This document shows positions 1 through 64,000 of a stretch of 64,000 nucleotides of DNA, piece after piece. The position numbers and the translations under genes are program-made. Source of the DNA: a bacterium. Its GTDB lineage: Bacteria > Patescibacteriota > Andersenbacteria > UBA10190 > CAIZMI01. The stretch lies in the NCBI GenBank assembly GCA_030647555.1, contig JAUSJG010000013.1, positions 12,086 through 76,085 on the forward strand, given 5' to 3'. The notes beneath the pieces were generated by a model. It saw nothing but the letters and a program-made list of their open reading frames with translations. It had not been told where the DNA came from and ran no database searches. Positions within the stretch are counted from its first letter, which is position 1. Each line of letters starts with the position of its first letter.

Positions 1-154
1 CATCTTATGTTCACTCCATCCTCAACTACAACCACTTCTCAATCAAAAATCTTTCAACGTACGTTTAGTACGTCTCAAGATTTTGTTCAATCAAAGCGGC
101 CATATTTGAGGCGTATTGAACAGAATATGGAGCGTTTATTTATTACCAAGCCCT
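1..154. mobile_element. MITE-like element, copy A (5' part cut by window edge); ~85% identical to copies at 30135-30315 and (reverse) 60882-61061
   Basis: Direct alignment of 1-154 with 30161-30315; shared right end gcgtttatt(t/a)attaccaagccct. Confidence 0.6.
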
Positions 155-156
155 AA

Positions 157-345
157 GGAAATTTCTATGAAGTAATTGGGCTCGCGCGTCACAGTGAAAC
201 TCTTGAAGAGTTAGTTGTTTATCGAGCATTGTATGATTCAGAAGAATTTGGTAAAAATTCCATCTGGGTGCGTCCCAAAAGGATGTTTTTGGAGATGGTG
301 GTTGTCGATGGAAAAGAAGTGCAGAGATTTACGCTCGTAGAATAA
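157..345 (+). pseudogene. DUF1653-family small protein, N-terminus displaced by MITE copy A (ATG at 127 runs into TAA at 154; no in-frame start for ...GNFYEVIGLARHSETLEELVVYRALY...WVRPKRMFLEMVVVDGKEVQRF)
   Basis: Translation in frame 1 matches DUF1653 core (HSETxEExVVYRALY...WVRPxxMF) but lacks the usual N-terminal YRHYKG segment. Confidence 0.4.
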
Positions 346-495
346 AAAAGCGCGTCCTTGCGAGGCCACCTATGAGGCGGCCGAAGCAATCTCACGTTGT
401 AATTTTTGGGGATTGCCGCGCCTCGCGCATTTTAAAAAATGCGCGATGGCTCCAGCCGTCACCAAGGTTATGGCCGGCAGGCGCAATGACTGCGG

Positions 496-2568
496 TCACT
501 TTTTCCGCCAGCGTTTGGAACGCGGTTTTTCGCCCTTTAGTTTTTTGATTGTGTCGCGGAGTTTTGCTGCTTCTTCGAAATCCAAATTGGCGGCGGCTAA
601 ATGCATTTTGGAAGTCAATTCCTTTAATATGTGTGGCACTTCTTCCGGCGCAACATGTAACTCGCGCGCGACCACATTCGCTTGGTCTTCTTTTTTGCCA
701 GCTAATCGGTCGTCACGTACGGATTTAATAATTGTTGTTGGCGTAATGCCGTGTTTTTTGTTGTAAGCCACTTGAATGGTGCGACGACGATCCGTTTCGT
801 CAATGGCGCGTTGCATCGAGCCGGTAATTTTATCGGCATACATCACCACTTTTCCGTTAGCATGGCGGGCAGCGCGTCCCATCACTTGAATAAGCGCGTG
901 ATCACTGCGTAAAAATCCTTCTTTATCGGCATCTAAAATAGCGACCAACGAAACTTCCGGCAAATCCAAGCCTTCACGCAAAAGATTGATGCCAACCAAC
1001 ACGTCGTAAACACCTAAGCGTAAATCACGCAGAATATCCACGCGTTCCAAAGTATCCACGTCGGAATGTAGATATTGCACTTTGATATTGAGATCTTGGA
1101 GGTAAGTCGTTAAATCCTCCGCCATTCGTTTCGTTAGTGTGGTCACCAAAACACGTTCGTGTTTTTTAATGCGCTCCTGAATTTGTTCCATTAAGTGGTC
1201 GATCTGATTTTCTGTGGGATGAATTTCAATTTGCGGGTCGATGAGACCGGTGGGGCGGACAATGAGTTCAATTATTTTGTCACTTTTGTTTCTTTCTTCC
1301 GGCCCGGGCGTGGCGGAAACATAAACCGTTTGGCCGAGACGTTTTTCAAATTCGTCGTAACGCAGTGGGCGATTATCCAAAGCGGAAGGGAGGCGAAAAC
1401 CGTGGGCGACCAAAGTTTCTTTGCGGGCTTGGTCACCGGAACTCATTCCCCGTACTTGCGACAAAGTAATGTGCGATTCATCAACAAAACCTAAGAAATC
1501 TTTTGGGAAAAAATCCAACAACACACCCGGCGGGGTGCCCGGTTTACGTTGATCGATATGGCGGGAATAATTTTCGATGCCGGAAACATAACCGATTGTT
1601 TCAATCATTTCCAAGTCGTAGTTCACACGTTGTTCCAAACGTTGCGCTTCCACAATTTTTCCGCGTTCGCGCAGTTCGGTTAAACGTTCTTCCAGTTCTT
1701 TCCTAATTTCTACCAGGGCTGTTTTTTGTCTCTCGCGTTCGGCCAAATAAAGTTTCGCCGGATAAACAGTGGCTTCATCCATAATTTGCAAAATTTCACC
1801 GGTCAAGGGATCCATGCGTTTTATTTTTTCAATTTTGTCGCCGTTGAAACTTACGCGCAAAACCATGTCATCACTGACGGGGTGAATATCAACCGTGTCG
1901 CCTTGTACCCGGAAAGTTCCCCGTTTGAAATCAATATCGTTTCGTTCGTAAAGGGTGTGCGTGAGTTTTAACAATAGATCGTTACGCCGAATTTCTTGTC
2001 CCACTTTAAAATTCGCCGCTTCCTTGATGTATTCTTCCGGACTGCCGAGACCGTAGATACAAGAAACGGACGCGACAATAATCACATCGCGACGGGTGAG
2101 GAGGGCTTGGGTGGCGGCGTGGCGGAGACGATCAATTTCATCGTTAATGTCCGCGTCTTTTTGAATGTAGGTGTCGGTGCGGGCAACGTAGGCCTCCGGT
2201 TGGTAGTAGTCGTAGTACGAAACAAAATAATGTACCGCATTTTCCGGAAAGAATTCTTGGAACTCGCTGGCCAACTGCGCGGCCAAAGTTTTGTTGTGCG
2301 ACAAAACCAGGGCCGGGCGCTGCAATTTATTAATCACATTGGCCATCACATAAGTTTTTCCACTGCCGGTTACACCCAAAAGTGTTTGGTATTTCAAACC
2401 GTCTTGCAGTCCTTTGGTTAGTTGTTCAATAGCGCGCGGTTGATCCCCAGCCGGAGGAAACGGGGAATGGAGTTTGAATAGCGATGTTTCTCTCCCTGAC
2501 AAGAGCTTGTCCCCGACCTGATCGGGGAGAGGGTGAGGGTGGGTTTCGTTAGTAGTCTTCTTCTTCAT
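496..2568 (-). CDS. uvrB: Excinuclease ABC subunit B (UvrB); alternative TTG start at 2502
   Basis: PAGDQP motif, Walker A GVTGSGKT, helicase motifs, C-terminal UVR domain; ORF track 496-2850 trimmed to internal ATG. Confidence 0.95.
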
Positions 2569-2707
2569 CCAACAAAGCTTACTCGCCAAAATTATCATTG
2601 ACAAGGAATAAAAACGGTGGTTATATGATGCATTGTTCTGTAAAATCCATAACGCTTCGGGCCTAAGAGTTTCAGAAATTGTTTTCAACCCCTCATGGAG
2701 TACGCTA

Positions 2708-3100
2708 ATGATCAGCGAACAAGAACCTGTTGATTTCGGCGAAATCTTAAGAATCGCGAGAAAGAGATTGAGCAAAAACGCTGCACAGATGGCTGATGAA
2801 CTAGGTGTGAAGGCTTCGACGGTCTCGCGTTGGGAAACGAATAAGTGCATATTCCCCGTAGAGAAATTCGAAGCAGTTTCCCAAGCTTACGTCCTAGACG
2901 CCACTGAAAAAGGCATAATCTCTCAGTTCTTACGAAACCCAACAAACAAACTCCTTTCTAAAAGCCATCCAAAAGTCGCGGGTTCAGAAAGGATGTCATT
3001 GGGCGCCAAAATATTTATCTGCTGGGTTGAATTACCAAAAGCAGAAAGGCAAAAATGGCTCAAAGTCATGCAGGCTTATGAGGCATCAGGCGTCGAATAA
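2708..3100 (+). CDS. XRE-family helix-turn-helix transcriptional regulator
   Basis: [37 protein letters not shown]_3 pattern; divergent from uvrB. Confidence 0.65.
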
Positions 3101-3223
3101 CCAAACCCCAAAGGCGCTGTCCTCATTGCGGATCCAGAGTTGTTTTCTGTTGAGGATGGGGTTTGGGAGCCCGAAAAGGAAGCAGTTCTTGTTTGGAAAA
3201 AGTAGAAATTAGATTGAGACCCC

Positions 3224-3252
3224 CCCGTGCGGTTTTCCGCCCGGGTTTTTTT
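3224..3252 (+). terminator. Intrinsic terminator hairpin cccgtgcggttttccgcccggg + T7; same sequence recurs at 5673-5702
   Basis: GC stem plus T-run seen directly; exact duplicate downstream of 5082-5669 gene. Confidence 0.45.
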
Positions 3253-3331
3253 GCGCGGGTGCAAAAACAACCCTGAGCCTGTCGAAGGGTTTAGAGCTTC
3301 TTGTTTCGATCAATCGAAACGCAAACCTGCA

Positions 3332-3373
3332 TCCACTCCAGGAGCGGAGCAAGGTTGCTCCGCTCCTGGAGTG
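3332..3373. repeat. Palindromic element family 1 (GGAGCAA type): ccactccaggagcggagcaa-gg-ttgctccgctcctggagtgg
   Basis: 20-bp perfect inverted arms; related copies at 46971-47012 and 61133-61207. Confidence 0.7.
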
Positions 3374-3405
3374 GAACTGGTCGTTCTGAAAATAAAGTTA
3401 GCGAA

Positions 3406-3444
3406 ATCAGTGACCGACCCCGGCGTGCGGGGACGGTCCCTGAT
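3406..3444. repeat. Palindromic element family 2 (GACCGTCCC type): atcagtgaccgaccccggcgtgcggggacggtccctgat
   Basis: Identical copy at 7389-7427; related copies 21361-21398, 38601-38639, 48678-48715, 59907-59944. Confidence 0.75.
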
Positions 3445-3550
3445 TTGTCGGATGCACCATTGACTTTTGTCTGTTTTGGGGGTAGGTTGGACGTAAGAAG
3501 CAACCGAAAACTTCCTGAAAGGGTTGTGGCCGAAAGGTCTAGGTTGCTTT

Positions 3551-4117
3551 TTAAATTTCCTTAATAATTCCCTTGCCACACGCTTTGTCAAAAAGCGGTT
3601 TCATTGTTTTGTCTTTTTCTGTTCCGTCTCGTACAAAACCCGCTATTGCGTCCGCTAAACGGATAAATTCCTCTGATTCGTCTCTTGCGCCGCGTGTCAA
3701 TTTTGTTTTGACTCGAAGTTTTCGAAGACCTGCTGCAAACCGCTGTCTTTCATTTTTGCTCAAACCATCGACATAAACTGTGGCAAGATACTCTTCATCG
3801 CCAAAATCCAGAATTGCTTTTGCAGTAGAGAGAATTGTTAAATCTACGTATTCACGCGAATTGAAATAATATGAGAAATATATTTTTCCCAAAAACTTCT
3901 TTTCCTTAAGAATTCGGTTGATGTATTGAACGCGTCGGTCACTGGTGGTTTTTGTCCACTTTTTTGTTTTTCTTGAACTTTTTTCGATATCGCGAAGTAA
4001 TTCGCGCAATTCCTCTCTTTTTTCAGAAACTACGACGATGGCAACGAAAAATATGTTGCCAAGCGTATCTTGTCCAGATTCGTCCACATAAACATCGAAT
4101 TTATTAAGAAGGGGCAT
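3551..4117 (-). CDS. DUF3800-like hypothetical protein
   Basis: N-terminal FDVYVDESG...FFVAIVVV and C-terminal RLADAIAGF resemble DUF3800; weak. Confidence 0.4.
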   Translation of the reverse strand: MPLLNKFDVYVDESGQDTLGNIFFVAIVVVSEKREELRELLRDIEKSSRKTKKWTKTTSDRRVQYINRILKEKKFLGKIYFSYYFNSREYVDLTILSTAKAILDFGDEEYLATVYVDGLSKNERQRFAAGLRKLRVKTKLTRGARDESEEFIRLADAIAGFVRDGTEKDKTMKPLFDKACGKGIIKEI

Positions 4118-4177
4118 ACTGAAATAATATATCATCGAAGACTGATTGGGCGAGGGCGGGGCGGATTTTATTAGTTT

Positions 4178-4225
4178 TTGACAACATATTTAAATAGTGC
4201 AAGGCTGAGGCGTTGTTCTTTGTCT
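4178..4225 (+). promoter_or_regulatory. Conserved promoter-leader module (TTGACA ... cgttgttctttgtc) upstream of 4255 gene; homologous to 6478-6524
   Basis: Direct alignment of 4178-4225 with 6478-6524, same length and shared 14-nt motif. Confidence 0.5.
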
Positions 4226-4254
4226 GAACATTCACAAGAGTAAAGGGGAACATT

Positions 4255-4845
4255 GTGGTCGATCTAGTATTTCCTCCGCCCGCCAAATGGTGGTGTGGCA
4301 TGGCTGATTTCGATTTCTCCCAGGCGTTGAAGGGGCATGAGGCAGTCTTCCGAAAGACTTTCGATCGTGGCGGGCGCCACAAAGCATTTTGTTGGACCCA
4401 CACGCTGGCCGTGGGTACGTCAAAGTATTTGCCACACGGGTATTATTGTGGCCAAGCGTGTTTTGTCGAGCGTGCTTGGAAAACCTGGGGTAATTTCCGT
4501 TTAGCGTGTTTTTGGACTGGGGAAAAGACGGCCAAAAATGTCTATTATGGAATCGTACCTGAAAGTTTTGTTCTCATCCCGTCAATGCATTACTTGAGAC
4601 GAGTAGTAACCAGTCTCGCTGAAAGGCTTGAGTTTAAAATCGTGCGGGGTGGCGCAGATTTTTTAGAGGCAAAACAAGTTCGAATAAAGGTGGAGAAAGA
4701 TAGATTTCACTTGGGCTTTGGTTGGAAACGTTACACAAAAGTTTTTCAAGATGGTCTAAGGGAATTAGAGGTAACTGCGCAGGAAGCAATGCACACCGGT
4801 TACCACTTGAGTATTTTTCGTAGTCACAATATTCTTCGCAAGTAG
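4255..4845 (+). CDS. Hypothetical protein, cassette-type gene (contains CFWTGE motif)
   Basis: ORF with GTG start; own promoter module upstream and terminator + palindromes downstream. Confidence 0.5.
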   Translation: MVDLVFPPPAKWWCGMADFDFSQALKGHEAVFRKTFDRGGRHKAFCWTHTLAVGTSKYLPHGYYCGQACFVERAWKTWGNFRLACFWTGEKTAKNVYYGIVPESFVLIPSMHYLRRVVTSLAERLEFKIVRGGADFLEAKQVRIKVEKDRFHLGFGWKRYTKVFQDGLRELEVTAQEAMHTGYHLSIFRSHNILRK

Positions 4846-4852
4846 AAGTCAT

Positions 4853-4878
4853 CCGCGTCATCGAGACGCGGTTTTTTT
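4853..4878 (+). terminator. Intrinsic terminator ccgcgtcatcgagacgcgg + T7
   Basis: Hairpin and T-run immediately after stop of 4255-4845. Confidence 0.55.
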
Positions 4879-4880
4879 AT

Positions 4881-4932
4881 TTTTCTCATCAGAGAAAAAT
4901 AATCCCCCATAGCTCATCAGCGCGCGCGGGTG
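4881..4932. repeat. Variable palindrome (ttttctcatcagagaaaa) + degenerate 34-bp CAT element (aatcccccatagctcatcag...)
   Basis: Same architecture as 7322-7374, 28296-28351, 38001-38056, 48569-48623. Confidence 0.55.
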
Positions 4933-5006
4933 TTTATTAGGAGTCTCCATAAAAGGAAACACCCAATAAACACGAATCGTTCCCACGTGGGTGACGAAAA
5001 ATTTAT

Positions 5007-5051
5007 TTGCTTAAAATATAAAAGTGGCATAAAACAATATTGTTATTGATC
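5007..5051 (+). promoter_or_regulatory. Putative promoter TTGCTT-17-TAAAAC followed by ttgttattgatc (weaker version of the conserved leader motif)
   Basis: Hexamer spacing read from sequence. Confidence 0.3.
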
Positions 5052-5081
5052 TTTTTTTCTCATTCGAAGAGAGGTTCACAG

Positions 5082-5669
5082 ATGTGTGACGAAAATAATG
5101 AACTCGTTGATCTTGTCCGTTCGATTGCTTCTCCGACCTTGTCACACGAGGCGATCGTGGCTTTGCGTGAATCGGGTATGCTCGATCAACTTTTATTAGC
5201 AGCCAAAAGGAGTCCAGGACGGTTGTCTTTACCACTCGTTCAGCATGAGTTAAGGACGGTGCTGGGGTTTCGTCCAGTAATTGACTGTGACGCGATGTTG
5301 GAATTTGAGGGTTACGAATATCGTAAGGATGATCAGCCCTTGAACAGAATTCGCCACAAGATTTTTTGGGACCCGTTCGCGTTTAGCCGTTACGTTTTTT
5401 CCAGCGTGAAGCTTTGCGACAAGGTGGCCGAAATTCAGGATCTGGTACCGGCGCATGTGTTGCGATTTCTAGTTGATAATCCCGACCAGATGCCGGAGGA
5501 GTATGCATTCTCTGATTTGTTTTTCTGGACGCCGTTGCGAAGTCTGCTGGAAGGGGAACTGTATGTACCCGGTTTGCAACAAGGGAAGTTGTGCTTCCAA
5601 AAGATTGTGGACGCGCAAGGTGCGGTCTTGGTGCCTGCTCGAGCCAGCGATTTGATAGTGGCGTATTAG
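5082..5669 (+). CDS. Hypothetical protein (start at MCDENNELV, RBS gaagagagg)
   Basis: ORF with RBS; followed by terminator repeat; no recognisable domain. Confidence 0.5.
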   Translation: MCDENNELVDLVRSIASPTLSHEAIVALRESGMLDQLLLAAKRSPGRLSLPLVQHELRTVLGFRPVIDCDAMLEFEGYEYRKDDQPLNRIRHKIFWDPFAFSRYVFSSVKLCDKVAEIQDLVPAHVLRFLVDNPDQMPEEYAFSDLFFWTPLRSLLEGELYVPGLQQGKLCFQKIVDAQGAVLVPARASDLIVAY

Positions 5670-5672
5670 TTT

Positions 5673-5702
5673 CCCGTGCGGTTTTCTGCCCGGGATTTTT
5701 TT
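5673..5702 (+). terminator. Intrinsic terminator cccgtgcggttttctgcccggg + T8 (duplicate of 3224-3252)
   Basis: Hairpin and T-run 4 nt after stop. Confidence 0.55.
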
Positions 5703-5727
5703 ATTCGAGAAATTTGTACGCGCAATT

Positions 5728-5945
5728 TGTATCGATATGTCGATACAAAAGAACACTGATTGTTTGTTTTTACTGATTTTTAAAAATCCAACCTTGCTCT
5801 TGTATCGATATATCGATACACAAACAGGCAAAGGCGATATATTTTTTTGCGTTAATTAAATCATGTTGCGCCTGTATCGATATATCGATACACAGATGTT
5901 TGTATTGTTGTAAACGAGTTGCTCTTGTATCGATATGTCGATACA
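5728..5945. promoter_or_regulatory. Four copies of 20-bp palindrome TGTATCGAYATRTCGATACA (5728-5747, 5801-5820, 5873-5892, 5926-5945), each in a promoter-like context (ttgcNc-palindrome-tacaNN)
   Basis: Exact palindromes seen directly; last copy abuts start codon of the TrpR-like gene. Confidence 0.6.
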
Positions 5946-5953
5946 ATTGAGGC

Positions 5954-6364
5954 ATGGCAAAAGTAAAAACGCAAAAATTTACAGCGGAAGAAAAAGAAAA
6001 GTTTGTGAAAAATCTTGGTGCGACAATTCTGAAATATGATAAACCAGATAAAATGGAAAAGTTTTTGCGTGATTTTCTTACGCCAAGTGAAATTATTATG
6101 TTGGCAAGAAGAATCCAAATTGCCGATGGCCTTATAAAAGGAAAAGGGTACCGCGAATTGCACGAAAAATACGGGATTGGAATGAGTACAGTTCAGCTGG
6201 TTGATAAGTGGTTGAGGGTGACAGTTGAAGATTACAAATACGCGCCACCTGGAAAACGCGACAAGAAGCAGAAGAAAACACGTGGCTATTCAAGACGTAG
6301 CGGTATCCAGCTTTTTCTTTCTTATTCAACTGGTCCCAATCCGTATTTTATTTGGCAAAGCTAA
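5954..6364 (+). CDS. TrpR-like YerC/YecD family DNA-binding protein
   Basis: EIIMLARRIQIADGLIKGKGYRELHEKYGIGMSTVQLV matches TrpR_YerC/YecD HTH region. Confidence 0.7.
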   Translation: MAKVKTQKFTAEEKEKFVKNLGATILKYDKPDKMEKFLRDFLTPSEIIMLARRIQIADGLIKGKGYRELHEKYGIGMSTVQLVDKWLRVTVEDYKYAPPGKRDKKQKKTRGYSRRSGIQLFLSYSTGPNPYFIWQS

Positions 6365-6366
6365 TT

Positions 6367-6432
6367 TGTATCGACATATCGATACAAGTCACCGTGTTGG
6401 TTGATATTTTTATGTATCGACATATCGATACA
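6367..6432. promoter_or_regulatory. Two more copies of TGTATCGACATATCGATACA (6367-6386, 6413-6432) downstream of TrpR-like gene
   Basis: Exact palindromes seen directly. Confidence 0.6.
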
Positions 6433-6477
6433 TCATTGCGTGATGCGGTTGAGTGAATTTTTTTAAACTAAAACTTG

Positions 6478-6524
6478 TTGACACAATATTATAATAATGC
6501 TTAAATGAACCGTTGTTCTTTGTC
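6478..6524 (+). promoter_or_regulatory. Conserved promoter-leader module: TTGACA-17-TTAAAT-gaac-cgttgttctttgtc
   Basis: Hexamers with 17-nt spacer; homologous to 4178-4225. Confidence 0.5.
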
Positions 6525-6644
6525 ATTTTTGCCAAGCGTTTGGCTGGACTTTGAACAACATTAACGTCTTTTTCGTCGGTCGTACGTCGAGCCGGGCCCT
6601 GCAAGCGAGGGTTTTTCTCTGACCAGACCGCGAACGGGAGGTGT

Positions 6645-7274
6645 GTGATGGGACATGCGAACGCGGGAACAGATTTTACGATTGATCAAGTCATGGCTAT
6701 TCGGGAGATGGAGAGAAAGTTAGCGCGACAAGGATTTCGCGGTGCTCGAAAAGAGGTTCAAGATGCTTTCGAAGTGTTGCATTACCGTATTAAGGCGTTG
6801 AAAAAACACCGCTTGGTGGATTGTTCTAAGGGGGCGTCTATCCCTGATGGATGTTTGATTCTTGAAGAAGATCAGTTACCGGGAAGAAAGAAAGACGAGA
6901 TGATCCTGAGTGTTCGTTTTATGGAGCTTTGGATTCCGGAAGCCAGGATGCCGGGAATATACAGCAGAGCCGCATTGCTTGAGGAGCTTCAACAAAATGA
7001 ATCAGCGGTACTTCCGTTGAGCGTTCTCGATCACGATCTTCTTTGGCAGCACGGGATTTTCTACGGGCTCATTCCCGATCAAGGTAGCATCTTATTCTGG
7101 GGTACGATCTTTCGCGATGTAAATGGGATTCCAACAGTAAAAGGGTTGTCTCGAAAGCGAGCGGACATTTATCTGCGAGATTTCCCCATCGACAGCTTGC
7201 GGAGTACTGTGCCACAGCGCGAATATGTTGCGCTTTATGTCAACGCTCCAATGATTGACACCGGTGTCTGGTAA
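6645..7274 (+). CDS. Hypothetical protein, FWGT-motif family (paralog of 20738-21304)
   Basis: Shared segment LL..I...LIP....(I/V)(L/F)FWGT..R...G with 20738 protein; atypical codon usage. Confidence 0.5.
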   Translation: MMGHANAGTDFTIDQVMAIREMERKLARQGFRGARKEVQDAFEVLHYRIKALKKHRLVDCSKGASIPDGCLILEEDQLPGRKKDEMILSVRFMELWIPEARMPGIYSRAALLEELQQNESAVLPLSVLDHDLLWQHGIFYGLIPDQGSILFWGTIFRDVNGIPTVKGLSRKRADIYLRDFPIDSLRSTVPQREYVALYVNAPMIDTGVW

Positions 7275-7295
7275 ATAGCGTACGCAGTTTTTCTG

Positions 7296-7322
7296 CTCCA
7301 CGGAATCCCGTGGAGTTTTTTT
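7296..7322 (+). terminator. Intrinsic terminator ctccacggaatcccgtggag + T7
   Basis: Hairpin and T-run after stop. Confidence 0.55.
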
Positions 7323-7374
7323 GTTTTCGCGCGCTCGCGAAAACAATCCCCCATAGTCTTGGTGAAGGGGGATG
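7322..7374. repeat. Variable palindrome gttttcgcgcgctcgcgaaaac + CAT-element variant aatcccccatagtcttggtgaagggggatg
   Basis: Architecture shared with four other sites. Confidence 0.55.
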
Positions 7375-7388
7375 ATTTATTTTTTTAA

Positions 7389-7427
7389 ATCAGTGACCGA
7401 CCCCGGCGTGCGGGGACGGTCCCTGAT
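7389..7427. repeat. Palindromic element family 2, identical to 3406-3444
   Basis: Exact repeat. Confidence 0.75.
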
Positions 7428-7473
7428 TTGTTCGCGTATTCCTATTTCATCAATCATCATTCATAATCACCTT

Positions 7474-8055
7474 ATGATCGCCTCTCTCACTGGCACAATT
7501 GAACACGTATCAATGGACTCTGTTGTTATGCAGGTGAATGGGATTGGTTATCGTGTTTATACTCTGGCTTCGGTTTTGAGTGTGCTGAAGGTTGGCGAGA
7601 AAATTACGATGAAAACATATTTAAGTGTACGGGAAAATGATTTATCGCTTTATGGGTTTCAGAATCCGCGTGAGCTGGCTTTCTTTAAATTGCTTTTGCA
7701 GGCGCCGGGGATTGGGCCCAAGACCGCCTTGAACGTGATGGCAATTGCAACGGTCGATACTTTGATTCGCGCTGTCGCTTCCGGTGATGTGACGCTTCTG
7801 ACAAAAGTTTCCGGAATCGGCAAAAAAACGGCGGAAAGAATTGTGGTTGAATTAAAAACAAAACTGGAAAAAGAACATCCGGAACTTTCAGGGAAGGGGC
7901 CGAGTGTTCACTCGGATGTTATATCGGCGCTTTCAAGTTTGGGCTACAGCCCAATTCAGGCGCGGGAAGTGGTGCGGCAGTTGCCGGAAGAATTGAAGGA
8001 TGCGGAAGCGGGCATTAGAGCGGCGTTGAAGATTTTGGGAAGCAATAAGAAATGA
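7474..8055 (+). CDS. ruvA: Holliday junction branch migration complex subunit RuvA
   Basis: MIASLTGTIEHV... OB fold, HhH motifs (GIGPKTA, GIGKKTAERI), C-terminal domain. Confidence 0.9.
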   Translation: MIASLTGTIEHVSMDSVVMQVNGIGYRVYTLASVLSVLKVGEKITMKTYLSVRENDLSLYGFQNPRELAFFKLLLQAPGIGPKTALNVMAIATVDTLIRAVASGDVTLLTKVSGIGKKTAERIVVELKTKLEKEHPELSGKGPSVHSDVISALSSLGYSPIQAREVVRQLPEELKDAEAGIRAALKILGSNKK

Positions 8056-8190
8056 ATTTGAAATTTGAAATTTTTAATTTGAAATCAATTTGAAAGGATT
8101 AAATTTGAAATATCTAAAACAGCGTTTTCAAATTAAAACATTTAGTTATTTCAAATTGATTAAAAATTTCAAATTTCAAATTAAAAATTG
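8056..8190. repeat. Long AT-rich hairpin (aatttgaaatttgaaatttttaatttgaaatcaatttgaaa ... inverted); near-identical copy at 36080-36212, partial at 54521-54555
   Basis: Inverted arms read directly; likely terminator/MITE after ruvA. Confidence 0.6.
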
Positions 8191-8198
8191 ATGAAATA

Positions 8199-9284
8199 AT
8201 GAAGATTATTGAAGCTACAATTACAGACAGAGTAAATTGGGACACGTTTGTTTCAGGTCAACAAAGTGGTTCCTTCCTCCAGTCCTGGCTTTGGGGAGAT
8301 TTTCAAAACGCGGCGGATTTTCGAATAAAACGCTTAATTATTGTTTCGGTGGACGCAATTGGGGCAATTCATGAATTGCCCCTACATGACGAGCGTAATA
8401 ACTGGCTCGCGGTCTGTTTGTTGGTTGAACGGCGGTTGTCTTTTGGAAGAAGTTATTGGTATGCGCCATGGGGGCCGGTTACCAAAGACGGTCTTAATGA
8501 TAGTCAGTATAAACTAGTTTTGCAGGCGTTGCGCGCGCATTTCACAACAAACCGAAATGGTAGTGAAATGTTTTTGCGTATCGAACCGCATCTGCACACA
8601 AGCGAAGTTGGAAAAATTTTGTTGAGTGAGACGAAATTTAATCCGTTGGAAAAAAGTGTCCAACCGAAAGACACGTTGCTCTTAGATCTCACACAAAGCG
8701 AGGATGACTTGCTTCGGCAGATGCACTCCAAGACGCGCTACAACATTCGGATTGCGATCCGGCACGGTGTGACGGTTGCAGAAGAAACCAGCGTCGAGGG
8801 ATTAAAGGTTTTTTATGCAATGGCGCGCGAGATTGAAAGTAAGGGTGAGTTTCATTATCACAAAGAAAAATATTACATGAAAATGTTGGAAGTTTTAGGA
8901 AAAGAACGGGGAGTATCTATAATCGTAGCGCGACACGATGGTGAACCTTTGGCGGCCGGAATTTTTATTAAGTCCGGAAAAACTTTTACCTATGCGCACG
9001 GTGCGTCCTATAAAAAGAAGGCGCATGTGATGGCGCCGCATCTTTTACACTGGGAAGCGATTGTGCAGGCAAAGAAGCAGGGTTTTCAAAGTTATGATTT
9101 TTTCGGCATCGCGCCAAATGAAAATCCAAAACATTCATGGGCGGGGATTAGCAGGTTCAAGCGCGGATTTGGCGGGGCGGAGCAACACTACTTGGGTGCG
9201 TGGGACGCGGTGTTTGATGTAATAGGATATAGAGTGCTTAACAGTGCAAGGGCGCTTAAGAATATCTTTATGGTGAAGAAATAG
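8199..9284 (+). CDS. FemAB-family peptidoglycan interpeptide-bridge aminoacyltransferase
   Basis: FemAB-like pattern incl. HLLHWEAI...YDFFG; adjacent to murE. Confidence 0.7.
   Translation: MKIIEATITDRVNWDTFVSGQQSGSFLQSWLWGDFQNAADFRIKRLIIVSVDAIGAIHELPLHDERNNWLAVCLLVERRLSFGRSYWYAPWGPVTKDGLNDSQYKLVLQALRAHFTTNRNGSEMFLRIEPHLHTSEVGKILLSETKFNPLEKSVQPKDTLLLDLTQSEDDLLRQMHSKTRYNIRIAIRHGVTVAEETSVEGLKVFYAMAREIESKGEFHYHKEKYYMKMLEVLGKERGVSIIVARHDGEPLAAGIFIKSGKTFTYAHGASYKKKAHVMAPHLLHWEAIVQAKKQGFQSYDFFGIAPNENPKHSWAGISRFKRGFGGAEQHYLGAWDAVFDVIGYRVLNSARALKNIFMVKK
8361..8386. repeat. 26-bp palindromic repeat ggggcaattcatgaattgcccctac inside femAB ORF (encodes IGAIHELPLH); identical copy 63554-63579
   Basis: Exact 26-mer match at two loci. 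Confidence 0.7.
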
Positions 9285-9289
9285 GATAT

Positions 9290-9425
9290 TGAATTATCAA
9301 TTTTCAATGATCAATTATCAATTAATTATCAAATTTTAAATTTTCAAATCACGCCAACGTTTTGATAATTTAATCATTGAACATTGATCATTAATTGAAA
9401 ATTGGGAATTGAAAATTGAAAATTT
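9290..9425. repeat. Long AT-rich hairpin (atcaattttcaatgatcaattatcaattaa...); related copy 51716-51830
   Basis: Inverted arms after femAB stop. Confidence 0.5.
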
Positions 9426-9504
9426 ATCAACCACTGGGTACGATGCAGTCAATACAACAACAAGTTGTTGACGATAAACACCAATAATAATATAAAGATT
9501 CATC

Positions 9505-10893
9505 ATGCTTCCCTATAAACTCACCACCTCGAATTTCGTCCGCACCTTGCGTCGGCCTTGGAAAGTGTTTCAGGCGATGATTGCGAATGTGGCTTTTGGT
9601 TTTCCTTCCAGAAAATTGTTAATTGTGGGGATTACGGGAACCACCGGTAAAACAACTTCTATTCATTTAACAGGTAAGGCATTGGAATCGGCGGGTTATA
9701 CGGTTGGTTTAATATCTTCTATTAAGGTGCAAATAGGCACAAAGATTGAAAAGAATGAAAGTGGTTTAACCTCGCTTGGTCCGTGGCAATTGCAAAAACT
9801 TTTGTCCCGCATGGTCTCGGCCGGTTGTCACTATGCCGTAATCGAAGTCTCTTCGCATGCCTTGGACCAATTCCGTTTTTGGGGTGTCGATTTTGACGTC
9901 GCGGCCATTACTAATTTGTCGCGTGACCATCTGGACTATCATCACACGGTGGAAGATTACGCTATGGCCAAACGCCGTCTGTTTCAGGCGGTGGCTAATC
10001 GGCGGGAAAAACGTCTAAAGAATGGGGAATATGTGCCACGCGTTTTGATTGCTTCGCTCGATGACCCTAAAACCGTTGGTTTTTTGAACGAAGACGCGGA
10101 TTTTCGTTACGGGATGTCGCTTTTGGATTCTAGAATTCCAACTCCACCACGAACCGAGCCGGTTTTACTTTACGCGATACGAGTTTTACCGGATCGCACC
10201 ACGGCGATGGTTTTGGCGCGTGGGCATAATTGTCTTTTGTATCTCAAACTTGCCGGCGCGTTTAATGTGCGCAACGCATTGTTGGCGGTTGCTGTCGGTG
10301 TTTCGCAAAATATTCCCGTTGAAAGAATTTCACGAGAATTATATAGTGTGGAATCAATTCCCGGACGTTTTGAAAAAGTGGCGCTAGGGCAGTCGTTTCA
10401 GGTGATCATTGATTACGCCGTGACGGAATCGGCCTTGCAAGCACTTTACAGTGCCATTACAACAATCCGCGCCCGTCGGGTTTTTGCGATTTTTGGCGCT
10501 TGTGGAAATAGGGATCGCGGAAAACGCGCGGGGATGGCAAAGATTGTTGCAAAGCACGCGGATGTTACTTTTTTAACCAATGAAGATCCATTCTCGGAAG
10601 ATCCGGAACAAATTTTTTATGAATTGGAAAAAGGTTTGTTGGAAGGTGGCGCCGTGCGCGTTGATGTTAACAAATTAAATAATATTGCCCCAGGGCAACA
10701 TGTGTATGTAAAAATTGTCGATCGTCGTGAAGCGATTGCGACGGCGGTGAAAGCCGCGCAAGTGGGTGACTGCATTGTGGCAACAGGGAAGGGTTCGGAA
10801 GAAGTGATGCACTTGGGCGACAAAAATATTCCTTGGAACGAGAGACAAATCTTCGAAGAGGAAATTCGCAAGGTACTTAATGTTAGTAAGTAA
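9505..10893 (+). CDS. murE: UDP-N-acetylmuramoyl-tripeptide ligase MurE
   Basis: GITGTTGKTT P-loop, NLSRDHLDYH, LTNEDPFSEDP (DNPRxEDP-like) motif. Confidence 0.8.
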   Translation: MLPYKLTTSNFVRTLRRPWKVFQAMIANVAFGFPSRKLLIVGITGTTGKTTSIHLTGKALESAGYTVGLISSIKVQIGTKIEKNESGLTSLGPWQLQKLLSRMVSAGCHYAVIEVSSHALDQFRFWGVDFDVAAITNLSRDHLDYHHTVEDYAMAKRRLFQAVANRREKRLKNGEYVPRVLIASLDDPKTVGFLNEDADFRYGMSLLDSRIPTPPRTEPVLLYAIRVLPDRTTAMVLARGHNCLLYLKLAGAFNVRNALLAVAVGVSQNIPVERISRELYSVESIPGRFEKVALGQSFQVIIDYAVTESALQALYSAITTIRARRVFAIFGACGNRDRGKRAGMAKIVAKHADVTFLTNEDPFSEDPEQIFYELEKGLLEGGAVRVDVNKLNNIAPGQHVYVKIVDRREAIATAVKAAQVGDCIVATGKGSEEVMHLGDKNIPWNERQIFEEEIRKVLNVSK

Positions 10894-10920
10894 AAAAGTA
10901 GTTCGTCTAGAAACAGATTT

Positions 10921-10999
10921 GTATATTGTATTTGGTATATAGTATATGAATGTCACGGGGCTTGGTTTTCCCATATACTACATACAATATACTATATAC
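10921..10999. repeat. AT-rich inverted-repeat element (gtatattgtatttggtatatagtatatg ... catatactacatacaatatactatatac); copies at 30581-30648, 30996-31075, 48721-48770
   Basis: Shared 28-bp arm sequence at four loci. Confidence 0.6.
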
Positions 11000-11056
11000 T
11001 TTTATCTTCCCTCATACGGATTATCTTTTTGCAATTAAAAGCTCATAATTCATTTT

Positions 11057-11446
11057 ATGTTTTATCTTTTGATCGACACAACAACAAAGACAGTAAAAAT
11101 TGGTCTTGCTGAAAATGGTGTAGTTTTCGCGTCCGATTCTTGGTTTGCTCTGCAAGAGCTCGCGGAAAATCTGACGGAAAAAATTGAAGCACTTTTAAAA
11201 AATAACGGGAAAACTTTACAACAACTGGAAAAAATTCTGGTGCACAGTGGTCCGGGTGGATTTTCTTCGTTACGGATTGGAGTAACCGAAGCCAATGTGT
11301 TGGCGTTCGGGCTGGGTGTCCCTGTGTGGGGAATCGAAGGAGAATTTTCAGAGTTAGTGGATATGTTGGGGAAAAGTCGTAGTAATGAAGGGTCAACCGT
11401 GTTACCAAAATATAGTCATCCACCGTTGATTGGAGTGCGGAAATAG
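11057..11446 (+). CDS. tsaB: tRNA threonylcarbamoyladenosine biosynthesis protein TsaB (short form)
   Basis: LLIDTTTKTVKIGL...SGPGGFSSLRIGVTEANVLAFGLGVPVWGIE Kae1/YeaZ N-terminal pattern. Confidence 0.7.
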   Translation: MFYLLIDTTTKTVKIGLAENGVVFASDSWFALQELAENLTEKIEALLKNNGKTLQQLEKILVHSGPGGFSSLRIGVTEANVLAFGLGVPVWGIEGEFSELVDMLGKSRSNEGSTVLPKYSHPPLIGVRK

Positions 11447-11460
11447 ATTATAATAGGGAC

Positions 11461-11748
11461 ATGACTGACGAGATTAAAAACATATCGGCGCAGATAACGC
11501 CGTTGCTAAAAAATGCCGGGGTAATTCGGTCGGCGATTTTTGGTTCTCGCGCAACAGGGAATGTTTACAAGGATAGTGATTTGGATTTGTTGGTGGAATT
11601 TGGCTCAAAAAAAACTCTCTTGGATTTGTCTTCATTAAAAAGAAATTTGGAAGCGAAACTAAATATGTCGGTGGATTTGCTGACCTTTCGTTCGCTTAAT
11701 TCTCGATTGCGAAAAAAAGTCGAAAAAGAAGCGGTAGATATATTGTAA
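11461..11748 (+). CDS. Nucleotidyltransferase (MNT-type antitoxin)
   Basis: FGSRATGNVYKDSDLDLLV Pol-beta NTase motif. Confidence 0.75.
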   Translation: MTDEIKNISAQITPLLKNAGVIRSAIFGSRATGNVYKDSDLDLLVEFGSKKTLLDLSSLKRNLEAKLNMSVDLLTFRSLNSRLRKKVEKEAVDIL

Positions 11749-11749
11749 G

Positions 11750-12082
11750 ATGGCAAAGGATATACAAATTCTCCTTGGTTATATCTTGGACAGTGTTGAG
11801 GAATTGGAAAAACATGTGACTGATTTGAGTCACGAAGATTTTTTGCAATCAACACTTGTACAAGACGCAGTGATGCGTCGGTTGGAAATTATCGGCGAAG
11901 CGGTTAATAATCTTCCGGATAAATTAAAAGCAGATAATTCTGAAATTCCATGGCGCGATATAGCGGACATGCGCAATCTGCTGATTCACGAATATTTTGG
12001 CGTCGATATTGAGTTAGTCTGGGAAACCGTTCAAAAAGACATTCCACCGCTAAAGAAAAAGATTCAAGAACTGCAAAAATAG
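11750..12082 (+). CDS. HepT-like HEPN (DUF86) toxin
   Basis: RNLLIHEYFGVDIELVW Rx4HxY motif; 1-nt gap from MNT gene. Confidence 0.75.
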   Translation: MAKDIQILLGYILDSVEELEKHVTDLSHEDFLQSTLVQDAVMRRLEIIGEAVNNLPDKLKADNSEIPWRDIADMRNLLIHEYFGVDIELVWETVQKDIPPLKKKIQELQK

Positions 12083-12204
12083 GGTAAACAAGCCCTGTGT
12101 GTAACTCTGGGGATAACCCTGTGGATTTGTTGTATAGAAGTGGCATTGTGTGATGATTTCTGGAGAATACGGCAGGAAATAGGCCTTCGCTCATTTGTGA
12201 TATA

Positions 12205-12612
12205 ATGCAACCCATGATTAAGAAACGGGTAATTGTGCGAGCGGTTATTAGTGTTTTTTTTGGCGTTTTGATTGGTTGGAACCTTGTGCGGGAGATTGGT
12301 TTGGTTGGGGCCTGGATTGATGGTTTGTTGTTTGGAGCATGGGTCTGGTTTTTTTCAATAGTTCTTTTTGGTCTTTATCCTCCCTCGGTCAAAATCACAG
12401 CAAAAAAAATTATCCAACTATCATTAATGGTCGGTATTCCAATTGCTTTATATGTGTTCGTATTGTTTTGGTATTCTCTCGGATCATGGAAATTTGCCAT
12501 ATTAATGGGGGTATTTATTGGTTGCCTAAGCGCAATATTTGGCATCGGTTTTGCCTTTTTAGTTCGTCATGTGCAGATGGATCCAGCACATAAGAAATAT
12601 TATCTAGAATAA
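12205..12612 (+). CDS. Hypothetical membrane protein (4 predicted TM helices)
   Basis: Hydrophobic segments. Confidence 0.45.
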   Translation: MQPMIKKRVIVRAVISVFFGVLIGWNLVREIGLVGAWIDGLLFGAWVWFFSIVLFGLYPPSVKITAKKIIQLSLMVGIPIALYVFVLFWYSLGSWKFAILMGVFIGCLSAIFGIGFAFLVRHVQMDPAHKKYYLE

Positions 12613-12662
12613 TATTTTTTTCTGAAGCTTATATCAACAACGTTTCTGATTGCTCTGGTGGT

Positions 12663-12672
12663 GGGGGGGGGG
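12663..12672. repeat. G10 homopolymer tract in rpoB upstream region
   Basis: Read directly: ggtggtgggggggggggctc. Confidence 0.8.
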
Positions 12673-13053
12673 CTCAAAGCATCTATTCCCGGGATACTTG
12701 TCCACACCTGTTGACAGGATTTCAGGGTTGATTTATAAAGATAGCAGTGTTTCAAGATCTTGGGGTGTCCACTATAGAATCTCGCATAAAATAGCCCGCG
12801 AAAATTAAAATATGCGGTGCTGGTGTATCTTTGTTGACGTTTTTCGTTAAATATGATGAACTGTCAGGAAAGATATCCACAATCTGCGGGTTCTTATTTA
12901 CACCACCAAAATCTTCAAGATTTCCTCTCCCGAGGTTCTCCTAAGTCTTGTACAAAATAATAAGTGGCAAAATCCTCAAAGCAAAAACTAGAAGATCGAA
13001 AAGAACACCATAAGAAATGGCAGGTTTCTTCGTCACCAGTAGATTCGGGAAAC

Positions 13054-16000
13054 ATGATGTCCCGCAAGTTTTTCACGAAGACCTATGATGTCGCGTCCGC
13101 CCCCCAACTGATTGAAACGCAACTCAATTCATATCGTTGGTTTTTGGAAGCGGGTTTGCCGGAACTGTTTGAAGAATTTAATCCAATCGAAGCGCACGCC
13201 GGTGCGATGTCTTTGGAATTTTTGGACTACTATTTGGATGAACCGAAACATACGGAAAAAACTTCCAAGGATCGCAACTCTACATTGGAAGCGCCAATTC
13301 GCGTGGCGGTGCGTTTGACCAATAAAAAGACCGGTGAAGTAAAAGAACAAGAAGTTTATCTCGGAGAATTTCCGGTGATGACCAATCGCGGTACTTTTAT
13401 TGTAAATGGTGTCGAACGTGTCGTAGTTTCACAATTAATACGCTCTCCGGGCGTATTTTTTACCTCTAATTTTACGCGCGGTCGTAATTGGTATGGCGCG
13501 AAAGTGATCCCAAATCGCGGGGCTTGGTTGGAAATTGAAACCGGCGCGGATGGCGTGTTGTATGTAAAAATTGATCGCCGTCGCAAAGTGGTGGCGACTG
13601 CTTTGATGCGCGCGTTTGGTTATGGTGATGATGATTCAATTCGTAATGCTTTAAAAGAAACCGACACCGATCCGGACATGTCGTTTGTGGATGCGTCGTT
13701 GGCGAAAGATCCTTCCCACAACGAAGCGGAAGGTTTGAAAGAAGTTTATAAGAAGATTCGTCCGGGTGATTTGGCCACCACTGATAATGCCCGTCAAATG
13801 GTGGAAGATATGTTCTTCCGTTTCGACCGTTACGATTTTGGACGTGTCGGTCGTTACAGAATGAATAATCGTTTGGGTTTGAATTTTTCCGAAGCGCAAG
13901 AAACTCGCACGCTCCAAAAAGAAGATTTGGTGGCGATCTTGAAAGAAGTGATTCGTTTGAACGTGACGCAAGAAATTGCCGATGATATCGATCATTTGGG
14001 CAATCGTCGCGTGCGCGCTGTAGGCGAATTGATTCAAAACAAATTCCGTGTTGGACTCCAGCGCATGAAGCGTATCGCGCAAGACCGTATGAGTACGATG
14101 GATCCAAACACCGTTACACCTTCTCAACTGATCAATGCTCGTCCGATTATTGCGGCAATTAAGGAGTTCTTCACGAGCTCGCAGTTGTCACAGTTCATGG
14201 ATCAAACCAACCCATTGTCCGAATTGGAACATAAGCGTCGTTTGTCCGCGATGGGTCCCGGTGGTTTGGCTCGCGAACGCGCCGGTTTTGAAGTTCGTGA
14301 CGTCCACTATTCTCACTACGGTCGTATTTGTCCAATTGAAACTCCAGAAGGTCCAAACATTGGTTTGGTCGGTCACATGGCCTCGTTTGCCCGCGTGAAT
14401 GATTATGGTTTCTTAGAAACCCCGTACCAAAAAGTTTCTCACGTTTTGCCACTCGACAAAGCGGAAGGGGAAGAGGCTTGGGTTGATATTGTTAGCAAAG
14501 ACGAAAAAGTAATTATCCCAGGGAGGACGAAAATTACCGCCGTCCATATCAAAGCTTTGGAAACGGCAGGAATGACTGATGTTCGCGTGAAACCACGGGT
14601 TACGAAAGAAGTTGAATATATTGATGCTAACAAAGAAGATCGCACAGCGATCGCGCACGCCGCCGAACCGGTTGGTGCCGATGGTCACTTTGTAAACGAT
14701 CGCGTGGAAGCGCGTGATCATGGACAATTTAGAGAAGTGGCCATCGATAAAGTTGATTACGTTGATATTTCCGCGATCCAACCAATTTCCGTCGCTTCCG
14801 CTTTGATTCCGTTTATTGAACACGATGATGCCCAGCGCGCACTCATGGGATCAAACATGCAACGTCAGGCTGTGTCTTGTATCAAACCAAGTTCTCCTGT
14901 TGTTGGTACCGGTATGGAACGTCGCGCGGCTTTTGATTCCGGTCACGTGGTAATCTGTCAGGCCGATGGCACAGTCGCCGAAGTGGACGGCGCTCACATT
15001 AGCGTTTTAGAAGATGGTGGTAATGTTCGCACCTATCCTTTGCAGGCTTTTGTAAGATCAAATACGTCCACCTCGATGACCCAACACCCGCGAATTAACA
15101 AGGGTGACAAAGTTAAGCGTGGTGACGCATTAGCCGACGGTGCTTCAATTGAGGGCGGAGAATTGGCCTTAGGTCAAAACCTATTGGTGGCGCTTGTGCC
15201 GTGGCGTGGTGGTAATTTCGAAGATGCCATCTTGATTTCCAGTCGCGTTGTTGAAGATGATTGGTTTACCTCTATTCACATTGAAGATTTTACGATTGAA
15301 GTGCGCGACACAAAACTCGGTCCGGAAGTGGTAACGCGCGATATTCCAAACGTCGGTGAAGAAAAACTCCGCAATTTGGATGAAGACGGCATTATCCGCA
15401 TCGGCGCGGAAGTGTCTTCCGGTGATATCTTGGTCGGCAAAATTACGCCAAAGGGTGAAACCGATTTGACGGCCGAAGAAAGATTGTTAAGAGCCATCTT
15501 CGGCGAAAAAGCACGCGACGTGAAAGACACTTCTCTCTACTTGCAACACGGTGAACACGGCAAAGTCGTTGGCATTAGAATTTTCGATCGCGACAAGGGT
15601 GACAAATTGCCATCCGGCGCCATTCAACAAGTGCAGGTAAGCGTCGCGCAACTCCGCAAATTACAGGTCGGTGACAAGTTGGCCGGTCGTCACGGAAACA
15701 AGGGTGTTATTTCTCGCATTGTGCCGGAAGAAGATATGCCGTATCTCGAAGACGGTACGCCGGTTGATATTGTTTTGAATCCGATGGGTGTGGCTTCCCG
15801 TATGAATCTCGGTCAGATTTTGGAAACCCACTTGGGTTGGGCCGCGCAGAAACTCGGCTACAAGGTCGCATCGCCTCCGTTTAACGGTGTTTCGGAAGAA
15901 ATTATCAAGCAAGAATTGGTCAAAGCCGGGTTACCGGAAAGTGGACAGGTTAAGTTAATGGACGGCGTAACCGGCGAACCTTTTGATCGTCCGGTCACGG

Positions 16001-16449
16001 TCGGTATTATGTACATCTTGAAACTGCATCATTTGGTGGAAGATAAGATTCATATGCGTTCCACCGGTCCGTACTCGTTGGTTACACAACAGCCGTTGGG
16101 TGGTAAAGCACAGAGCGGTGGTCAGCGTTTTGGAGAAATGGAAGTGTGGGCACTCGAAGCTTATGGTGCCGCTTACACCCTGCAAGAAATGTTGACGATT
16201 AAATCTGATGACGTGTTAGGTCGTTCCCGAACATACGAAGCAATCGTGAAGGGTGAAGAAATTCGTCCACCAAATATTCCCGCTTCCTTTGATGTATTGG
16301 TGCGTGAATTGAAAGGTTTGGCACTGGATGTTGAAATCGAAACCAGCACGCCAGCCGTAAAAGAAAGTGACAACGATGTTGATGGTGAAGGGGACGCGCG
16401 GACAAAAACGCCGACCCGCACCATTCGCACCGATAACTCAGGCGAATAA
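13054..16449 (+). CDS. rpoB: DNA-directed RNA polymerase subunit beta
   Basis: Full-length RpoB conservation (N-terminal MMSRKFFTKTYDV...QLNSY; catalytic regions); start moved to 13054 from ORF-track 12964. Confidence 0.97.
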   Translation: MMSRKFFTKTYDVASAPQLIETQLNSYRWFLEAGLPELFEEFNPIEAHAGAMSLEFLDYYLDEPKHTEKTSKDRNSTLEAPIRVAVRLTNKKTGEVKEQEVYLGEFPVMTNRGTFIVNGVERVVVSQLIRSPGVFFTSNFTRGRNWYGAKVIPNRGAWLEIETGADGVLYVKIDRRRKVVATALMRAFGYGDDDSIRNALKETDTDPDMSFVDASLAKDPSHNEAEGLKEVYKKIRPGDLATTDNARQMVEDMFFRFDRYDFGRVGRYRMNNRLGLNFSEAQETRTLQKEDLVAILKEVIRLNVTQEIADDIDHLGNRRVRAVGELIQNKFRVGLQRMKRIAQDRMSTMDPNTVTPSQLINARPIIAAIKEFFTSSQLSQFMDQTNPLSELEHKRRLSAMGPGGLARERAGFEVRDVHYSHYGRICPIETPEGPNIGLVGHMASFARVNDYGFLETPYQKVSHVLPLDKAEGEEAWVDIVSKDEKVIIPGRTKITAVHIKALETAGMTDVRVKPRVTKEVEYIDANKEDRTAIAHAAEPVGADGHFVNDRVEARDHGQFREVAIDKVDYVDISAIQPISVASALIPFIEHDDAQRALMGSNMQRQAVSCIKPSSPVVGTGMERRAAFDSGHVVICQADGTVAEVDGAHISVLEDGGNVRTYPLQAFVRSNTSTSMTQHPRINKGDKVKRGDALADGASIEGGELALGQNLLVALVPWRGGNFEDAILISSRVVEDDWFTSIHIEDFTIEVRDTKLGPEVVTRDIPNVGEEKLRNLDEDGIIRIGAEVSSGDILVGKITPKGETDLTAEERLLRAIFGEKARDVKDTSLYLQHGEHGKVVGIRIFDRDKGDKLPSGAIQQVQVSVAQLRKLQVGDKLAGRHGNKGVISRIVPEEDMPYLEDGTPVDIVLNPMGVASRMNLGQILETHLGWAAQKLGYKVASPPFNGVSEEIIKQELVKAGLPESGQVKLMDGVTGEPFDRPVTVGIMYILKLHHLVEDKIHMRSTGPYSLVTQQPLGGKAQSGGQRFGEMEVWALEAYGAAYTLQEMLTIKSDDVLGRSRTYEAIVKGEEIRPPNIPASFDVLVRELKGLALDVEIETSTPAVKESDNDVDGEGDARTKTPTRTIRTDNSGE

Positions 16450-16478
16450 GTAAATTTGTTAACTATCTTATTATCTAA

Positions 16479-19400
16479 ATGGCCCAATTTCAAGAACAAG
16501 AAGCGTTGGATTTCGAGGCGGTAAAGCTTAAGCTTGCCAGCCCGGAAGTTATGCACGAGTGGTCCCACGGCGAAGTTACCAAGCCGGAAACCATTAATTA
16601 TCGCACGCAAAAACCGGAACGCGATGGCTTGTTTGATGAACGCATTTTTGGGCCGGTAAAAGACTGGGAATGTTATTGCGGTAAATATCGTCGCATTCGT
16701 TACAAGGGAATTATTTGTGACAAATGTGGTGTTGAAGTTACTCGTTCCATTGTTCGTCGTGAGCGCATGGGTCACATTGATTTGGCCTCTCCTGTTGCTC
16801 ACATCTGGTTCTTGCGCGGTATTCCGTCTAAGGTTGGTTTGCTTTTGGATATTAATGTTCAACAATTGGAAAAAGTTGTTTATTTTGCTTCTTATATTAT
16901 CACCTCCGTTGATGAAGACGCTCGTAAGGAAATTGGCAATCGCATCGAACGGGAAATTAAGACCAAGCGTGAAGAAGTAACCAGAGTTTACAAACAATCC
17001 GAAGACGTTATTCGTCAAACTGCGGCTACGAAATTGAAAGATATTTCCGACGAAAAAATTCGCAAAGAAACCGAAACGAAACTGGATAAAGAATTGAAAG
17101 CGAAAGAACTGGAACGCGAAGAAGAACTGCAAAAACTCGAAAAAGCCGGTCAACGGGCGCGTGAAGAATTAAGCGTGTTAAAGCCGTTGCAAATTGTTTC
17201 CGAAGTGGAATATCGCAGTTTATCGATGAAATACGGCCATGTTTTCTCCGCCGGTATCGGTGCCGAAGTGTTGCGTCAAATTTGTGAACATATTGATCTT
17301 GGAAAATTGGCCAAACAATTGGAAGGCGATTTGGCGGACGCCGGTGCGGCCAAGCGCAAGCGCGCGGTAAAACGTTTGTCTTTGGTGCGCAGTTTCTCTC
17401 GTGGCAAAATTCGTCCCGAATGGATGTTCTTAACGGCAATCCCTGTTATCCCACCGGATTTGCGCCCAATGGTGCAGTTGGATGGTGGTCGTTTTGCCGC
17501 CTCCGATTTGAATGATTTGTATCGTCGCGTAATCAACCGCAATAATCGCTTGCGTCGCCTTATTGAGATGGGTGCGCCGGAAGTAATTATGCGCAATGAA
17601 AAGCGTATGCTTCAGGAAGCGGTTGATGCTTTGATTGATAACAATGCGCGTCGCGGTTCAACCACCGCCGCCGCCGTTGGTCAACGTCGTCAATTAAAGT
17701 CATTGGCCGATATGTTGAAAGGTAAACAAGGTCGTTTCCGTCAGAACCTGCTTGGAAAGCGTGTTGATTATTCCGGTCGTTCCGTCATTGTTGTCGGTCC
17801 GCACTTGCGTTTGCATCAATGTGGTTTGCCGAAATTAATGGCACTCGAGCTTTTCAAACCGTTTGTTATTCATGAATTGGTAAAGCGCGGATTGGCGCAC
17901 AATATTCGTTCGGCATCGCGTCTTATCGAACAGGGAATTCCGGAAGTGTGGGATTCACTGGAAGACGTGACGCGAACACACAAAGTAATGTTGAATCGTG
18001 CGCCAACCTTGCATCGCCTGGGTATTCAGGCTTTCCAGCCGGTTTTGATTGAAGGTAAAGCCATTCAGATTCATCCGATGGTTTGTCCGCCATTCAATGC
18101 TGATTTCGACGGTGATCAAATGGCCGTGCACGTTCCGCTTTCTACTCCGGCGCGAAAAGAAGCGAACGACATTATGTTGGCTTCCAAGAACTTACTTAAG
18201 CCGTCCGATGGTGAGCCGGTAACAGGCGCTTCACAGGACGTGGTTTTGGGTCTCTACTATGGTTCCCGTATTTCCGATGGCGCGAAAGGCGAAGGTCATG
18301 TGTTTGGTTCTCCGGCCGAAGCAATTTTCTCTTACGATTCCAATTATATTGCCATTAACGCCAAAATTAAGGTTCGTTTGAATGCCAAGAGCAATGAATT
18401 AACCGAAACAACTGCCGGTAGAATTTTGTTTAACGAAATTTTGCCAAAAGGTGCCGAGTTTGTGAATGAAGTATTCGACAAGAAGCGTCTCAAAGCATTG
18501 TTGGGTGAAATTCTTGCCACTTTCGGTACCGAGCAAGCCGCCGAGTTTATCGATCGGATGAAAGATCTTGGCTTTAGTTTTGCCACTCGTTCCGGTTCTT
18601 CTTGGGGAATGAACGATTTGCACACGCCGGAAGGCAAGCACGCCATTATCGAAAGTTCGGAAAAAGAAATTGAACAGATTCGTGAACAATTTGAAACAGG
18701 TTTGCTTACCGACGAAGAACGCTATGTAAAGACCATTGAAATTTGGGAAAGTGCCAAGAATAAAATTACCGAATTGGTGCAAAAATCTTTACAGCCCTCC
18801 CAGAGTGTTTATCAGATGGTGTTCTCCGGCGCCCGTGGATCAGTTGGTCAGGTTACGCAGATGATGGGTATGAAAGGTTTGGTTATTTCTCCTACCGGTC
18901 GTACCAACGAATTGCCAATCAAGTCTTCCTTCAAAGAAGGGTTTAACGTTTTGGAGTATTTCACCAGTACGCACGGCACTCGCAAAGGTATGGCTGATAC
19001 CGCGCTTCGTACCGCAACGGCCGGCTACCTTACTCGTCGCTTGGTAAACGTCGCCCAGGATATCGTGATTCGTGAAAAGGATTGTGGTGATACGGTTGGT
19101 CGCATCATTTCCAAGAAACATTCTCAAGATATGGGCACAACTTTACTTCGCAGAATTCGCGGTCGTTTCGTCGCCAAAGACGTTGTAGATGAAAAAACCG
19201 GGGAAGTGTTGGTAAAAAAAGGCACACTTATCAACCGTGAACAGGCCAAACAGATTGATGCCGCTTCTGTTCCTGAAGTAATCATTCGTTCCGTCTTATC
19301 CTGCAAAACGCTCCGTGGTATTTGTCAAAAATGTTATGGCTGGGATTTGGGTTCCAACGCGATGATCAATATGGGTGAGGCCGCCGGTATTGTGGCCGCG

Positions 19401-20354
19401 CAAGCCATCGGTGAACCGGGCACTCAGCTGACAATGAGAACTTTTCACCATGGTGGTGTGTCGGGTGGCACGGATATCACGCAAGGTTTACCGCGTGTCG
19501 AAGAATTGTTTGAGGCACGCGCGCCGAAAAACAAAGCTTTGGTTTCGGAAATCGGTGGAACGGTCACTTTGTCCGAACGCGAAGGCCAACCGTTGATTTC
19601 GGTTCTTTCGCAATCTGCCGGACAAGAAATCTATGACCGCGCGGGACTCATTATCGACAAAAATATTGAAGACGGCATGGAAATTGAACCGAACCAACGC
19701 TTATTTATGGATATGGAAGGTGAAGAAGTATTCTCACGTCGTAAGGGTTTGATTCATCTCACGGATAAACAGTTGAAGGTGCAGGGAACAGAAGCGGACG
19801 CCCGTGAATATCCGGTCCCGCCGGATATGGCCGTTTGGGTAAAGACTGGCGACGTCGTGTCTCTTGGTCAACAACTTACCGAAGGTCACGTCAATGTCCA
19901 GGAGCTCTACAAAATTGCCGGCGCCGGCGCCGTGCAACATTACATCATCAAAGAAGTTATGGACGTGTACGCTATTCAAGGTGAAGCCATCAACGACAAG
20001 CACTTGGAAATTATGGTGCGTCAGATGATGTCGCGTGTTCGCGTCAAAGACGGTGGTGAAACAACTCTACTCCCTGGTCGTGTTTATGAACTTGCCGATT
20101 TTATTGAAGAAAACAATCGCGTTACCAAAGAAGATAGCCGTCCGGCAATTGGTGAAAGATTGTTGCTTGGTATCACTAAAGTTTCGTTGACCACCGCGTC
20201 ATTCCTCGCCTCCGCCTCCTTCCAAGAAACCGCCCGTGTCTTAATCGACGCCGCCGTGACCGGTCGTGAAGATCGTTTAGTGGGTCTAAAAGAAAACGTC
20301 ATCATCGGCAAATTAATCCCGGTCGGAACAGGGTATAAGGGCAAAAAAGATTAG
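16479..20354 (+). CDS. rpoC: DNA-directed RNA polymerase subunit beta'
   Basis: Zn-finger [35 protein letters not shown] catalytic motif. Confidence 0.97.
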
Positions 20355-20375
20355 TTAAAACTGACTTAGAAACCA

Positions 20376-20400
20376 ATTCCCGCAGGTGCGGGAATTTTGG
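20376..20400 (+). terminator. Hairpin aattcccgcaggtgcgggaatttt after rpoC
   Basis: 9-bp GC stem + T4. Confidence 0.4.
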
Positions 20401-20409
20401 TATTAAGTC

Positions 20410-20540
20410 CAAAAATCCCAATGACCAAACCCCAATGTCCAACAAAAACCCAATTATCAAAATTCCAAAGTTGCGATTTTTTTTGGTTATTAAAATTTTT
20501 GAATTTTGTTGGGCATTGGTCATTGGGGTTTGGGATTTTG
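20410..20540. repeat. Long hairpin element (tcccaatgaccaaaccccaatgtccaacaaaa ... ttttgttgggcattggtcattggggtttggga); family copies 24997-25125, 32453-32605, 53893-54027, 57531-57660
   Basis: Inverted arms ~32 bp; same arm sequence after rpoC, ftsK, ychF, uvrC, uvrA. Confidence 0.65.
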
Positions 20541-20622
20541 AAACCTAAATATGAATAACCAAACAAAAATATCCAATAATGGCTAAAGTAAGCCTCAAAA
20601 GACTAACTTTCATATTATATTA

Positions 20623-20666
20623 TTGACAAAAACTTGTTTTGGGAGTATAATCGCCTGTTCTGTGTC
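20623..20666 (+). promoter_or_regulatory. Consensus sigma70-type promoter TTGACA-17-TATAAT + leader motif cgcctgttctgtgtc
   Basis: Perfect hexamers with 17-nt spacer read directly. Confidence 0.55.
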
Positions 20667-20737
20667 GGTGTGTTGTTTTCACTAAATCGCGACAAAATCC
20701 GCAAGGATAGTCGCCCAAAAGAAAGGATAGTGGTCAA

Positions 20738-21304
20738 ATGACTACAAAATCCGAATTCAGTGTTCTCGGTTTGGCTCACAAGTTTTTCACAGCGGCCGAA
20801 GAGAGAGGGTTCAATAAGGCCAAGATCAATGCGCTCGCGGAAAACCCCACGATGTTGCAGAATTGCTATGACCTTTTCATTGGACAAGCGAGGATCGTTT
20901 ACATCGTGGATCTCGACGCCTATCCATTCATGCCAGATGGCTGGGAACTTCTCGAGCATCACAAGGGTGGCCAGTTCGAATTTGAGCCGGCGAAGATTGC
21001 GCTGTTTCTCTCCGAGGATCAGAAGGGAGACAGGCAGATCAGAGGGTACGATTTGGGTAATGAGCTTAGAGTTCACGCGGGCTTTAACGCCAACCTGCTT
21101 GATTTCTTGATTGCTCACCCCCTCTTGATTCCGAAAGACTGGAACGGTAAGACTGTCTTCTTCTGGGGTACACACTACCGCAACGCCGATGGCGTGTGCG
21201 TTCGTTATCTCGACTGGGGTGGCGAGTCCTGGATCTGGAACTACTACTATCTTGCGGACGACTTGACTTGCGAGGAACCCGCCGCCGTCCCCGCCCAACC
21301 TTGA
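20738..21304 (+). CDS. Hypothetical protein, FWGT-motif family (paralog of 6645-7274); atypical codon usage
   Basis: Shared motif with 6645 protein; AGA/AGG, CTC, GAG-rich codons unlike rpoBC. Confidence 0.55.
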   Translation: MTTKSEFSVLGLAHKFFTAAEERGFNKAKINALAENPTMLQNCYDLFIGQARIVYIVDLDAYPFMPDGWELLEHHKGGQFEFEPAKIALFLSEDQKGDRQIRGYDLGNELRVHAGFNANLLDFLIAHPLLIPKDWNGKTVFFWGTHYRNADGVCVRYLDWGGESWIWNYYYLADDLTCEEPAAVPAQP

Positions 21305-21325
21305 TTCTGTTGTCGTCGCGTTAGT

Positions 21326-21361
21326 ACGCCTCGTGCTTTGTTGCACGAGGCGTTTTTTTTA
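21326..21361 (+). terminator. Intrinsic terminator acgcctcgtgctttgttgcacgaggcgt + T9
   Basis: Hairpin and T-run. Confidence 0.6.
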
Positions 21362-21398
21362 TCTGGGACCGTCCCTGCAGTCAGGGTCGGTCACAGAT
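21361..21398. repeat. Palindromic element family 2 variant (atctgggaccgtccctgcagtcagggtcggtcacagat)
   Basis: Shares gaccgtccc/gggtcggtc arms. Confidence 0.55.
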
Positions 21399-21443
21399 AA
21401 AACATTAATTTGTGAACAGTAAATTTTGTGAAATTATTCATTG

Positions 21444-21472
21444 CCAAACGGCCTCTTTTTTGCTATAATTAC
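21444..21472 (+). promoter_or_regulatory. Promoter TTGCCA-17-TATAAT, 3 nt before ATG 21476 (leaderless-type)
   Basis: Hexamers read directly. Confidence 0.4.
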
Positions 21473-21475
21473 AAT

Positions 21476-21700
21476 ATGGAATTCAGACAATCGCTCTTTT
21501 GGGACACCGATCCCAAGAAAATTGATCCGCAAAAACACGCGCAATACATCATTGAGCGCGTGGCGGATTTTGGTAACGATAAAGAAGCGCGTTGGGTCTT
21601 GGATTTTTATGACAAACCGCTGCTTCAAAACATTATTTCTAAATCGCGCTGTTTAAGGCCGCGCACAAAAAAATTATGGACGCTTTTGGTCAACAGATAG
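21476..21700 (+). CDS. Small protein (MEFRQSLFWDTDPKKIDPQKH...), putative partner/antitoxin of the downstream AbiEii-family gene; overlaps it by 25 nt
   Basis: ORF directly after promoter; overlap suggests coupling. Confidence 0.4.
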   Translation: MEFRQSLFWDTDPKKIDPQKHAQYIIERVADFGNDKEARWVLDFYDKPLLQNIISKSRCLRPRTKKLWTLLVNR

Positions 21701-22347
21701 TTTGGCAATACCAAACACTGCCTGCTAACACAAAAAAAGCGTTAGATTTTTTGTCCGCGGAAAATTGGTTGGAAAAAACCGATTGGTATTTGGCAGGAGG
21801 CACAGCCTTGGCATTGCAGGCGGGGAATCGAAAATCTTTCGATTTAGATTTTTTTACTGTTCAAAAAGATTTTGATGGTAAAAAACTGCTTGCCAATTTT
21901 TTGGGTAATGATAATTGGAAGACAGATATTGAAGATACAAATACGATCTATGGGCAATTATTTGGGGCTAAAGTAAGTTTTATTGCTTACCCGTTTTTTA
22001 TCCCAAAGCAAAGGTTTATTCAACATGGTTCTGTGTGCGTGCTTGATAAGACTGACGTTGCGGTGATGAAAATAACGGCCATTTCTCAACGGGGCAGGAA
22101 GAGAGATTTTTTTGATTTATATTGGTGCGCGACAAACATCGAATCATTGGAAAACATCGTTAAACGGCTTAAAGAACAATATCCGTTTATTGCGCATAAT
22201 TATCACCACATTCTTAAAAGTCTAGTGTATTTTGACGATGCGGAAGGCGATCCCGAACCGGAGGTTTATTTTGATGCCACATGGGAAAAAGTTAAAGAAT
22301 ATTTTACAAAAGAAGTTCCGTCGATTGTCGACAAGATAGTGAATTAA
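21676..22347 (+). CDS. Nucleotidyltransferase AbiEii/AbiGii toxin-family protein
   Basis: WYLAGGTALALQAGNRKSFDLDFF motif typical of AbiEii NTases. Confidence 0.65.
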   Translation: MDAFGQQIVWQYQTLPANTKKALDFLSAENWLEKTDWYLAGGTALALQAGNRKSFDLDFFTVQKDFDGKKLLANFLGNDNWKTDIEDTNTIYGQLFGAKVSFIAYPFFIPKQRFIQHGSVCVLDKTDVAVMKITAISQRGRKRDFFDLYWCATNIESLENIVKRLKEQYPFIAHNYHHILKSLVYFDDAEGDPEPEVYFDATWEKVKEYFTKEVPSIVDKIVN

Positions 22348-22402
22348 AAGACGGTAAAAACGACACGCATCGGGTAGGCGTACACATTTTGTGTTCAAGA
22401 AA

Positions 22403-22587
22403 GTAACCGCTCACAGGTCGAGGAAAAGACGCGTCAGTTACCTTCAAGGTGGAGCACGCTTGCTCTTCCTTGAAGGTGGTATAGGTTAGCGTTGACGACG
22501 AACCAATACCACTTCCGATGAAGTGCCTCGGCACCACATCGGAAGTGGGAGCGATGATCTTTTTTTCCTTAACCTGTGAGCGGTTAC
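22403..22587. mobile_element. Structured TIR-bounded element, copy 1 (185 bp): 25-bp terminal inverted repeats gtaaccgctcacaggtcgaggaaaa / ttttccttaacctgtgagcggttac, two internal hairpins; flanked by caagaa direct repeat
   Basis: Direct comparison with 34615-34877 and 58081-58280. Confidence 0.7.
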
Positions 22588-22636
22588 CAAGAATAATCTG
22601 AACAAACAAGCCAAAATATGCTATAATCAGTCCACT

Positions 22637-24874
22637 ATGCGACGGAGGAAATACAAAAAACCACTATTGAGTCGTTTTACCAAACACTGGGGTGGGTTTG
22701 AATTGAGTTCAGAAACAAAGAAGAATATTTTCGCGTTGATTTTGTTTTTGATTGGCGTGGTGGGTACGTTGAGTCTGTTTAATTTGGCGGGCAGTGTTGG
22801 GCACGTAATTAAGCCACAACTTTTCTCGTTGTTCGGTTGGGGGGCTTTTCTTTTCCCGCCTTTCTTGGCCGTGTTCTCTCTGATGCGTCTTGATCCAACT
22901 CGATTTCATTTTTCCGTCGGGCGCTATATCGGCATTATTCTTTTGGCGCTTTCCGCGCACGGGCTTTTGCATATGTTCGCGCCAATTGAAAAAGGGCTGG
23001 AGCTTATCGATCGCGGGCAAGGTGGCGGTTACTTGGGCTGGATGGCGTCCTATTGGTTGCGTCTTTGGATTGGTAATGTCGGTTCGTTTATTTTGTTGGC
23101 GGTATTTCTTGGTGTTGGTTTAATGATGACGACCAATAAAACTCCGGGCGATATTTTGGACTGGTTGCGGTCGCTTCGCAATGCGGATGAATCGGAAGAG
23201 GAAGAGGAAACGGAAGAAGAATCGGCAAGCGATACAGAAAATGACGCAGAAAAAGAAGATGGTGACGTGGTGTTTGAAAAGCGTTTGCTGCCCGTTTTAT
23301 CTACCAGACTTTTGGATAGCGTGAAACTTACCGGCAAACGAACGGTCGATTTGCGCGATGAAGCACCCAAAAATAAAACCTCGTTACCACCTTATGAACC
23401 CCCGCCATTATCACTTCTTTCCAATGTGACAACCAAACCGGCTAGTGGTGATGTAAAAAAATCGCAAATAATAATCCAAAAAACGTTGGAAAATTTTGGT
23501 ATTCCGGTGGCAATGGCAGAAGTAAACGTAGGACCAACGGTAACGCAATATACATTGAAGCCGGACGAAGGAGTAAAACTCGCGAAATTAACCGCTTTGC
23601 ATAACGATTTGGCGATGGCGCTTTCGGCTCATCCTGTTCGCATTGAAGCACCAATTCCGGGGAAAAATTTAGTCGGTATTGAAGTGCCAAACAAGGCGGT
23701 GGCCGTTGTTCGTTTAAGAGAAATGTTGGAAAGCAAGGATTTTCAACGCACAGATTACGCTTTGCCATTTTCGGTCGGTAAAGATGTTACCGGCCAATGT
23801 ATCATTGCGGATTTGGCGAAGATGCCTCATTTGCTTGTGGCCGGCGCAACGGGCTCCGGGAAATCTGTAATGATTAATGATTTAATTACCAGTTTAATTT
23901 ATAAAAATGGCCCGGCTGTTTTGAAGTTTATTATGATTGATCCGAAACGTGTTGAGCTGGCTTTGTATAACGGGATTCCGCATCTTTTAACCCCTGTCAT
24001 TACCGAGTCGGACAAAGCAATTCAGGGTTTACGGTGGGCGGTAGGAGAAATGGAAACACGTTATCGAAAATTGGCGGAAGTAAAGAAGCGTGATATCGGG
24101 TCATACAACCGCGGTCGATCGGGAGGGGAAATAATGCCCTTTGTTGTCATTATTATCGATGAGTTGGCGGAAATAATGGTTAAATACGGCCGTGAGGTGG
24201 AAAGTGCGATTGTACGGTTGGCGCAAATGGCGCGCGCCGTTGGTATTCACCTAGTTGTTTCCACACAGCGCCCCAGTGTTGATGTTATCACCGGTTTAAT
24301 TAAGGCCAACATCACGTCGCGCATCGCTTTCAATGTTGCTTCGGCCATTGATTCACGCACTATTTTGGATGGCTCTGGTGCGGAAAAATTACTCGGCAAC
24401 GGTGATATGTTATTCCAAAGAGGAGATATTTCTAAACCGCGTCGTCTACAGGCCCCCTATATTTCGGAAGATGAAGTGAAACGCGTCGCCGAATTTTTGG
24501 CCGGCAACGGTACGCCGGAATATGATCTCTCGATTACCACCCAGCCATCGTCGCCAAACGGGATGAGTGGAGGGTTTGATGGTGACGATGTTGATGATGC
24601 ACTTATCAATGATGCAATTAAAATTGTGCGTGAAAGCAAAAAAGCTTCTACATCACTCCTGCAACGACGTCTGCGGATTGGCTATTCAAGAGCCGCGCGG
24701 ATTATTGATGTTCTGGAACAAAAGGGAATTGTTGGTCCGGCGGATGGGGCGAAACCGCGAGAAGTTTTAGGCGGTGGTGATGAAATTTTAAGCGAAGACA
24801 GTTTCGAATCGGAACCGGAAATGAAATTTGAAGATCAGACATATCAAGACGAAGGTGATAGAGAGATAGTGTAG
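22637..24874 (+). CDS. ftsK: DNA translocase FtsK/SpoIIIE
   Basis: N-terminal TM helices, motor domain GATGSGKS, C-terminal gamma wHTH. Confidence 0.9.
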   Translation: MRRRKYKKPLLSRFTKHWGGFELSSETKKNIFALILFLIGVVGTLSLFNLAGSVGHVIKPQLFSLFGWGAFLFPPFLAVFSLMRLDPTRFHFSVGRYIGIILLALSAHGLLHMFAPIEKGLELIDRGQGGGYLGWMASYWLRLWIGNVGSFILLAVFLGVGLMMTTNKTPGDILDWLRSLRNADESEEEEETEEESASDTENDAEKEDGDVVFEKRLLPVLSTRLLDSVKLTGKRTVDLRDEAPKNKTSLPPYEPPPLSLLSNVTTKPASGDVKKSQIIIQKTLENFGIPVAMAEVNVGPTVTQYTLKPDEGVKLAKLTALHNDLAMALSAHPVRIEAPIPGKNLVGIEVPNKAVAVVRLREMLESKDFQRTDYALPFSVGKDVTGQCIIADLAKMPHLLVAGATGSGKSVMINDLITSLIYKNGPAVLKFIMIDPKRVELALYNGIPHLLTPVITESDKAIQGLRWAVGEMETRYRKLAEVKKRDIGSYNRGRSGGEIMPFVVIIIDELAEIMVKYGREVESAIVRLAQMARAVGIHLVVSTQRPSVDVITGLIKANITSRIAFNVASAIDSRTILDGSGAEKLLGNGDMLFQRGDISKPRRLQAPYISEDEVKRVAEFLAGNGTPEYDLSITTQPSSPNGMSGGFDGDDVDDALINDAIKIVRESKKASTSLLQRRLRIGYSRAARIIDVLEQKGIVGPADGAKPREVLGGGDEILSEDSFESEPEMKFEDQTYQDEGDREIV

Positions 24875-24913
24875 TGGGTTTTGGACGTGTCATTCCCTCC
24901 CTTTCAGCGTCCC

Positions 24914-24962
24914 ACATAACCTTGTGTGACGTGGGATTCAAGGGAGGCCGCCCATCGGGGCG
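24914..24962. repeat. GGGAGG-type palindrome (ccctccctttcag...hairpin...caagggagg); related to the two in-frame elements in uvrC
   Basis: Arms cctccctt/aagggagg. Confidence 0.45.
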
Positions 24963-24996
24963 AGCCTCGCTCTGAAGAGCGGGGCGGGGGTGGGTT

Positions 24997-25125
24997 TGGT
25001 TATTAAACCCCAAATCCCAATGACCAATGTCCAACAAAACCATAATTACTAAAATCCCAAAACGCGTATTTGGTCATTAGTATTTTGGAATTTTGTTGGA
25101 CATTGGGGTTTGGGATTTGGGGTTT
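24997..25125. repeat. cccaatgaccaa-family long hairpin after ftsK
   Basis: Arm sequence shared with 20410-20540. Confidence 0.6.
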
Positions 25126-25188
25126 AAAAGGCACTTGTGTCGGTGAAGGCTAGGAGAAAATCAATTAGTAATGCTAAAGTAAATCCAT

Positions 25189-26205
25189 ATGATGTCCGAT
25201 AAAAAACCCCGTGCCTACAGTAATCCGGGAGACTTGGTGAACCCCGTTCCCGAGGATAGTCTGGAATATGTTCCGGTTGGTCAAAGATTGAAACGGAAGC
25301 GTGAGTGGCAACACCAGTCGCTTTTAGATGTCTCTCGGGCGCTAAAAATTCAGGAAAAAAGCATCAAGGCGATTGAGGAGCTGGATGTCGAAAAACTACC
25401 CGCTCAGGTTTATGCGCGTGGTTTTGTGAAATTATACGCGGAATTTATGGGTTTGGATGCCGACCAAACGGTCAATGATTTTACCACCGAACTGACCAAC
25501 GTGCGGGTACATAAAGAGCAAAAAATTACCCCACACCAATTAAGATCATTTCATGGTCCGAAACTGATTATTTCACCGCGTTTGATCGCTGTAACCGTAG
25601 GTGTGCTGGTAGCGATAATTGCCTTAACATATCTTTTCTTTGAGGTGCGTGGATTTACGCGCGCCCCGGCATTAACGCTTTCCTCTCCGGCTGATAATTC
25701 AAAAATAAAAGAAAATAATGTTACGGTAAAAGGGAAGACCGATCCGACGGCGGAAGTAAAAATAAACGGGGAAAAAGTTTTTGTGCAAAGCGACGGCAGT
25801 TTTTCCGAAACAATTGGAATTGGCCCCGGCTTAAACAAAATTAGTGTCAGTGCCAAAAGTATTGGAGGCAAAGAAAGTACGGTTACGAGGGAGGTTTTAG
25901 TGGAACAAAACCAACCGACACCAGGTCCATCGGCATCACCAGAAGGTAGTGTCAGTCCCACGGTAAGCGCGGGAACAGTTCAGTTGCAAATAAAAACAGA
26001 TGAAGCAGTTTGGGTCTCCGTTGCGGTGGATGGCAAGAGCGCATTCAACGGGTCACTTGATAAAGGAACAGAAAAAACCTTTGCAGGCAAAGAAATCAGT
26101 ATAACGGCGGGCAAAGGAAATAAAGTGCAGGTAAAACAAGGTAGTGAAGATTGGAAAGTGTTGTCCGAAACTCCAGGTGTCGCAAAAAATATCACATTCA
26201 AATAG
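25189..26205 (+). CDS. rodZ: RodZ-like cytoskeleton protein (HTH + TM + DUF4115-like C-terminus)
   Basis: N-terminal HTH VGQRLKRKREWQHQSLLDVSRALKIQEKSIKAIEE, single TM, Ig-like repeats. Confidence 0.6.
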   Translation: MMSDKKPRAYSNPGDLVNPVPEDSLEYVPVGQRLKRKREWQHQSLLDVSRALKIQEKSIKAIEELDVEKLPAQVYARGFVKLYAEFMGLDADQTVNDFTTELTNVRVHKEQKITPHQLRSFHGPKLIISPRLIAVTVGVLVAIIALTYLFFEVRGFTRAPALTLSSPADNSKIKENNVTVKGKTDPTAEVKINGEKVFVQSDGSFSETIGIGPGLNKISVSAKSIGGKESTVTREVLVEQNQPTPGPSASPEGSVSPTVSAGTVQLQIKTDEAVWVSVAVDGKSAFNGSLDKGTEKTFAGKEISITAGKGNKVQVKQGSEDWKVLSETPGVAKNITFK

Positions 26206-26349
26206 AACTATCGAAAATCGGTGTGAAAATTTTGCGTTTGACAAGTGTCTGGATTTATGCAACGATGTTCAGTCCCTGAATAAGGGGTGTTAGGGCTCTG
26301 ACACTTCGTCATCCCGTTTCAAAACCTGAAGAGAAGGGTAGGTGTTTTC

Positions 26350-28218
26350 ATGGCCAGCTTTACGCTTCTGGCACTCGTTGTTTCTGTGCTCGGTGTTTTG
26401 CCGCTTTTGGCGGCCAAACGCCTGCAAGCAGCTGGTGTAATGGCGTCGGTCGCGTTTGTTGCGATTCTGCCGATGCTCGCACTTGCTGTTCCATCGCTGG
26501 TTTGGCCTTGGTGGGGCATGCCAGGAATTCTGGTTGTCTTGCTTTGGGTGATTTGTCCGGTTATTGACATCCTTATCAGTAACAGTGACCAACCGGATGA
26601 ACCAATAAAGATTCGGACAGCACCGCTATACATGACGGCCGTGCTCGTTTCTGTGATGGTGCTCAGTGGTTTTCGCGGTTGCACCGCGTTTACGGCTGGC
26701 GAGTACGCCAACCTGATCGGTGACGTGGATGAAAAGGTTTGGAATCAAGATATCCAGCCGAAAGATCCTCGTCACATCAGGATGGCGTCATTGGAAAATG
26801 CAATTGCCCTGGCCGAACAACAGCTTGGCAAAGGCGGAGCCATCGGGAGCCAGTTTCAGTTGTTGAAAAGTGGAGCTACGGCGCAATTCGTCAACGGGAA
26901 GTTTGTGACGGTTGTGCCGTTGGACTATGCCAGTTTTTCGGCATGGAGTTCCTCAAAAGGCGTTCCCGGGTACGTTGTCGTTGACAACGAAGATCCGCGC
27001 GCCGAAGCTAGTCTGGTTATGTTGCCGGACGAAAAGAAGTTCGTCTACACCCCCAGTGCTTATTGGGGTTACAACCTCGAGCGGCACTTGTGGTGGAACG
27101 GCTTCGCGACGAAAGGATTGGACGATTTCACGTTGGAGATCGACGACTCTGGCAAACCCTGGTGGACGGTGACGGTTTTTGAACCGACCATTTACTGTTG
27201 GGGCGAAAAGATGACTGGTGTGGTTGCCGTTGATCCGGTCAGCGGTGTGACCGAATTCTATCCGGTCGGAAAGATTCCCGATTGGGTGGACAGTGCGATG
27301 CCACGCAAGTTTGCGAAGTCGTACGTTGATTTCCGCGGGAAGTATTCGCTCGGTTGGATCAACGCCGACATTTGGGGTCACAAGGACTTAACCAAGGCCG
27401 ATGGTTACCCGTTGTTAGTGTTTGGTTCAGATGGGGTGCCCTACTTTGTGGTCAGCGTCACGTCGGTAAATGACAAAGACGCGTCGCAAGTGGGTTTGTA
27501 TTACTTTAATACTCGCACTGGAAAGGCGACGTACTACAAGGCCAGCGGAAGTACCGAGTCGGCAGTCGTGAATGCCGTTAATAAGAACGAACAGGTGCAG
27601 TTTAAGCACCTGCACGGCAGTGTTCCGCAGATCTACAACATCTACGGGACGATGTGCTCGGTGGTGCCATTACTGAACGAGAGTCATCTCTTCCAAGGGG
27701 TGGCAATCGTGGATGTCGCGAACATCCAGGTGATGGGAATTGGCAAGGATCAATTTGAAGCCTTGCGGGCATTTCAGAAAGCGTTGCCCGTTTCCGGTCG
27801 GCAAGTGGCGCCGGAACTTTCTCGGAAAGTGGAAACGCTGGAAGGGAAAGTGTCGCGCGTTGCGGTGATTAACCAAAATGGCGACGCGACGTTCTACATG
27901 GTTCTGGAAAGCGTCCCGCATCTGTTCACTTGCGGTATCTCACTCTGTCCCGAAAAGTTGCCCGTTACGGAAGTAGGCGACACGGTACGGATTGAGTATT
28001 ACGGTTCTGGCGAACGGATTGAACCACTGCATGCCTTCGACAACACGTCGTTGAAAATCGAAGGAACAGACAGTGAAAAGGAGGTTCGCGAAGCTGGCGC
28101 GGATGTGCTGGACAAGGCCGCGGTTGTGCAAGAGAAGGCCACAACGCGGACCAAAGTCGGTGAACTCTCTGACGAGGAGGTTCAAACGATCTTGTCCAAA
28201 CGAAACGCGGGTAAGTAA
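26350..28218 (+). CDS. Large hypothetical membrane-anchored protein (3 N-terminal TM helices + ~500 aa extracytoplasmic domain); higher GC than neighbours
   Basis: Hydrophobic N-terminus; no recognised domain. Confidence 0.5.
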   Translation: MASFTLLALVVSVLGVLPLLAAKRLQAAGVMASVAFVAILPMLALAVPSLVWPWWGMPGILVVLLWVICPVIDILISNSDQPDEPIKIRTAPLYMTAVLVSVMVLSGFRGCTAFTAGEYANLIGDVDEKVWNQDIQPKDPRHIRMASLENAIALAEQQLGKGGAIGSQFQLLKSGATAQFVNGKFVTVVPLDYASFSAWSSSKGVPGYVVVDNEDPRAEASLVMLPDEKKFVYTPSAYWGYNLERHLWWNGFATKGLDDFTLEIDDSGKPWWTVTVFEPTIYCWGEKMTGVVAVDPVSGVTEFYPVGKIPDWVDSAMPRKFAKSYVDFRGKYSLGWINADIWGHKDLTKADGYPLLVFGSDGVPYFVVSVTSVNDKDASQVGLYYFNTRTGKATYYKASGSTESAVVNAVNKNEQVQFKHLHGSVPQIYNIYGTMCSVVPLLNESHLFQGVAIVDVANIQVMGIGKDQFEALRAFQKALPVSGRQVAPELSRKVETLEGKVSRVAVINQNGDATFYMVLESVPHLFTCGISLCPEKLPVTEVGDTVRIEYYGSGERIEPLHAFDNTSLKIEGTDSEKEVREAGADVLDKAAVVQEKATTRTKVGELSDEEVQTILSKRNAGK

Positions 28219-28259
28219 GTCTGCGTCGCGGTAAGTTCAGTTCTTTCGAGAGTAGTCAG

Positions 28260-28295
28260 TCCCCGGGTCCAGCAATGGATCCCGGGGATTTTTTT
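28260..28295 (+). terminator. Intrinsic terminator tccccgggtccagcaatggatcccgggga + T7
   Basis: Hairpin and T-run. Confidence 0.6.
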
Positions 28296-28351
28296 GTTGC
28301 CCATCGCAATGGACAACAATCCCCCATAGCTCATCAGAGCGACGGGGGATG
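28296..28351. repeat. Variable palindrome gttgcccatcgcaatggacaac + canonical 34-bp CAT element aatcccccatagctcatcagagcgacgggggatg
   Basis: CAT element identical to 38023-38056. Confidence 0.65.
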
Positions 28352-28519
28352 TGTCAATTAACAAAGCTTTAGCGAAGTGGGGGGTGTTTTCTGAAATTTA
28401 GTACATTTTTTTCATGCGATTGTCGTTTCAGTTTTTCTATAACAAGATAGAAAAACTGAAACGAGTAGGTGTAAAGAAGTTTTAAAATATATTAGGGATT
28501 CTCCTGATTGGAAGTTGTA

Positions 28520-28924
28520 TTACCGTGCATATGTGGAGATAATTTTTTTGTTCAGTTTTCTTTCCATTTCAAAAAAGGGGGCGTAGTTGTGATAAATCTT
28601 GAACGCATTTAGTTTAAATTTTAATAAATCCCGCCTGTCGCCATAGAGCAGGATTGGATTTTTGCTTACTTGGAACGACAAAAGCGGATTGGCTTTGTTT
28701 AAAATTGTTAGATCGACTTCTTTGTTGAAGATTGCGGAAAGTTCATTGATTAAATCAACATGTTCCTTAAAAAAAACGTCTTTCATGCCTAAAACGGCAA
28801 TGTCTAAATCGCTGTCCTTTCTTTGTTTTCCAGTCGCAAAAGAACCAAAAACAACCACCAATTTCAGTTGAAATTTTTTGGTGAGTTCAGTGATCTTCGT
28901 TTTTTGATCTTGGGTCGTTTCCAT
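28520..28924 (-). CDS. Nucleotidyltransferase (MNT-type), no adjacent HEPN partner
   Basis: FGSFATGKQRKDSDLDIAV motif. Confidence 0.65.
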   Translation of the reverse strand: METTQDQKTKITELTKKFQLKLVVVFGSFATGKQRKDSDLDIAVLGMKDVFFKEHVDLINELSAIFNKEVDLTILNKANPLLSFQVSKNPILLYGDRRDLLKFKLNAFKIYHNYAPFFEMERKLNKKIISTYAR

Positions 28925-29057
28925 GGCGTCAGTATAGGAGAATAGCGGATAAATTCAATACAAGTCGGATCCTTTACTATCCTCCATCATTTTGCTACTT
29001 TGGAAGGACTGAAAAGAGGAGAATATTGGAGGGAAATTACTGCTAAATATTGAAAAC

Positions 29058-30131
29058 ATGGTAAAAAAATCTTTACAAACAGAACGAGCAAAGGCGGCAG
29101 CTTTGGCTGTCGAGCAGATTAAAGAGCGTTTTGGCGATGGTTCGATTATGCTTCTTTCGGAAGCACGAAAAGTAGATGTTGATGTTATTCCAACGGGCTC
29201 AATTTCGCTTGATTTGGCGCTAGGCGTCGGCGGTATTCCTCGTGGCCGTATTATCGAGGTCTATGGTCCGGAAAGCTCCGGTAAAACCACGCTGGCGCTA
29301 CATATGATTGCCGAAGCCCAAAAGAAGGGTGGGATTGCGGCCATTGTGGACGCGGAACACGCGATGGATCCAAACTATGCCGGTAAAATCGGCGTTAAAA
29401 TGGATGAGTTATTAATCTCTCAGCCGGATAATGGTGAGCAAGCCCTGGAAATTGTAGAGACGCTAATTTCGAGTAATGCTGTTGATATTATCGTTGTCGA
29501 CTCGGTCGCAGCCTTAACCCCGCGCGCGGAAATTGAAGGAGAAATGGGTGATTCTCACATGGGCCTACATGCTCGCTTGATGAGTCAAGCGTTACGCAAA
29601 ATTACCGCTATTGTTGCCAAATCAAAAACAACGGTTATTTTTATTAATCAGATTCGGATGAATATCGGGGTGATGTTTGGCAATCCGGAAACGACAACGG
29701 GTGGTAAGGCGTTGAAGTTTTATTCCTCCGTGCGTTTGGAAGTACGTCGTCGCGCGCAAATTAAAAAAGACGAAAAAATTATCGGTAGTCGTACTGTGGT
29801 GAAGGTTGTAAAAAATAAAGTGGCGGCGCCGTTCCAATCCACGGAATTCGATATTATGTACAACGAGGGAATCAGTCGCCAAGGGGATATTGTGGACACG
29901 GGTGTTCGGTTTAATGTTTTGCAGAAATCCGGTTCTTGGGTTTTGTATCATGAAGTAAAAATGGGCCAAGGGCGCGAGCAAGCCAAGCAATTTTTGCGAG
30001 AAAATCCGGAATTAGCCAAAGAAATTGAAGGCGCGATTATGACGGCCGCCGCGGCGCAAGAAGAGCAAGCTACGCAAGCATCCGCTCGTCCGGAAGACGA
30101 AGATGAGGACGAAACACCGGCACCGGTCTAA
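29058..30131 (+). CDS. recA: Recombinase RecA
   Basis: GPESSGKTT Walker A, L1/L2 loops, full-length conservation. Confidence 0.97.
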
Positions 30132-30134
30132 TAA

Positions 30135-30315
30135 AGGGCTTGATAATTAATAAACGCCTTATCTTATGTCCAATCCATCTCCAAATACAACCGCTTCTCA
30201 ATCAAAAATCTTTCAACGTATGTCAAATACGTCTCAAGATTTTGTTCAATCAAAGACAGTTGTCTTTGAAGCGCATTGAACATAATCTTAAAGCGTTTAT
30301 TAATTACCAAGCCCT
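30135..30315. mobile_element. MITE-like element copy B (181 bp) with 23-bp TIRs agggcttgataattaataaacgc / gcgtttattaattaccaagccct, inserted 4 nt after recA stop
   Basis: TIRs and ~85% identity to copy A (1-154) and reverse copy C (60882-61061). Confidence 0.7.
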
Positions 30316-30317
30316 AA

Positions 30318-30523
30318 TGGACAAACGGAGGACTTATAAAAAAATTGATCTGGAAGGGATTGATTTGCCCGGACCACGGCGCGAGACGGTGATGTTGCCT
30401 AAATCAAACACGTGGAAGTATTGGGTGGGTGCGTTTGTGTTGCTCGGATTTGTATCGGCGATGGTGCTGTTGAATTGGAACGCGGTGAGCCAAGCGGCGT
30501 TTGTGCGGGCATTGGTAAATTAG
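30318..30523 (+). CDS. Small hypothetical membrane protein (68 aa, one TM)
   Basis: ATG immediately after MITE end; hydrophobic segment. Confidence 0.3.
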
Positions 30524-30580
30524 CAAAAGCTTTTCTAATTGAGTTTGGTTTAATTTTTTAGCTGAACTGTTTTCAGACTT

Positions 30581-30648
30581 GTATATTGTATTTGGTATAT
30601 AGTATATGGATTTAGAAAATCTTGTTGACCCCATATATCATATACTTT
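30581..30648. repeat. gtatat-family AT-rich inverted-repeat element
   Basis: Shares gtatattgtatttggtatatagtatatg arm. Confidence 0.55.
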
Positions 30649-30656
30649 TTCTATGT

Positions 30657-30980
30657 TTAGTTGCGCTTGTTTGGCGCGAAAAGTCTTAGTAACTCGTCTT
30701 TACTGTCATCGATTGCAACCTTATTGTTTTGTTCTTTGTCGCAGGTTCGACAACGGTGCGTGATAATCCATTCATTGTGCTTTTGGGTTAAACCCACCGC
30801 AGTCATAATGCCGTGACAATTTTCTAAACGGTCACCGGGAAAAACATCGACGTGCTGGGAGCATAAACAAAAAGGGCAGTGGTTGCGGTAACTGCTTTTA
30901 GTTTTTTCGACTTGCTTACCGCAATTCAAACAAGCAAAGGCTTCGTTTATTGCGGTAAATTTGCGAGTTTGAAGTGTCAT
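30657..30980 (-). CDS. RNHCP domain zinc-ribbon protein
   Basis: CLNCGK...SYRNHCPFCLCSQH motif. Confidence 0.6.
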   Translation of the reverse strand: MTLQTRKFTAINEAFACLNCGKQVEKTKSSYRNHCPFCLCSQHVDVFPGDRLENCHGIMTAVGLTQKHNEWIITHRCRTCDKEQNNKVAIDDSKDELLRLFAPNKRN

Positions 30981-30995
30981 CGTATCTAGTATGAG

Positions 30996-31075
30996 GTATA
31001 TTGTATCTGGTATTTAGTATATTGATTTATCGAGACTGAATAAACCCATATACTAAATACAATATACTATATACA
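30996..31075. repeat. gtatat-family AT-rich inverted-repeat element
   Basis: Arms gtatattgtatctggtatttagtatat / catatactaaatacaatatactatatac. Confidence 0.55.
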
Positions 31076-31118
31076 AAAAACATTATTGCTTCGCTTTACA
31101 GCAATAACCGATAAAACT

Positions 31119-31349
31119 TTATTGGCCCGTATAAGACAGATACCCTAGTTCCCGTGCTTGCTTGATCGCGCGAGCCAAATGGCGTTGGTGTTTGGCGCAA
31201 ATACCAGTTTTCTTTCTTGGTAAAATCTTGCTGTGACTACTGGTAAAACGGCGTAAGTTTTCCGCATCCTCTACACTCGGTGCCGCAATTTCTTCCGCGC
31301 AAAACACGCATCTTCGCGGGGTTGGTTTTTCTTGTGCTTGTGGTTTCAT
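31119..31349 (-). CDS. rpsR: 30S ribosomal protein S18
   Basis: CVFC...GICAKHQRHLARAIKQARELGYL. Confidence 0.85.
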   Translation of the reverse strand: MKPQAQEKPTPRRCVFCAEEIAAPSVEDAENLRRFTSSHSKILPRKKTGICAKHQRHLARAIKQARELGYLSYTGQ

Positions 31350-31366
31350 AAAATTCTAAGTGCTAA

Positions 31367-31867
31367 TTAAAAAGGGATATCTTCGATTCGTATTTCTTCT
31401 TCTGCCGGGGCTGCCGGGGGAACTGTTGGTTGTGCCGGCGTAACGGGGACCTCTGTCGGTGCCGCGGGAACTTCGTTGTTCATTTCATGCGGTGCCGTGA
31501 TTGCCGCGTTTTGTCCTTGCGCGCTACCCGCTGGAGAACCGAGAAAAATGATATTATCGGCGATAATTTCCGTACGGTAGCGCTTGAGATTGTCTTGCGT
31601 GCCGACCCAACTGCGGGTTTGCAAATAACCTTCGACGTAAATTTGTTTACCCTTAGTAAGATATTGTTTTATAATGTCCGCCAATTTCCGCCAAGCGACA
31701 ATATTGTGATATTCGGTTTGCGATTGCGTTGCGCCGGCGGCATCTTTCCATTGGCGGTTTGTAGCAACGCTAAAAGTAGCGACAGTTAATCCTGTCGGGG
31801 TAGTACGGACTTCCGGGTCTTGCGTGAGGCGACCGATAAGCTGAACTTTGTTGAGGTCTTTTGACAT
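31367..31867 (-). CDS. ssb: Single-stranded DNA-binding protein
   Basis: OB-fold N-terminus, acidic DIPF C-terminal tail. Confidence 0.9.
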   Translation of the reverse strand: MSKDLNKVQLIGRLTQDPEVRTTPTGLTVATFSVATNRQWKDAAGATQSQTEYHNIVAWRKLADIIKQYLTKGKQIYVEGYLQTRSWVGTQDNLKRYRTEIIADNIIFLGSPAGSAQGQNAAITAPHEMNNEVPAAPTEVPVTPAQPTVPPAAPAEEEIRIEDIPF

Positions 31868-31881
31868 AAGATGATTAGATT

Positions 31882-32337
31882 TTATAGTACCTTTTCTTCC
31901 AGGATTTCTTCAATCTTTTCATCAAGTTTCGCCAATGGGGCTTTTTCGGCAGGAGGAAGAGTGGATTGAGCCGCCGCTTCTTTACTTGCTTGTTGTAACA
32001 TGGAACGGGTTGGGATATCTTTGATTGTTTTACCTTCGCCTCTAAATGGACGTTGGTACATTCTGAAACGCAAAACTTTCTTTTGACGACCGAGTTTGGC
32101 GATCAAATCGTTAAGTTTTTCACCGGAAAATTCGAACATAATGGTCATTAAGGCGACCTGTTGGGTGTGACCAATGGTGTAGGCGACGCGACGTTTTTCT
32201 TCCACTTTTACATCCTTAATTTCGCCACCTTTTTCGGCTAGCCAGGACTTTACTAATTTTTCGATTTCATGCTTCTCATCCGCGTCTGCTTGCGGGTGGA
32301 TTAACAACGTTAAAAGATATGGTTTGAGTTGATTCAT
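31882..32337 (-). CDS. rpsF: 30S ribosomal protein S6
   Basis: Position in rpsF-ssb-rpsR cluster, S6-like N-terminus. Confidence 0.8.
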   Translation of the reverse strand: MNQLKPYLLTLLIHPQADADEKHEIEKLVKSWLAEKGGEIKDVKVEEKRRVAYTIGHTQQVALMTIMFEFSGEKLNDLIAKLGRQKKVLRFRMYQRPFRGEGKTIKDIPTRSMLQQASKEAAAQSTLPPAEKAPLAKLDEKIEEILEEKVL

Positions 32338-32452
32338 AACTCGCTAGAATGTAACACGAGGGGCTAAATTGTGCAAGCACGAGGGGGCTTGGATATTGTG
32401 ACTTGGGGATTTATTCGGAATTAAAGCTTGATTAGTGGTAACTCAACCTTTT

Positions 32453-32605
32453 AAATCCCAATGACCAAACCCCAATGTCCAACAAAACTTCAAAATCTTA
32501 ATGACCAAAATGACACTTCTTTGGGATTTTAGAAATTAGAATTTTGTTGCCTGCCGGCCGAAGCTTTAGCGAAGGCTGGGTCATTGGGATTTGGAGTTTG
32601 GAGTT
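32453..32605. repeat. cccaatgaccaa-family long hairpin with nested ~30-bp insertion (ctgccggccgaagctttagcgaaggctggg)
   Basis: Arm sequence shared; aagctttagcgaag also at 28366-28379. Confidence 0.55.
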
Positions 32606-32608
32606 TTT

Positions 32609-33691
32609 CTACAGCCCTGTCTTAAACACAATTACATCCCCATCCTTGACGACATATTCTTTCCCTTCGTTTCTTACTAATCCTTTTTCGCGGGCTGGGC
32701 CGTATCCGCCCTGCGTAAGTAAATCTTGCCAGTTGATTGTTTCGGCAAAAATGAAACTCTTTTCAAAATCGGTATGAATTTTTCCGGCGGCAACGGGAGC
32801 CGTTGAACCATCGATAATTGTCCAGGCGCGGGTTTCATCCGAGCCGGTTGTAAGAAAAGTGATTAGTCCAAGCAGTTTATAGCCGGCCGTAATTAAATCG
32901 TCCATTCCGGAATGAGTTAGGCCGTATTCGGATAAAAATATTTTTTGTTCTTCGGCTGGTAGTTCCGCCAATTCTTGTTCAATTTTTACTGAAAGGGGAA
33001 CGACATCGTTATGTTTTTGTTTGAACTGAACAATAATATTGTTCGCGTCTTTGATTTGTTCTTCGTCTAAATTAGCTACGTACAAAATTGGTTTTTGCGT
33101 CAGTAGTTTTATATCTTTGGTGACGTCGATTTCTGCGCGGGTTAATTCAACACTGCGCGCCGGGTCGCCTGCCGACAGGGCATCGTAAAATTTTTGAAGT
33201 GCGGAGACGCGTAACACATCTTCTGTTTTTCCGCCTTTGGCATCTTTCTTTGCCTTGTCCAACATACTTTCGCAAGTCTTTAAATCAGCCAATGCGAGTT
33301 CGGTGTTAATTGTTTCCGCGTCTTCTAGCGGATTAACTCCGCCGGCAACGTGAATAACATTCGGGTCGGGGAAAAATCTGATTACTTCCACAATTGCATC
33401 CACTTCCCGAATGTGGGATAAAAATTTATTACCCAAACCTTCGCCTTCCGAGGCACCTTTAACAAGACCGGCAATATCGACAAACTCAATAGCAGTCGGA
33501 ACAACTTTTTCCGATTTGAAAAAAGAAGCTAATTTATCAACCCGTTCATCTGGGACAGTGACCACGCCAACATTAGGATCAACAGTGGTAAAAGGGAAAT
33601 TCGCCGCCGGCGCGTGCTGCTTAGTTAGCGCGTTAAATAGAGTAGATTTTCCGACGTTGGGAAGTCCAACAATACCGATTTTGAGAGCCAT
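32609..33691 (-). CDS. ychF: Ribosome-binding ATPase YchF
   Basis: GIVGLPNVGKSTLFNALT, TGS domain. Confidence 0.95.
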   Translation of the reverse strand: MALKIGIVGLPNVGKSTLFNALTKQHAPAANFPFTTVDPNVGVVTVPDERVDKLASFFKSEKVVPTAIEFVDIAGLVKGASEGEGLGNKFLSHIREVDAIVEVIRFFPDPNVIHVAGGVNPLEDAETINTELALADLKTCESMLDKAKKDAKGGKTEDVLRVSALQKFYDALSAGDPARSVELTRAEIDVTKDIKLLTQKPILYVANLDEEQIKDANNIIVQFKQKHNDVVPLSVKIEQELAELPAEEQKIFLSEYGLTHSGMDDLITAGYKLLGLITFLTTGSDETRAWTIIDGSTAPVAAGKIHTDFEKSFIFAETINWQDLLTQGGYGPAREKGLVRNEGKEYVVKDGDVIVFKTGL

Positions 33692-33838
33692 AACGAAAAC
33701 AAAGTAACATCGCGACGCAACCTTGACAAGAGCTTGGATTTATGATACAATTTCTCGTTATTCTTTTGCTCGTCATTATTAGAAGTCGAAGCTTCAACGG
33801 AATGTTGAGGTTTTTTTGCTATTGTTTAATGGGTTAAT

Positions 33839-34240
33839 TTGCGATATTATTGGCGCATGACGGAAGAAAATTTAGTGATTTATTGGCAAGAAGGGGCGCG
33901 AGAAGCGTGGAAAACCGCGGAGGCTTTAATGGCATCAAAACGTTATGTGCATACTCTTTTCTTTTGCCATTTAACACTAGAAAAGGCGTTAAAAGCTTGT
34001 TATGTCGATGTGAACAAGGTTCCCTCTCCACCAGTACATGATTTAAACTGGTTGGCGGAAGAGGCAAAAGTTAGTGTGAGTGATGATGATAAAAATATAC
34101 TTGCGGAAATATCAAAATTTAATATCGCCGGGCGTTATGAAGATTATAAATTGCGTTTGCACGAAGAGGCTACTTTTGAATACGTCAGTCGCTGGGTGGG
34201 TGAAACAAAAAGGCTGATGGATGTTTTATTGGCCGAATAA
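33839..34240 (+). CDS. HEPN domain protein (toxin component)
   Basis: HEPN-like helices with AGRYEDY R-x-H type motif region; overlaps MNT gene by 20 nt. Confidence 0.55.
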   Translation: MRYYWRMTEENLVIYWQEGAREAWKTAEALMASKRYVHTLFFCHLTLEKALKACYVDVNKVPSPPVHDLNWLAEEAKVSVSDDDKNILAEISKFNIAGRYEDYKLRLHEEATFEYVSRWVGETKRLMDVLLAE

Positions 34241-34583
34241 TATGATTATAGAAAATAAACCCGACCAAGAAGCGATTCAAATCGCACAAAGGTTTGGTGA
34301 TTTGGTAAAAAAACAGGGCGTTGATGTGCGAAAGGTCTTGTTGTTTGGATCTCGCGCGCGCGGTGGCTGGAAACCATGGAGCGATGTCGATATTTGCGTT
34401 ATCTCGCCTCAATTTGGCAAGAATGTTTCGGAAGAAATGGGCATGTTGTTGCGTCTTACCGTACAATTAAAATCGCCATTTCCCGTTGAGCCGATTCCTT
34501 TCGGCTTGGATGATCTTGAAGACAAATTCAGCACGCTTGCGAACGAAATTCGTAAGTATGGCGTTTCTGTAGAAATTAAATAA
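34221..34583 (+). CDS. Nucleotidyltransferase (MNT-type antitoxin)
   Basis: LFGSRARGGWKPWSDVDICV motif. Confidence 0.7.
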   Translation: MFYWPNNMIIENKPDQEAIQIAQRFGDLVKKQGVDVRKVLLFGSRARGGWKPWSDVDICVISPQFGKNVSEEMGMLLRLTVQLKSPFPVEPIPFGLDDLEDKFSTLANEIRKYGVSVEIK

Positions 34584-34614
34584 AAATCACGCTAATAAAA
34601 TTGATTATGTAAAG

Positions 34615-34877
34615 GTAACCGCTCACCGGTTAAGGAGAAATTTGAGTCGTCGCTCTCACTTCCGATGTGGTGCCGACCTGTCCCCCATAGCCTTGGCAAC
34701 GGGGGAGGCACTTCATCGGAAGTGGTGTGGGTTAGGGTTTGATAATCGTAGTAACGTTACGCGAACCATAACCACTTCCAAGGAAGCCATGCCTGTCCTC
34801 CGTAGCCTTGTGCGAAGGGGGAAATGGCCACCTTGGAAGTGATCACGACAGCAATCCATCGACCGGTGAGCGGTTAC
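34615..34877. mobile_element. Structured TIR-bounded element, copy 2 (263 bp), inverted relative to copies 1/3 and carrying two nested ~30-bp mini-palindromes in its hairpin loops
   Basis: TIRs gtaaccgctcaccggttaagg / ccggtgagcggttac; internal cacttccgatg...catcggaagtg hairpin. Confidence 0.65.
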
Positions 34878-34923
34878 CGCAAGCCACTTTGGCAAAAGCA
34901 TAATTTAAGCGTATAAAATCCAT

Positions 34924-36048
34924 ATGGCACAAAATAAACTCAAAGGTTTTGTAGCAGAATTATTGGCTAGTGTGGATGTAAAAATTGACGGTGATCGACC
35001 ATGGGATATACGGGTGCATGACGAGCGTCTTTATCGACGCGTTGCGTCGTCGGGAAATTTGGGGCTTGGAGAAGCATATATGGATGGTTGGTGGGACTGC
35101 GAGGCCATAGATGAACTAATCAATCGTATTTTGCGCGGTGATTTGGCAAAAAAGGTTCGTCAGGATATCGGCATGGATTTGGTTATTTATACTTTATTGC
35201 ATTTTAACCCGGCCGGTCATAAAAATAAGGCTTTTGAAATTGCCGAAAAACACTACAATACCGGGAATGATTTGTTTCAGGCGATGCTTGATAAACGCAT
35301 GGTCTATACCTGTGGTTATTGGCGCGACGCCCAAACCTTAGACGAAGCGCAAGAAGCAAAACTGGATTTGGTTTGCCGAAAGATTGGTTTGAAACAAGGA
35401 ATGCGCGTCTTGGATATCGGTGGCGGGTGGGGAAGTTTTGCAAAGTTTGCCGCGGAAAAATATGGGGCGTCGGTTGTAAACGTTACGGTTTCTAAAGAAC
35501 AGGTCGAATTGGCCAACAAATTATGTAAAGGCCTAACCGTCGAAAATCGTTTGCAGGATTATCGTGATGTGAATGAAAAGTTTGATGCAATTGTTTCGTT
35601 GGGAATGTTTGAACACGTCGGTCCGCGTTACTACAAAGATTATTTCGCGGTGGTGGAGCGGTGTCTTAAAGATGATGGACTGTTCTTATTACACACGATT
35701 GGTCGCAATGAAACGAAAGGGCAACCTGACGCCTGGATCAGTAAATATATTTTTCCAAATTCTGCATTGCCTTCCATGCACCAAATTACTGGTGCTGTTG
35801 AAAGGCATTTTATTGTAGAAGATTGGCACAACTTTAGTGCTGATTACGACAAAACACTGATGGCCTGGTACAAAAATTTTGAACAACATTGGCCGGAACT
35901 CAAGACCAAATACAGCGAAAGATTTTATCGCATGTGGCGTTATTACCTGTTATCTTGTGCCGGTGGTTTCCGCGCGCGGGGGATACAGTTGTGGCAGATA
36001 GTTTTGTCAAAAAAAGGTGTGGTGGGGGGTTATGAATCAGTTCGATAA
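34924..36048 (+). CDS. cfa: Cyclopropane-fatty-acyl-phospholipid synthase family SAM-dependent methyltransferase
   Basis: VLDIGGGWGSFAKFAAEKYGASVVNVTVS SAM-binding motif, CFA synthase-like length. Confidence 0.8.
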   Translation: MAQNKLKGFVAELLASVDVKIDGDRPWDIRVHDERLYRRVASSGNLGLGEAYMDGWWDCEAIDELINRILRGDLAKKVRQDIGMDLVIYTLLHFNPAGHKNKAFEIAEKHYNTGNDLFQAMLDKRMVYTCGYWRDAQTLDEAQEAKLDLVCRKIGLKQGMRVLDIGGGWGSFAKFAAEKYGASVVNVTVSKEQVELANKLCKGLTVENRLQDYRDVNEKFDAIVSLGMFEHVGPRYYKDYFAVVERCLKDDGLFLLHTIGRNETKGQPDAWISKYIFPNSALPSMHQITGAVERHFIVEDWHNFSADYDKTLMAWYKNFEQHWPELKTKYSERFYRMWRYYLLSCAGGFRARGIQLWQIVLSKKGVVGGYESVR

Positions 36049-36079
36049 AATAGACTGTTATTGATATATTAAGATAATT

Positions 36080-36212
36080 AATTTGAAATTTGAAATTTTT
36101 AATTTGAAATCAATTTGAAAGATATAAATTTGAAATACCGAAAACAGCGTTTTCAAATTATGATATTAAATTATTTCAAATTGATTAAAAATTTCAAATT
36201 TCAAATTAAAAA
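36080..36212. repeat. Long AT-rich hairpin, near-identical to 8056-8190
   Basis: Direct alignment. Confidence 0.65.
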
Positions 36213-36297
36213 TTGGGTTGTCTTTATCTGACAACAAAGTTGTATTACATAAAATGGCTAATATGAGCCATAAATAGAGCGGGTAAATACCCTCCTA

Positions 36298-36340
36298 TTG
36301 ACAAAATTCTCCAGTGGGTGTAAAATTGCCTGTTACTCAT
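36298..36340 (+). promoter_or_regulatory. Promoter-leader module TTGACA-17-TAAAAT + tgcctgttactcat, ~280 nt upstream of 36622 start (long structured leader)
   Basis: Hexamer spacing and motif similarity to 20623-20666. Confidence 0.45.
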
Positions 36341-36621
36341 TTTCTCTGCCATTTCACAATTTGGCGTAAGTCCTTCATATCGGGAGTTTTTTGGTTGTGA
36401 TTAATGATTTATGATTTAAGAAGAATGAATTCGGTCGTTCAGCGTTTCATCATTCAGAAATCATCTCCGCCAGCTGGCGGACATCATTCGCAATTAACAA
36501 ACTCCCCTTGTGGGGATTTACGAAGAGATGCGGTGTAGTTCGTACCCGTGTCTAATTTACCCTGCGTGACGTCGAACCCTTCGGGGCGAGATACGAACCG
36601 TCACAACGAAAGGACCTTCCG

Positions 36622-37935
36622 ATGAAGACCTCCATCACTGCCACGTTGTCCGCTAAGGCCACCACCGCTCGCGCCGAGTTTTTGAAGATTATGAAAACGG
36701 CCGATCAGATCGGCTGGCAGGAGTGCTACGACGCCATTCAGGGCGTCGTGGGTGCCCTCGACGCCGACACCCAGGCCGAACTCCAGCAGTTTTTGGTCGG
36801 TATCAAGCCGGAGACGGCGCGGATGCGGATTGATAACGCCGCCCGGGTTTTGGAAGACCTTGGCGAATATTCGTTAGCGTTCGCGTTGAAAGGTGAGGTA
36901 GTCCTCACCAACGTGCAGGCCATCGCAATGTTTGAACCGTTCGTGGCCGGCAACAACGCTCTGCCCGAATGGATTCGGGGGGCACTGAACGTCCGCTTGG
37001 GTGCTGTCAAGGCGATGATCGAGAGGGCAAAGTTGCCTCCCGTACCGCCGAAGTCGGCTGTGCCCGCCGATCCGTTGCCCGGACTGCGGAAGCAGTTCGA
37101 GCAGATGCTGGATCGTATGGAGCACGGTCACTTCTGCAACGGCGACTTTCATGTCGCCGAGACCAAGTTGACCGTCGCGCAGCGCGATGAACTGGCGGAC
37201 CTGATCAAAAAGATCCGCGACGAGATCGAGCCGTGCTACTTGCGAGCCCGCACGAATGCGGGCGAAATGCTCGAGACCGTCGGCCATGATCGTGCGGCCG
37301 AAGCGCTCTATGACGACGAGGCAGATCCCGGAGTGTTGCATGACGCGTTGAGGGCGCGGAATGTGCACGGCTGGGTGAAAGGGCTGATCAATCATCGGAT
37401 TTATCAGCTAGAAAAGCTGGCGCGTGCCCGCGAGCAGGTCGCCAGATTGACCGAAACCGACGTCGCGGTGGCGAAGGTGGCCGAACTGGTCGGCCGTGTC
37501 ATCAAGATCGGCGATCAGGCGGCGGAATTCTCGGTTATGGGACCGACGCTGCTTAAGAAGGCCGAGGAGATTCTCGAGGAGGCCCAGCGCACGGAAGTGC
37601 ACTACGGTTTACTCGAGGGACTCATTGCCGACCAGGGCGGTGAGAAGAGTTTCGTCTCGCGGATGCTTCGCGACGTCGAGGCGATGGCCATGGTAGTCGA
37701 CAAGGCGGTCGAGAAGACCAAGGCCGCGGCGTTCCACCGCGAGTTACTCCGACCGGCGCGCGAAGCGGTCGAGGCGATGCGGACGGAGTTCGGTGAGGCC
37801 AATCAGACCGAGCCGGAACCGGTGGTACAGAAGGCCGAACCGGTTAAGCAGAATGGGAAGAAGAAGTTTCACCCTAATCTGCTGGCGAATCACGTTGATT
37901 CGCCACGGCATTCGCGCCATGGAGTCGCGCGCTGA
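36622..37935 (+). CDS. Hypothetical alpha-helical protein, markedly GC-rich (~60%) relative to window
   Basis: ORF with RBS aaaggacc; GCC/GAG/CTC-rich codons. Confidence 0.55.
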   Translation: MKTSITATLSAKATTARAEFLKIMKTADQIGWQECYDAIQGVVGALDADTQAELQQFLVGIKPETARMRIDNAARVLEDLGEYSLAFALKGEVVLTNVQAIAMFEPFVAGNNALPEWIRGALNVRLGAVKAMIERAKLPPVPPKSAVPADPLPGLRKQFEQMLDRMEHGHFCNGDFHVAETKLTVAQRDELADLIKKIRDEIEPCYLRARTNAGEMLETVGHDRAAEALYDDEADPGVLHDALRARNVHGWVKGLINHRIYQLEKLARAREQVARLTETDVAVAKVAELVGRVIKIGDQAAEFSVMGPTLLKKAEEILEEAQRTEVHYGLLEGLIADQGGEKSFVSRMLRDVEAMAMVVDKAVEKTKAAAFHRELLRPAREAVEAMRTEFGEANQTEPEPVVQKAEPVKQNGKKKFHPNLLANHVDSPRHSRHGVAR

Positions 37936-37964
37936 TCGTCAGTGCGCCAAGTTTATTCGTTCAG

Positions 37965-38000
37965 CCGTTGAATCTCACCCGAGGTTCAACGGTTTTTTTT
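37965..38000 (+). terminator. Intrinsic terminator ccgttgaatctcacccgaggttcaacgg + T8
   Basis: Hairpin and T-run. Confidence 0.6.
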
Positions 38001-38056
38001 GATTTTCTTCGCGAAGAAAATCAATCCCCCATAGCTCATCAGAGCGACGGGGGATG
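38001..38056. repeat. Variable palindrome gattttcttcgcgaagaaaatc + canonical 34-bp CAT element
   Basis: Identical CAT element to 28318-28351. Confidence 0.65.
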
Positions 38057-38145
38057 TTTCTTCATCAATCAGCGTCATGTACCCTACGTCACAACCCTTG
38101 TAATTGTCGTCTGGTAGTGTTACATTATTAAGAAGGAAAGACTAT

Positions 38146-38592
38146 ATGAAATCAATTACAAGCAAAATTTTGACATTATCGATTTTTGGCCTAGGTGCTT
38201 TTTCTTTGCTGACGCCCGGTTTAGCGATGGCGAGCAATGACGGTTGGGGTAATTTGAATTGGAATCGAACACAAGCGCAAGCAAAAGGAATGTGGCAGTT
38301 GGAAAATTGGCTTTCGGATGTGCAACAGCGTTGGAATAAATCGGACAAAAATCATCATCACGACAACAATAATGATCATCGCCAAAACGTGAATGTTAAT
38401 TATGGTGGAAATAACAATGTTAATGTGCGTCAACATCAAGAAGTGACCGGTGACTTCAAGAGTGTCACTTTGGAACAAAAAGTCCGGGTTTATGTTAATG
38501 GCGTGTTAACCTCCAATGAACAACAAACATCTGTCCACAGTAATGGCGACAAAGCCGAGCAGTGGCAAGAAATTTCAGTGAAGGGGAGATAA
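38146..38592 (+). CDS. Secreted His/Asn-rich hypothetical protein (signal peptide MKSITSKILTLSIFGLGAFSLLTPGLAMA)
   Basis: Signal-peptide-like N-terminus, low-complexity HHHDNNNDH region. Confidence 0.5.
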   Translation: MKSITSKILTLSIFGLGAFSLLTPGLAMASNDGWGNLNWNRTQAQAKGMWQLENWLSDVQQRWNKSDKNHHHDNNNDHRQNVNVNYGGNNNVNVRQHQEVTGDFKSVTLEQKVRVYVNGVLTSNEQQTSVHSNGDKAEQWQEISVKGR

Positions 38593-38600
38593 AAAGTTTT

Positions 38601-38639
38601 ATCAGGGACCGTCCCCGGCGTGCGGGCACGGTCCCAGAT
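38601..38639. repeat. Palindromic element family 2 (atcagggaccgtccccggcgtgcgggcacggtcccagat)
   Basis: Related to 3406-3444. Confidence 0.65.
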
Positions 38640-38778
38640 AAAACCTTGATTTTGTGTTGCTTTAGTGCTATCTTTAATTAGTTGCTAGAAATGTTTTTTG
38701 GTATTAGAAAAGGAGACGATCTATAAATCAAAGGAGTGCCTGAAGTGATGGAATGTTTCAGAAGTAATTTCAAAAGGG

Positions 38779-38952
38779 ATGATGAAAATGAAAAGCAACA
38801 CAGAGGATCGGAACAGCGAGAAAGAAATTGAATTGAAACGGGACCAAATCAAAGCGAGTTGGTCGCCAGGAAGGAGGTTGGCGAGACGAAGAATCGCCAA
38901 ACAGAGAATTGTTAAACTTGCGACTCACCTCGTTATCTCCGCGAGCTAAAAA
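38779..38952 (+). CDS. Small basic protein (57 aa; MMKMKSNTEDRNSEKEIELKRDQIKASWSPGRRLARRRIAKQRIVKLATHLVISAS), below ORF-track cutoff
   Basis: RBS aaggga 5 nt upstream; intrinsic terminator 38975-39004 downstream. Confidence 0.3.
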
Positions 38953-38974
38953 CTCTCGCAATCCTCTTACACCC

Positions 38975-39004
38975 CGGTGCATCTCGTGCCGGGTTTTTCT
39001 TTTG
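38975..39004 (+). terminator. Intrinsic terminator ccccggtgcatctcgtgccggg + tttttctttt
   Basis: Hairpin with GU wobbles and T-run. Confidence 0.4.
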
Positions 39005-39145
39005 GGGTATTTGGGCGTATTATTGCAAATACTGTGAGTAAGTCCCCTTTAATTAAATACTAATAAGTCGAGCGTATTTCTCGGGGATATTTGCTAACTT
39101 CATCATTCGTCTTCAACCTTTATTCATAAATTATTAATCACGCTT

Positions 39146-41488
39146 ATGAGTATTTTACCAAGAGAAAACGAAGCCTATATAGAAGAGGCCGGCGCGGGCC
39201 AAGTCGATCGTGAATTTTTGTTGGCCAAGGCCGAACAAGGAATTAGAGCTTATTTAACGGAACAAAAGGATAAAGGAAATATTGCAGAAAATTACTACAA
39301 GATTGCTCTGGACGGTGTCTTGCCGAATTTACGCGCTTGGTATTTGGATAATTCATTAGATTTGGCTGATCGAAATTTGCGCAACGGTGTTACAAAAGCG
39401 ATTGAATCGGCCAAATGGGAAGAGCTGGTAAATACTTATATTCGTCGGGCTTCTTTTAGTGCGACCGGTGGATTACGGGCTTTGATGGCGTCCGATAAAG
39501 ACTCGATTTTGGCTTTGCAAAAAGACGGCTTGGAAGCGGATTATTTGAAAGGTCCGGCCACGATTAACGATGTGGTTGTGGCATTGACGGCACTGGGTGC
39601 CGCGCGTTATGGCAAAACCAAAGGTTTTAAAAAATTGATTGTCGGTTGTGATAGTCGGGTGCGTGGTGAAGATTTTGCCTGGTTGGTAGCAAAGGTATTT
39701 TTAGCGCATGACTACGAAGTCTATATTTTTGATGAGCCTTGCATGTATCCAAACATTTGTTATGCCGTGCCGACTCTAAAAGCGGATGTGGGAATATTTA
39801 TTTCCGCCAGTCACAACGATTATCGCTATAACGGTTTCAAAATTACGGCCCCGCATGGCGCTTCGTTAGAAATGACCGTGCGCGACGAAATGTTTGATAA
39901 TTTTATCAATAAAACCGTTCCGGCCGATATTAAATTGGCGGAGTTAAAACAAGTGCCGAAAGAGAAACTTTGGTTTCTTGGTGGTGAAACAACAGAGCAA
40001 GTTTTTGCCGACGGTGAAAATAAAGGCTTTCCAGTTGGAAAACCGCGCGAAGGTATTAACTATCTTGGGCGCGAAGATCAGATTCTCAACATCCACCTCT
40101 TGCACGTTGCACAAGTGAAAAAGTTTATGCAGAATATTGATTTGTTAAAAAATCAAAAAGACAATCCGCGCAGACTTTCCGTCGCCTATAGCGCTAATCA
40201 TGGGTCGGGACGGCGCATTGTGCCCTGGCTTTTGCAAGAAGTGGGCGTGGTTGATCTAAAGGTAATTCATCGTTTCAGTGATTTAAATGGATTGTTCCCG
40301 GCGTTTTGCAGTGATCCTGGTAAGGAACAACAACCCGACCCGGGTGACGATCGTGCGGCAAAAGTCGCGGTCGACGCTTTTAAAGATGAATATCCGGACG
40401 CTTGGAAAGATTTGGATATTTTAATTTCTACCGATCCTGATGCCGATCGTAGCGGATTGGTGGTAAAAGTACCGGAGCATTTGCAGAAATACTATGATGG
40501 AAAAGATTATGTATTATTGCCGGCGGATGACGCGTGGCTATTGGTAATTTGGTATATGTTGGAACAGGAAAAACTTAAATATGGCGCGGTGCGCGACGCG
40601 GAAACAAAATATGTTAGTCTCACGCACACCACCAACGAGATGATTGCGCGGGTGGCACGAAAATATGGACTGGGAGTTGTTTATACTTGGGTGGGTTTTG
40701 TGATGTTGGGAAGTGCCGCTCGCTACGTTTGGGATAATAAGTCCGTACCACCAATCGAAGAGGGTCGCTTGGATGTGAATAATCCAAAGTGTCATTCGTT
40801 TTTCTACAAAGCGACGGATATGGCGACAGGAAAACGCGTCTTTAATGTCGCGGCCGCTGAACAAAGCGCGGGGATGTCGATTTTTGGTGGTGTGCCAAAA
40901 TCGAATCGCGATTTGGGCGAAGGCGGTCATGTGCGTGATAAAGATGGTACTTTTGCGTCGCTCTTATTAACTGAACTGGCGGCATACGCCAAAGATAAAG
41001 GCTTGAATCTCTTGGAGATTATGAACCAGATGTATTTGGATCCGGCGATTGGGATGTTTGTAAATTATTACGAAGCTGATCCGATGGATGGTGCTTATCC
41101 TGGACTTCGTGGTGATACACACAAACGAGATGTTTTGATGTCTGCGATAAAATTGCACGAAGATGTACAGGCCGGTAAACCAGTTGTGTTTGGCGGTATG
41201 CCGGTAAAATCCAGTATCGCATTTTGGACAGGTAAGTATGATAAAGCCAACTGGGTAGGTTTTCCGGATGAAGGTTTGCGTTTCTACTTTGACGATGAAA
41301 AAATGAGTAGCTTCATCTTGCGTCCGTCCGGCACGGCCAATGCCATCCGGTTGCACGTTTTGCTGCAAGAAAAAGGCGAACTCAACGAAGGAAATGTGAA
41401 CGAAAAACGCGTGGCATTACTCAAGAAAGCCAAAGAGATCATCGATGATGTTCGTAATCAGATTGGCGCCTCTAGGGATTTTGTGTAA
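39146..41488 (+). CDS. Phosphohexomutase (phosphoglucomutase/phosphomannomutase family), unusually long (780 aa)
   Basis: Active-site region ISASHNDYRYNGFKI (TASHNP-like), GGLRA motif. Confidence 0.75.
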   Translation: MSILPRENEAYIEEAGAGQVDREFLLAKAEQGIRAYLTEQKDKGNIAENYYKIALDGVLPNLRAWYLDNSLDLADRNLRNGVTKAIESAKWEELVNTYIRRASFSATGGLRALMASDKDSILALQKDGLEADYLKGPATINDVVVALTALGAARYGKTKGFKKLIVGCDSRVRGEDFAWLVAKVFLAHDYEVYIFDEPCMYPNICYAVPTLKADVGIFISASHNDYRYNGFKITAPHGASLEMTVRDEMFDNFINKTVPADIKLAELKQVPKEKLWFLGGETTEQVFADGENKGFPVGKPREGINYLGREDQILNIHLLHVAQVKKFMQNIDLLKNQKDNPRRLSVAYSANHGSGRRIVPWLLQEVGVVDLKVIHRFSDLNGLFPAFCSDPGKEQQPDPGDDRAAKVAVDAFKDEYPDAWKDLDILISTDPDADRSGLVVKVPEHLQKYYDGKDYVLLPADDAWLLVIWYMLEQEKLKYGAVRDAETKYVSLTHTTNEMIARVARKYGLGVVYTWVGFVMLGSAARYVWDNKSVPPIEEGRLDVNNPKCHSFFYKATDMATGKRVFNVAAAEQSAGMSIFGGVPKSNRDLGEGGHVRDKDGTFASLLLTELAAYAKDKGLNLLEIMNQMYLDPAIGMFVNYYEADPMDGAYPGLRGDTHKRDVLMSAIKLHEDVQAGKPVVFGGMPVKSSIAFWTGKYDKANWVGFPDEGLRFYFDDEKMSSFILRPSGTANAIRLHVLLQEKGELNEGNVNEKRVALLKKAKEIIDDVRNQIGASRDFV

Positions 41489-41495
41489 AGCGTTT

Positions 41496-41599
41496 GTCTT
41501 TGCGAGCCATCGACCATTCCTTAGAATGGGCGAGGCGTGGCAATCTCCAAAATATAACTATCACGAGATTGCGTCGGCGCAGATGCGCCTCGCAAAGAC
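41496..41599. repeat. gcgagccatcgacc-family palindromic element (gtctttgcgagccatcgacc ... cctcgcaaagac); copies 61641-61769 and in-frame in uvrC 52702-52799
   Basis: Shared ends and internal ccatcgaccat..gggcgaggcg motif. Confidence 0.6.
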
Positions 41600-41634
41600 G
41601 GATTCCTGCTTTCGGCAGGAATGACACGACGACG

Positions 41635-42636
41635 TTACGAAATCTGCGTAAAGCCCATGCGCGATTTCATCTCGCGTAAATTCTTTTGGGCTACTTCGTT
41701 GGCACGGCGCGCCCCGAGTTGCAAGTTGGCCATCAGAGAAGATTCATTATCCAAAAGCGTGCGTACTTTATTGCGGATTGGGGTTAATTTTTCGATTAAC
41801 ATTTCCGCAATATCGTTTTTGATTACGGCGTAGCCTTTTCCGCCAAATTTAACCATTGTTTCGTCAACACTAAACCCAGAAAAAGCAATGTAAATAGAGA
41901 GGAGGTTTTTTAGAGCTGGCCCGATATTTTCCGGATCAAACGTGGAACCGGAATCCGTGACCGCGGTGCGAATTTTCTTTTGAATTTCGTCTTGGGAGTC
42001 GGTCAAGAAAATCGCGTCGTTAGGGTTGCCGGATTTACTCATCTTTTTTGTCGGGTCCTTGAGCGACATTACGCGCGCCACTTCTTTAATCACGTATGGC
42101 TCGGGAACAGTGAAAAGGTGGTTGTAGGTATTGTTAAAACGTGTTGCGAGGGTGCGGGTTAATTCCAGGTGTTGGATTTGATCATCGCCCACCGGCACGA
42201 GATCAGTTTGGTAAAGCAAAATATCTACTGCCATGAAAACAGGGTAAACAAATAAGCCTGCGCTGACTGATGGTTGGTTCTCACCCTTCTCTTTAAATTG
42301 TGTCATGCGTTGGAGTTCCCCATATTTTGTTTGACAGGCCATAAGCCATGTTGCTTCCGTGTGCGCGGGAACGTGTGATTGCACAAATAAAATACTTTTT
42401 TCCGGATCAATACCGATTGCCAGCAGTGTTGCGGCAGTTGTTAAAACTTTTGTTTTATAACTCGCAACGTCGTATGGCATAGTAATGCCGTGCATGTCGA
42501 CAATCGACCAAAAACAGGTGTTGCTCGATTTTTGCAAATTAACCCATTGTTTTAGTGCACCAAGGTAGTTGCCGATGTGGGGAACACCAGTGGGCTGAAT
42601 TCCCGAAAAAACACGTTTGTTGGAAGGGTATGGCAT
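41635..42636 (-). CDS. trpS: Tryptophan--tRNA ligase
   Basis: HIGN (HIGH) and KMSKS motifs, TrpRS length. Confidence 0.95.
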   Translation of the reverse strand: MPYPSNKRVFSGIQPTGVPHIGNYLGALKQWVNLQKSSNTCFWSIVDMHGITMPYDVASYKTKVLTTAATLLAIGIDPEKSILFVQSHVPAHTEATWLMACQTKYGELQRMTQFKEKGENQPSVSAGLFVYPVFMAVDILLYQTDLVPVGDDQIQHLELTRTLATRFNNTYNHLFTVPEPYVIKEVARVMSLKDPTKKMSKSGNPNDAIFLTDSQDEIQKKIRTAVTDSGSTFDPENIGPALKNLLSIYIAFSGFSVDETMVKFGGKGYAVIKNDIAEMLIEKLTPIRNKVRTLLDNESSLMANLQLGARRANEVAQKNLREMKSRMGFTQIS

Positions 42637-42725
42637 AGGAATAGGATAGCAGGGTACAGGGGTCAGGGTACAGGGGTCACAAAACAGCTCCTGTTTTGCA
42701 GGGGCTGTTTTGTTCTTAATATTTA

Positions 42726-44450
42726 TTATACTTCAATTAATAGTGGAATAATCATTGGACGGCGTTGCGTCTTGTTGAACAAGAATTGTCCTAGATCATC
42801 GCGGAGTTTGGATTTCACATAGGCCTCATTTGGGGGAGTAGGGTTTTGATCCTTACTGCAGGTTTTTTCCATAATCTCCTTGATTTTCTTTTGGGTTTCG
42901 TCGATAAGCGCTTTTTGCTCTTTCATATAAACGAAGCCGCGGGAAACAATATCGGCCTTACCGAGCATTTCACCATTGGCGTGCGCCATCTTGATAATCG
43001 CGACGATAATTCCATCGGAGGCGAGAATTTGACGATCACGTAATACCACATCGGCCAAATCACCGACACCTAATCCATCGACCATAATATAGTTAATTGG
43101 ATAACGTTCTTCCATCACTTTGGCTTCATGCTGACGTACTTCGATTACTTGTCCGTTATCCGGATAAAGAATTCGTTCTTTTGCGACACCAACGTCTTGT
43201 GCTAAACGACCATGTACTTTGCGATGATAGTAATCGCCGTAAGCGGGAACGAAGAATTCCGGTTTTACCATAGCGAGCATTTCTTTCAAATCTTCTTGTT
43301 TGCCGTGACCGCTTGAGTGTACGTCCATCATTTGATTGTGATAGACTTCGGCTCCTTGACGGGAAAGATAATCTTTCAGATGCCCCACGGCCCGTTCGTT
43401 GCCGGGAATAGCGGACGAGGAAAAGATAACAGCATCGCCCTGTTGAATGGCCAGAGTGCGATGTTCTTTGTTAACGATGCGCATTAGTACGGCCTGTTCT
43501 TCGGCTTGCGCGCCGGTGCAGATAATCAAGACCTTGGAAGGCAACATTCCGTTCGTTTCTTCCGAAGAAATAATCGTGCCCTTTGGAACCTCAATATATT
43601 TTAATTCTTGAGCAATTTCTACCGCAGTACGCATGCTGAAACCTTCCACGGCCACTTTACGACCATAATTAACAGCCAGTGTCATTAGTTGTTGAACTCT
43701 CCGAACATTACTGCCGGTTGTCGAGGCAATAATTCTACCTTCCGTCTCTTTGAAAATCTTTTCAAGGGTGTCCATTACCGTTTGTTCCGGAATGGTACCG
43801 CCCGGGACGTTGCTGTTTGTAGAATCGCCAAACATTACCGTTACGCCACGTTTTCCAATTGATTCAATGTGGCCACGCGGTGTTGGCGCGTCGTGCACCG
43901 GATTAGAATCGAATTTCCAATCGCCCGTGATAAACAATGTACCGGAAGGCGTGCGGACAACGAGTCCAATCGCGTCGGGCACACTGTGTTGGGCGTGAAA
44001 TGCTTCGATTTCGAAATTACCTAAACGTAAAACGTCTTCCGCTTTTACTTCTTGCGTAATTGGTTTTGCTTGTGAAGGGAAATCCAAGTGCTTTTTTTGG
44101 ATAAGTTTTGATGTAAAAATGGAACTGTAGACCGGTTGATTACCAATTCTTGGAAGAATGTGCGGTAATGCTCCCATATGGTCTAAGTGGGCGTGGGTAA
44201 TAAATACACCGCGGATATCGCGCTCGCGTCCTCTTAACATTGAAATATCGGGAATGATGTAATCAATACCCGGCATGTCTTCTTCCGGAAACATTAAACC
44301 GGCGTCGACAATAATAATATCGCGTTTGTATTCAATGGCCATACAATTGCGAGCACCAGTTTCATCAAAACCGCCGATTGGGATAACGCGTAAAACGTTG
44401 TCATCACGTAATGGCAATGACGGGCTTTCGACACGGCGAGTTACCAACAT
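42726..44450 (-). CDS. rnj: Ribonuclease J; ORF extends to 44717 giving an 89-aa Pro/Asn/Arg-rich N-terminal extension of uncertain reality
   Basis: Metallo-beta-lactamase HxHxDH (ITHAHLDHMGALP), beta-CASP and C-terminal domain. Confidence 0.85.
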   Translation of the reverse strand: MLVTRRVESPSLPLRDDNVLRVIPIGGFDETGARNCMAIEYKRDIIIVDAGLMFPEEDMPGIDYIIPDISMLRGRERDIRGVFITHAHLDHMGALPHILPRIGNQPVYSSIFTSKLIQKKHLDFPSQAKPITQEVKAEDVLRLGNFEIEAFHAQHSVPDAIGLVVRTPSGTLFITGDWKFDSNPVHDAPTPRGHIESIGKRGVTVMFGDSTNSNVPGGTIPEQTVMDTLEKIFKETEGRIIASTTGSNVRRVQQLMTLAVNYGRKVAVEGFSMRTAVEIAQELKYIEVPKGTIISSEETNGMLPSKVLIICTGAQAEEQAVLMRIVNKEHRTLAIQQGDAVIFSSSAIPGNERAVGHLKDYLSRQGAEVYHNQMMDVHSSGHGKQEDLKEMLAMVKPEFFVPAYGDYYHRKVHGRLAQDVGVAKERILYPDNGQVIEVRQHEAKVMEERYPINYIMVDGLGVGDLADVVLRDRQILASDGIIVAIIKMAHANGEMLGKADIVSRGFVYMKEQKALIDETQKKIKEIMEKTCSKDQNPTPPNEAYVKSKLRDDLGQFLFNKTQRRPMIIPLLIEV

Positions 44451-45263
44451 TGTTGGCCCGCCTTTTTTCTTAAAATTCTTTTCCGGGCGTCGGGAGTTAG
44501 TACGATTTGGTTGTGTGCGGGGGCCGTTGCCGACGGGGGCCGTATTTTGATGTGGTGTCGCATTTTGGCGCACCGGTCCGCGTTGGGTGTGTTGCGGTTT
44601 GTGTGGTCGGTTAAAATTCTTGGGACCACGATTGTCACGATTTTTTTGGGGCACCGGCCCGTTATTTTTCCCTGGAATACTTGGTACTGCTGGGGGTGCG
44701 AAACTTGCTGTAAACATTCTATCTATAAAATAAAAAAATTAATCTGTACAAAACGGTTTTTCGGTGGATGTAAGGCAAAAAATTATCGCCAAACTGATCT
44801 ACCCTAGAAGCAAGGGTGAAACAACTCTAGAGAGCTGTGAGGCAGTGTTACCACGTGCCGTAAGGAATATAAATTCCTTAAGTACTTTGATAGTGTAACA
44901 TGGCGCGATAATTTTGTCAAAAATGATCATTTTTTATTAGTCAGTGAGAAGCTCCGAGACTCGGCGCTTTCGAGCGCCTAGAGTCTCGGAGTTCTTCGAT
45001 TCTTGTGCAAAACGACTCAACAGGATGTTGAATCGTTTTGTGTACATTTTATAGTTTCGCAAAGCGAAACAAATCTCGAGTGCCGAGGGCGGGAGTTGGT
45101 CACAAATAAATTTTCTGACGAAAATTTTTCGCGACCCCCGCTCGCGGTTTTTGCCTTGCCCTGCGGGGCAAACAAAAACATCGCTGCGCGTTTCAAATCC
45201 CCCGCAACACAAGCAGTTGTGTTGCGGTTTAGCACCATTAAAAGGCTCAGAAAAGCCTTTTAA

Positions 45264-45351
45264 TGGTGCCGAGGGCGGGATTTGAACCCGCAAGCCCTTA
45301 CGAGCACTACGACCTGAACGTAGCGTGTTTGCCAATTTCACCACCCCGGCT
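45264..45351 (-). tRNA. tRNA-Leu (anticodon CAG), class II with long variable arm, CCA encoded
   Basis: Manually folded: acceptor GCCGGGG, anticodon loop TTCAGGT, T-loop GGTTCAAATCC, 3' CACCA. Confidence 0.75.
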
Positions 45352-45451
45352 TGCCATATTTTTACTACAGAGTTGGTCTTACGTAAACAAAGGAAAATAA
45401 AATTAGAGATTCTCCTGCGAAAGGAAAATCCCTAATTTTTCCCTATTTTGT

Positions 45452-46462
45452 TTATTGCTTTAAAAGTTTCTTAAATTCTTCCACCATGTCTACCGGGGAC
45501 GGGTTGATGCCTAATTGCAATGCAAGGTTGTATGAGAACCAGTCGCCAATGAGCAGTGTCGAAAAAACTTTCTCTGCTTTTGTGGCGCCTTTGATTTCTA
45601 CGAACGAAACCTTGATACCTTTTTCGGTGAGTAATCGCGCGGTGATTTCCATCCGCTTTAGAATCATTGGTTCGGTTGCTTGGTCACGCAAAATGACGAT
45701 ATGAAAACTGCCGTGAGGCAAAGTCCACCCACACATTTCGTTGTGGTTGAGTTCCGGGAAGAAATTCCAGAAGGCGGGTGTTTTGGCGTTTTCGTTGCAC
45801 TTGATTTTCCAGATGCGGGCTACTGACTTGTATTCATTGCTTGTGTAGATAATCGGTGTGACGGTTTTGAATTCCGGCGCCATTTGTTCGCCAAGGCGCC
45901 GCGCTTCCGCCATTGATTCCGTTAAGTTTTTTGAAACCGCTTCAATTCTTTCTTTTGCATTCGGAACAGCCAATCCTAAACGGGAAAGAAGTGCGGCAAA
46001 AATTCCTATGGTATAACCGGTCGCGCAACGTGGTTGAATGTTGGATGGTGTCGCTGGGATTTTTATAAATGGGATGCCATCGTTTATGCACCGTTTTTCC
46101 AAATCACCACCCGCCGCAATTCCCATCAGTGGCAAACCAAGTTCTTTTGCTTTTTCGTATGCTGAAAGCGTTTCTTCCGTATTGCCGGAAAAAGAACTGG
46201 CGATTACCAGAGTATTTTTGTTTACCCAATGCGGTAAGCCATATGCGCGATGAATATGAATTGATGTTGTAATTATTCCGCTGTCTCGCAGTAGTGCGGC
46301 AAACATCCAAGAGCCACCCATAGCGCACACTAAAACCTTTTCAATTTTCTCGGATGGTGTCCAGGTTGCCACTTGTTCAGCGGACTTTAAACCATCTAAA
46401 TATTGCTGGGGCGAGTCAAGAATGACCTGCTCCATGTTCTCTTTATCTAATGGGTTTGTCAT
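45452..46462 (-). CDS. Bifunctional phosphoglucose/phosphomannose isomerase (SIS domain)
   Basis: Archaeal-type PGI/PMI length and SIS-like CAMGGSW segment. Confidence 0.65.
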   Translation of the reverse strand: MTNPLDKENMEQVILDSPQQYLDGLKSAEQVATWTPSEKIEKVLVCAMGGSWMFAALLRDSGIITTSIHIHRAYGLPHWVNKNTLVIASSFSGNTEETLSAYEKAKELGLPLMGIAAGGDLEKRCINDGIPFIKIPATPSNIQPRCATGYTIGIFAALLSRLGLAVPNAKERIEAVSKNLTESMAEARRLGEQMAPEFKTVTPIIYTSNEYKSVARIWKIKCNENAKTPAFWNFFPELNHNEMCGWTLPHGSFHIVILRDQATEPMILKRMEITARLLTEKGIKVSFVEIKGATKAEKVFSTLLIGDWFSYNLALQLGINPSPVDMVEEFKKLLKQ

Positions 46463-46563
46463 AGTGTTTTTATTTTATGCCTGCTTGACAAAGTTGGCCA
46501 ATGGAATGATAATACAAAGTTCCTTTAAGTTTAATAACCAACCACATTTTCCGGAGAACAAAA

Positions 46564-46911
46564 ATGATTACCGCAGAATTACGCGAATGGCTTTGCGTTA
46601 GTGGTCACATTTTCTTTCACAAGGGGGCGATTCCTGATGCAGGCGCAGATATTTTGGAAATTGCTCAAGCGGCAGAAATCAATGCGCGGGTTTGTTGTCC
46701 GTGTGGTGCCGTTTCTATGATGGAGTTTCCTTTGGGTGAAATCTCTCGAGGTGACGTCTATCCGTTGGTTCGTTGTGAATCAGTGGTTGTGCCGGCTGGG
46801 CAGTATTTTGACGCCGAAGGAGAAAGGTTTGAGGAGGGTAGTACTGCCATACTGGAAGTGCGCAATATTGATACTTTGCTCAGTGCTTTGGAACTGAGCG
46901 AAGAGCCATAA
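46564..46911 (+). CDS. Hypothetical protein (Cys-containing: CCPCG, CES)
   Basis: ORF followed by terminator repeat. Confidence 0.4.
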   Translation: MITAELREWLCVSGHIFFHKGAIPDAGADILEIAQAAEINARVCCPCGAVSMMEFPLGEISRGDVYPLVRCESVVVPAGQYFDAEGERFEEGSTAILEVRNIDTLLSALELSEEP

Positions 46912-46922
46912 AACGTCACATC

Positions 46923-46949
46923 GCGACCACCTCGGCCGCGATTTTTTTA
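46923..46949 (+). terminator. Intrinsic terminator cgcgaccacctcggccgcg + T7 (near-duplicate at 48541-48567)
   Basis: Hairpin and T-run. Confidence 0.55.
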
Positions 46950-46970
46950 TTCGATAATGCGAACCTGTGT

Positions 46971-47012
46971 CCGATCACGGAACGGAGCAACCTTGCTCCG
47001 TTCCGTGATCGG
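46971..47012. repeat. Palindromic element family 1 (ccgatcacggaacggagcaa-cc-ttgctccgttccgtgatcgg); supplies the last ~12 codons and stop of the HepT gene
   Basis: Overlap of palindrome with 3' end of ORF 46975-47439. Confidence 0.65.
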
Positions 47013-47439
47013 TGTTGGTCGCCACTACCTTGCTGATTATTTGCACGAATTGTTCAAGATCTCCCAAATTGTTTTGGAGGTTTTCGTATACTATTTCCGG
47101 ATCAACGTCCAAATAATCGTGGACCAAGACATTGCGGAAACTTTTCGCTTTTGTCAGTTTGACAGCGAGTTCTTCGGACAAGATTCCCGAGTTTGCCAAT
47201 ATTTCAAATTCACTATTTTTTTCGCCGGGCTTTTGTAATTTGTTTTCAATTATTAAATAACGCGCGATATCAACAACGGTCTCCAGTCCTGTTTGGAACA
47301 GGCGTTCCACCGAAAGTTCGTTGCGTTCATCGGCAAAGTATTCGTTTTTCGACAGCGCTTGGTATTTTTTCAGCTTTTCCAGTGTTTCTTCCAGCGAGGA
47401 TAATTTATTGACGACTATTTCTTTAGTTATTTCAGTCAT
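46975..47439 (-). CDS. HepT-like HEPN (DUF86) toxin; C-terminus read through a palindromic element
   Basis: RNVLVHDYLDVDPEIVY Rx4HxY motif. Confidence 0.7.
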   Translation of the reverse strand: MTEITKEIVVNKLSSLEETLEKLKKYQALSKNEYFADERNELSVERLFQTGLETVVDIARYLIIENKLQKPGEKNSEFEILANSGILSEELAVKLTKAKSFRNVLVHDYLDVDPEIVYENLQNNLGDLEQFVQIISKVVATNTDHGTEQGCSVP

Positions 47440-47443
47440 TATA

Positions 47444-47890
47444 TTATGATGCGGTTAAATTGTTTAAGAAAGATTGGTTGTAAAGTTTCAGAAAATCTTT
47501 TTGGTCGTCGTATTCACGTAAAACCGCCATCTCGAATTTTACGCGTTCTCCATGTTCTTTTTCCGCTAGAACAATACCTTCACTGATCACCGCCATCCGC
47601 AAAGCGAGCGGGGCTTGGTTGAGTACGGAAATATCCAGCGCTTCTGTTGGTACATCAAAAATTTTTCCAATTATTTCGTGCGCGATTAAACGCGCGTCAA
47701 ACTGTGTCTGTTTTGAAGCATTGGGATCCAAAAATAAGGCGATGTCGATATCGCTTTCCTCATGTATGTCGCCGGAAACGGCGGAACCGAAAATATAGGC
47801 AAACAAAATCGGAAGGCCGGCCATTTCTTTTTCGGCCAGTTTGTTTAAATCGTCTGTGACAGTAATTTTCTTCGCGCCAAAGCGTTTCAT
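47444..47890 (-). CDS. Nucleotidyltransferase (MNT-type antitoxin)
   Basis: FGSAVSGDIHEESDIDIAL motif; 4-nt gap to HepT. Confidence 0.75.
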   Translation of the reverse strand: MKRFGAKKITVTDDLNKLAEKEMAGLPILFAYIFGSAVSGDIHEESDIDIALFLDPNASKQTQFDARLIAHEIIGKIFDVPTEALDISVLNQAPLALRMAVISEGIVLAEKEHGERVKFEMAVLREYDDQKDFLKLYNQSFLNNLTAS

Positions 47891-47918
47891 CAGTCAAATT
47901 TAGCTTATTAATGCGCTA

Positions 47919-47962
47919 TTGACAAGGAATCAAAAAGGGGGCAAAATAGGGTGTTCTTTAGC
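47919..47962 (+). promoter_or_regulatory. Promoter-leader module TTGACA-17-CAAAAT + agggtgttctttagc
   Basis: Same spacing and motif as other module copies. Confidence 0.4.
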
Positions 47963-48031
47963 TTACCCCACACCCCGTGCAAGCGTGCCGGAAGGGGACT
48001 AGTGGGAACACTTTTTCGGGAGGAATTTGAG

Positions 48032-48481
48032 ATGTTGGGTTCTTTGCAAACTTTATCTATTATTCTCTGTGTTGTTTCCATTCTTTGTTGTCCCTATCTA
48101 TTTCCTGTTTTGTGTCGGAATCTTCACTATTTTTGGAACAGGTGGAAGATGGGGCGACCGCGACCAATTGTTTACATGTGTCGTCCAAATGGCAGTAAAC
48201 GAATTGGATTCGTTCTGCGACGTGATTTCCAGAAGGCGGAGAAAAAATTCTGGAAAGAAAAGCGTCGTCAAGATGTGTGGCACGGAAAAGGATGGACTGG
48301 AGAATGGGACGCGGTAAGGATTCCTGTTGCACCGGTGTTCGTTTTTGATGCAGATTTGCCTACGTATAATTTGCTGAAGAAATACTGCTATTTGCAGGAG
48401 GCGGTGTTTCTTGTGCCGTTGGATAGCTATGGTCCCTCATTCGATGAGTGTTGGCTACACTTTCGGGGGGTCGTGAAATAG
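48032..48481 (+). CDS. Hypothetical protein (cassette-type; GWTGE motif)
   Basis: ORF between module and terminator+palindromes. Confidence 0.4.
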   Translation: MLGSLQTLSIILCVVSILCCPYLFPVLCRNLHYFWNRWKMGRPRPIVYMCRPNGSKRIGFVLRRDFQKAEKKFWKEKRRQDVWHGKGWTGEWDAVRIPVAPVFVFDADLPTYNLLKKYCYLQEAVFLVPLDSYGPSFDECWLHFRGVVK

Positions 48482-48540
48482 TTTTGTACGGAATCTGCCA
48501 GATGAGTAATTGGCACGTACTTCTTGAACGGTCTTAGCAT

Positions 48541-48770
48541 CGCGACCACCTCGGTCGCGATTTTTTTATTGCCCATCGGAATGGGCAATAATCCCCCTTA
48601 GCTCATCAGAGCGACGGGGGATGTTGCCTTGTTTTGTATCGATTATATCGATACAAACGGAAGATTGCTTACACGAAATCGGTGACCGACCCTGACCGCA
48701 GGGACGGTCCCCGATTAACTTCTCAAATCCTTATACTATATACCAAATACCATATACAAATCTAAATACA
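48541..48770. repeat. Repeat nest: terminator repeat (48541-48567), palindrome attgcccatcggaatgggcaat + CAT element (48569-48623), TGTATCGATTATATCGATACA (48635-48655), family-2 palindrome (48678-48715), gtatat-family fragment (48721-48770)
   Basis: Five different repeat families juxtaposed within 230 bp. Confidence 0.65.
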
Positions 48771-48821
48771 GTAAAAATATAGGATTTTATAGGATGTTGA
48801 TAGGAAATGACATGCTACTCC

Positions 48822-50513
48822 CTACTTCTTCCACACCCGCCTTGTCTTCATGTACCAAGTGGAAATTGTATTGAAGCGTTGGGCCGGTAGCTGAATCGCA
48901 TCCAGCATTTGGCCACGAACATTATTGTGCAACGCGTAATTATAGGTTGGACTGTAAAGGAATAATGCGGGAACAGCACCAATTAGACGTTCTTGGAATT
49001 TTTTATACGTTTCTTCACGTTTGGCGATGTCGGTTGTTTTGCGTGCTTGTTCCAAAAGCTTGTCGGACTCGGTGTCTTTGTATAAAGCCAAATTTAAGCC
49101 CGGGTCGCGAGTTGCTGTGGAGTGCCAAAAAGGATATGGATCTGGGTCGGCTCCTAAAACTTCGCCATAAAGAATGGCATCGTAGGCACGTGGGCGGATA
49201 GCTTCGCTTTGAACAGTTCCTACGGTTTGCGCTTCCAGTTTTACATCCGCGCCAATCGCGCGCCATTGTTCCGCCAATAAGTCCGCCGTCTTGGTATATT
49301 CCGGCCAATCGGTGGTTGTGAGTGTGAAAGTAAAAGGTTTTCCATTTTTTTCGCGAATGCCTGTTTTGTCGTTAACCTTCCAGCCGGCATCGTCCAAATT
49401 TTGCTTGGCTTTTTCCGGATTATATTCAACCCGACCCAAACCTTCTTGGTAGCCCAAGAAACCCGGCGGGATTGGTGTATCAATCCGTGTTCCTTCATTG
49501 TACAACGCTTCGCGGATAATTTTATCGCGGTCGATGGCTAAATCTAAAGCTGTACGAATCGTTTGATCGGCCAACACTGGTTGACGGGCTTGATTGAAAA
49601 AGACGGCAAAATACTGTGGTAGTTTAGCGCGATATATTTTTGCACTACGAATGCGATTAATTTCGCTAACTAATGATGGTGGCACAAAACTCATACCGTC
49701 GACTTTGTTGCCCTGAAAAGCACGCAGTAATTCATCGTTACTTTGATAAAAAGAGAAAATAATGTTGTTGATAAGGGGACGCTTTCCGTAGTAACCGTCA
49801 AAGCGGGCAAGTTCATATTCGCGCACTTCCCCCATTGTGCTTTTCTTCAACTTCTTAAACATAAATGGTCCCGTGCCGATAGGTTTTAGGTTTTGTTCCG
49901 CGAGAGTGATATTTTTTGGTTCAACATTGGCCCAAACATGTTCGGGCATAATTGCCTGGGTGAGGTTGTAAAGGAAGGGGGCGTATGGTTCGCGTAAGGT
50001 AAAACTCACTGTTTGGTCATCTATTTTGTTGGCTACAACACTTTGAAAAATCGGTGCGGCAGGACTCTTGGCGTCGGGGTTTTGAATTGTTTGGATGGTA
50101 AACAAGACATCATCAGCATTAAATTGTTCACCGTCTTGCCACTTGATCCCTGTGCGGAGATGCGCCGTGTAGACTTTTCCATCGTCGCTAATATCTACTT
50201 TTTCCGCCAAATCACCGACAATATTTTTATTTTCATCTACGCGCATTAGTCCTGAATAAACTAAGCGGGAAATATTCATATCAACATCGTTTGTGCGTGC
50301 CAGAACAGGAGAAATATAGCGTGGTTGCCCAACCGCACCCTCGCGGTAGGTGCCACCTTCCTTTGGAATTAAAACTGTTTTTTCGCGGATGAATAAACCG
50401 GCACCCCAAATAACGCCGACAATTACAACCGTTACGCAAATCATTAGTGTTTTTCGTTCACGCTTTGAAAGACTGTGGCCAAGAGTGGAAAAAATTCTAT
50501 TCATTAAAGACAT
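48822..50513 (-). CDS. ABC transporter substrate-binding protein, family 5 (peptide/nickel), N-terminal membrane anchor
   Basis: SBP_bac_5-like length and conserved central region. Confidence 0.75.
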   Translation of the reverse strand: MSLMNRIFSTLGHSLSKRERKTLMICVTVVIVGVIWGAGLFIREKTVLIPKEGGTYREGAVGQPRYISPVLARTNDVDMNISRLVYSGLMRVDENKNIVGDLAEKVDISDDGKVYTAHLRTGIKWQDGEQFNADDVLFTIQTIQNPDAKSPAAPIFQSVVANKIDDQTVSFTLREPYAPFLYNLTQAIMPEHVWANVEPKNITLAEQNLKPIGTGPFMFKKLKKSTMGEVREYELARFDGYYGKRPLINNIIFSFYQSNDELLRAFQGNKVDGMSFVPPSLVSEINRIRSAKIYRAKLPQYFAVFFNQARQPVLADQTIRTALDLAIDRDKIIREALYNEGTRIDTPIPPGFLGYQEGLGRVEYNPEKAKQNLDDAGWKVNDKTGIREKNGKPFTFTLTTTDWPEYTKTADLLAEQWRAIGADVKLEAQTVGTVQSEAIRPRAYDAILYGEVLGADPDPYPFWHSTATRDPGLNLALYKDTESDKLLEQARKTTDIAKREETYKKFQERLIGAVPALFLYSPTYNYALHNNVRGQMLDAIQLPAQRFNTISTWYMKTRRVWKK

Positions 50514-50519
50514 ATGTTT

Positions 50520-51014
50520 TTAAAAAGGATTACGTAAAAAACTTACGACACTATAATCATACGCGGTTTTATTTCCGCATGGGCTGGCGTCGCGATTGCC
50601 GTTTTTGTCAGCTTCCAATTTAGCTAATAATTCAAAACTCGATGGGCTGGTTTTCCAATAGAAATAATCGTTGGTGGTATTTTTATAAACAGGATCGGTT
50701 GGAAAAAGTTTTTCTGATTTGGCATATTTTTTGTCTTGACGTAAGCTTTCTTCAATTTTATTCAAAATGTCTTTATTGGCGGAATCGGATAAGGTGCCAC
50801 ACCAAGAGGAAGCGTTTTCCGGTGGGTAAGTACCGTGGGTTTTTTCGAAGCGACCCAAGGCTAATTCTATGTCTTCAATGTCATGTTTCCGCACAATGTC
50901 GCGGGCTTGTAAAGCTTGTAAACGTAAGGCCCAAGCGCCAATAAGCACAAAAACCACGGTCACCAAAGGGAAGGTGTACCTATTCTTGAATATCTGCGCA
51001 GAGAATTTCATCAC
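50520..51014 (-). CDS. Hypothetical protein with N-terminal TM helix
   Basis: ORF; hydrophobic N-terminus. Confidence 0.4.
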   Translation of the reverse strand: MMKFSAQIFKNRYTFPLVTVVFVLIGAWALRLQALQARDIVRKHDIEDIELALGRFEKTHGTYPPENASSWCGTLSDSANKDILNKIEESLRQDKKYAKSEKLFPTDPVYKNTTNDYFYWKTSPSSFELLAKLEADKNGNRDASPCGNKTAYDYSVVSFLRNPF

Positions 51015-51092
51015 TTGTAGTTAACTGTTTTCTAATGATTTCGAGACTGAAAACAGTTTACGACTCATGGCGAAAGGTCTTTTCGTTGCGTC

Positions 51093-51314
51093 TTAGAAGA
51101 TAATCTGAAGCAACGGGACTGTCAAGAAAGCCACGGCGAGCAAAATCGTAGCTTGGTGAAGGCGTTTTTCGAAACCGCGTTTGGTGTGATATGTAGCGGA
51201 ACTGCCGCCAAAAGACTGTCCCAGGCCCGCGCCACGATTCTGAAGTAAAACGGCCGTAATAAGGAGGACAGAAATTACTACTTGGATAACGAGGAAGATG
51301 GTTTTGGAGTTCAT
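51093..51314 (-). CDS. secG: Preprotein translocase subunit SecG
   Basis: LLQNRGAGLGQSFGG motif, two TM helices. Confidence 0.7.
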   Translation of the reverse strand: MNSKTIFLVIQVVISVLLITAVLLQNRGAGLGQSFGGSSATYHTKRGFEKRLHQATILLAVAFLTVPLLQIIF

Positions 51315-51324
51315 AGATGATAGC

Positions 51325-51675
51325 TTAGGACGAAAACGGCAAAAGGAAAAGGATGGAGAAAATCAGGGTCGTTCCGGCTAGCCCTATTAGTTGGCTTGTA
51401 ATGGGGGGAGTAAGGCCAAAACCGGACGTCAGACCAATGGCAATGGCGACTATAATTATGCGTAAGCCGTAGATTCGGACCGGTCTTGGAATGAAAAAAA
51501 GGATTAAAGCGGCACCGCCTTGGATAATAAAGAGAACCATTTCGCCGATCGCGACAAATAAACCCATAAGGGCGTATGTTTGCCAAGCACCATCAGAATT
51601 GATTCCGGGGATTAGGGTGGCCGCCACCCATGTGCCGGCAGTGGCGAGGAGAAATCTAAACAAGAACCTTTTCAT
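51325..51675 (-). CDS. DUF360 (YvlD/Phage_holin_4_2-like) membrane protein
   Basis: MKRFLFRFLLATAGTWVAATLIPGI pattern. Confidence 0.5.
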   Translation of the reverse strand: MKRFLFRFLLATAGTWVAATLIPGINSDGAWQTYALMGLFVAIGEMVLFIIQGGAALILFFIPRPVRIYGLRIIIVAIAIGLTSGFGLTPPITSQLIGLAGTTLIFSILFLLPFSS

Positions 51676-51715
51676 GTGGGTATTATACACCAAACATGCG
51701 AAAAATTTTCAATAA

Positions 51716-51830
51716 TCAATTTCCAATTATCAATGAATTATCAATTAACTAATTTTCAATGACGACGCCGAATTGAAAATTGGAATTTGATCATTAATTG
51801 ATAATTGGCCATTGAAAATTGATACTTATA
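51716..51830. repeat. AT-rich hairpin (caataatcaatttccaattatcaatgaattatcaatta...), related to 9290-9425
   Basis: Inverted arms. Confidence 0.45.
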
Positions 51831-51832
51831 TT

Positions 51833-53872
51833 CTATCTTCTTAAAAATTCTATTAATATCTCTGTTTTTTTAGAACCTAATATTTTTTCTAATTCTTCAA
51901 CTGTTGCTGCTCTGATTCCGGCCAATGATCCAAATGCGCGGAGTAACTTTTTGCGAGTGCCTGGTCCAATGCCCGGAATTTCTTCGAGGATTGATTTTGT
52001 CATTCGCTTTTTTCGAAGGAGGCGGTGATAACTGATTGTGAATCGGTGCGCTTCGTCGCGCATCCGTTGCATTAAATAAAAAGCGGGGGAAGTACGATCG
52101 AGGATGATTGAAGAAGAATTTTTTGTGGTAAAAATTTCTTCTTCTCGTTTGGCGAGAGAAATTAATGGGATCTTTAAATCAAGTTCAGTAAAAAGTTTAT
52201 TGATCGTATTTAATTGCGGTTTGCCACCGTCGAGAACAATCAGGTCAGGTAGAGGCCAGCGCGATTTTTCCTCCCTTGATAAAGGGAGGCGGGGAGGGAT
52301 TTTGTTATTGGGCCGCGAAATCTCCCTTGTTCCCCCTTTATCAAGGGGGAGACGGCTCTTAAATCTTCGTGTCAGTGTTTCCCGCATCATTCCTACATCG
52401 TTTGGTTCACCGTCGTTGATAATTTTAAATTTGCGATATTCCGATGGCACGGATTTTCCGTCGATGAAAACCACCATCGAAGCGGTCGCCAATTTTCCTT
52501 GAATGTTTGAAATATCATATGTCTCAATTCGTTTTGGTAGGGTTGGAAGATTCAACTTTTCCTGTAGGTCGGTAATACTCTTGAGTAAATTTTGGGGACT
52601 TTGTAATTCTGTTTCAGAACGGTTCAATGATTCTTGGGCATTTGTATTTGCCATGTCGATTAACTGTTTTTTCCAGCCACGTTCTGGAAATTTGATAGTC
52701 AGTCTTTGCGAACCCCGCCCTTGGCGGGGTGAAGCAATCTCGTCGGCGTTTTGAATCGGGGGATTGCTTCGCCTCACTGCGGTGATGGCTCGCAATGACG
52801 ACGACGGTGTCGGCAAATAAATAATCTTTGCTCCTCCTTGTGCTGTCGGTAAATATTGCGCTAGAAATTCTTCCCAAATGTCTTTTTCTTCTTTCTTGTC
52901 CGGTAAAAGCAATGGGAAAATTTGTCGTCCAATAATCCGACCTTGGCGTAATTGCAGAAGGGCGATACTGCCATGACCGCCACGGTGCGCCAAACCAAAC
53001 ACATCCGCATTTTCATTTCTTGTTGTGATCACGTCCTGTGGAATCATTGTTTGCTGAATCGCTTTAATCCGGTCGCGTAAAGCGGCGGCTTTTTCGTAAT
53101 GTTGTTGTTCACTTAGCTCATTCATTCGTTCAGTTATTGCACCAAGTACTGCATCAGTATCGCCATCCAAAAACTTTTTTAAGCGGACGAAATTGTTTTG
53201 GTATTCTTCGAGGCTAATCGCGCCGACACAAATTCCCGGGCACAAACCGATGTGATAGGCGAAACAGGGACGACGTAATCCCTCCCGCGCTGGCACCCCC
53301 TCAAACGTCCGCTGGACGTTCTTGGTGGCCCCGCCTCCCTTTGGAAAAAGGGAGGGGACGCCAACGCTTCCCTCCTTTTTCCAAAGGAGGGCGGGGGTGG
53401 ATTTTCCCGGGTCAGGATATCCGCACCAAGGAAAAAACTTTCGCGCTTCTTTTAATGTCTGTCGTACCGCTCGAGAATTTGGATAAGGGCCACGATACCA
53501 CGCACCATCCGTTGCAACTTTTCGTTCCAAAGAAACTTTTGGATAGGCTTCATTAGAAATCCTTACGTATAGATAAGATGAATCATCAACCAAGCGCACA
53601 TTATATGGTGGTCGGTGTTTATGGATTAGCGTGCCTTCCAATACCAGGGCTTCCGTTTCATTTTTTACAATTATTGTCTCAACCGAAAAAGCGAGCTTCA
53701 CCATCTCGACCTTGAGTGGTTCAAGTCGAGTTGGTGCAAAATATTGGGCGACACGTTTCTTTAGTGATTTCGCTTTGCCAATATAAAGGATCGCGCCTTT
53801 GGCGTCTTTAAATTGGTAAACACCGGGTAAGTCGGGAAGGTTTTTGGCTTGATTTTTTAATTCATTTTCCAT
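51833..53872 (-). CDS. uvrC: Excinuclease ABC subunit C (UvrC), ~70-100 aa longer than typical owing to three in-frame palindromic insertions
   Basis: GIY-YIG (GVYQFKD...ILYIGKA), RPCFAYHIGLCPGIC, ENDO V/RNaseH-like and C-terminal HhH domains. Confidence 0.9.
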   Translation of the reverse strand: MENELKNQAKNLPDLPGVYQFKDAKGAILYIGKAKSLKKRVAQYFAPTRLEPLKVEMVKLAFSVETIIVKNETEALVLEGTLIHKHRPPYNVRLVDDSSYLYVRISNEAYPKVSLERKVATDGAWYRGPYPNSRAVRQTLKEARKFFPWCGYPDPGKSTPALLWKKEGSVGVPSLFPKGGGATKNVQRTFEGVPAREGLRRPCFAYHIGLCPGICVGAISLEEYQNNFVRLKKFLDGDTDAVLGAITERMNELSEQQHYEKAAALRDRIKAIQQTMIPQDVITTRNENADVFGLAHRGGHGSIALLQLRQGRIIGRQIFPLLLPDKKEEKDIWEEFLAQYLPTAQGGAKIIYLPTPSSSLRAITAVRRSNPPIQNADEIASPRQGRGSQRLTIKFPERGWKKQLIDMANTNAQESLNRSETELQSPQNLLKSITDLQEKLNLPTLPKRIETYDISNIQGKLATASMVVFIDGKSVPSEYRKFKIINDGEPNDVGMMRETLTRRFKSRLPLDKGGTREISRPNNKIPPRLPLSREEKSRWPLPDLIVLDGGKPQLNTINKLFTELDLKIPLISLAKREEEIFTTKNSSSIILDRTSPAFYLMQRMRDEAHRFTISYHRLLRKKRMTKSILEEIPGIGPGTRKKLLRAFGSLAGIRAATVEELEKILGSKKTEILIEFLRR
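52258..52345. repeat. GGGAGG-type palindromic element in-frame in uvrC (encodes ...SRLPLDKGGTREISRPNNKIPPRLPLSREEKSR...)
   Basis: Inverted arms ctcccttgataaagggagg / ccccctttatcaaggggg; insertion between conserved MRETLTRRF and PDLIVLDGGK. Confidence 0.65.
52702..52799. repeat. gcgagccatcgacc-family element in-frame in uvrC
   Basis: Reverse complement aligns with 61641-61769 ends (cgtcattgcgagccatc...cgcaaagac). Confidence 0.55.
53290..53415. repeat. GGGAGG-type palindromic element in-frame in uvrC between WC..D and RPCF Cys motif (encodes ...PGKSTPALLWKKEGSVGVPSLFPKGGGATKNVQRTFEGVPAREG)
   Basis: Long inverted arms ccgcctccctttggaaaaagggagg / cctcctttttccaaaggagggcgg. Confidence 0.65.
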
Positions 53873-53892
53873 TCAGGATGATTTTAGGGGCA

Positions 53893-54027
53893 AAAATGAC
53901 CAATGACCAATACTCAATGGCCACTCAATTATTAAATGATTTAATGTCCAATTTTGAATCCGTGTTTAGTGTCTATTAGTTAATTGGTTATTGAGTGGTC
54001 ATTGGCCATTGGGATTTGGTCATTCGT
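53893..54027. repeat. cccaatgaccaa-family long hairpin upstream of uvrC
   Basis: Arm similarity. Confidence 0.5.
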
Positions 54028-54126
54028 CGTCCGCCCCTAGCTTGACATATATATTGTAATAAGCAATAATGGCGGGTCGTGAGATGGGGCGGTTCTTGGT
54101 TTTATTTGTGTGCATGGGAGTAAAAC

Positions 54127-54405
54127 ATGTCCATTCTTGAATTGGTATGTCTCTGTGTTTCGTTGGTTTCGTTCCTGGTCGGGTTGCTGGGGGTGGCTGT
54201 TTGCCTGTCGTTGTGGAAGGAAAGTAAAGATGCACGGTTGCAGTTGATATTAATGATTTTGATGACACTTTCTGGATTTTCCACCTTTGTTGTGGTTCGT
54301 GAGGAATATGATCGAGGACATCATGACCCTGTTCAGCAAGAAATTGAAAGAACGGAGGCCGTAACTCCGCCACTAATCTCGCCAGGCACAGTGGTTCCGA
54401 ATTGA
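54127..54405 (+). CDS. Small hypothetical membrane protein (2 TM)
   Basis: ORF preceded by TTGACA-17-AATAAT (54042-54070). Confidence 0.35.
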   Translation: MSILELVCLCVSLVSFLVGLLGVAVCLSLWKESKDARLQLILMILMTLSGFSTFVVVREEYDRGHHDPVQQEIERTEAVTPPLISPGTVVPN

Positions 54406-54668
54406 GTGGGTCATGTCCATGAAGTCGTCGTTCGTCGAGCTCTCCATGTGAGAGCTTTTTTATTTTAGATTTTAAAACATTTGAAATTGAATACCCGCCA
54501 CGACGGCGGGTCCGCCCGATGGCGGAAAAATTTTAAATTTCAAATTAAAAATTGGGAGGTTGATTTCTTGAGCTTGCTTCGATAGACAGAGGGGTCGCTT
54601 AGTTGCACTTGCCATGAGGGTGATCCCGTGCTACACTCTCGCGCAGTCACTTTTAAATTACTTTTGCA

Positions 54669-57530
54669 ATGGCAAATGTTATCACCATCCGCGGGGCGCG
54701 CGTTCATAACTTAAAAAACGTCGATGTAACCATTCCACGCGACAAGCTGGTGGTTATCACCGGACTCTCGGGTTCCGGTAAATCTTCTCTCGCTTTTGAT
54801 ACACTTTACGCGGAAGGGCAACGTCGTTATGTTGAATCGCTTTCCGCTTACGCTCGGCAGTTCTTGGGTTTGATGGACAAACCGGACGCCGACCAAATTG
54901 ACGGGCTAAGTCCGGCAATTTCCATCGATCAAAAATCCGGGACACGCAATCCGCGTTCTACGGTAGGTACTGTTACAGAAATTTACGATTATCTTCGTTT
55001 GCTTTTTGCCAGAACCGGTGTCCCGCATTGTCCGCAGTGTGGAAAGATGATTCGTCGTCAAACAATCAAGGAAATTACCGATCAGATTTTGAATTTGCCG
55101 GACGGCTCAAACATTATGGTGTTGGCGCCCAAGATTCGCGACCGCAAAGGTGAGCACAAACAAATTTTCAAAGAAATTGAACAGCAGGGTTATGTGCGCG
55201 CTCGTGTCGACGGCTCGGTTTATGATTTGCAAGAAGCGCAACAATTGGAATTGGATAAACAAAAAAAGCATTCTATTGAGGTTGTGATCGATCGCTTGTT
55301 AATTGATAAGCGCAACTTGGATCGTCCGCGCATTGCCGACTCGGTAGAAACAGCAACCCGTATTGGTGGGGGCATTGTGATCATCGAAGATCGCACCGCG
55401 AAAAAAGATTTTGTTTATTCTGAACAATTTGCTTGTTCGGATTGTGGGATCAGTTTGACCGAAGTGGAACCAAGAATGTTTTCGTTTAATAGTCCGCACG
55501 GCGCGTGTCCGGCTTGTACCGGTCTTGGTACGCAATTGGAAGTAAACGAAGAACTTGTAATTCCTAATCGCAAATTAACTTTGGCCGAAGGCGCCATTAA
55601 ACCGTGGAGTCGCCGGATGCGTGGCAGTTCATGGGCGATGTGGATTTTGGAAGCAGTGGCTAAAAGAAACCATTTTTCGTTGGATGTGCCGGTTAGTAAG
55701 TTATCGGAAGAAGTAATGGAAATTATTATGTTTGGTATGGGTGACGAAAAAATCACTGTGAAAACCGAAGAGGGTACGACGATGGAAACAAAATTTGAAG
55801 GTGTGGTTCCCAATTTGATGCGTCGCTACAAAGAAACGGATTCGGATTATGCCAGAAGCGAAATCGAGCGTTATATGGTGAGCAAGCCCTGTCCGGTTTG
55901 CAAAGGGAAGCGTCTTAAGCCGGAATCATTAAGCGTTTTCTTGGCCGGAAAAAATATGCACGAAGTTGTGTCATTAACTATCGCTGATAACTACAAACTC
56001 TTTTCTGATCTCGCGCAAAACCCGAAATCACACGAAACTTTTGGTCCACGTGAGCAAATTATCGGCAAGCAGGTATTACTGGAAATTCGTGCTCGCTTGA
56101 AGTTTTTACTCGACGTCGGTTTGGATTATCTGACTTTAGATCGTTCGGCCGCCACATTGGCCGGCGGTGAAGCGCAACGGATTCGTTTAGCCACACAAAT
56201 TGGTTCCGGTCTCGTTGGGGTGCTTTATATTTTGGACGAACCGTCAATTGGTTTGCATCAACGCGATAATTCGCGCTTGATTGGCACATTGAAAACTTTG
56301 CGTGATTTGGGTAACTCGGTAATTGTTGTGGAACACGACGAAGAGATGATTCGTAATGCGGATTATGTGATTGATGTCGGGCCGGGCGCCGGTGAACACG
56401 GCGGGCAAATTGTTTTCGCGGGAACGGCGAAAGCATTGGAAAAATCCAACACGCTTACCGGCAAATATCTCGCCGGAAAAATGGAAATTCCTGTGCCGAA
56501 GAAAAAGCGCGCCGGAAATGGAAAGACATTGGTCATCAAAGGCGCGACCGAACACAATTTACAAAACGTCGATGTAAAAATTCCGTTGGGTAAATTTGTT
56601 TGCGTGTCCGGTGTTTCCGGTTCCGGAAAATCGACATTGATTAACGATATTCTCTCGAAGGTCTTGGCCAAAGAATTCTACGGGGCCAAAGATTTGCCGG
56701 GTAAACACGATAGTGTTCAAGGTCTGCAAAATCTCGACAAAGTAATTATGATTGATCAATCGGCAATTGGTCGCACCCCACGCAGTAATCCTGCCACATA
56801 TACCGGCGTCTTTACCGCGATTCGCGAATTGTTTTCGGCCACTCCGGAAGCAAAAGTGCGCGGTTATGATGCCGGACGTTTTTCTTTCAATGTACGTGGT
56901 GGTCGTTGTGAAACCTGTCAGGGTGACGGAGTGATTCGGATTGAAATGCAATTTTTACCGGACGTTTACGTGGAGTGCGAAGAGTGTCACGGTAAACGTT
57001 ACAATCGCGAAGCGTTGGATATTCTTTATAAAGGAACAACGATTGCGGAAATTTTGAATATGACGGTGGAACGGGCGCACGAATTTTTCCGTGCTATTCC
57101 GGCGATTGAATCGAAATTGGCCGTGCTTGAACAAGTTGGTCTTGGCTATGTCCACTTGGGTCAACCGGCGACGCAACTTTCCGGTGGTGAAGCACAGCGC
57201 ATTAAATTGGCCACAGAACTTTCCCGTCGCGCCACCGGTAAAACAATTTATATTTTGGATGAACCGACAACGGGTTTGCATTTCGATGATGTCCGTAAAT
57301 TGTTAACTGTTTTGCATGCGTTGGTCGACAAAGGTAATTCTGTTTTAGTCATCGAACACAATCTCGATGTTCTTAAAGCGGCCGATTGGATTATTGATTT
57401 GGGCCCGGAAGGTGGAAACAAAGGCGGAGAAATTATCGCCGAAGGTACGCCGGAAGAAGTATCACGCGTGGCGAAGAGTTACACAGGGCAGTATTTGAAG
57501 GGGATGCTGGGGAAGAAAAAGACAAAATAA
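54669..57530 (+). CDS. uvrA: Excinuclease ABC subunit A (UvrA)
   Basis: Two ABC ATPase modules ([14 protein letters not shown]; [13 protein letters not shown]), zinc fingers. Confidence 0.97.
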
Positions 57531-57660
57531 ATCCCAATTTCCAAATCCCAAAACCCAACAAAATCCCAAAATCATAATGACCAAAACGGTTAGTCTTTGG
57601 AATTTAGGTGATTAGGATTTTGTTGGACATTGGTCATTGGGGTTTGGGTTTTATTACCAA
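57531..57660. repeat. cccaatgaccaa-family long hairpin after uvrA
   Basis: Arm similarity. Confidence 0.55.
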
Positions 57661-57675
57661 TCATTATTTTAAATC

Positions 57676-58068
57676 GTGTATAATAACCCCATGCAGTTAA
57701 ATCTTTGGAAAAGAGTAGTGTTCTATGGTCTTGCCCTCTGGGTGATTGTTTTTGCGGTTATTTCTCTTTTGGTTTTGTTGGGTCTGACTAATCGTTCTAT
57801 CCCGACAGATTTTGTTTTGTTTTTAGCGGCAGTCTTACTCTGTTGGACTTTTTCCAGTCGGTTGCATCTTGTATCAATGTCACAAGGCCTGCTTGTGGGT
57901 TGTGCTTGGTTGGCAATCAATATGTTGTTGGACTACACGGTGATTGTTCGTGGCTTTAATGGCGGTGATTTGGGTTTCTATCAAACGTGGATCATTTGGG
58001 GACATTATGCTTTGCTGTTGGTTGTCCCAATTATCGCCAGTTCGCGACGACAAGTGGCGCCGCAGTAA
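57676..58068 (+). CDS. Hypothetical membrane protein (4 TM)
   Basis: Hydrophobic profile; extended -10 tgtataat upstream. Confidence 0.4.
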   Translation: MYNNPMQLNLWKRVVFYGLALWVIVFAVISLLVLLGLTNRSIPTDFVLFLAAVLLCWTFSSRLHLVSMSQGLLVGCAWLAINMLLDYTVIVRGFNGGDLGFYQTWIIWGHYALLLVVPIIASSRRQVAPQ

Positions 58069-58080
58069 AGTAAAAACTCA

Positions 58081-58280
58081 GTAATCGCTCACTGGTTAAG
58101 GAAAAAGCCGTCGCGGACACATCCAAGGTGGCCATTCATGGCTTCCTTGGATGTGGTGTAGGTTCGCGTAACGTCGTTACGACGCTACTAACCCACACCA
58201 CTTCCGATGAAGGCCAAGCGTGGCCCACATCGGAAGTGAGTGCGACGATTCAAATTTTTCCTCGACCTGTGAGCGGTTAC
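58081..58280. mobile_element. Structured TIR-bounded element, copy 3 (200 bp)
   Basis: TIRs gtaatcgctcactggttaaggaaaaa / tttttcctcgacctgtgagcggttac; internal hairpins with compensatory changes relative to copy 1. Confidence 0.7.
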
Positions 58281-58932
58281 ACCGGTCACGCTTGACAAAA
58301 ACTGCCAACGGGTGTATAATTACCCGTTATTGTTTTTTCAAACCCAAAGGAGATAACGAATGACGACGTAAAGAGCGCCTTGGCAGAATTGGCGCTAGAA
58401 CAGAAATACCCTCAAAAGTCGCAGTAGGCGATGAGGGAATTACTGCCCACAGCCTTGGAAAGTGGCTGAAACCGATGGAGTGGATGCGAGAAAACGTTTG
58501 GCTGGCGTCTAACCAATATTGGGACAGACATCCTCGTGTTCTACAAACCGGTAAAAATTTCCGCGGTGTCCGGGTGAGGGATCAACTTTGTGCCCATGAA
58601 ATCGATTACGACCTTCATGGGGCTAACGCAAAGGCCGATAAACTCGGGCTCAACTCTGAATCCCACTGGACAAAGGATTGTCCGCCGACAGGCAACCGTG
58701 ATCCGGCTTTGGTGGTAACTAAAGGGTAGCCGCAAGTAGTTTGTTTTGAGGAGGTCGCGATTCAACTCGCCACCTCCTCGCTTTCTCTTTGCTCGCAGTA
58801 TTGCGAGTAAAGATGAAGGTTGCTTTGGTTCGAATCTGTCGGGACGAAAGCATAATTGTTTTTTCAAAATCAGGGCGGCTGTCATGGGCCGCGAGACAGA
58901 TCCAACAAATTGTTCATGAAAGGACATCAACC

Positions 58933-59703
58933 ATGGCGAATCGTGACTTGTTCCGGGAAATCGTCGAGTCTTTGATTGTGCCGGCCAGCGAAGGTGTGGG
59001 TGACGCGGCTGAAAATCTGCTTCGGCTGTGCGCGAATGCGCGACCGGAAGCGGTTGAGGCGCTGGGCGACGTCGTTGAACTCGAAGTGCTGCTTTCGGCC
59101 ATCGAGGGCTACAAACAGCGCCAGGTTTTCGGAGGTTCAGGCGAAGCACAGGCTGAGATTCCGGAAGAGCTTGCCAGGGACGACGACGAGTTCATGAGCA
59201 CTCGGCAAGCGGCCCGGTTGTTGCGCGAAAAGGGACGGCCGAATTTCGCCACAACGGTTGGTCAACTGGAAGAACTGATCCACACCGACCAGGCGCGCGA
59301 GTTGGTTAATCTTCTGCACACGGTCGGTCAGATCCAAGAACTACAGATTCCCTGGGGACTGAAGTTCTCGAGCTACCTCAATGAGGCTGCGGAACGGATC
59401 GTTACCCGCTTGTTGCAACTTGTGGTCGAGTGGATGGAGGATGGCGCCAAACAGGACGCTTCCCGGCTGGCTCGCGATTTCGGTGAAGTCGGACTGGCGG
59501 CCGTCCAGCGGCTGATCAAGGCAGGTCGGCTCCCATTTCGGGTCGAAACCTATATGGGGCCGGATGCCCTGGATAGGGTTCGCTCGGCGGCCAATCAACC
59601 GATCGCGTTGCGCTGCGCTTTGCTCGGGGTGGAGTATCACGAGCGGAGTGTCAGTCGGTGCGAGAGCCCGCGTGCGGATCGTCGCGAGATGGCCCCCGCG
59701 TAG
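58933..59703 (+). CDS. Hypothetical protein, GC-rich (start MANRDLFREIV, RBS aaagga)
   Basis: ORF with RBS and terminator; atypical composition. Confidence 0.5.
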   Translation: MANRDLFREIVESLIVPASEGVGDAAENLLRLCANARPEAVEALGDVVELEVLLSAIEGYKQRQVFGGSGEAQAEIPEELARDDDEFMSTRQAARLLREKGRPNFATTVGQLEELIHTDQARELVNLLHTVGQIQELQIPWGLKFSSYLNEAAERIVTRLLQLVVEWMEDGAKQDASRLARDFGEVGLAAVQRLIKAGRLPFRVETYMGPDALDRVRSAANQPIALRCALLGVEYHERSVSRCESPRADRREMAPA

Positions 59704-59725
59704 GTTGGTCAAGTGGGGTAGAGTC

Positions 59726-59759
59726 ACGGGTGTTCACGCGAAGTGGCACCCGTTTTTTT
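59726..59759 (+). terminator. Intrinsic terminator cgggtgttcacgcgaagtggcacccg + T7
   Basis: Hairpin and T-run. Confidence 0.5.
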
Positions 59760-59780
59760 GTTCAAAAAATAGGGTACGCT

Positions 59781-60848
59781 ATGTGTGTGGAAACTAATAA
59801 TTTAAAAATCGAACAAGCGATTCTTGCCACGCTGGCCTACCACGATATTTTGAATATGCCGTTAACGGCGACCGAAATTTGGCGGTATTTGTTTAGAGAA
59901 CAACCAATCAGGGACCGACCCTGCATACAGGGACGGTCCCTGATTGGCGCATCGCTTACGGAAACAGAAAACATACTTAAGAATTTGTACAAATTTAATG
60001 AAATCGAATTTCATTCAGGCTACTACTATTTCCTCGAACGACAAGATTTAGTTGAAAAGCGTCTAAAAATGCACGCGTTGGCGCAAATTAAGTGGAAACG
60101 GTTGCGACGCATCGTTTGGTTTTTGCAGGCGATTCCTTTTTTGGAGATGGTGGCGGCGAGCGGCTCGCTTGCCCGCGAGTTTACGCATAAAGATAGTGAT
60201 CTGGATGTTTTGTTGGTTACAAAAGCGGGTAGGATTTGGACCGTGCGGTTTATTGTGACGGTAATTTTGGACTTGTTTCACTTGCGCCGGCGTCCGACAG
60301 GACCCACCCGTGACCTGGTTTGTTTGAATCATTATTTGGCACAGGACGGTTTAGCGCTTCCGTATCAAAGTTTATATACCGCTTTGGAGTATGCGCATAT
60401 CGTCCCACTCATTGGTGATAAAGTTTGTGCGGAATTTCGGGAAGCGAATAGAGAATGGATTGAGAAATATTTGGTACGTTTATTGCCCGATGAAATTGAT
60501 AATCTTAAACAAGTGCGAAAATCCTTTTTTCTTTCGGGGATTAAAAAAATAGTTGAGCTTTTGTTGTGCGGTATGGTTGGCGACGCACTAGAAGAGTGGT
60601 TAGGAAAAAGACAGAAAGAGAGAATTGTAAAAAACGAGGAAAATGCGACGGCGGGCGGTCGGATCGTGGCCAGTCCATTGCATTTGGAGTTTCATCCGCA
60701 CAGCAAAGAAGCGCCGTTGCTGAAAAAGTTTAATGAGAAAATGGCGGAAATGGGATTGGACGCGTTTGGTGGGCAAAAAGATTCCGGCTTGACAAAAAAT
60801 GCAAACGGATATATGATCCCGACATCCTCGGATGCCGACCCGCCGTAA
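59781..60848 (+). CDS. Nucleotidyltransferase-superfamily protein (Pol-beta-like GS...DSDLDVLLV) with N-terminal wHTH-like region; carries in-frame family-2 palindrome
   Basis: GSLAREFTHKDSDLDVLLV motif; start at MCVETNN. Confidence 0.5.
   Translation: MCVETNNLKIEQAILATLAYHDILNMPLTATEIWRYLFREQPIRDRPCIQGRSLIGASLTETENILKNLYKFNEIEFHSGYYYFLERQDLVEKRLKMHALAQIKWKRLRRIVWFLQAIPFLEMVAASGSLAREFTHKDSDLDVLLVTKAGRIWTVRFIVTVILDLFHLRRRPTGPTRDLVCLNHYLAQDGLALPYQSLYTALEYAHIVPLIGDKVCAEFREANREWIEKYLVRLLPDEIDNLKQVRKSFFLSGIKKIVELLLCGMVGDALEEWLGKRQKERIVKNEENATAGGRIVASPLHLEFHPHSKEAPLLKKFNEKMAEMGLDAFGGQKDSGLTKNANGYMIPTSSDADPP
59907..59944. repeat. Palindromic element family 2 inside ORF 59781-60848 (encodes QPIRDRPCIQGRSLIG)
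   Basis: atcagggaccgaccctgcatacagggacggtccctgat read directly in coding frame. Confidence 0.7.
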
Positions 60849-60881
60849 CCAATCGGCGCTTAAGCATCCAGGTTTTATTTT

Positions 60882-61061
60882 AGGGGACTGACGTAAATAA
60901 ACTGTCCATATTCTGTTCAATACGCTCTGAATACAAGTACTGCGACCGAACAAAATTTCGAAGCGTACTAGCAGTACGTTGAGAGATTTTGTGACCGAGC
61001 AGTGCTTGTAGTCAGAGATGTAGTGGACATAAGATGGATAGTTTATTTACGTCTGTCCCCT
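60882..61061. mobile_element. MITE-like element copy C (180 bp, reverse orientation) with 26-bp TIRs aggggactgacgtaaataaactgtcc / ggatagtttatttacgtctgtcccct
   Basis: Core aligns to reverse complement of copy A. Confidence 0.65.
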
Positions 61062-61132
61062 TAGGGCAAGTTTTTTGAGATCGTCGTAGGAAAGCGAACG
61101 GTCTGCTTTGCGTTTTCCTGTGACCTGCGTAC

Positions 61133-61207
61133 CGATCACGGAACGGAGCATCCCCCTTCGCACAAGGCTACGGCGGGACAAAGAGGTTGCTCCGTTCCGT
61201 GATCGGT
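61133..61207. repeat. Palindromic element family 1 with 36-bp insertion (tcccccttcgcacaaggctacggcgggacaaagagg) in its loop
   Basis: Arms identical to 46971-47012; insert also present (reverse) in 34794-34823. Confidence 0.65.
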
Positions 61208-61338
61208 TATTGGTTTCCCATATTGGTTTCCCATTGACACTAATTTGTCTCCTGCTACAATAAATCCATTGGCACTCTAATGACTTGAGTGCTAAAATGT
61301 TCAGAACTTATCTTATTCTTAATTTCAAGTTCAAAAAG

Positions 61339-61632
61339 ATGAATATCAAACCGTTGAACGATAAAGTGGTGGTGAAACCGTTGAAGCAAGATGAAAAGAC
61401 GAAGAGCGGGATTTTTCTTCCAGATTCCGCGCGCGAAGAAAAGCCGGAACAGGGTGAAGTGGTGGCTGTTGGGACAGGTAAAATGTTAGACAATGGCACT
61501 CGCGCTGTAATGTCCGTCAAAGTCGGTGACCGCGTTTTGTTTACAAAATATTCGCCGGACGAAGTGGAAATCGATGGTATTAAGTATCTCGTTATCGAGG
61601 AAGAAAAAATTCTCGGTGTAGTTGAAGCATAA
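61339..61632 (+). CDS. groES: Co-chaperonin GroES
   Basis: MNIKPLNDKVVVKP...GEVVAVG pattern. Confidence 0.95.
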   Translation: MNIKPLNDKVVVKPLKQDEKTKSGIFLPDSAREEKPEQGEVVAVGTGKMLDNGTRAVMSVKVGDRVLFTKYSPDEVEIDGIKYLVIEEEKILGVVEA

Positions 61633-61640
61633 AGCATCGT

Positions 61641-61769
61641 CATTGCGAGCCATCGACCATCCTTTGGGATGGGCGAGGCGCGGCAATCCCCTAAATGATA
61701 TGACGCGGGAGATTGCCCGCCCTGCAGGGCGAGGCTCGCCCAGATGGGCGGCTTCGGGCTCGCAAAGAC
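61641..61769. repeat. gcgagccatcgacc-family palindromic element in groES-groEL spacer
   Basis: Aligns with 41496-41599. Confidence 0.6.
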
Positions 61770-61789
61770 TACGAATTATTAAACAATAA

Positions 61790-63469
<1,680 letters not shown>

Positions 63470-63553
63470 GGTTTGCACCAAGTGCAAACCGCAACCCCGT
63501 ACTGAACATCAGTTCTAGTACGGGGTAAGCGCGAAACAAAGGGTTATACGTGT

Positions 63554-63579
63554 AGGGGCAATTCATGAATTGCCCCTAC
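63554..63579. repeat. Palindrome ggggcaattcatgaattgcccctac (within gtaggggcaattcatgaattgcccctac hairpin) after groEL; identical 26-mer inside femAB
   Basis: Exact match to 8361-8386. Confidence 0.7.
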
Positions 63580-63618
63580 GGTGTTTGTGAAGAAAAAACT
63601 GACCGGTGAAGGTCAGTG

Positions 63619-63822
63619 TTAGGTGAGGCAAGCGGTGAATTCTCGTGGCTCTCCAAGAACGGTTTCGGGATTTATTCCCATCTCGTGGACCTGCTGCAGT
63701 CTTTTGAGTTCCCACTTTTGTCCATCGGTCAAATCGAAATCCTTCATTGTGGGTAACTTCTCAAAATTCTGGGAACTGACGGGCTGGCCGGCGTTGACGT
63801 CTTGGGGTGTTTCGTTGGGCAT
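63619..63822 (-). CDS. Small hypothetical protein (67 aa), RBS agggag
   Basis: ORF with good SD; no homology recognised. Confidence 0.3.
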   Translation of the reverse strand: MPNETPQDVNAGQPVSSQNFEKLPTMKDFDLTDGQKWELKRLQQVHEMGINPETVLGEPREFTACLT

Positions 63823-64000
63823 TGAATTCTCCCTGCATATTTTGTTGGGTCTACTAAAGAACGCCGTTCCAGCATAATTAAATATAAAGAAATGTCAATA
63901 ATTAGGGAGTATCCTTTCGCAGGATACTCCCTAATAACGTGTTTTAAGTATTTTCTAAATCAAATTTTCTTCCGCTTGTCCGGCGTTGTCTTCTTGTAAC

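What the first reader, a model, noticed from the sequence alone, without database searches (positions are those of the whole stretch)
51833..53872. uvrC carries three in-frame palindromic-element insertions (RPE-like)
The predicted UvrC is 679 aa. About 100 residues of that are encoded by three palindromic elements lying inside the ORF.

The first, at 53290-53415, is a GGGAGG-type element with about 25-bp inverted arms. It sits between the conserved W-C...D and RPCFAYHIGLCPGIC Cys motifs. The usual spacing there is about 12 aa, and here it is about 45 aa.

The second, at 52702-52799, belongs to the same family as the intergenic elements at 41496-41599 and 61641-61769.

The third, at 52258-52345, is GGGAGG-type and lies between MRETLTRRF and PDLIVLDGGK.

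The two GGGAGG copies encode similar peptides, L(P/F)xxKGG...RWPLP and LWKKEGSVGVPS. All three preserve the reading frame. That implies selection for tolerated peptide insertions, as reported for Rickettsia palindromic elements.
Basis: partly seen in the sequence, partly recalled or inferred. Interest (0 to 1): 0.7.

Follow-up and report, generated by a model that had tools for sequence, protein, structure and literature searches.

The report
Palindromic repeat insertions inside uvrC
A DNA-repair gene (uvrC) of an uncultivated, probably Parcubacteria-like bacterium has absorbed several small hairpin-forming repeat elements without losing its reading frame; they are read as floppy, neutrally evolving loops, a known phenomenon (as in Rickettsia) seen here in a new host with different, very widespread repeat families.

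Summary
uvrC (51833-53872, minus strand, 679 aa) carries three GC-rich palindromic inserts (55-64% GC against 42% for the rest of the gene) at 53277-53405, 52702-52799 and 52270-52352. The closest insert-free orthologue (P0003, 604 aa) lacks all three, and across 118 orthologues these loops are normally short. An AlphaFold2 model places the inserts in low-confidence, mostly coil segments. One lies between the first two cysteines of the Fe-S motif (C-X52-C here; published consensus C-X6-14-C).

Since the split from a relative that shares elements 1 and 3, the UvrC core has dN/dS 0.07 and the insert peptides 0.96. The gene works, and the peptides are tolerated rather than selected.

Refinements. 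Element 1 is a composite: a hairpin doublet plus a third module. Element 3 is an inverted pair of the same ~35-nt hairpin unit. That unit occurs across many phyla, is usually open in all six reading frames, and lies in long ORFs in about half of the sampled copies. Element 2 belongs to a globally widespread cloverleaf-like family (GTCATTGCGAG...CTCGCAATGAC). Relatives carry different elements at the same four UvrC loops. No transposase was found.

Verdict: RPE-like in behaviour, not an RPE by family; a new member of a known kind.

The parts
51833..53872 (-). uvrC ORF, 679 aa. It is intact, and the catalytic positions are conserved: Y30, G32, K33, R40, E79, N91 (GIY-YIG domain) and D453, D548, H609 (DDH triad).
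   Evidence: These residues are invariant columns in the 118-sequence alignment A2. Core dN/dS is 0.07 against P0002.
53277..53405 (-). Element 1, a composite of 129 nt (43 codons) encoding residues 156-199. It lies between Cys150 and Cys203 of the Cys-rich Fe-S motif and closes on the termini AAAATCC...GGGATT.
   Evidence: The C150-C203 spacing is 52 aa against a clade median of 13 and a published consensus of C-X6-14-C (PMC10085695).
53370..53405 (-). Element 1, family-B unit in the (+) orientation: AAAATCCACCCCCGCC-CTCCTTT-ggaaa-AAGGAGGG.
   Evidence: Exact match to the unit signature; perfect hairpin at 53370-53391.
53329..53357 (-). Element 1, family-B unit in the (-) orientation: CCCCTCCCTTT-ttcc-AAAGGGAGGCGGGG.
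   Evidence: Perfect hairpin at 53334-53355; it forms the 23-nt inverted-repeat arm pair I5 with the (+) unit.
53287..53321 (-). Element 1, module 3: GAACGTCC-agc-GGACGTT hairpin followed by GAGGGGGTGCCAGCGC. This is a separate module nested inside the composite.
   Evidence: It is unique in the window. The same module lies inside a different insertion (site 4) of relative P0004. P0004 has the hairpin doublet at site 1 without this module. There is a compensatory G:C to A:T change in P0002 and P0004.
52702..52799 (-). Element 2, a family-A element of 98 nt encoding residues 358-391, inside the first RNase H-like domain (PF22920). It folds as a cloverleaf-like junction: terminal stem, two side hairpins and a central GCAATC/GATTGC stem.
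   Evidence: (z = -6.9).
52270..52352 (-). Element 3: two family-B units facing outward, unit(-) at 52318-52352 and unit(+) at 52270-52303, around a 14-nt spacer. It encodes residues 507-535 in the catalytic RNase H-like endonuclease domain, 13 residues upstream of D548.
354..490 (+). Intergenic family-A copy, 137 nt, ending 6 nt from the stop codon of uvrB.
41496..41599 (+). Intergenic family-A copy, 104 nt, starting 8 nt after a stop codon.
   Evidence: z = -7.2.
61639..61769 (+). Intergenic family-A copy, 131 nt, starting 7 nt after a stop codon and upstream of the groEL-like gene.
   Evidence: (z = -6.0).

Best explanation
uvrC has been invaded, at different times, by small non-autonomous palindromic repeat elements of at least three sequence types.

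- Family B is a hairpin unit of about 35-45 nt: AATCC-C(4-5)-(A/C)GCC-CYCCTTT-loop-AAAGGRGG. It is present here as an inward-facing doublet (element 1) and an outward-facing pair (element 3).
- Family A is a 74-146-nt cloverleaf-like palindrome with termini GTCATTGCGAG...CTCGCAATGAC (element 2).
- A third hairpin module is nested inside element 1.

Shown. The inserts are absent from the closest insert-free orthologue. They are much more GC-rich than the gene. They belong to multi-copy families found elsewhere. They sit in four loops that are short in most orthologues and variable in length across the clade. They keep the frame. They are predicted to be low-confidence, mostly coil segments. The host gene has stayed under strong purifying selection since the insertions, while the insert peptides drift neutrally.

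Inferred.
1. The elements arrive as DNA, through an enzyme acting in trans or through hairpin-mediated recombination or gene conversion between copies. No such enzyme was identified.
2. Only insertions that preserve the frame, lack stop codons and land in permissive surface loops survive. This explains both the repeated use of the same loops and the retention of families that are open in most frames.
3. The inserts are transcribed and translated as part of UvrC, giving flexible loops rich in Pro, Gly, Lys and Ser.
4. The palindromes are kept more intact than neutral decay predicts, either by constraint at the nucleotide level or by replacement from other copies at the same site.
For: Insertion status.
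- P0003 lacks all three segments. P0002 shares elements 1 and 3 codon for codon. P0004 has other arrangements.
- In 118 orthologues, median loop lengths at the three sites are 13, 27 and 18 aa, against 52, 43 and 38 aa here.
- Solved structures show an insertion of about 29 aa at site 3.

Foreign, repeated DNA.
- GC content is 0.55-0.64 in the elements against 0.417 in the rest of the gene.
- Family A has four copies in the window.
- The family-B signature was found in at least 120 genome loci from many phyla. In 104 of 127 hits the complementary arm follows, and the stem variants co-vary.

Tolerance.
- AlphaFold2 pLDDT is 43-60 in the inserts, against a mean of 85 for the whole model.
- Catalytic residues are invariant.
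- Core dN/dS is 0.069; for elements 1 and 3 together it is 0.955.

Generality.
- About half of family-B units lie in stop-free frames of at least 250 aa, against 75% for random positions in the same loci. All six frames are used.
- The host ORFs tested are real genes: HrpA, urea carboxylase, AddA/UvrD-like helicases, AcrB and MmeI-type enzymes.
- In the urea carboxylase, a doublet fills a gap relative to structure 3VA7.

Nucleotide-level maintenance.
- Elements differ from P0002 at p = 0.27 at both synonymous and non-synonymous sites, against 0.50 at core synonymous sites.
- Compensatory stem changes are seen.
- The window and P0004 carry different family-A variants at exactly the same codon.

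The sequence is not an artefact of one assembly.
Against: - No mobilising enzyme was found. There is no transposase or RAYT among the 30 window ORFs scanned, and no gene family recurs next to 127 family-B units.
- No target-site duplication is recognisable. The empty site in P0003 is too diverged to define the junctions.
- Family B has no copy outside uvrC in this 64-kb window, so activity of that family in this genome is not shown. Two of two copies falling in one 2-kb gene is unexpected for random insertion.
- Translation of the inserts is inferred only from the intact ORF and the selection pattern; there is no protein or RNA data.
- The structure is a prediction. Low pLDDT does not prove that the segments are disordered or surface-exposed.
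- The dN/dS values for the elements rest on only 74 codons.
Confidence: 0.8

Rival explanations
1. The inserts are kept because they do something useful. Either they act as nucleic-acid structures, for example mRNA hairpins that pair an anti-Shine-Dalgarno-like CCUCC with a GGAGG and so pace translation between domains, or DNA sites for a host protein. Or they act as new protein loops that modulate UvrC.
For: - The elements diverge at about half the neutral rate, equally at synonymous and non-synonymous sites.
- Compensatory stem changes are seen.
- The palindromes are still near-perfect although elements 1 and 3 predate a split with dS of about 0.8.
- The family-B unit is conserved across phyla.
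- The same four loops are used repeatedly.
Against: - Peptide dN/dS is about 1.
- The insert-free orthologue P0003 and most relatives lack the inserts.
- Unrelated elements occupy the same loops in sister lineages, which fits permissive sites better than a specific function.
- Copy-to-copy conversion would explain the intact palindromes without any benefit to the host.
Confidence: 0.1
2. The extra segments are native, lineage-specific loops of UvrC and not derived from mobile repeats. Their palindromic look is incidental.
For: These loops vary in length across the clade, and the site-2 and site-3 regions are poorly conserved in general.
Against: - Element 2 has three intergenic relatives in the same window with the same termini and architecture.
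- The family-B unit matches a 21-nt signature found, with its hairpin, across many genomes.
- Fold z-scores are -2.8 to -6.9, and GC content is 13-23 points above that of the gene.
- P0003 lacks all three segments.
Confidence: 0.04
3. The inserts are removed before the protein is made, by an intron-like, intein-like or translational-bypass route, so they never appear in UvrC.
For: They form strong hairpins. Introns are reported to be common in Patescibacteria RNA genes (abstract of bioRxiv 10.1101/2025.07.03.662931, listed).
Against: - No intron or ribozyme family matches, even at permissive thresholds. The only hits are far-sub-threshold matches to miRNA-precursor models, which reflect hairpin shape.
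- The elements are far too small for group I or II introns or for inteins.
- Every version at every site in every relative keeps the frame and has no stop codon. That would be unnecessary if the inserts were excised.
Confidence: 0.03
4. The finding reflects an assembly chimera or a decaying pseudogene.
For: The sequence comes from a metagenome-assembled genome, and palindromes can confuse assemblers.
Against: - A separately assembled Logan contig is identical over 2,738 nt.
- Homologous inserts in P0002 are recorded on 10 contigs.
- The ORF is intact, the catalytic residues are conserved, and core dN/dS is 0.07.
Confidence: 0.02

Closest known systems
Rickettsia palindromic elements (RPEs) and the related protein-coding palindromes of Wolbachia
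   Same: They are short palindromic repeats present both between genes and, in frame, inside conserved housekeeping genes. The insert is tolerated and roughly neutral; the RPE in gmk was reported as neutral or slightly harmful. The sites are compatible with the protein fold, and RPEs come in several families (PMC2229807; PMC10969869).
   Different: - The host is different: a Parcubacteria-like MAG, not Rickettsiales.
- The sequence families look unrelated.
- RPEs are reported as 105-146 bp and specific to Rickettsia. The family-B unit here is about 35-45 nt, and both families here occur across many phyla and on viral contigs.
- One 2-kb gene carries three composite inserts, and relatives carry different elements at the same loops.
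REP sequences and REPINs (REP doublets mobilised by RAYT transposases)
   Same: Family B is a short GC-rich imperfect palindrome with a conserved tail. It occurs as singlets and as inverted doublets separated by a short spacer, and the doublets fold into a long hairpin (element 1). It is multi-copy within genomes (REPIN definition from PMC3116915).
   Different: - REPs and REPINs are by definition extragenic. About half of the sampled family-B units lie in long ORFs.
- There is no GTAG or CGTC tag at the end of the unit (criterion from the abstract of PMC3733652, listed).
- No RAYT was found nearby.
- The same sequence signature is shared across phyla, whereas REPINs are described as co-evolving with their own RAYT.
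Bacterial MITEs with open reading frames found fused in frame (ERIC/RU-1, the 107-bp Correia element, YPAL, QMITE1, Anabaena MITEs)
   Same: They are small non-autonomous elements with terminal inverted repeats and stable stem-loops. Versions that lack stop codons are the ones found inside genes (PMC2229807; PMC10969869).
   Different: - No target-site duplication and no TA termini are seen here.
- No parent insertion sequence with matching ends was identified.
- Family A has a conserved multi-arm junction with variable side hairpins, not a simple long stem-loop.

Membership tests
Rickettsia palindromic elements (RPE) | Host is Rickettsia, and the sequence belongs to one of the RPE families | tested here: not met
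   The best named homologues of this UvrC are Parcubacteria-group MAGs. The elements belong to families found in many phyla. A direct comparison with RPE consensus sequences was not possible, because none was available.
Rickettsia palindromic elements (RPE) | Palindromic repeat of about 100-150 bp that folds into a stable stem-loop with terminal inverted repeats | tested here: met
   The elements are 129, 98 and 83 nt long. Fold z-scores are -5.0, -6.9 and -2.8, with 0 of 200 shuffles folding as well. The basic family-B unit itself is smaller, about 35-45 nt.
Rickettsia palindromic elements (RPE) | Inserted in frame in conserved protein-coding genes, with the host ORF preserved | tested here: met
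   The gene remains under purifying selection, with dN/dS 0.07.
Rickettsia palindromic elements (RPE) | Copies of the same family also lie in intergenic regions | tested here: met
   Family A has three intergenic copies in the window. Family B has none in this window, but about half of the copies in other genomes lie outside long ORFs.
Rickettsia palindromic elements (RPE) | Insertion sites are compatible with the protein fold (surface loops), and the insert is retained in the protein | tested here: inconclusive
   The AlphaFold2 model shows low-pLDDT, mostly coil inserts between confident core elements. The Cys-rich motif is described as protruding from the enzyme core (PMC10085695). Retention of the insert in the protein cannot be tested here.
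REP / REPIN | Short imperfect palindrome occurring as inverted doublets that form a hairpin | tested here: met
   Element 1 is unit(+), spacer, unit(-) and folds as one long hairpin. Doublets are common among the cross-genome hits.
REP / REPIN | Located in extragenic space | tested here: not met
   Both window copies are inside uvrC. 50% of 114 family-B units in other genomes lie in stop-free frames of at least 250 aa, and the hosts tested are real genes.
REP / REPIN | Association with a RAYT (Y1 transposase) gene flanked by the same REP | tested here: inconclusive
   No RAYT or transposase was found among the 30 window ORFs scanned, and no gene family recurs within 3 kb of 127 units. However, only 64 kb of this genome was searched.
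REP / REPIN | GTAG or CGTC tetranucleotide tag at one end of the REP | tested here: not met
   Units begin with AAATCC and end with GGAG or GGGATT. The criterion is from the abstract of PMC3733652.
MITE | Small non-autonomous element with terminal inverted repeats, present in multiple copies | tested here: met
   Family A has 10-11-nt termini, is 74-146 nt long, and gave many copies. Family B has AATCC...GGATT termini. The elements are too short to contain a gene.
MITE | Target-site duplication flanking the element | tested here: inconclusive
   No direct repeat is evident at the borders of the four family-A copies. The empty site in P0003 is too diverged to define the junctions.
MITE | A parent autonomous insertion sequence with matching ends | not tested
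   This needs a whole-genome or database search for insertion sequences ending in GTCATTGCGAG or AATCCCCC. Nothing of the kind lies in the window.
Self-splicing introns / inteins | Ribozyme or splicing-domain signature | tested here: not met
   Rfam gives only a tRNA at the gathering threshold and only far-sub-threshold miRNA-hairpin matches at E <= 1. Pfam finds only UvrC domains. The inserts are 28-43 codons long.

The most novel reading that the evidence does not exclude
The GGGAGG 'element' may be one local example of an undescribed repeat that spans phyla, and possibly domains. The unit is a hairpin of about 35-45 nt (AATCCCCCC-AG-CCCCCCTTT-loop-AAAGGGGGG), and its C-run / TTT / AAA / G-run design leaves all six reading frames open. 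It therefore colonises protein-coding genes almost as readily as intergenic DNA, which would make it a 'coding-compatible REP'. On this reading the palindrome is actively maintained or replaced at fixed intragenic sites, by homing into existing copies or by copy-to-copy conversion, so that some housekeeping proteins, such as UvrC in this Parcubacteria-like clade, carry long-lived hot-spot loops whose content keeps turning over.
Probability: 0.3. Interest if true: 0.7.

Novelty: new member of a known kind. Interest (0 to 1): 0.55.

Why it matters
In-frame residence of palindromic selfish DNA in housekeeping genes is best documented in Rickettsia. This case shows it is not confined to that genus.

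- It occurs in an uncultivated, probably Parcubacteria-like lineage, with three composite inserts in one essential-type repair enzyme. One insert sits between two ligands of the Fe-S cluster motif.
- It recurs, with different elements, at the same four loops across the clade's UvrC proteins.
- It offers a simple rule for which repeats can live in genes: hairpins built from C-runs, G-runs and A/T triplets are free of stop codons in almost any frame.
- The same hairpin unit lies inside unrelated genes in many phyla.

Practical consequences follow. Such inserts inflate protein lengths, break up domain matches and create odd low-complexity loops in MAG annotations and structure predictions. The UvrC loops identified here are also natural permissive sites for protein engineering.

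Tried and rejected
- Known structured RNAs or introns. Rfam at the gathering threshold over the whole window gave only a tRNA. A permissive scan over uvrC gave only meaningless miRNA-hairpin matches.
- Inserts in the other repair genes. UvrB aligns one-to-one with solved structures from residue 125 or so, and its extra 120 aa is an upstream ORF extension. UvrA has a normal length. So uvrC is the only excision-repair gene here with inserts.
- The long PGM-like ORF at 39146-41488 was suspected of carrying inserts, but it has no match among solved structures, so this was dropped.
- A mobilising enzyme. Pfam scans of 30 window ORFs found no transposase or RAYT. Clustering 2,488 ORFs lying near 127 family-B units found only generic families and spurious GC-rich frames.
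- Stem-versus-loop substitution counts between the window and P0002 were unreliable, because the loops differ in length and the alignment was ungapped. I rely on individual compensatory changes instead.
- Literature searches for the translated motifs (PPFAKGG, NPPQPPF and others) and for such repeats in Patescibacteria found nothing. The primary RPE paper, PMC186582, is not held in the library.
- Reaching the rest of the 122-kb contig through the groEL-like gene returned only a 1.9-kb contig, so I could not count copies in the rest of this genome.
- An outer extension of the family-A central stem showed no covariation beyond sequence conservation. Only the inner positions co-vary.
Full report
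THE OBSERVATION

The ORF at 51833-53872 (minus strand) encodes a 679-aa UvrC with all the usual domains: GIY-YIG, UVR, both RNase H-like domains and HhH. The three palindromes are real.

- Element 1 has 23-nt arms that are 91% complementary, at 53329-53351 and 53374-53396.
- Element 3 has perfect 14-nt arms at 52273-52286 and 52334-52347.
- Folded as single strands, the three segments have z-scores of -5.0, -6.9 and -2.8. In each case none of 200 shuffles folds as well.
- Their GC content is 0.55-0.64, against 0.417 for the rest of the gene.
- Exact boundaries from sequence landmarks are 53277-53405 (129 nt, residues 156-199), 52702-52799 (98 nt, residues 358-391) and 52270-52352 (83 nt, residues 507-535).

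ARE THEY INSERTIONS?

A homologue search returned close relatives of very different lengths: 757, 604, 717, 614 and 595 aa. In protein and codon-level alignments:

- P0003 (604 aa, 83% identical in aligned columns) lacks all three segments.
- P0002 shares elements 1 and 3 codon for codon.
- P0004 carries other arrangements.

Among 118 orthologues, the median number of residues between conserved anchors is 13, 27 and 18 at the three sites, against 52, 43 and 38 here. Against solved UvrC C-terminal structures, residues 505 and 535 align to adjacent positions.

The sequence is not an artefact of one assembly. A separately assembled Logan contig is identical over 2,738 nt. P0002 is recorded on 10 contigs.

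WHERE THEY SIT

An AlphaFold2 model built on the 118-sequence alignment has a mean pLDDT of 85. The inserts are the low-confidence, mostly coil segments: residues 160-200 at pLDDT 43-51, 361-390 at 54-60 and 510-540 at 52-58.

- Site 1 lies between the first two cysteines of the Cys-rich Fe-S motif. The published consensus is C-X6-14-C-X3-H/Q-X3-C-X3-C, and the motif is described as protruding from the enzyme core (PMC10085695). Here it reads C150-X52-C203-X3-H-X3-C-X3-C.
- Site 2 is inside the first RNase H-like domain.
- Site 3 is in the catalytic RNase H-like domain, 13 residues upstream of D548.
- The catalytic residues are invariant columns of the alignment.

SELECTION

Elements 1 and 3 predate the split between the window's genome and P0002. 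Since that split, the UvrC core has dN/dS = 0.069 (dS 0.81). The 74 alignable element codons have dN/dS = 0.955. The gene is therefore functional, and the peptides are merely tolerated.

The elements differ at p = 0.27 at both synonymous and non-synonymous sites, whereas core synonymous sites differ at p = 0.50. This points to constraint or homogenisation at the nucleotide level, not the peptide level.

Compensatory changes fit that reading:

- The module-3 hairpin is GAACGTCC/GGACGTT here and GAACATCC/GGATGTT in P0002 and P0004.
- The second hairpin of element 3 is CCTCCC/GGGAGG here and CCCTCC/GGAGGG in P0002, with the loop inverted.

WHAT THE ELEMENTS ARE

Element 2 is a member of what I call family A. 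Four copies lie in the window: 354-490, 41496-41599, 52702-52799 and 61639-61769. The three intergenic copies each lie within 8 nt of a stop codon. All have the termini GTCWTTGCGA(G)/(C)TCGCAAWGAC, a central GCAATC/GATTGC stem and variable side hairpins. They fold as a cloverleaf-like junction with z-scores between -2.4 and -7.2.

The full elements recovered are 74-146 nt, with no bias toward multiples of 3. Positions just inside the central stem co-vary, CA..TG against TC..GA. Family A is strongly depleted from long ORFs: 16% of copies against 56% for random positions.

The GGGAGG 'elements' are built from a smaller unit, which I call family B: AATCC[AC][CT]CCC[AC]GCC[CT][CT]CCTTT-loop-AAAGGRGG. 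Element 1 is unit(+), spacer, unit(-), followed by a separate 35-nt module (53287-53321) and a terminal GGGAGGGATT. Element 3 is unit(-), spacer, unit(+). The 35-nt module recurs inside a different, fourth-site insertion in P0004, and P0004's site 1 has the hairpin doublet without it. Element 1 is therefore a nested composite.

No other family-B hairpin exists in the 64-kb window. The hits come from Pseudomonadota, Desulfobacterota-type MAGs, Acinetobacter, Lysobacter, Luteimonas, Thiobacillus, Geobacter, a cyanobacterium, Nitrospinota, KSB1, Aminicenantes, a Portnoybacteria (CPR) MAG and a Methanoregula MAG. My own rough estimate is that about 17 hits would arise by chance under uniform base composition. 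But 104 of 127 hits are followed by the complementary arm, and the stem variants co-vary, so this is a real family. Twenty-six viral-contig loci also carry it.

GENE TOLERANCE OF FAMILY B

Of 114 units with enough flanking sequence, 50% lie in stop-free frames of at least 250 aa, against 75% for random positions in the same loci. All six frames are used, giving peptides such as NPPQPPFxKGG, IPPSPPFxKGG, SPPAPLxxRG, SPLxxRGAGGD, PPFxKGGLGGI and LPPLxKGGWGG.

Seven of the eight host ORFs scanned against Pfam are clearly real genes: HrpA, urea carboxylase, two AddA/UvrD-like helicases, AcrB and two MmeI-type enzymes. In the urea carboxylase, a doublet fills a gap relative to structure 3VA7. In the AcrB homologue, the unit sits where the alignment breaks after query residue 186.

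The reason is visible in the sequence. C-runs, G-runs, TTT and AAA cannot form stop codons, so only the loop can create one. In uvrC, element 1 is stop-free in 5 of 6 orientation/phase combinations, element 3 in 4 of 6 and element 2 in 2 of 6.

RECURRENT LOOPS AND TURNOVER

Across the clade the same four UvrC loops carry unrelated inserts.

- P0015 has one repeat type at three sites.
- P0059, P0079 and P0099 have family-B-like peptides.
- P0107 and P0049 have family-A-like peptides.

Among the four closest genomes, site 2 holds family A in the window and in P0004, at exactly the same codon but with different interiors. The right half of P0004's copy resembles the window's intergenic copy at 354-490. 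P0002 holds a different hairpin element at that site, and P0003 holds nothing. Either these loops are the only permissive places, so independent insertions accumulate there, or resident copies attract replacement. I cannot separate the two explanations.

MECHANISM

The steps shown are listed above. I infer that the elements enter as DNA, through an enzyme acting in trans or through recombination between copies. I also infer that purifying selection on uvrC removes every insertion that shifts the frame, introduces a stop codon or disrupts the fold.

No mobilising enzyme was found in the window or near the family-B units. No target-site duplication could be recognised. Known RNA families, introns and inteins are excluded as far as the libraries allow.

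COMPARISON WITH KNOWN SYSTEMS

In behaviour this matches Rickettsia palindromic elements and other in-frame MITE fusions (PMC2229807; PMC10969869). It is not an RPE by host or by family. Family B resembles REP and REPIN doublets in form (PMC3116915), but it fails the extragenic criterion and the end-tag criterion, and it has no RAYT in view. I found no description of these two families, or of such inserts in Patescibacteria, in the searchable literature. That library is incomplete, so this is weak evidence of novelty.

VERDICT

It is a new member of a known kind. The broader reading, a cross-phylum hairpin repeat compatible with coding sequence that turns over at fixed loops, is not excluded and would be more interesting.

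Noticed in passing
window 3206-3250, 3404-3448, 7387-7431, 21357-21398, 38599-38643, 48676-48720, 59904-59948: A further palindromic repeat family, ATCAGGGACCG...CGGTCCCTGAT. Two copies are 100% identical (3404-3448 and 7387-7431). The copy at 59904-59948 lies inside ORF 59658-60848, which has only a weak NTP_transf_2 match, upstream of that domain. It may be another in-frame insert, or the ORF start may be mis-set. P0004 carries a CAGGGATCAGGGAC-type sequence at UvrC site 3.
   Followed up: partly
window 51704-51827 and 53895-54024; also 8055-8192, 9292-9424, 20413-20538, 25005-25125, 32453-32549, 36080-36214, 57529-57652: Long AT-rich palindromic blocks built from CCAAT/ATTGG-like or TTGAAA-like words fill many intergenic spacers, including both flanks of uvrC. 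They could be bidirectional terminators, promoter regions or another repeat family.
   Followed up: no
window 5724-6433: Six copies of the palindrome TGTATCGATAT(A/G)TCGATACA flank a Trp-repressor-like ORF (5954-6364). This looks like an operator array.
   Followed up: no
window 3332-3375 and 46971-47012: Two related hairpins with perfect 20-21-bp stems (...GGAGCGGAGCAAGGTTGCTCCGCTCC...). The second overlaps the 3' end of a HepT-like toxin gene (46975-47439), which lies next to a nucleotidyltransferase gene (47444-47890).
   Followed up: no
window 4870-4935, 7316-7356, 28287-28352, 37992-38057, 48559-48624: A repeat made of a T-run, a variable hairpin and a conserved AATCCCCCATAGCTCATCAGAGCGACGGGGGATGT. 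The reverse strand contains CTGATGAGC. It has no Rfam match at the gathering threshold.
   Followed up: no
window 44931-45290: A strongly structured stretch, with perfect hairpins at 45202-45227 and 45232-45269, lies directly beside the only tRNA found (45267-45350, minus strand). The ORF called there (44937-45344) overlaps the tRNA and is probably spurious.
   Followed up: no
window 8361-8382 and 63552-63579: The palindrome GGGGCAATTCATGAATTGCCCC occurs once inside a FemAB-family gene (8199-9284) and once between genes. This may be another small repeat tolerated in a coding region.
   Followed up: no
window 496-2850, 7372-8055, 29058-30131, 31367-31867, 51833-53872, 54669-57530: uvrB, ruvA, recA, ssb, uvrC and uvrA all lie within one 64-kb window. 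Only uvrC carries inserts. The uvrB ORF has an upstream extension of about 120 aa that does not align to any solved UvrB.
   Followed up: partly
window 39146-41488: The phosphoglucomutase-like ORF is 780 aa long, with large gaps between its Pfam domains and no match among solved structures. It may carry insertions or be an unusual fusion.
   Followed up: partly
L003:3001-5154 (relative P0004) and alignment A2 (P0015, P0017, P0018, P0062): A fourth recurrent insertion loop exists in UvrC, between E578 and L591 in window numbering. It is empty in the window (12 aa, the clade median) and holds up to 68 aa in relatives.
   Followed up: partly

What the first reader, a model, noticed from the sequence alone, without database searches (positions are those of the whole stretch)
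59907..59944. Family-2 palindrome (GACCGTCCC type, 6 copies) including an in-frame copy inside a nucleotidyltransferase gene
A 38-40-bp near-palindrome, atcag(t/g)gaccg(a/t)cccNNNNNNNggg(a/t)cggtc(c/a)c(t/a)gat, occurs six times: at 3406, 7389 (identical to the first), 21361, 38601, 48678 and 59907. The arms are conserved while the central 7-9 nt vary.

Five copies are intergenic, directly after terminators. The sixth lies inside ORF 59781-60848 and is translated as QPIRDRPCIQGRSLIG.

Spurious ORFs across the intergenic copies translate to the similar peptide VTDPGVRGRSLIC. So a given reading frame of the element is open in both orientations, a property expected of elements that survive in coding DNA.
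Basis: seen in the sequence. Interest (0 to 1): 0.6.

Follow-up and report, generated by a model that had tools for sequence, protein, structure and literature searches.

The report
Small hairpin repeat that invades genes
A 38-39-base hairpin-forming DNA repeat is scattered through this small, probably Patescibacteria, genome, and one copy sits in frame inside a working gene, adding 13 residues to a surface loop; this is a known kind of event (REP or Rickettsia-type palindromic elements) seen here in a new sequence family and host group.

Summary
There are six copies of a 38-39-nt imperfect palindrome (core GACCGACCC-N7-9-GGGACGGTC) where shuffles predict none. All six fold as long hairpins.

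Ten more copies turned up, all in one related MAG (bin-405) and one JGI metagenome. Across the 16 copies two stem mismatches (A·A, T·C) are conserved and give the element a polarity. Two stem pairs covary. Complementarity runs 2-4 non-conserved bases into the flanks.

The copy in the nucleotidyltransferase (NTase) gene is an insertion:
- It lies in a hypervariable loop of an N-terminal winged-helix domain that the AF2 model leaves as low-confidence coil.
- The closest syntenic homologue lacks it.
- Another syntenic homologue carries an unrelated GTAG-type REP doublet in the same loop.

A second in-frame copy, in another reading frame, sits in a GT2 glycosyltransferase of the same MAG and of bin-405. 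A third orthologue is empty there.

The element has no GTAG or CGTC tag, no doublet organisation, no clear target duplication, and no transposase nearby. I read it as a non-autonomous, REP/MITE-like mobile hairpin filtered by selection into spacers and permissive protein loops. The mobilising enzyme is unknown.

This is a new variant of a known kind, of moderate interest.

The parts
3406..3444 (+). Family-2 hairpin copy 1 (39 nt, forward orientation). Intergenic, 106 nt beyond the 3' end of the DUF3800 gene (minus strand) and 30 nt after an unrelated 44-bp perfect palindrome.
7389..7427 (+). Copy 2, identical to copy 1 over the 39-nt element (about 45 nt with flanks). Intergenic, 46 nt upstream of the ruvA start and about 63 nt past a terminator-like site.
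21361..21398 (-). Copy 3 (38 nt), reverse orientation. It starts immediately after the T-run of a terminator-like hairpin (21326-21360) and lies 29 nt upstream of the DUF6922/AbiEii gene pair.
38601..38639 (+). Copy 4 (39 nt), the most diverged core (GACCGTCCC...GGGCACGGTC). It lies 8 nt after the stop codon of ORF 38104-38592.
48678..48715 (+). Copy 5 (38 nt), between convergent genes. It abuts an AT-rich repeat unit, and the same composite occurs in bin-405 (L015).
59907..59944 (+). Copy 6 (38 nt; the palindrome extends to 59904-59947). It is in frame in the NTase gene and encodes IRDRPCIQGRSLI (residues 43-55).
59781..60848 (+). Host gene: an N-terminal winged-helix domain plus a nucleotidyltransferase domain (PF01909). 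It is full length with the family's invariant residues intact. The insert lies in the loop between helices 30-35 and 59-71.

Best explanation
Family 2 is a non-autonomous, REP/MITE-like mobile DNA hairpin carried by a narrow clade of small-genome, probably Patescibacteria/Parcubacteria, bacteria.

**The unit.** It is a 38-39-nt imperfect palindrome with a 15-17-bp stem, a 4-5-nt loop and two conserved internal mismatches that give it polarity.

**How it spreads (inferred).** It is copied to new sites by an enzyme supplied in trans that recognises the folded hairpin, most plausibly on single-stranded DNA, as RAYT and IS200/IS605 Y1 transposases do with REPs.

**How it survives.** Insertions persist only where they are harmless: in intergenic spacers, mostly downstream of genes, and occasionally in frame in surface loops of proteins. 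The NTase copy is one such insertion. It adds about 12-13 residues (IRDRPCIQGRSLI) to the helix 2-helix 3 loop of the N-terminal winged-helix domain without breaking the gene.

**Shown versus inferred.**
- Shown: dispersal, hairpin conservation with covariation, filled versus empty orthologous sites, and in-frame survival in two genes.
- Inferred: that spread is by transposition, that the substrate is a hairpin, and the identity of the enzyme.
For: **Non-chance dispersed family.** The window has 6 copies against 0 expected. Ten more copies occur, and only in MAG bin-405 and metagenome Ga0163199.

**Recent copying.** Copies 1 and 2 are identical over the element and a few flanking bases, but sit in unrelated flanks 4 kb apart.

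**Structure is what is conserved.**
- 89.5% of stem cells pair, and 0 of 500 shuffles reach that value.
- Pair 22/30 is T-A in 10 copies, A-T in 3 and C-G in 3, with no mismatch.
- Pair 10/42 is A-T in 9, G-C in 3 and T-A in 1.
- The A·A mismatch is kept in 15 of 16 copies and T·C in 11 of 16.
- That pattern points to a specifically recognised hairpin rather than a symmetric duplex operator.

**The NTase copy is an insertion.**
- The site is a hypervariable loop.
- Syntenic L001 is empty.
- Syntenic L002 carries a GTAG REP doublet there.
- The AF2 model has pLDDT 89.3 overall, with the insert in low-confidence coil.

**An independent second case.**
- GT2 gene L004:1135-2220 (bin-405) and its orthologue P0122/L035 carry a copy in a different reading frame (DQGPTLIAGTVPD).
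- P0122 is from the same MAG as the window (accession MDO8512181 against MDO8512379).
- Orthologue P0123/L036 is empty at that site.

**Location bias.** Five of 6 window copies are intergenic although about 81% of the window is coding (P about 0.001).

**Precedent.** Intragenic in-frame REPs and RPEs are documented (PMC3733652, PMC10969869).
Against: - No transposase or RAYT was found among about 55 window ORFs or the ORFs next to copies in related loci.
- No solitary arms or longer parent element were found.
- No GTAG or CGTC tag and no doublets are present.
- No unambiguous target-site duplication exists. The flanks are inverted-complementary rather than directly repeated.
- Only 16-17 copies were available, and whole genomes could not be scanned.
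- No polymorphic empty site was found within a population.
- The net length gain in the NTase loop is 9 residues against the nearest homologues, not the 12-13 expected. The original junctions are therefore blurred.
Confidence: 0.6

Rival explanations
1. The element is a classical cut-and-paste MITE. On this reading the element proper is CAGKGACCG...CGGTCMCTG (34-35 nt of terminal inverted repeat plus loop). It inserts at an AT dinucleotide that is duplicated, and a DDE transposase dimer prefers symmetric A/T-centred targets (TTTT-AT-AAAA, CCA-AT-TGG, AA-AT-TT).
For: - Every copy is bounded by AT...AT (15 or 16 of 16).
- The flanks just outside are complementary in 13 of 16 and 11 of 16 copies with varying sequence, as a symmetric target would give.
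- Flank type does not track interior subtype.
- In the NTase copy, a 34-nt element plus 2 nt equals 36 nt, which keeps the frame.
- The right junction of the GT2 copy aligns with an AT in the empty allele GCATGG.
- A TA-flanked 185-bp MITE coexists in the genome.
Against: - AT...AT could equally be part of the stem.
- No autonomous element with these ends was found.
- At 38 nt the element is far below usual MITE sizes.
- Conserved internal mismatches and stem covariation are not needed for recognition of terminal inverted repeats on duplex DNA.
- The left GT2 junction does not fit a clean 2-bp duplication.
Confidence: 0.2
2. The hairpin is a host-recruited structural element, for example an mRNA 3'-end stabiliser, a transcription attenuator, or a binding site for a nucleoid or topoisomerase protein. 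Selection keeps it for that role, and mobility is incidental or extinct.
For: - All five intergenic copies lie 8-200 nt downstream of a gene's 3' end, and none lies between divergent genes.
- The stable hairpin forms in either orientation.
- Stem covariation shows selection on pairing.
- In the GT2 orthologues one stem pair changed A-T to T-A even inside coding sequence.
- REPs in other bacteria are credited with such roles (PMC3733652).
Against: - The element is mixed in orientation relative to transcription, with almost no G·U pairs.
- The conserved A·A and T·C mismatches do nothing for RNA stability.
- Fourteen of 16 copies lack a U-run.
- Two independent intragenic copies have no obvious regulatory logic.
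- Five copies are too few to establish a positional bias.
- No Rfam family matches.
Confidence: 0.15
3. The in-gene sequence is ancestral or convergent coding sequence, and the intergenic copies are unrelated look-alikes or gene fragments.
For: None beyond the fact that the loop is variable, so the exact junctions cannot be reconstructed.
Against: - None of 30 homologues shares the residues.
- The DNA matches the family model at 57 bits, E about 2e-16.
- The family occurs in unrelated contexts in three assemblies.
Confidence: 0.02

Closest known systems
REPs / REPINs (GTAG-tagged repetitive extragenic palindromes mobilised by RAYT Y1 transposases)
   Same: Both are short (20-40 bp) imperfect palindromes that are dispersed and mostly sit downstream of genes. 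Both form sub-families with complementary stem changes and conserved stem mismatches. Several families coexist in one genome, and occasional copies lie inside genes (PMC3733652).
   Different: - No unpaired GTAG tag at either end.
- The copies are singletons, not inverted doublets.
- The stem is longer (15-17 bp against mostly 6-9 bp).
- No RAYT was seen in the DNA examined.
- Genuine GTAG REP doublets do occur in this window (63552-63579) and in the NTase loop of relative L002, as a separate family.
CGTC-tagged REPs, including Rickettsia RPE-4/RPE-6 and Neisseria dRS3
   Same: Both are small palindromes with 4-5-nt loops and no dedicated transposase known. Both are found inside genes in frame (PMC3733652). 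Five of 16 copies here have CCA next to one end, reminiscent of the CCA tail described for CGTC repeats.
   Different: CGTC is not a terminal unpaired tag here; the string CGTC lies within the stem of one strand. CGTC-REP stems are 8-9 bp and begin with A-T pairs. Their hosts are mostly Alphaproteobacteria.
Rickettsia palindromic elements (RPE-1 and relatives)
   Same: Both show in-frame insertion of a palindromic repeat into unrelated housekeeping genes at positions compatible with the protein fold, in a reduced genome (PMC10969869).
   Different: RPEs are about 100-150 bp and encode 30-50 residues, with a large share of copies intragenic. Here the element is 38-39 bp and encodes about 13 residues, and 2 independent events out of about 15 loci are intragenic. 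There is no sequence similarity and the host phylum differs.
Bacterial MITEs (Correia, ERIC, BOX/RUP and others)
   Same: Both are non-autonomous inverted-repeat elements found in spacers that sometimes fuse in frame with ORFs (PMC10969869).
   Different: The element is much shorter than typical MITEs, has no unambiguous target-site duplication and has no matching IS.

Membership tests
REP (GTAG superfamily, RAYT-associated) | Short imperfect palindrome, multi-copy, dispersed and predominantly extragenic | tested here: met
   Six copies in 64 kb against 0 expected. The hairpins fold at -16 to -24 kcal/mol. Five of 6 copies are intergenic.
REP (GTAG superfamily, RAYT-associated) | Conserved unpaired GTAG tetranucleotide at one end | tested here: not met
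   The 6-nt flanks of 16 oriented copies show no GTAG or CTAC; the flanks are variable.
REP (GTAG superfamily, RAYT-associated) | RAYT (Y1 transposase) gene in the genome, typically flanked by the REPs | tested here: inconclusive
   Pfam scans of about 55 window ORFs and of ORFs beside copies in related loci found no Y1_Tnp or any other transposase. The rest of the genome could not be scanned.
REP (GTAG superfamily, RAYT-associated) | Frequent organisation as inverted doublets (REPINs) | tested here: not met
   All 16 copies are singletons, with no second copy within the 8-kb loci or near the window copies.
CGTC-tagged REP | Terminal unpaired CGTC (or TGTC/CCTC) tag, an 8-9-bp stem starting with A-T pairs, and a CCA tail | tested here: not met
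   There is no terminal CGTC and the stem is 15-17 bp. CCA adjoins one end in only 5 of 16 copies. Family definition taken from PMC3733652.
MITE | Terminal inverted repeats | tested here: met
   The whole element is an inverted repeat plus loop.
MITE | Direct target-site duplication | tested here: inconclusive
   Only the terminal AT...AT could be a 2-bp duplication. The bases outside it are inverted-complementary (13 of 16 and 11 of 16 copies), not direct repeats. The one empty/filled comparison (GT2) is blurred on the left side.
MITE | A related autonomous IS with the same termini | tested here: inconclusive
   No solitary arms with up to 4 mismatches were found in the window or 14 related loci. 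Whole genomes were not searchable.
Rickettsia palindromic elements | In-frame insertion in ORFs at fold-compatible sites | tested here: met
   The NTase loop and the GT2 loop, with filled and empty orthologues.
Rickettsia palindromic elements | Sequence or length membership in the RPE families (about 100-150 bp, Rickettsia) | tested here: not met
   The element is 38-39 nt. Exact-pattern scans found the family only in bin-405 and Ga0163199, in moderate-GC (0.40-0.50) contigs.
Intrinsic terminator | GC-rich hairpin immediately followed by a T-run | tested here: not met
   Only copies 1 and 2 are followed by TTTGT. The terminator scan flags only the inner part of copy 2.
Known RNA family (Rfam) | A match at the gathering score | tested here: not met
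   Only one tRNA is found in the window.

The most novel reading that the evidence does not exclude
These untagged hairpins may represent a distinct, structure-recognised class of mobile DNA in Patescibacteria, moved by an enzyme other than RAYT. The variable inverted-complementary flanks could reflect an unusual insertion chemistry or a symmetric target.

Together with several other palindromic families in the same genome, they would then repeatedly colonise the same permissive protein loops: the NTase winged-helix loop, two GT2 loops, and possibly uvrC and FemAB. That would make repeat insertion a systematic source of loop diversification in otherwise streamlined genomes, with the hairpin kept under selection even inside coding sequence.
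Probability: 0.15. Interest if true: 0.65.

Novelty: new variant of a known kind. Interest (0 to 1): 0.4.

Why it matters
Patescibacteria (CPR) genomes are usually described as small and streamlined. This window is instead crowded with at least eight palindromic or MITE-like repeat families shared with related MAGs.

At least two proteins carry in-frame copies of one family. The same NTase loop has been hit independently by two unrelated repeat families in sister lineages.

Two consequences would follow if this is general:
- Short hairpin repeats would be a recurring source of small insertions in CPR proteins.
- They would also cause annotation artefacts, such as spurious ORFs and odd low-complexity peptides.

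My two full-text literature searches found no description of REP-like or MITE repeats in this group. The phenomenon itself, REPs or RPEs inside genes, has been known since 2000-2013, so this extends it rather than changing the picture.

Tried and rejected
- **Chance or convergence.** Rejected by shuffles and by the covariance-model scores.
- **Ancestral coding sequence.** Rejected by the 31-sequence alignment and the syntenic DNA alignment.
- **Intrinsic terminator.** Rejected, because most copies lack a T-run.
- **Known RNA family.** No Rfam hit.
- **GTAG or CGTC REP membership.** The tags are absent.
- **Local transposase or RAYT.** None in the window ORFs and none beside copies in bin-405 loci.
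- **Longer parent element.** No solitary arms.
- **Phage carriage.** The viral-contig scan gave only one unrelated high-GC hairpin.
- **Polymorphic empty sites.** Exact look-ups of flanking proteins returned nothing or the same sample.
- **Peptide census of in-frame copies.** The search was not run: it accepts E-values only up to 10, and I estimate that 13-residue matches cannot reach that in a database of 5.8 billion sequences.
- **Most other scan hits.** The remaining hits of the genome and metagenome scans are high-GC perfect palindromes that I judged chance or terminator-like. Four lower-GC look-alikes (L013, L018, L026, L030) are noted but were not shown to be related by descent.

Full report
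**1. Observation**

The sequence at 59907-59944 is ATCAGGGACCGACCCTGCATACAGGGACGGTCCCTGAT. The core pattern GACCGWCCC-N5-11-GGGWCGGTC occurs five times in the window, where 100 dinucleotide-preserving shuffles gave none. A sixth copy at 38601 has two core substitutions.

Copies 3406 and 7389 are identical over the 39-nt element. Counting flanking bases, the identity runs to about 45 nt (AAATCAG...CTGATTTGT), by eye on the sequences.

Each copy folds as a single long DNA hairpin of -16.4 to -24.3 kcal/mol. The z-scores are -5.2 to -9.9, and none of 200 shuffles folds as well. A covariance model built later finds these six copies and nothing else in the window.

**2. Anatomy of the element**

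Exact-pattern scans of the GTDB species genomes and of the JGI metagenomes gave 18 and 14 loci. Only ten of these belong to the family. They are moderate-GC loci (0.40-0.50) with the same asymmetric core:
- Six loci are in the uncultured-bacterium MAG Loc090907-8-6m_bin-405 (CAIZMI01).
- Four loci are in metagenome Ga0163199.
- Most of the rest are high-GC perfect palindromes that I treat as chance or terminator-like; four lower-GC look-alikes are listed in section 7.

Oriented and aligned, the 16 copies give the consensus ATCAGTGACCGACCCTGGCGTGCAGGGACGGTCCCTGAT. The features are:
- **Stem and loop.** The stem is 15-17 bp and the loop 4-5 nt.
- **Conserved mismatches.** A·A is kept in 15 of 16 copies and T·C in 11 of 16. 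They make the element asymmetric, and the window copy at 21361 is in reverse orientation.
- **Covariation.** Pair 22/30 is T-A in 10 copies, A-T in 3 and C-G in 3, never mismatched. Pair 10/42 is A-T in 9, G-C in 3 and T-A in 1. Overall 89.5% of cells pair, and 0 of 500 shuffles reach that value or the observed covariation score. Sliding the partner columns drops pairing to 29-45%.
- **Flanks.** Complementarity continues into the non-conserved flanks, in 13 of 16 copies at -1/+1 and 11 of 16 at -2/+2. Recurring flank types are TTTT...AAAA, CCA...TGG and AA...TT. They do not track the interior subtype.
- **What is absent.** There is no GTAG or CGTC tag, no doublet arrangement, no solitary arm or longer parent element, and no Rfam match.

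**3. Genomic context**

The window encodes housekeeping genes: uvrB, ruvA, rpoB and rpoC-sized ORFs, ftsK, recA, ssb, uvrC, uvrA and groES/EL. It also carries several HEPN/MNT and AbiE toxin-antitoxin pairs.

Named homologues of the NTase come from Parcubacteria, Paceibacterota and Patescibacteria MAGs. The host is therefore probably a CPR bacterium. No ORF in the window hits a transposase family.

About 81% of the window is coding, yet five of six copies are intergenic (binomial P about 0.001). Each intergenic copy lies 8-200 nt beyond a gene's 3' end.

The terminator link is weak. Only copy 21361 directly follows a terminator T-run. Copies 7389 and 48678 are about 60-115 nt past one. Copies 3406 and 38601 have none. 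Orientation relative to transcription is mixed.

**4. The in-gene copy is an insertion**

ORF 59781-60848 (355 aa) is identical to NCBI MDO8512379.1. It has a weak PF01909 hit.

In an alignment with 30 homologues, all family-invariant residues are present. The element falls in a region that varies from 9 to about 35 residues, just after the conserved EIWRYLF motif.

Two close syntenic relatives could be read at the DNA level. Both share the uvrA...groES/EL neighbourhood, with uvrA 87% identical in nucleotides in L002.
- L001 (P0003, 76% identical in protein) has no palindrome there.
- L002 (P0002) has a 56-nt GTAG-type REP doublet at the same place: GTAGGGGAGCACCTCTGCGTGCTCCC-GCGC-GGGCGGACACAGAGGTCCGCCCCTAC.
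- P0004 and P0006 carry related GEHLCVLPR-type peptides.

So the loop has been colonised independently by two unrelated repeat families.

The AlphaFold2 model is confident overall (mean pLDDT 89.3, pTM 0.88). It places residues 36-58 as coil between helices 30-35 and 59-71 of a winged-helix-like N-terminal domain. Block pLDDT there is 62-72, against 96-98 on either side. The insertion is therefore in a surface loop and the gene looks intact.

One caveat concerns length. The loop is 24 residues here against 15 in the nearest relatives. Removing 36 nt (a 34-nt element plus one AT) would leave 12 residues. The original junctions therefore cannot be reconstructed exactly.

**5. A second, independent in-frame case**

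In bin-405 the copy at L004:1739-1776 lies in the middle of a GT2 glycosyltransferase (PF00535). There it reads DQGPTLIAGTVPD, a different frame from the NTase copy.
- **Filled orthologue.** P0122 (83% identical) has the same insert (NQGPTLSAGTDPG). The model scores its DNA at 39.7 bits.
- **Same genome as the window.** P0122 is MDO8512181.1, 198 accession numbers from the window's NTase, so I infer the same MAG.
- **Empty orthologue.** P0123/L036 (85% identical) is empty at the site (GAGGAAAC|GCATGGACTG). The right junction aligns with an AT in the empty allele.
- **Compensatory change.** Between the two filled orthologues one stem pair changed A-T to T-A. This is suggestive, at roughly P 0.03-0.06 by my estimate, but it is a single event.
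- **Gain or loss unresolved.** The three orthologues are about equidistant (83-85%).
- **Other repeats in the same gene.** P0124 has another repeat-like peptide at the same site, and L004 has a further repeat-derived insert in another loop.

**6. Interpretation**

The conserved, covarying, asymmetric hairpin, the identical copies in unrelated flanks, the filled and empty orthologous sites, and the restriction to spacers and permissive loops together fit a non-autonomous mobile hairpin of the REP/MITE kind.

Stem covariation with retained mismatches argues for recognition of a folded strand. It argues against a duplex operator and against simple arm homogenisation.

The mobilising enzyme is unknown and none is nearby. 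The element fails the defining tag and doublet tests for GTAG and CGTC REPs as described by Di Nocera et al. (PMC3733652).

Two rivals remain open:
- **A true MITE with an AT duplication and symmetric target preference.** This would explain the palindromic flanks and the frame-preserving 36 nt.
- **A host-used RNA or DNA structural element.**

In-frame palindromic repeats in genes are already documented for REPs and for Rickettsia RPEs (PMC3733652, PMC10969869). Two full-text searches found no description of REP-like or MITE repeats in CPR/Patescibacteria.

About 4 of 6 frames are open in most copies, where about 3.2 are expected by chance. The strand resemblance follows from palindromy.

**7. 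Other observations**

- The window is dense with further repeat families shared with bin-405 and Ga0163199.
- uvrC and FemAB appear to carry other in-frame palindromes.
- Look-alike perfect palindromes occur in other phyla. One lies inside a PD-(D/E)XK nuclease ORF.
- A viral scan found nothing relevant.

**8. Verdict**

The finding is real and correctly read in its main point. It is a new, untagged variant of a known kind of element, found in an under-studied host group. Interest is moderate.

Noticed in passing
window 1-164, 30135-30319, 60894-61049: A roughly 185-bp MITE-like element with long terminal inverted repeats (GGGCTTGGTAATAAATAAACG...CGTTTATTTATTACCAAGCCC) and TA-like flanks. It is shared at 82-94% identity with bin-405 (L016, L020) and Ga0163199 (L021). 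One copy begins 46 nt after the NTase stop codon.
   Followed up: partly
window 9292-9430 and 51696-51828; 20411-20539, 25005-25126, 32452-32549, 57526-57655: Two further repeat families of about 125-140 bp, each matching itself in both orientations. Both are also present in bin-405 and Ga0163199 loci.
   Followed up: no
window 3332-3375 and 46971-47012: Perfect 44-bp palindromes (...GGAGCGGAGCAA nn TTGCTCCGCTCC...). The family is shared with bin-405 at 92-100% identity. The first lies 30 nt upstream of family-2 copy 1, and the second overlaps the 3' end of the HepT-like ORF.
   Followed up: no
window 10921-10999, 30572-30617, 30996-31074, 48720-48770: AT-rich units (GTATATTGTATTTGGTATATAGTATATGG), often as inverted pairs in spacers. 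One abuts family-2 copy 5, and the same composite (98 nt, 89% identical) occurs in bin-405 L015. They may be promoter-like, but this was not tested.
   Followed up: partly
window 63552-63579 and 8357-8386: A GTAG-type REP doublet (GTAGGGGCAATTCA|TGAATTGCCCCTAC) lies after groEL and is conserved in syntenic L002. A degenerate copy lies inside the FemAB-family ORF 8199-9284, where it reads GAIHELPLH.
   Followed up: partly
window 53326-53400 (uvrC, minus strand 51833-53872): A 23-nt-arm palindrome lies in frame in uvrC, giving the peptide TPALLWKKEGSVGVPSLFPKGGG between the GIY-YIG and UVR domains. There is also an insert of about 28 residues at positions 505-533 relative to solved UvrC structures.
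   Followed up: partly
window 60795-60848: The NTase has an 18-residue C-terminal extension (TKNANGYMIPTSSDADPP) that is absent from all 30 aligned homologues, which end at DSGL(x).
   Followed up: no
window 3445-7388: The two identical family-2 copies, in direct orientation, bracket a 4-kb segment. It holds a DUF3800 gene, a Trp-repressor-like gene and three ORFs with no Pfam hit. This may be an island, but that was not tested.
   Followed up: no
L004:1135-2220 (bin-405) and L035:698-1693 (same MAG as the window): The GT2 glycosyltransferase carries a family-2 copy in frame. In L004 it also has a second repeat-derived insert (EIASADGSPRRPSFAQGYGVAQQGYGGQAQRLL) in another loop. Orthologue P0124 has different repeat-like peptides at both sites.
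   Followed up: yes
L013:3166-3203, L018:5867-5902, L026:133-163, L030:375-403: Perfect-palindrome look-alikes (ATCNGNGACCGTCCC...GGGACGGTCNCNGAT) occur in Calditrichaceae and Deltaproteobacteria MAGs and in two metagenome contigs. The L030 copy lies in frame in a PD-(D/E)XK nuclease ORF, reading SGTVPKGDGPD. It is unknown whether these are related by descent.
   Followed up: partly
window 21428-22347, 33839-34583, 46975-47890, 28520-28924: The window has several toxin-antitoxin-like modules: DUF6922/AbiEii, two HEPN or HepT pairs with a minimal NTase, and a solitary Pol-beta-type NTase. This is a high density for 64 kb.
   Followed up: no

What the first reader, a model, noticed from the sequence alone, without database searches (positions are those of the whole stretch)
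61152..61187. Nested mini-insert shared by two unrelated host palindromes
The ~30-36-bp sequence tcccccttcgcacaaggctacgg(c/a)gggaca(aagagg) sits in the loop of the family-1 palindrome at 61133-61207. Its sister palindrome at 46971 has a 2-nt loop.

In reverse orientation the same sequence sits in the loop of hairpin A of the structured element copy 2, at about 34794-34823. Copies 1 and 3 of that element lack it.

Copy 2's other hairpin loop holds a fragment like the 34-bp element (gtcccccatagccttggcaacgggggag, around 34676-34712).

Small palindromes therefore insert preferentially into the loops of pre-existing hairpins. That points to hairpin-loop targeting, for example by a structure-specific transposase or nickase acting on single-stranded DNA, as in IS200/IS605 HUH systems.
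Basis: seen in the sequence. Interest (0 to 1): 0.6.

Follow-up and report, generated by a model that had tools for sequence, protein, structure and literature searches.

The report
Tiny mobile DNA hairpin, shared across phyla
A 30-33-base DNA hairpin sits exactly at the tips of three larger hairpins in this genome, and nearly the same sequence is found inserted in bacteria of many unrelated phyla, so it is a very small mobile element whose mover is unknown.

Summary
The window, from a Patescibacteria/CPR metagenome-assembled genome (MAG), holds three precise inserts with no target duplication.

- 61151-61183 (+), 33 nt.
- 34792-34822 (-), 31 nt.
- 34677-34706 (-), 30 nt. This is a sister subfamily, not a fragment of the 34-bp element.

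Each sits at the apex of a hairpin whose paralogous copies are empty.

The same core, CCCCCTTCGCACAAGGCTACGG(N)GGGAC, occurs in 121 public loci:

- Patescibacteria, where it is nested in loops of related mini-hairpins.
- Desulfohalobiaceae, with filled and empty copies of a host repeat.
- Bdellovibrionota, inside IS91-family transposase genes.
- A cultured Geomonas, where it forms the P3 hairpin of RNase P RNA.
- In frame in ArgRS and UvrC genes.

Across 64 independent contexts, host-hairpin apexes are enriched: 14% against 2.5% in the control. They are not the rule.

I found no conserved target sequence, no replication-strand bias, no Rfam family and no viral or plasmid copies. No Y1 transposase lies in the roughly 0.9 Mb examined.

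My best reading is a REP/SDR-like non-autonomous single-stranded-DNA hairpin element that favours unpaired apexes.

The parts
61151..61183 (+). Mini-hairpin element, 33-nt copy: TCCCCCTTCGCACAAGGCTACGGCGGGACAAAG
   Evidence: It is an exact insertion relative to the reverse complement of the sister palindrome. The core matches 121 loci from other organisms.
61132..61206 (.). Host 1: family-1 palindrome, filled. Arms at 61132-61150 and 61188-61206; host loop bases AGGT at 61184-61187.
   Evidence: It folds at -27.6 kcal/mol, z = -7.
46971..47012 (.). Empty sister of host 1: a 42-nt perfect palindrome with a 2-nt centre. It overlaps the 3' end of a HepT-like ORF.
34792..34822 (-). Mini-hairpin element, 31-nt copy, at the apex of hairpin A of structured element copy 2.
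   Evidence: The empty apex GGCCATT^CATGGC is seen in copy 3 at 58130-58142.
34677..34706 (-). Sister-subfamily element, 30 nt (TCCCCCGTTGCCAAGGCTATGGGGGACAGG), at the apex of hairpin B of structured element copy 2.
   Evidence: The empty apex GTGCC^TCGGCAC is seen in copy 1 at 22523-22534.
34615..34877 (-). Host 2: structured element copy 2. It has a long outer stem and three internal hairpins, and carries both inserts.
   Evidence: The consensus structure of the 3 copies, with inserts removed, has 68 pairs, 6 of them with compensatory changes. Both insert sites fall in apical loops.
22403..22587 (+). Structured element copy 1, with both apexes empty.
58081..58280 (+). Structured element copy 3, with both apexes empty.
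7346..7373 (-). Related C5...G5 mini-hairpin (reverse complement ATCCCCCTTCACCAAGACTATGGGGGAT). It lies next to a terminator and a unique palindrome, not in a loop.
28319..28350 (-). The '34-bp element', ATCCCCCATAGCTCATCAGAGCGACGGGGGAT. It has the same basal stem and internal loop with a different apex. Further copies lie at 38024-38055 and 48591-48622, with a degenerate one at 4902-4932.

Best explanation
The insert is a discrete, non-autonomous mobile DNA element of 30-33 nt.

**Anatomy.** It has one leading base, an imperfect hairpin, and a 4-6-nt tail (ACAGG, ACAAG or ACAAAG).
- The hairpin has a C5/G5 basal stem, a 3x3 internal loop, a GC/GC step and a 4-5-nt apical loop.
- On the opposite strand the internal loop reads GTA/GAA, giving G.A, T:A and A.G pairs.

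**Shown here**
- It enters DNA precisely and makes no target duplication.
- It has no fixed target sequence.
- It lands more often than chance at unpaired apexes of DNA hairpins, including loops of its own relatives and hairpins of structured RNA genes.
- Copies in essential genes survive only in in-frame lengths.

**Inferred**
- It moves as single-stranded DNA.
- It is cut and rejoined in trans by an enzyme that recognises the hairpin together with the conserved bases at its foot.
- It joins wherever single-stranded DNA is exposed, which favours extruded hairpin loops.
- The most likely enzyme type is an HUH-type nuclease: RAYT-like, or an IS91-like Y2 enzyme.
- It spreads between phyla by hitch-hiking on other mobile DNA.
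For: - Three clean filled and empty pairs lie in the window, none with a target duplication.
- Further filled and empty pairs occur elsewhere:
  - a Desulfohalobiaceae repeat, with 29 filled copies and at least 12 empty ones;
  - Patescibacteria mini-hairpins, where loop TAAA is either empty or holds a 33-nt insert;
  - IS91-family genes, whose ORFs are restored by removing exactly 31 nt.
- The near-identical core occurs in 58 loci of species-representative genomes and 63 metagenome loci, from many phyla. I estimated about 2 chance matches.
- Apexes are enriched: 9/64 against 2.5% (p = 3e-5), and 3/3 in the window.
- RNase P P3 consists of the element in Geomonas diazotrophica and in a second, unrelated organism.
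- The strand carrying the G.A pairs folds better than shuffles (z = -3.3).
- Neighbouring genes are ordinary housekeeping genes, as expected for a dispersed non-autonomous element.
- HUH Y1 enzymes recognise imperfect hairpins plus a 4-nt sequence at the 5' foot. They act on single-stranded DNA and leave no duplication (PMC3479197).
Against: - No enzyme has been identified.
- No Y1 transposase was found among all ORFs of 50 aa or more in the window and the 123 loci then held. No transposase was found in the window.
- The 7 resolved targets share no tetranucleotide.
- There is no orientation bias against GC skew (23:16, p = 0.34).
- More than 80% of contexts are not strong hairpins.
- REP-like elements are normally species-specific, whereas this one is nearly identical across phyla.
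- Copy number is low in most genomes.
Confidence: 0.5

Rival explanations
1. Insertion is random. Copies are seen in hairpin loops only because loops of selfish or structural palindromes are among the few places where 31 extra bases do no harm.
For: - Copies exist in coding sequence.
- In the essential genes examined only in-frame lengths are seen: ArgRS (11 added residues) and UvrC (about 20). This shows that selection filters insertions.
- Most contexts are not hairpins.
Against: - Neutral intergenic DNA is far more abundant than apex positions, which are 2.2% of the window. Yet 3/3 window copies lie exactly at apexes.
- Frameshifting copies persist in IS91-family genes.
- Apexes are enriched over a control that keeps flank composition.
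Confidence: 0.2
2. The hairpin is chiefly an RNA-level module. It would be a stable hairpin with a purine-rich internal loop, recruited into RNAs or tolerated in mRNAs through recoding or removal. Its spread would reflect function rather than selfish mobility.
For: - It forms P3, and a relative forms the P12 apex, of a working RNase P RNA.
- IS91-family ORFs downstream of a frameshifting insert remain under strong purifying selection (dN/dS 0.04). The insert differs at 1/31 sites, against pS 0.59 in the flanks.
Against: - It occurs in both orientations relative to genes.
- It sits in loops of untranscribed-looking DNA palindromes and next to terminators.
- No Rfam family matches.
- Insertion itself is a DNA event, whatever the later use.
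Confidence: 0.12
3. No dedicated enzyme is involved. Replication stalls at a hairpin apex and the nascent strand switches template to another hairpin copy, copying about 31 nt before returning.
For: - Insertions lie at palindrome apexes, where forks stall.
- There is no target duplication and no target motif.
- No transposase was found nearby.
Against: - Unit ends are constant to the base in unrelated genomes. Subfamily tails recur in different phyla.
- Insertions occur in non-hairpin coding DNA.
- Template switching needs microhomology at the junctions, and none is seen.
Confidence: 0.1
4. It is an ordinary member of the IS200/IS605 family of palindrome-associated elements, or of a REP/RAYT system.
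For: - It is an imperfect hairpin with conserved bases at the 5' foot and makes no duplication.
- From memory, its 5' arm CCCCC-GTAGC resembles the IS608 hairpin arm.
Against: - It has a single hairpin and is only 30-33 nt long.
- There is no conserved target tetranucleotide and no GTAG at the foot.
- It is neither species-specific nor purely extragenic.
- No Y1 gene was found in the sequence examined.
Confidence: 0.06

Closest known systems
Small dispersed repeats (SDR) of heterocyst-forming cyanobacteria (Elhai et al. 2008, Genome Res 18:1484; cited in PMC4390886 and PMC5861425; the paper itself was not readable here)
   Same: They are very small mobile repeats (21-27 nt from memory). SDR5 is inserted precisely between the 3rd and 4th base of the palindrome HIP1. 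From memory, they are nested in other repeats. Their mover is unknown.
   Different: The sequence is unrelated, and SDRs are confined to cyanobacteria. This element is 30-33 nt, is itself a hairpin, and is nearly identical across phyla.
REP / REPIN elements moved by RAYT (TnpA-REP) HUH Y1 enzymes
   Same: They are imperfect palindromes of 20-40 nt, with conserved bases at the foot of the hairpin, and are non-autonomous. The enzyme acts on single-stranded hairpins.
   Different: - REPs carry GTAG at the 5' foot.
- They are extragenic, present in hundreds of copies, and species-specific.
- They flank a single RAYT gene.
- The mobile unit is thought to be a doublet.

None of these holds here.
IS200/IS605 family and its palindrome-associated derivatives
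   Same: Transposition goes through single-stranded DNA and leaves no duplication. Subterminal imperfect hairpins are recognised together with a 4-nt guide at the 5' foot.
   Different: - They need two ends and a fixed tetra- or pentanucleotide target.
- They show a lagging-strand bias.

Here there is one hairpin, no target motif and no detectable bias.
IS1397 / ISKpn1 and IS110-family elements that insert into REP palindromes (references 41 and 42 of PMC3116915)
   Same: Their insertion is directed into palindromic units. From memory, IS1397 inserts in the loop.
   Different: They are full insertion sequences with their own transposase, and they make target duplications.
Rickettsia palindromic elements, and mitochondrial 'byp' elements of Magnusiomyces (both from memory)
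   Same: They are short palindromic inserts that persist inside protein-coding genes.
   Different: The Rickettsia elements are 100-150 nt and always in frame. The byps are bypassed by ribosomes, and nothing of that kind has been shown here.

Membership tests
REP/RAYT (REPIN) | Short imperfect palindrome (20-40 nt) | tested here: met
   It is 30-33 nt. The hairpin has a C5/G5 stem and a 3x3 internal loop.
REP/RAYT (REPIN) | Conserved GTAG tetranucleotide at the 5' foot of the hairpin | tested here: not met
   GTAG lies inside the stem. The foot carries C(C/T)TGT or a variant.
REP/RAYT (REPIN) | Extragenic, high copy number, species-specific sequence | tested here: not met
   It is found in ArgRS, UvrC, IS91-family genes and an RNase P RNA gene. 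Most genomes hold 1-3 copies. The same sequence occurs in many phyla.
REP/RAYT (REPIN) | A RAYT gene flanked by the repeats in the same genome | not testable with these tools
   Only 64 kb of the source genome was available. No transposase lies in it. RAYT itself was not searched for, because the IS608 seed does not detect it.
IS200/IS605 palindrome-associated element | Two ends, each with a subterminal hairpin | tested here: not met
   The whole insert is one hairpin, with 1 nt on one side and 4-6 nt on the other.
IS200/IS605 palindrome-associated element | Insertion without duplication, 3' of a fixed tetra- or pentanucleotide | tested here: not met
   The absence of a duplication is met. The 7 resolved targets share no tetranucleotide on either strand.
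IS200/IS605 palindrome-associated element | Orientation bias towards the lagging-strand template | tested here: inconclusive
   The split is 23:16 against local GC skew (p = 0.34). GC skew is a weak proxy on short contigs.
IS200/IS605 palindrome-associated element | A Y1 (TnpA) transposase in the genome | tested here: inconclusive
   jackhmmer with IS608 TnpA found nothing among all ORFs of 50 aa or more in the window and 123 loci. The seed was validated against PDB entry 2a6m. Whole genomes were not available.
MITE (DDE-transposase-derived) | Terminal inverted repeats plus a target-site duplication | tested here: not met
   No duplication is seen at any resolved site.
Cyanobacterial SDR | One of the eight described SDR sequences, in cyanobacteria | tested here: not met
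   The host is a Patescibacteria MAG with an unsplit rpoC. The comparison with SDR sequences rests on memory only.
Any Rfam RNA family | Match to a covariance model | tested here: not met
   Only chance-level matches were found.

The most novel reading that the evidence does not exclude
A roughly 31-nt DNA hairpin is a free-living genomic parasite that crosses phylum boundaries. On this reading it is moved by a widespread or still unknown structure-specific activity that targets unpaired hairpin apexes. It is also tolerated inside genes by recoding or precise removal. IS91-family transposase genes carrying a frameshifting copy have stayed under strong purifying selection downstream of it (dN/dS 0.04 at dS about 1.2), while the insert itself stayed almost unchanged. 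That would make it a bacterial counterpart of the mitochondrial 'byp' elements, and the smallest known horizontally spreading mobile element.
Probability: 0.15. Interest if true: 0.9.

Novelty: new variant of a known kind. Interest (0 to 1): 0.7.

Why it matters
How very short repeats such as REPs and SDRs move is still an open question.

This element offers an unusually clean system to study it:
- its unit is defined to the base;
- many filled and empty site pairs are available;
- it shows a measurable preference for hairpin apexes;
- it is present in a cultured bacterium, Geomonas diazotrophica.

Its near-identity across Patescibacteria, Desulfobacterota, Bdellovibrionota, Planctomycetota and others points to either frequent DNA exchange among uncultivated lineages or a shared mobilising activity.

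It also alters real genes. It forms RNase P P3, adds residues to ArgRS and UvrC, and interrupts IS91-family transposases. Genome annotation of candidate-phyla bacteria should take it into account.

Tried and rejected
- **Known RNA.** Rfam at gathering and at permissive thresholds gave only chance matches. I suspected a hammerhead ribozyme because the 34-bp element contains CTGATGAG, but nothing supported it.
- **Literature.** The sequence string appears in no paper. Searches on nested REPs and on candidate-phyla palindromes found nothing relevant. Elhai 2008 is not held in the library.
- **Vectors.** There were 0 matches in 2.9 million viral contigs and 0 in 72,556 plasmids.
- **GIY-YIG nuclease link.** The element lies between a small GIY-YIG gene and a tRNA in one group of loci. 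GIY-YIG genes are not near other copies, so I dropped this lead.
- **Neighbour-gene enrichment.** The only repeated mobility-related family was IS91, and there the element is inside the gene.
- **IS91 ends.** Alignment of the ends of the IS91-like elements showed no matching terminal hairpin.
- **Orthologous empty sites.** Syntenic loci from relatives (82-90% Cfa identity, L124-L129) lack the host repeats altogether. They give no direct comparison, but they show the repeats expanded in this lineage.
- **Extending the window.** Only short Logan contigs of the same organism could be fetched.
- **CRISPR repeat, integron attC, dif/Xer site, Cas1-Cas2 off-target integration.** I considered each and rejected it on anatomy: single copies, no R boxes, no duplication.

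Full report
**1. The observation**

The 23-mer TCCCCCTTCGCACAAGGCTACGG occurs exactly twice in the window, at 61151-61173 (+) and 34800-34822 (-). None is expected in shuffled sequence.

The arms of the 'family-1' palindrome lie at 61132-61150 and 61188-61206, and again at 46971-46989 and 46994-47012.

The two palindromes seemed to differ in loop sequence. The reverse complement of the sister reads GGAGCA^AGGTTGCTCC. The filled copy is that sequence plus exactly 33 nt, at 61151-61183.

The second host is a structured element of about 190 nt without inserts. It has three copies: 22403-22587, 34615-34877 (inverted) and 58081-58280.
- With the inserts removed, the copies share a consensus fold. 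It has a long outer stem and three internal hairpins, with 68 pairs, 6 of them compensatory.
- Copy 2 carries a 31-nt insert at the apex of hairpin A (34792-34822, minus strand). The empty apex in copy 3 reads GGCCATT^CATGGC.
- Copy 2 also carries a 30-nt insert at the apex of hairpin B (34677-34706, minus strand). The empty apex in copy 1 reads GTGCC^TCGGCAC.

The second of these inserts is not a fragment of the 34-bp element. It has the same ends, architecture and ACAGG tail as the mini-insert and is a sister subfamily.

No insert has a target duplication. Apex junctions of hairpins with stems of 6 bp or more occupy 2.2% of the window, so three out of three is far from chance.

**2. The genome**

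The window is chromosomal. It carries rpoB, an unsplit rpoC, ftsK, recA, cfa, uvrABC and groEL.

Its proteins are recorded at NCBI under 'MAG: bacterium', on a contig of 122,775 nt. The nearest named RecA relatives are Andersenbacteria, Parcubacteria and Doudnabacteria at 70-75% identity, so the source is a Patescibacteria/CPR bacterium.

No transposase was found among the ORFs scanned. Syntenic loci from relatives (82-90% Cfa identity) lack all of these repeats, so they expanded in this lineage.

**3. Anatomy of the element**

The unit has these parts:
- one leading base, usually T;
- CCCCC-TTCGC-ACAAG-GCTAC-G(N)GGGG;
- a tail: AC followed by AGG, AAG or AAAG.

The opposite strand reads 5'-CCTGT CCCCC GTAGCC TTGTG CGAAG GGGGA. 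It pairs C5 with G5, forms a 3x3 internal loop (G.A, T:A, A.G), then two G:C pairs and a 5-nt loop. It folds better than shuffles (z = -3.3).

The window's '34-bp element' and the copy at 7346-7373 share the basal stem and internal loop but have other apexes.

**4. Distribution**

A slightly degenerate 22-nt pattern should give about 2 chance matches by my estimate. It found 58 loci among species-representative genomes and 63 among metagenome contigs.

- **Desulfohalobiaceae.** Two MAGs hold 19 and 10 loci. There the element sits in a longer repeat that occurs filled (29 copies) and empty (at least 12).
- **Patescibacteria.** Many lineages carry it. A 33-nt copy lies in the loop of a related mini-hairpin, CCCACTTCGC-TAAA-GCTTCGCGGGA, and empty versions lie in the same loci.
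- **Other taxa.** It also occurs in Sedimentisphaerales, Verrucomicrobiae, Cloacimonadota and others.
- **Bdellovibrionota and a 'Proteobacteria' MAG.** Copies lie inside IS91-family transposase genes (Zn_Tnp_IS91).
- **Geomonas diazotrophica Red69, a cultured strain.** The element constitutes helix P3 of RNase P RNA (310 bits). A relative of the window's 30-nt insert forms the apex of P12.
- **An unrelated groundwater organism.** It also has the element as P3 of a reduced RNase P RNA (E = 1e-18).
- **In-frame copies.** These add 11 residues to an ArgRS and about 20 to a UvrC.
- **False positives.** One or two matches look like chance (L065, L112).

There are no copies in viral contigs or plasmids. 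No Rfam family matches, and no paper contains the sequence.

**5. Where it lands**

I reduced the copies to 64 contexts with unrelated flanks.
- The flanks pair at -10 kcal/mol or lower directly around the element in 9 contexts (14%).
- Flanks paired at random give 2.5% (p = 3e-5).
- Examples are perfect palindromes split at their centre (L071) and 8-bp stems with the element in a 4-nt loop (L076, L077).
- The test misses the nested Patescibacteria cases, RNase P P3 and a tRNA-like anticodon arm. The true share of structured targets is therefore higher.

Many sites are still not hairpins. The 7 sites resolved to the base share no sequence motif on either strand. Orientation shows no bias against local GC skew (23:16).

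**6. Who moves it**

Neighbouring genes are ordinary. A search with IS608 TnpA found no Y1 transposase among 7,113 ORFs of the window and the loci. The seed was verified against PDB entry 2a6m.

This says little about whole genomes, which could not be examined.

The chemistry that best fits precise, duplication-free insertion of a hairpin into single-stranded regions is that of HUH nucleases. These enzymes recognise imperfect hairpins plus a short sequence at the 5' foot (PMC3479197). The conserved C(C/T)TGT at the foot of the G.A strand occupies that position.

Membership in IS200/IS605 or REP/RAYT fails on defined features, listed in the membership table. The enzyme assignment is inference only.

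**7. An unexpected side result**

In IS91-family genes the 31-nt copies break the frame at four sites. Removing them restores ORFs of 377-443 aa.
- Two of the sites are shared by gene copies that differ by 20-28% in DNA.
- For L038 against L052, pS is 0.58-0.60. dN/dS is 0.07 upstream and 0.04 downstream of the insert.
- The insert itself differs at 1 of 31 positions.

Either the same sites were hit repeatedly and recently, or the insert is old and tolerated. Tolerance could come from recoding at the C5/G5 runs, removal from the RNA, or frequent precise excision. I could not decide between these.

**8. Verdict**

The HUH proposal is plausible but untested.

The closest known things are the cyanobacterial SDRs and REP-like elements. 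SDR5 inserts precisely inside the palindrome HIP1. The cross-phylum identity, the self-nesting and the presence in RNase P RNA and in coding genes are, as far as I could find, undescribed.

Noticed in passing
window 4870-4935, 7316-7375, 28287-28352, 37992-38057, 48559-48624; also L079: Five sites share one layout: gene stop, a unique terminator hairpin, a run of 7-8 T, a second near-perfect palindrome, then a C5...G5 mini-hairpin. The second palindrome has 11-12-bp arms and a 4-nt loop, and its sequence differs at every site. A metagenome contig (L079) has the same layout with the mini-insert core itself. It could reflect a target preference next to terminators, or an inverted duplication made at insertion.
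   Followed up: partly
L027, L038, L043, L052, L056, L113: 31-nt copies interrupt IS91-family transposase genes at four sites, and removing them restores 377-443-aa ORFs. Two sites are shared by copies 20-28% diverged. dN/dS is 0.04 downstream of the frameshift, while the insert is almost invariant.
   Followed up: partly
L029 1769-2161 (Geomonas diazotrophica) and L093 3010-3328: The RNase P RNA P3 hairpin consists of the element. In Geomonas the P12 apex (CCCUCCGAAGCCUUGGCGAAGGGGGG) is a second family member. These are the same two subfamilies found in the two hairpins of the window's structured element copy 2.
   Followed up: partly
window 22403-22587, 34615-34877, 58081-58280: The host 'structured element' folds into a long outer stem with three internal hairpins and shows compensatory changes among its copies. 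Copies 1 and 3 lie just upstream of TATAAT-type promoter-like sequences; copy 3 is followed by TTGACA-N17-TATAAT. It matches no Rfam family. It could be a mobile repeat or a small RNA gene.
   Followed up: partly
window 5721-5947 and 6360-6434: An array of the palindrome TGTATCGATATATCGATACA has seven copies, the first five spaced 53-73 nt apart (family D6).
   Followed up: no
window 3404-3448, 7387-7431, 38599-38643, 48676-48720, 59904-59948: Another palindromic repeat family, AAATCAGTGACCGACCCCGGCGTGCGGGGACGGTCCCTGATTT, often lies close to the C5...G5 elements.
   Followed up: no
window 20413-20538, 25005-25125, 32453-32549, 57529-57652: Long inverted repeats are built from heptamer-like units (CCCAATG, ACCAAAC ...), reminiscent of cyanobacterial STRR repeats, although the genome is a Patescibacteria MAG.
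   Followed up: no
L108 860-1030: Two truncated 5' halves of tRNA-Ser each end after the anticodon-loop CTTG. They continue into the element, or into a partial relative of it. They lie upstream of an intact tRNA-Ser.
   Followed up: partly
L014, L033, L073, L080, L095, L102, L114: The element keeps the same position between the start of a small GIY-YIG gene (MHYVYIIRS...) and a tRNA gene in diverged organisms. The contigs are binned as Victivallis and Methanoperedens, which may be mis-binning.
   Followed up: partly
L010, L011, L040 (Desulfohalobiaceae repeat): In some copies of the host repeat, a different small palindrome (TCACGCGCCCCGCGTGA) occupies the position where the mini-insert sits.
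   Followed up: no
window 46971-47012 and 46975-47439: The empty family-1 palindrome overlaps the last codons of a HepT-like toxin ORF. The filled copy lies about 280 nt downstream of a nucleotidyltransferase-domain ORF (59658-60848) and upstream of a CIRCE operator (61266-61296) and groEL.
   Followed up: no
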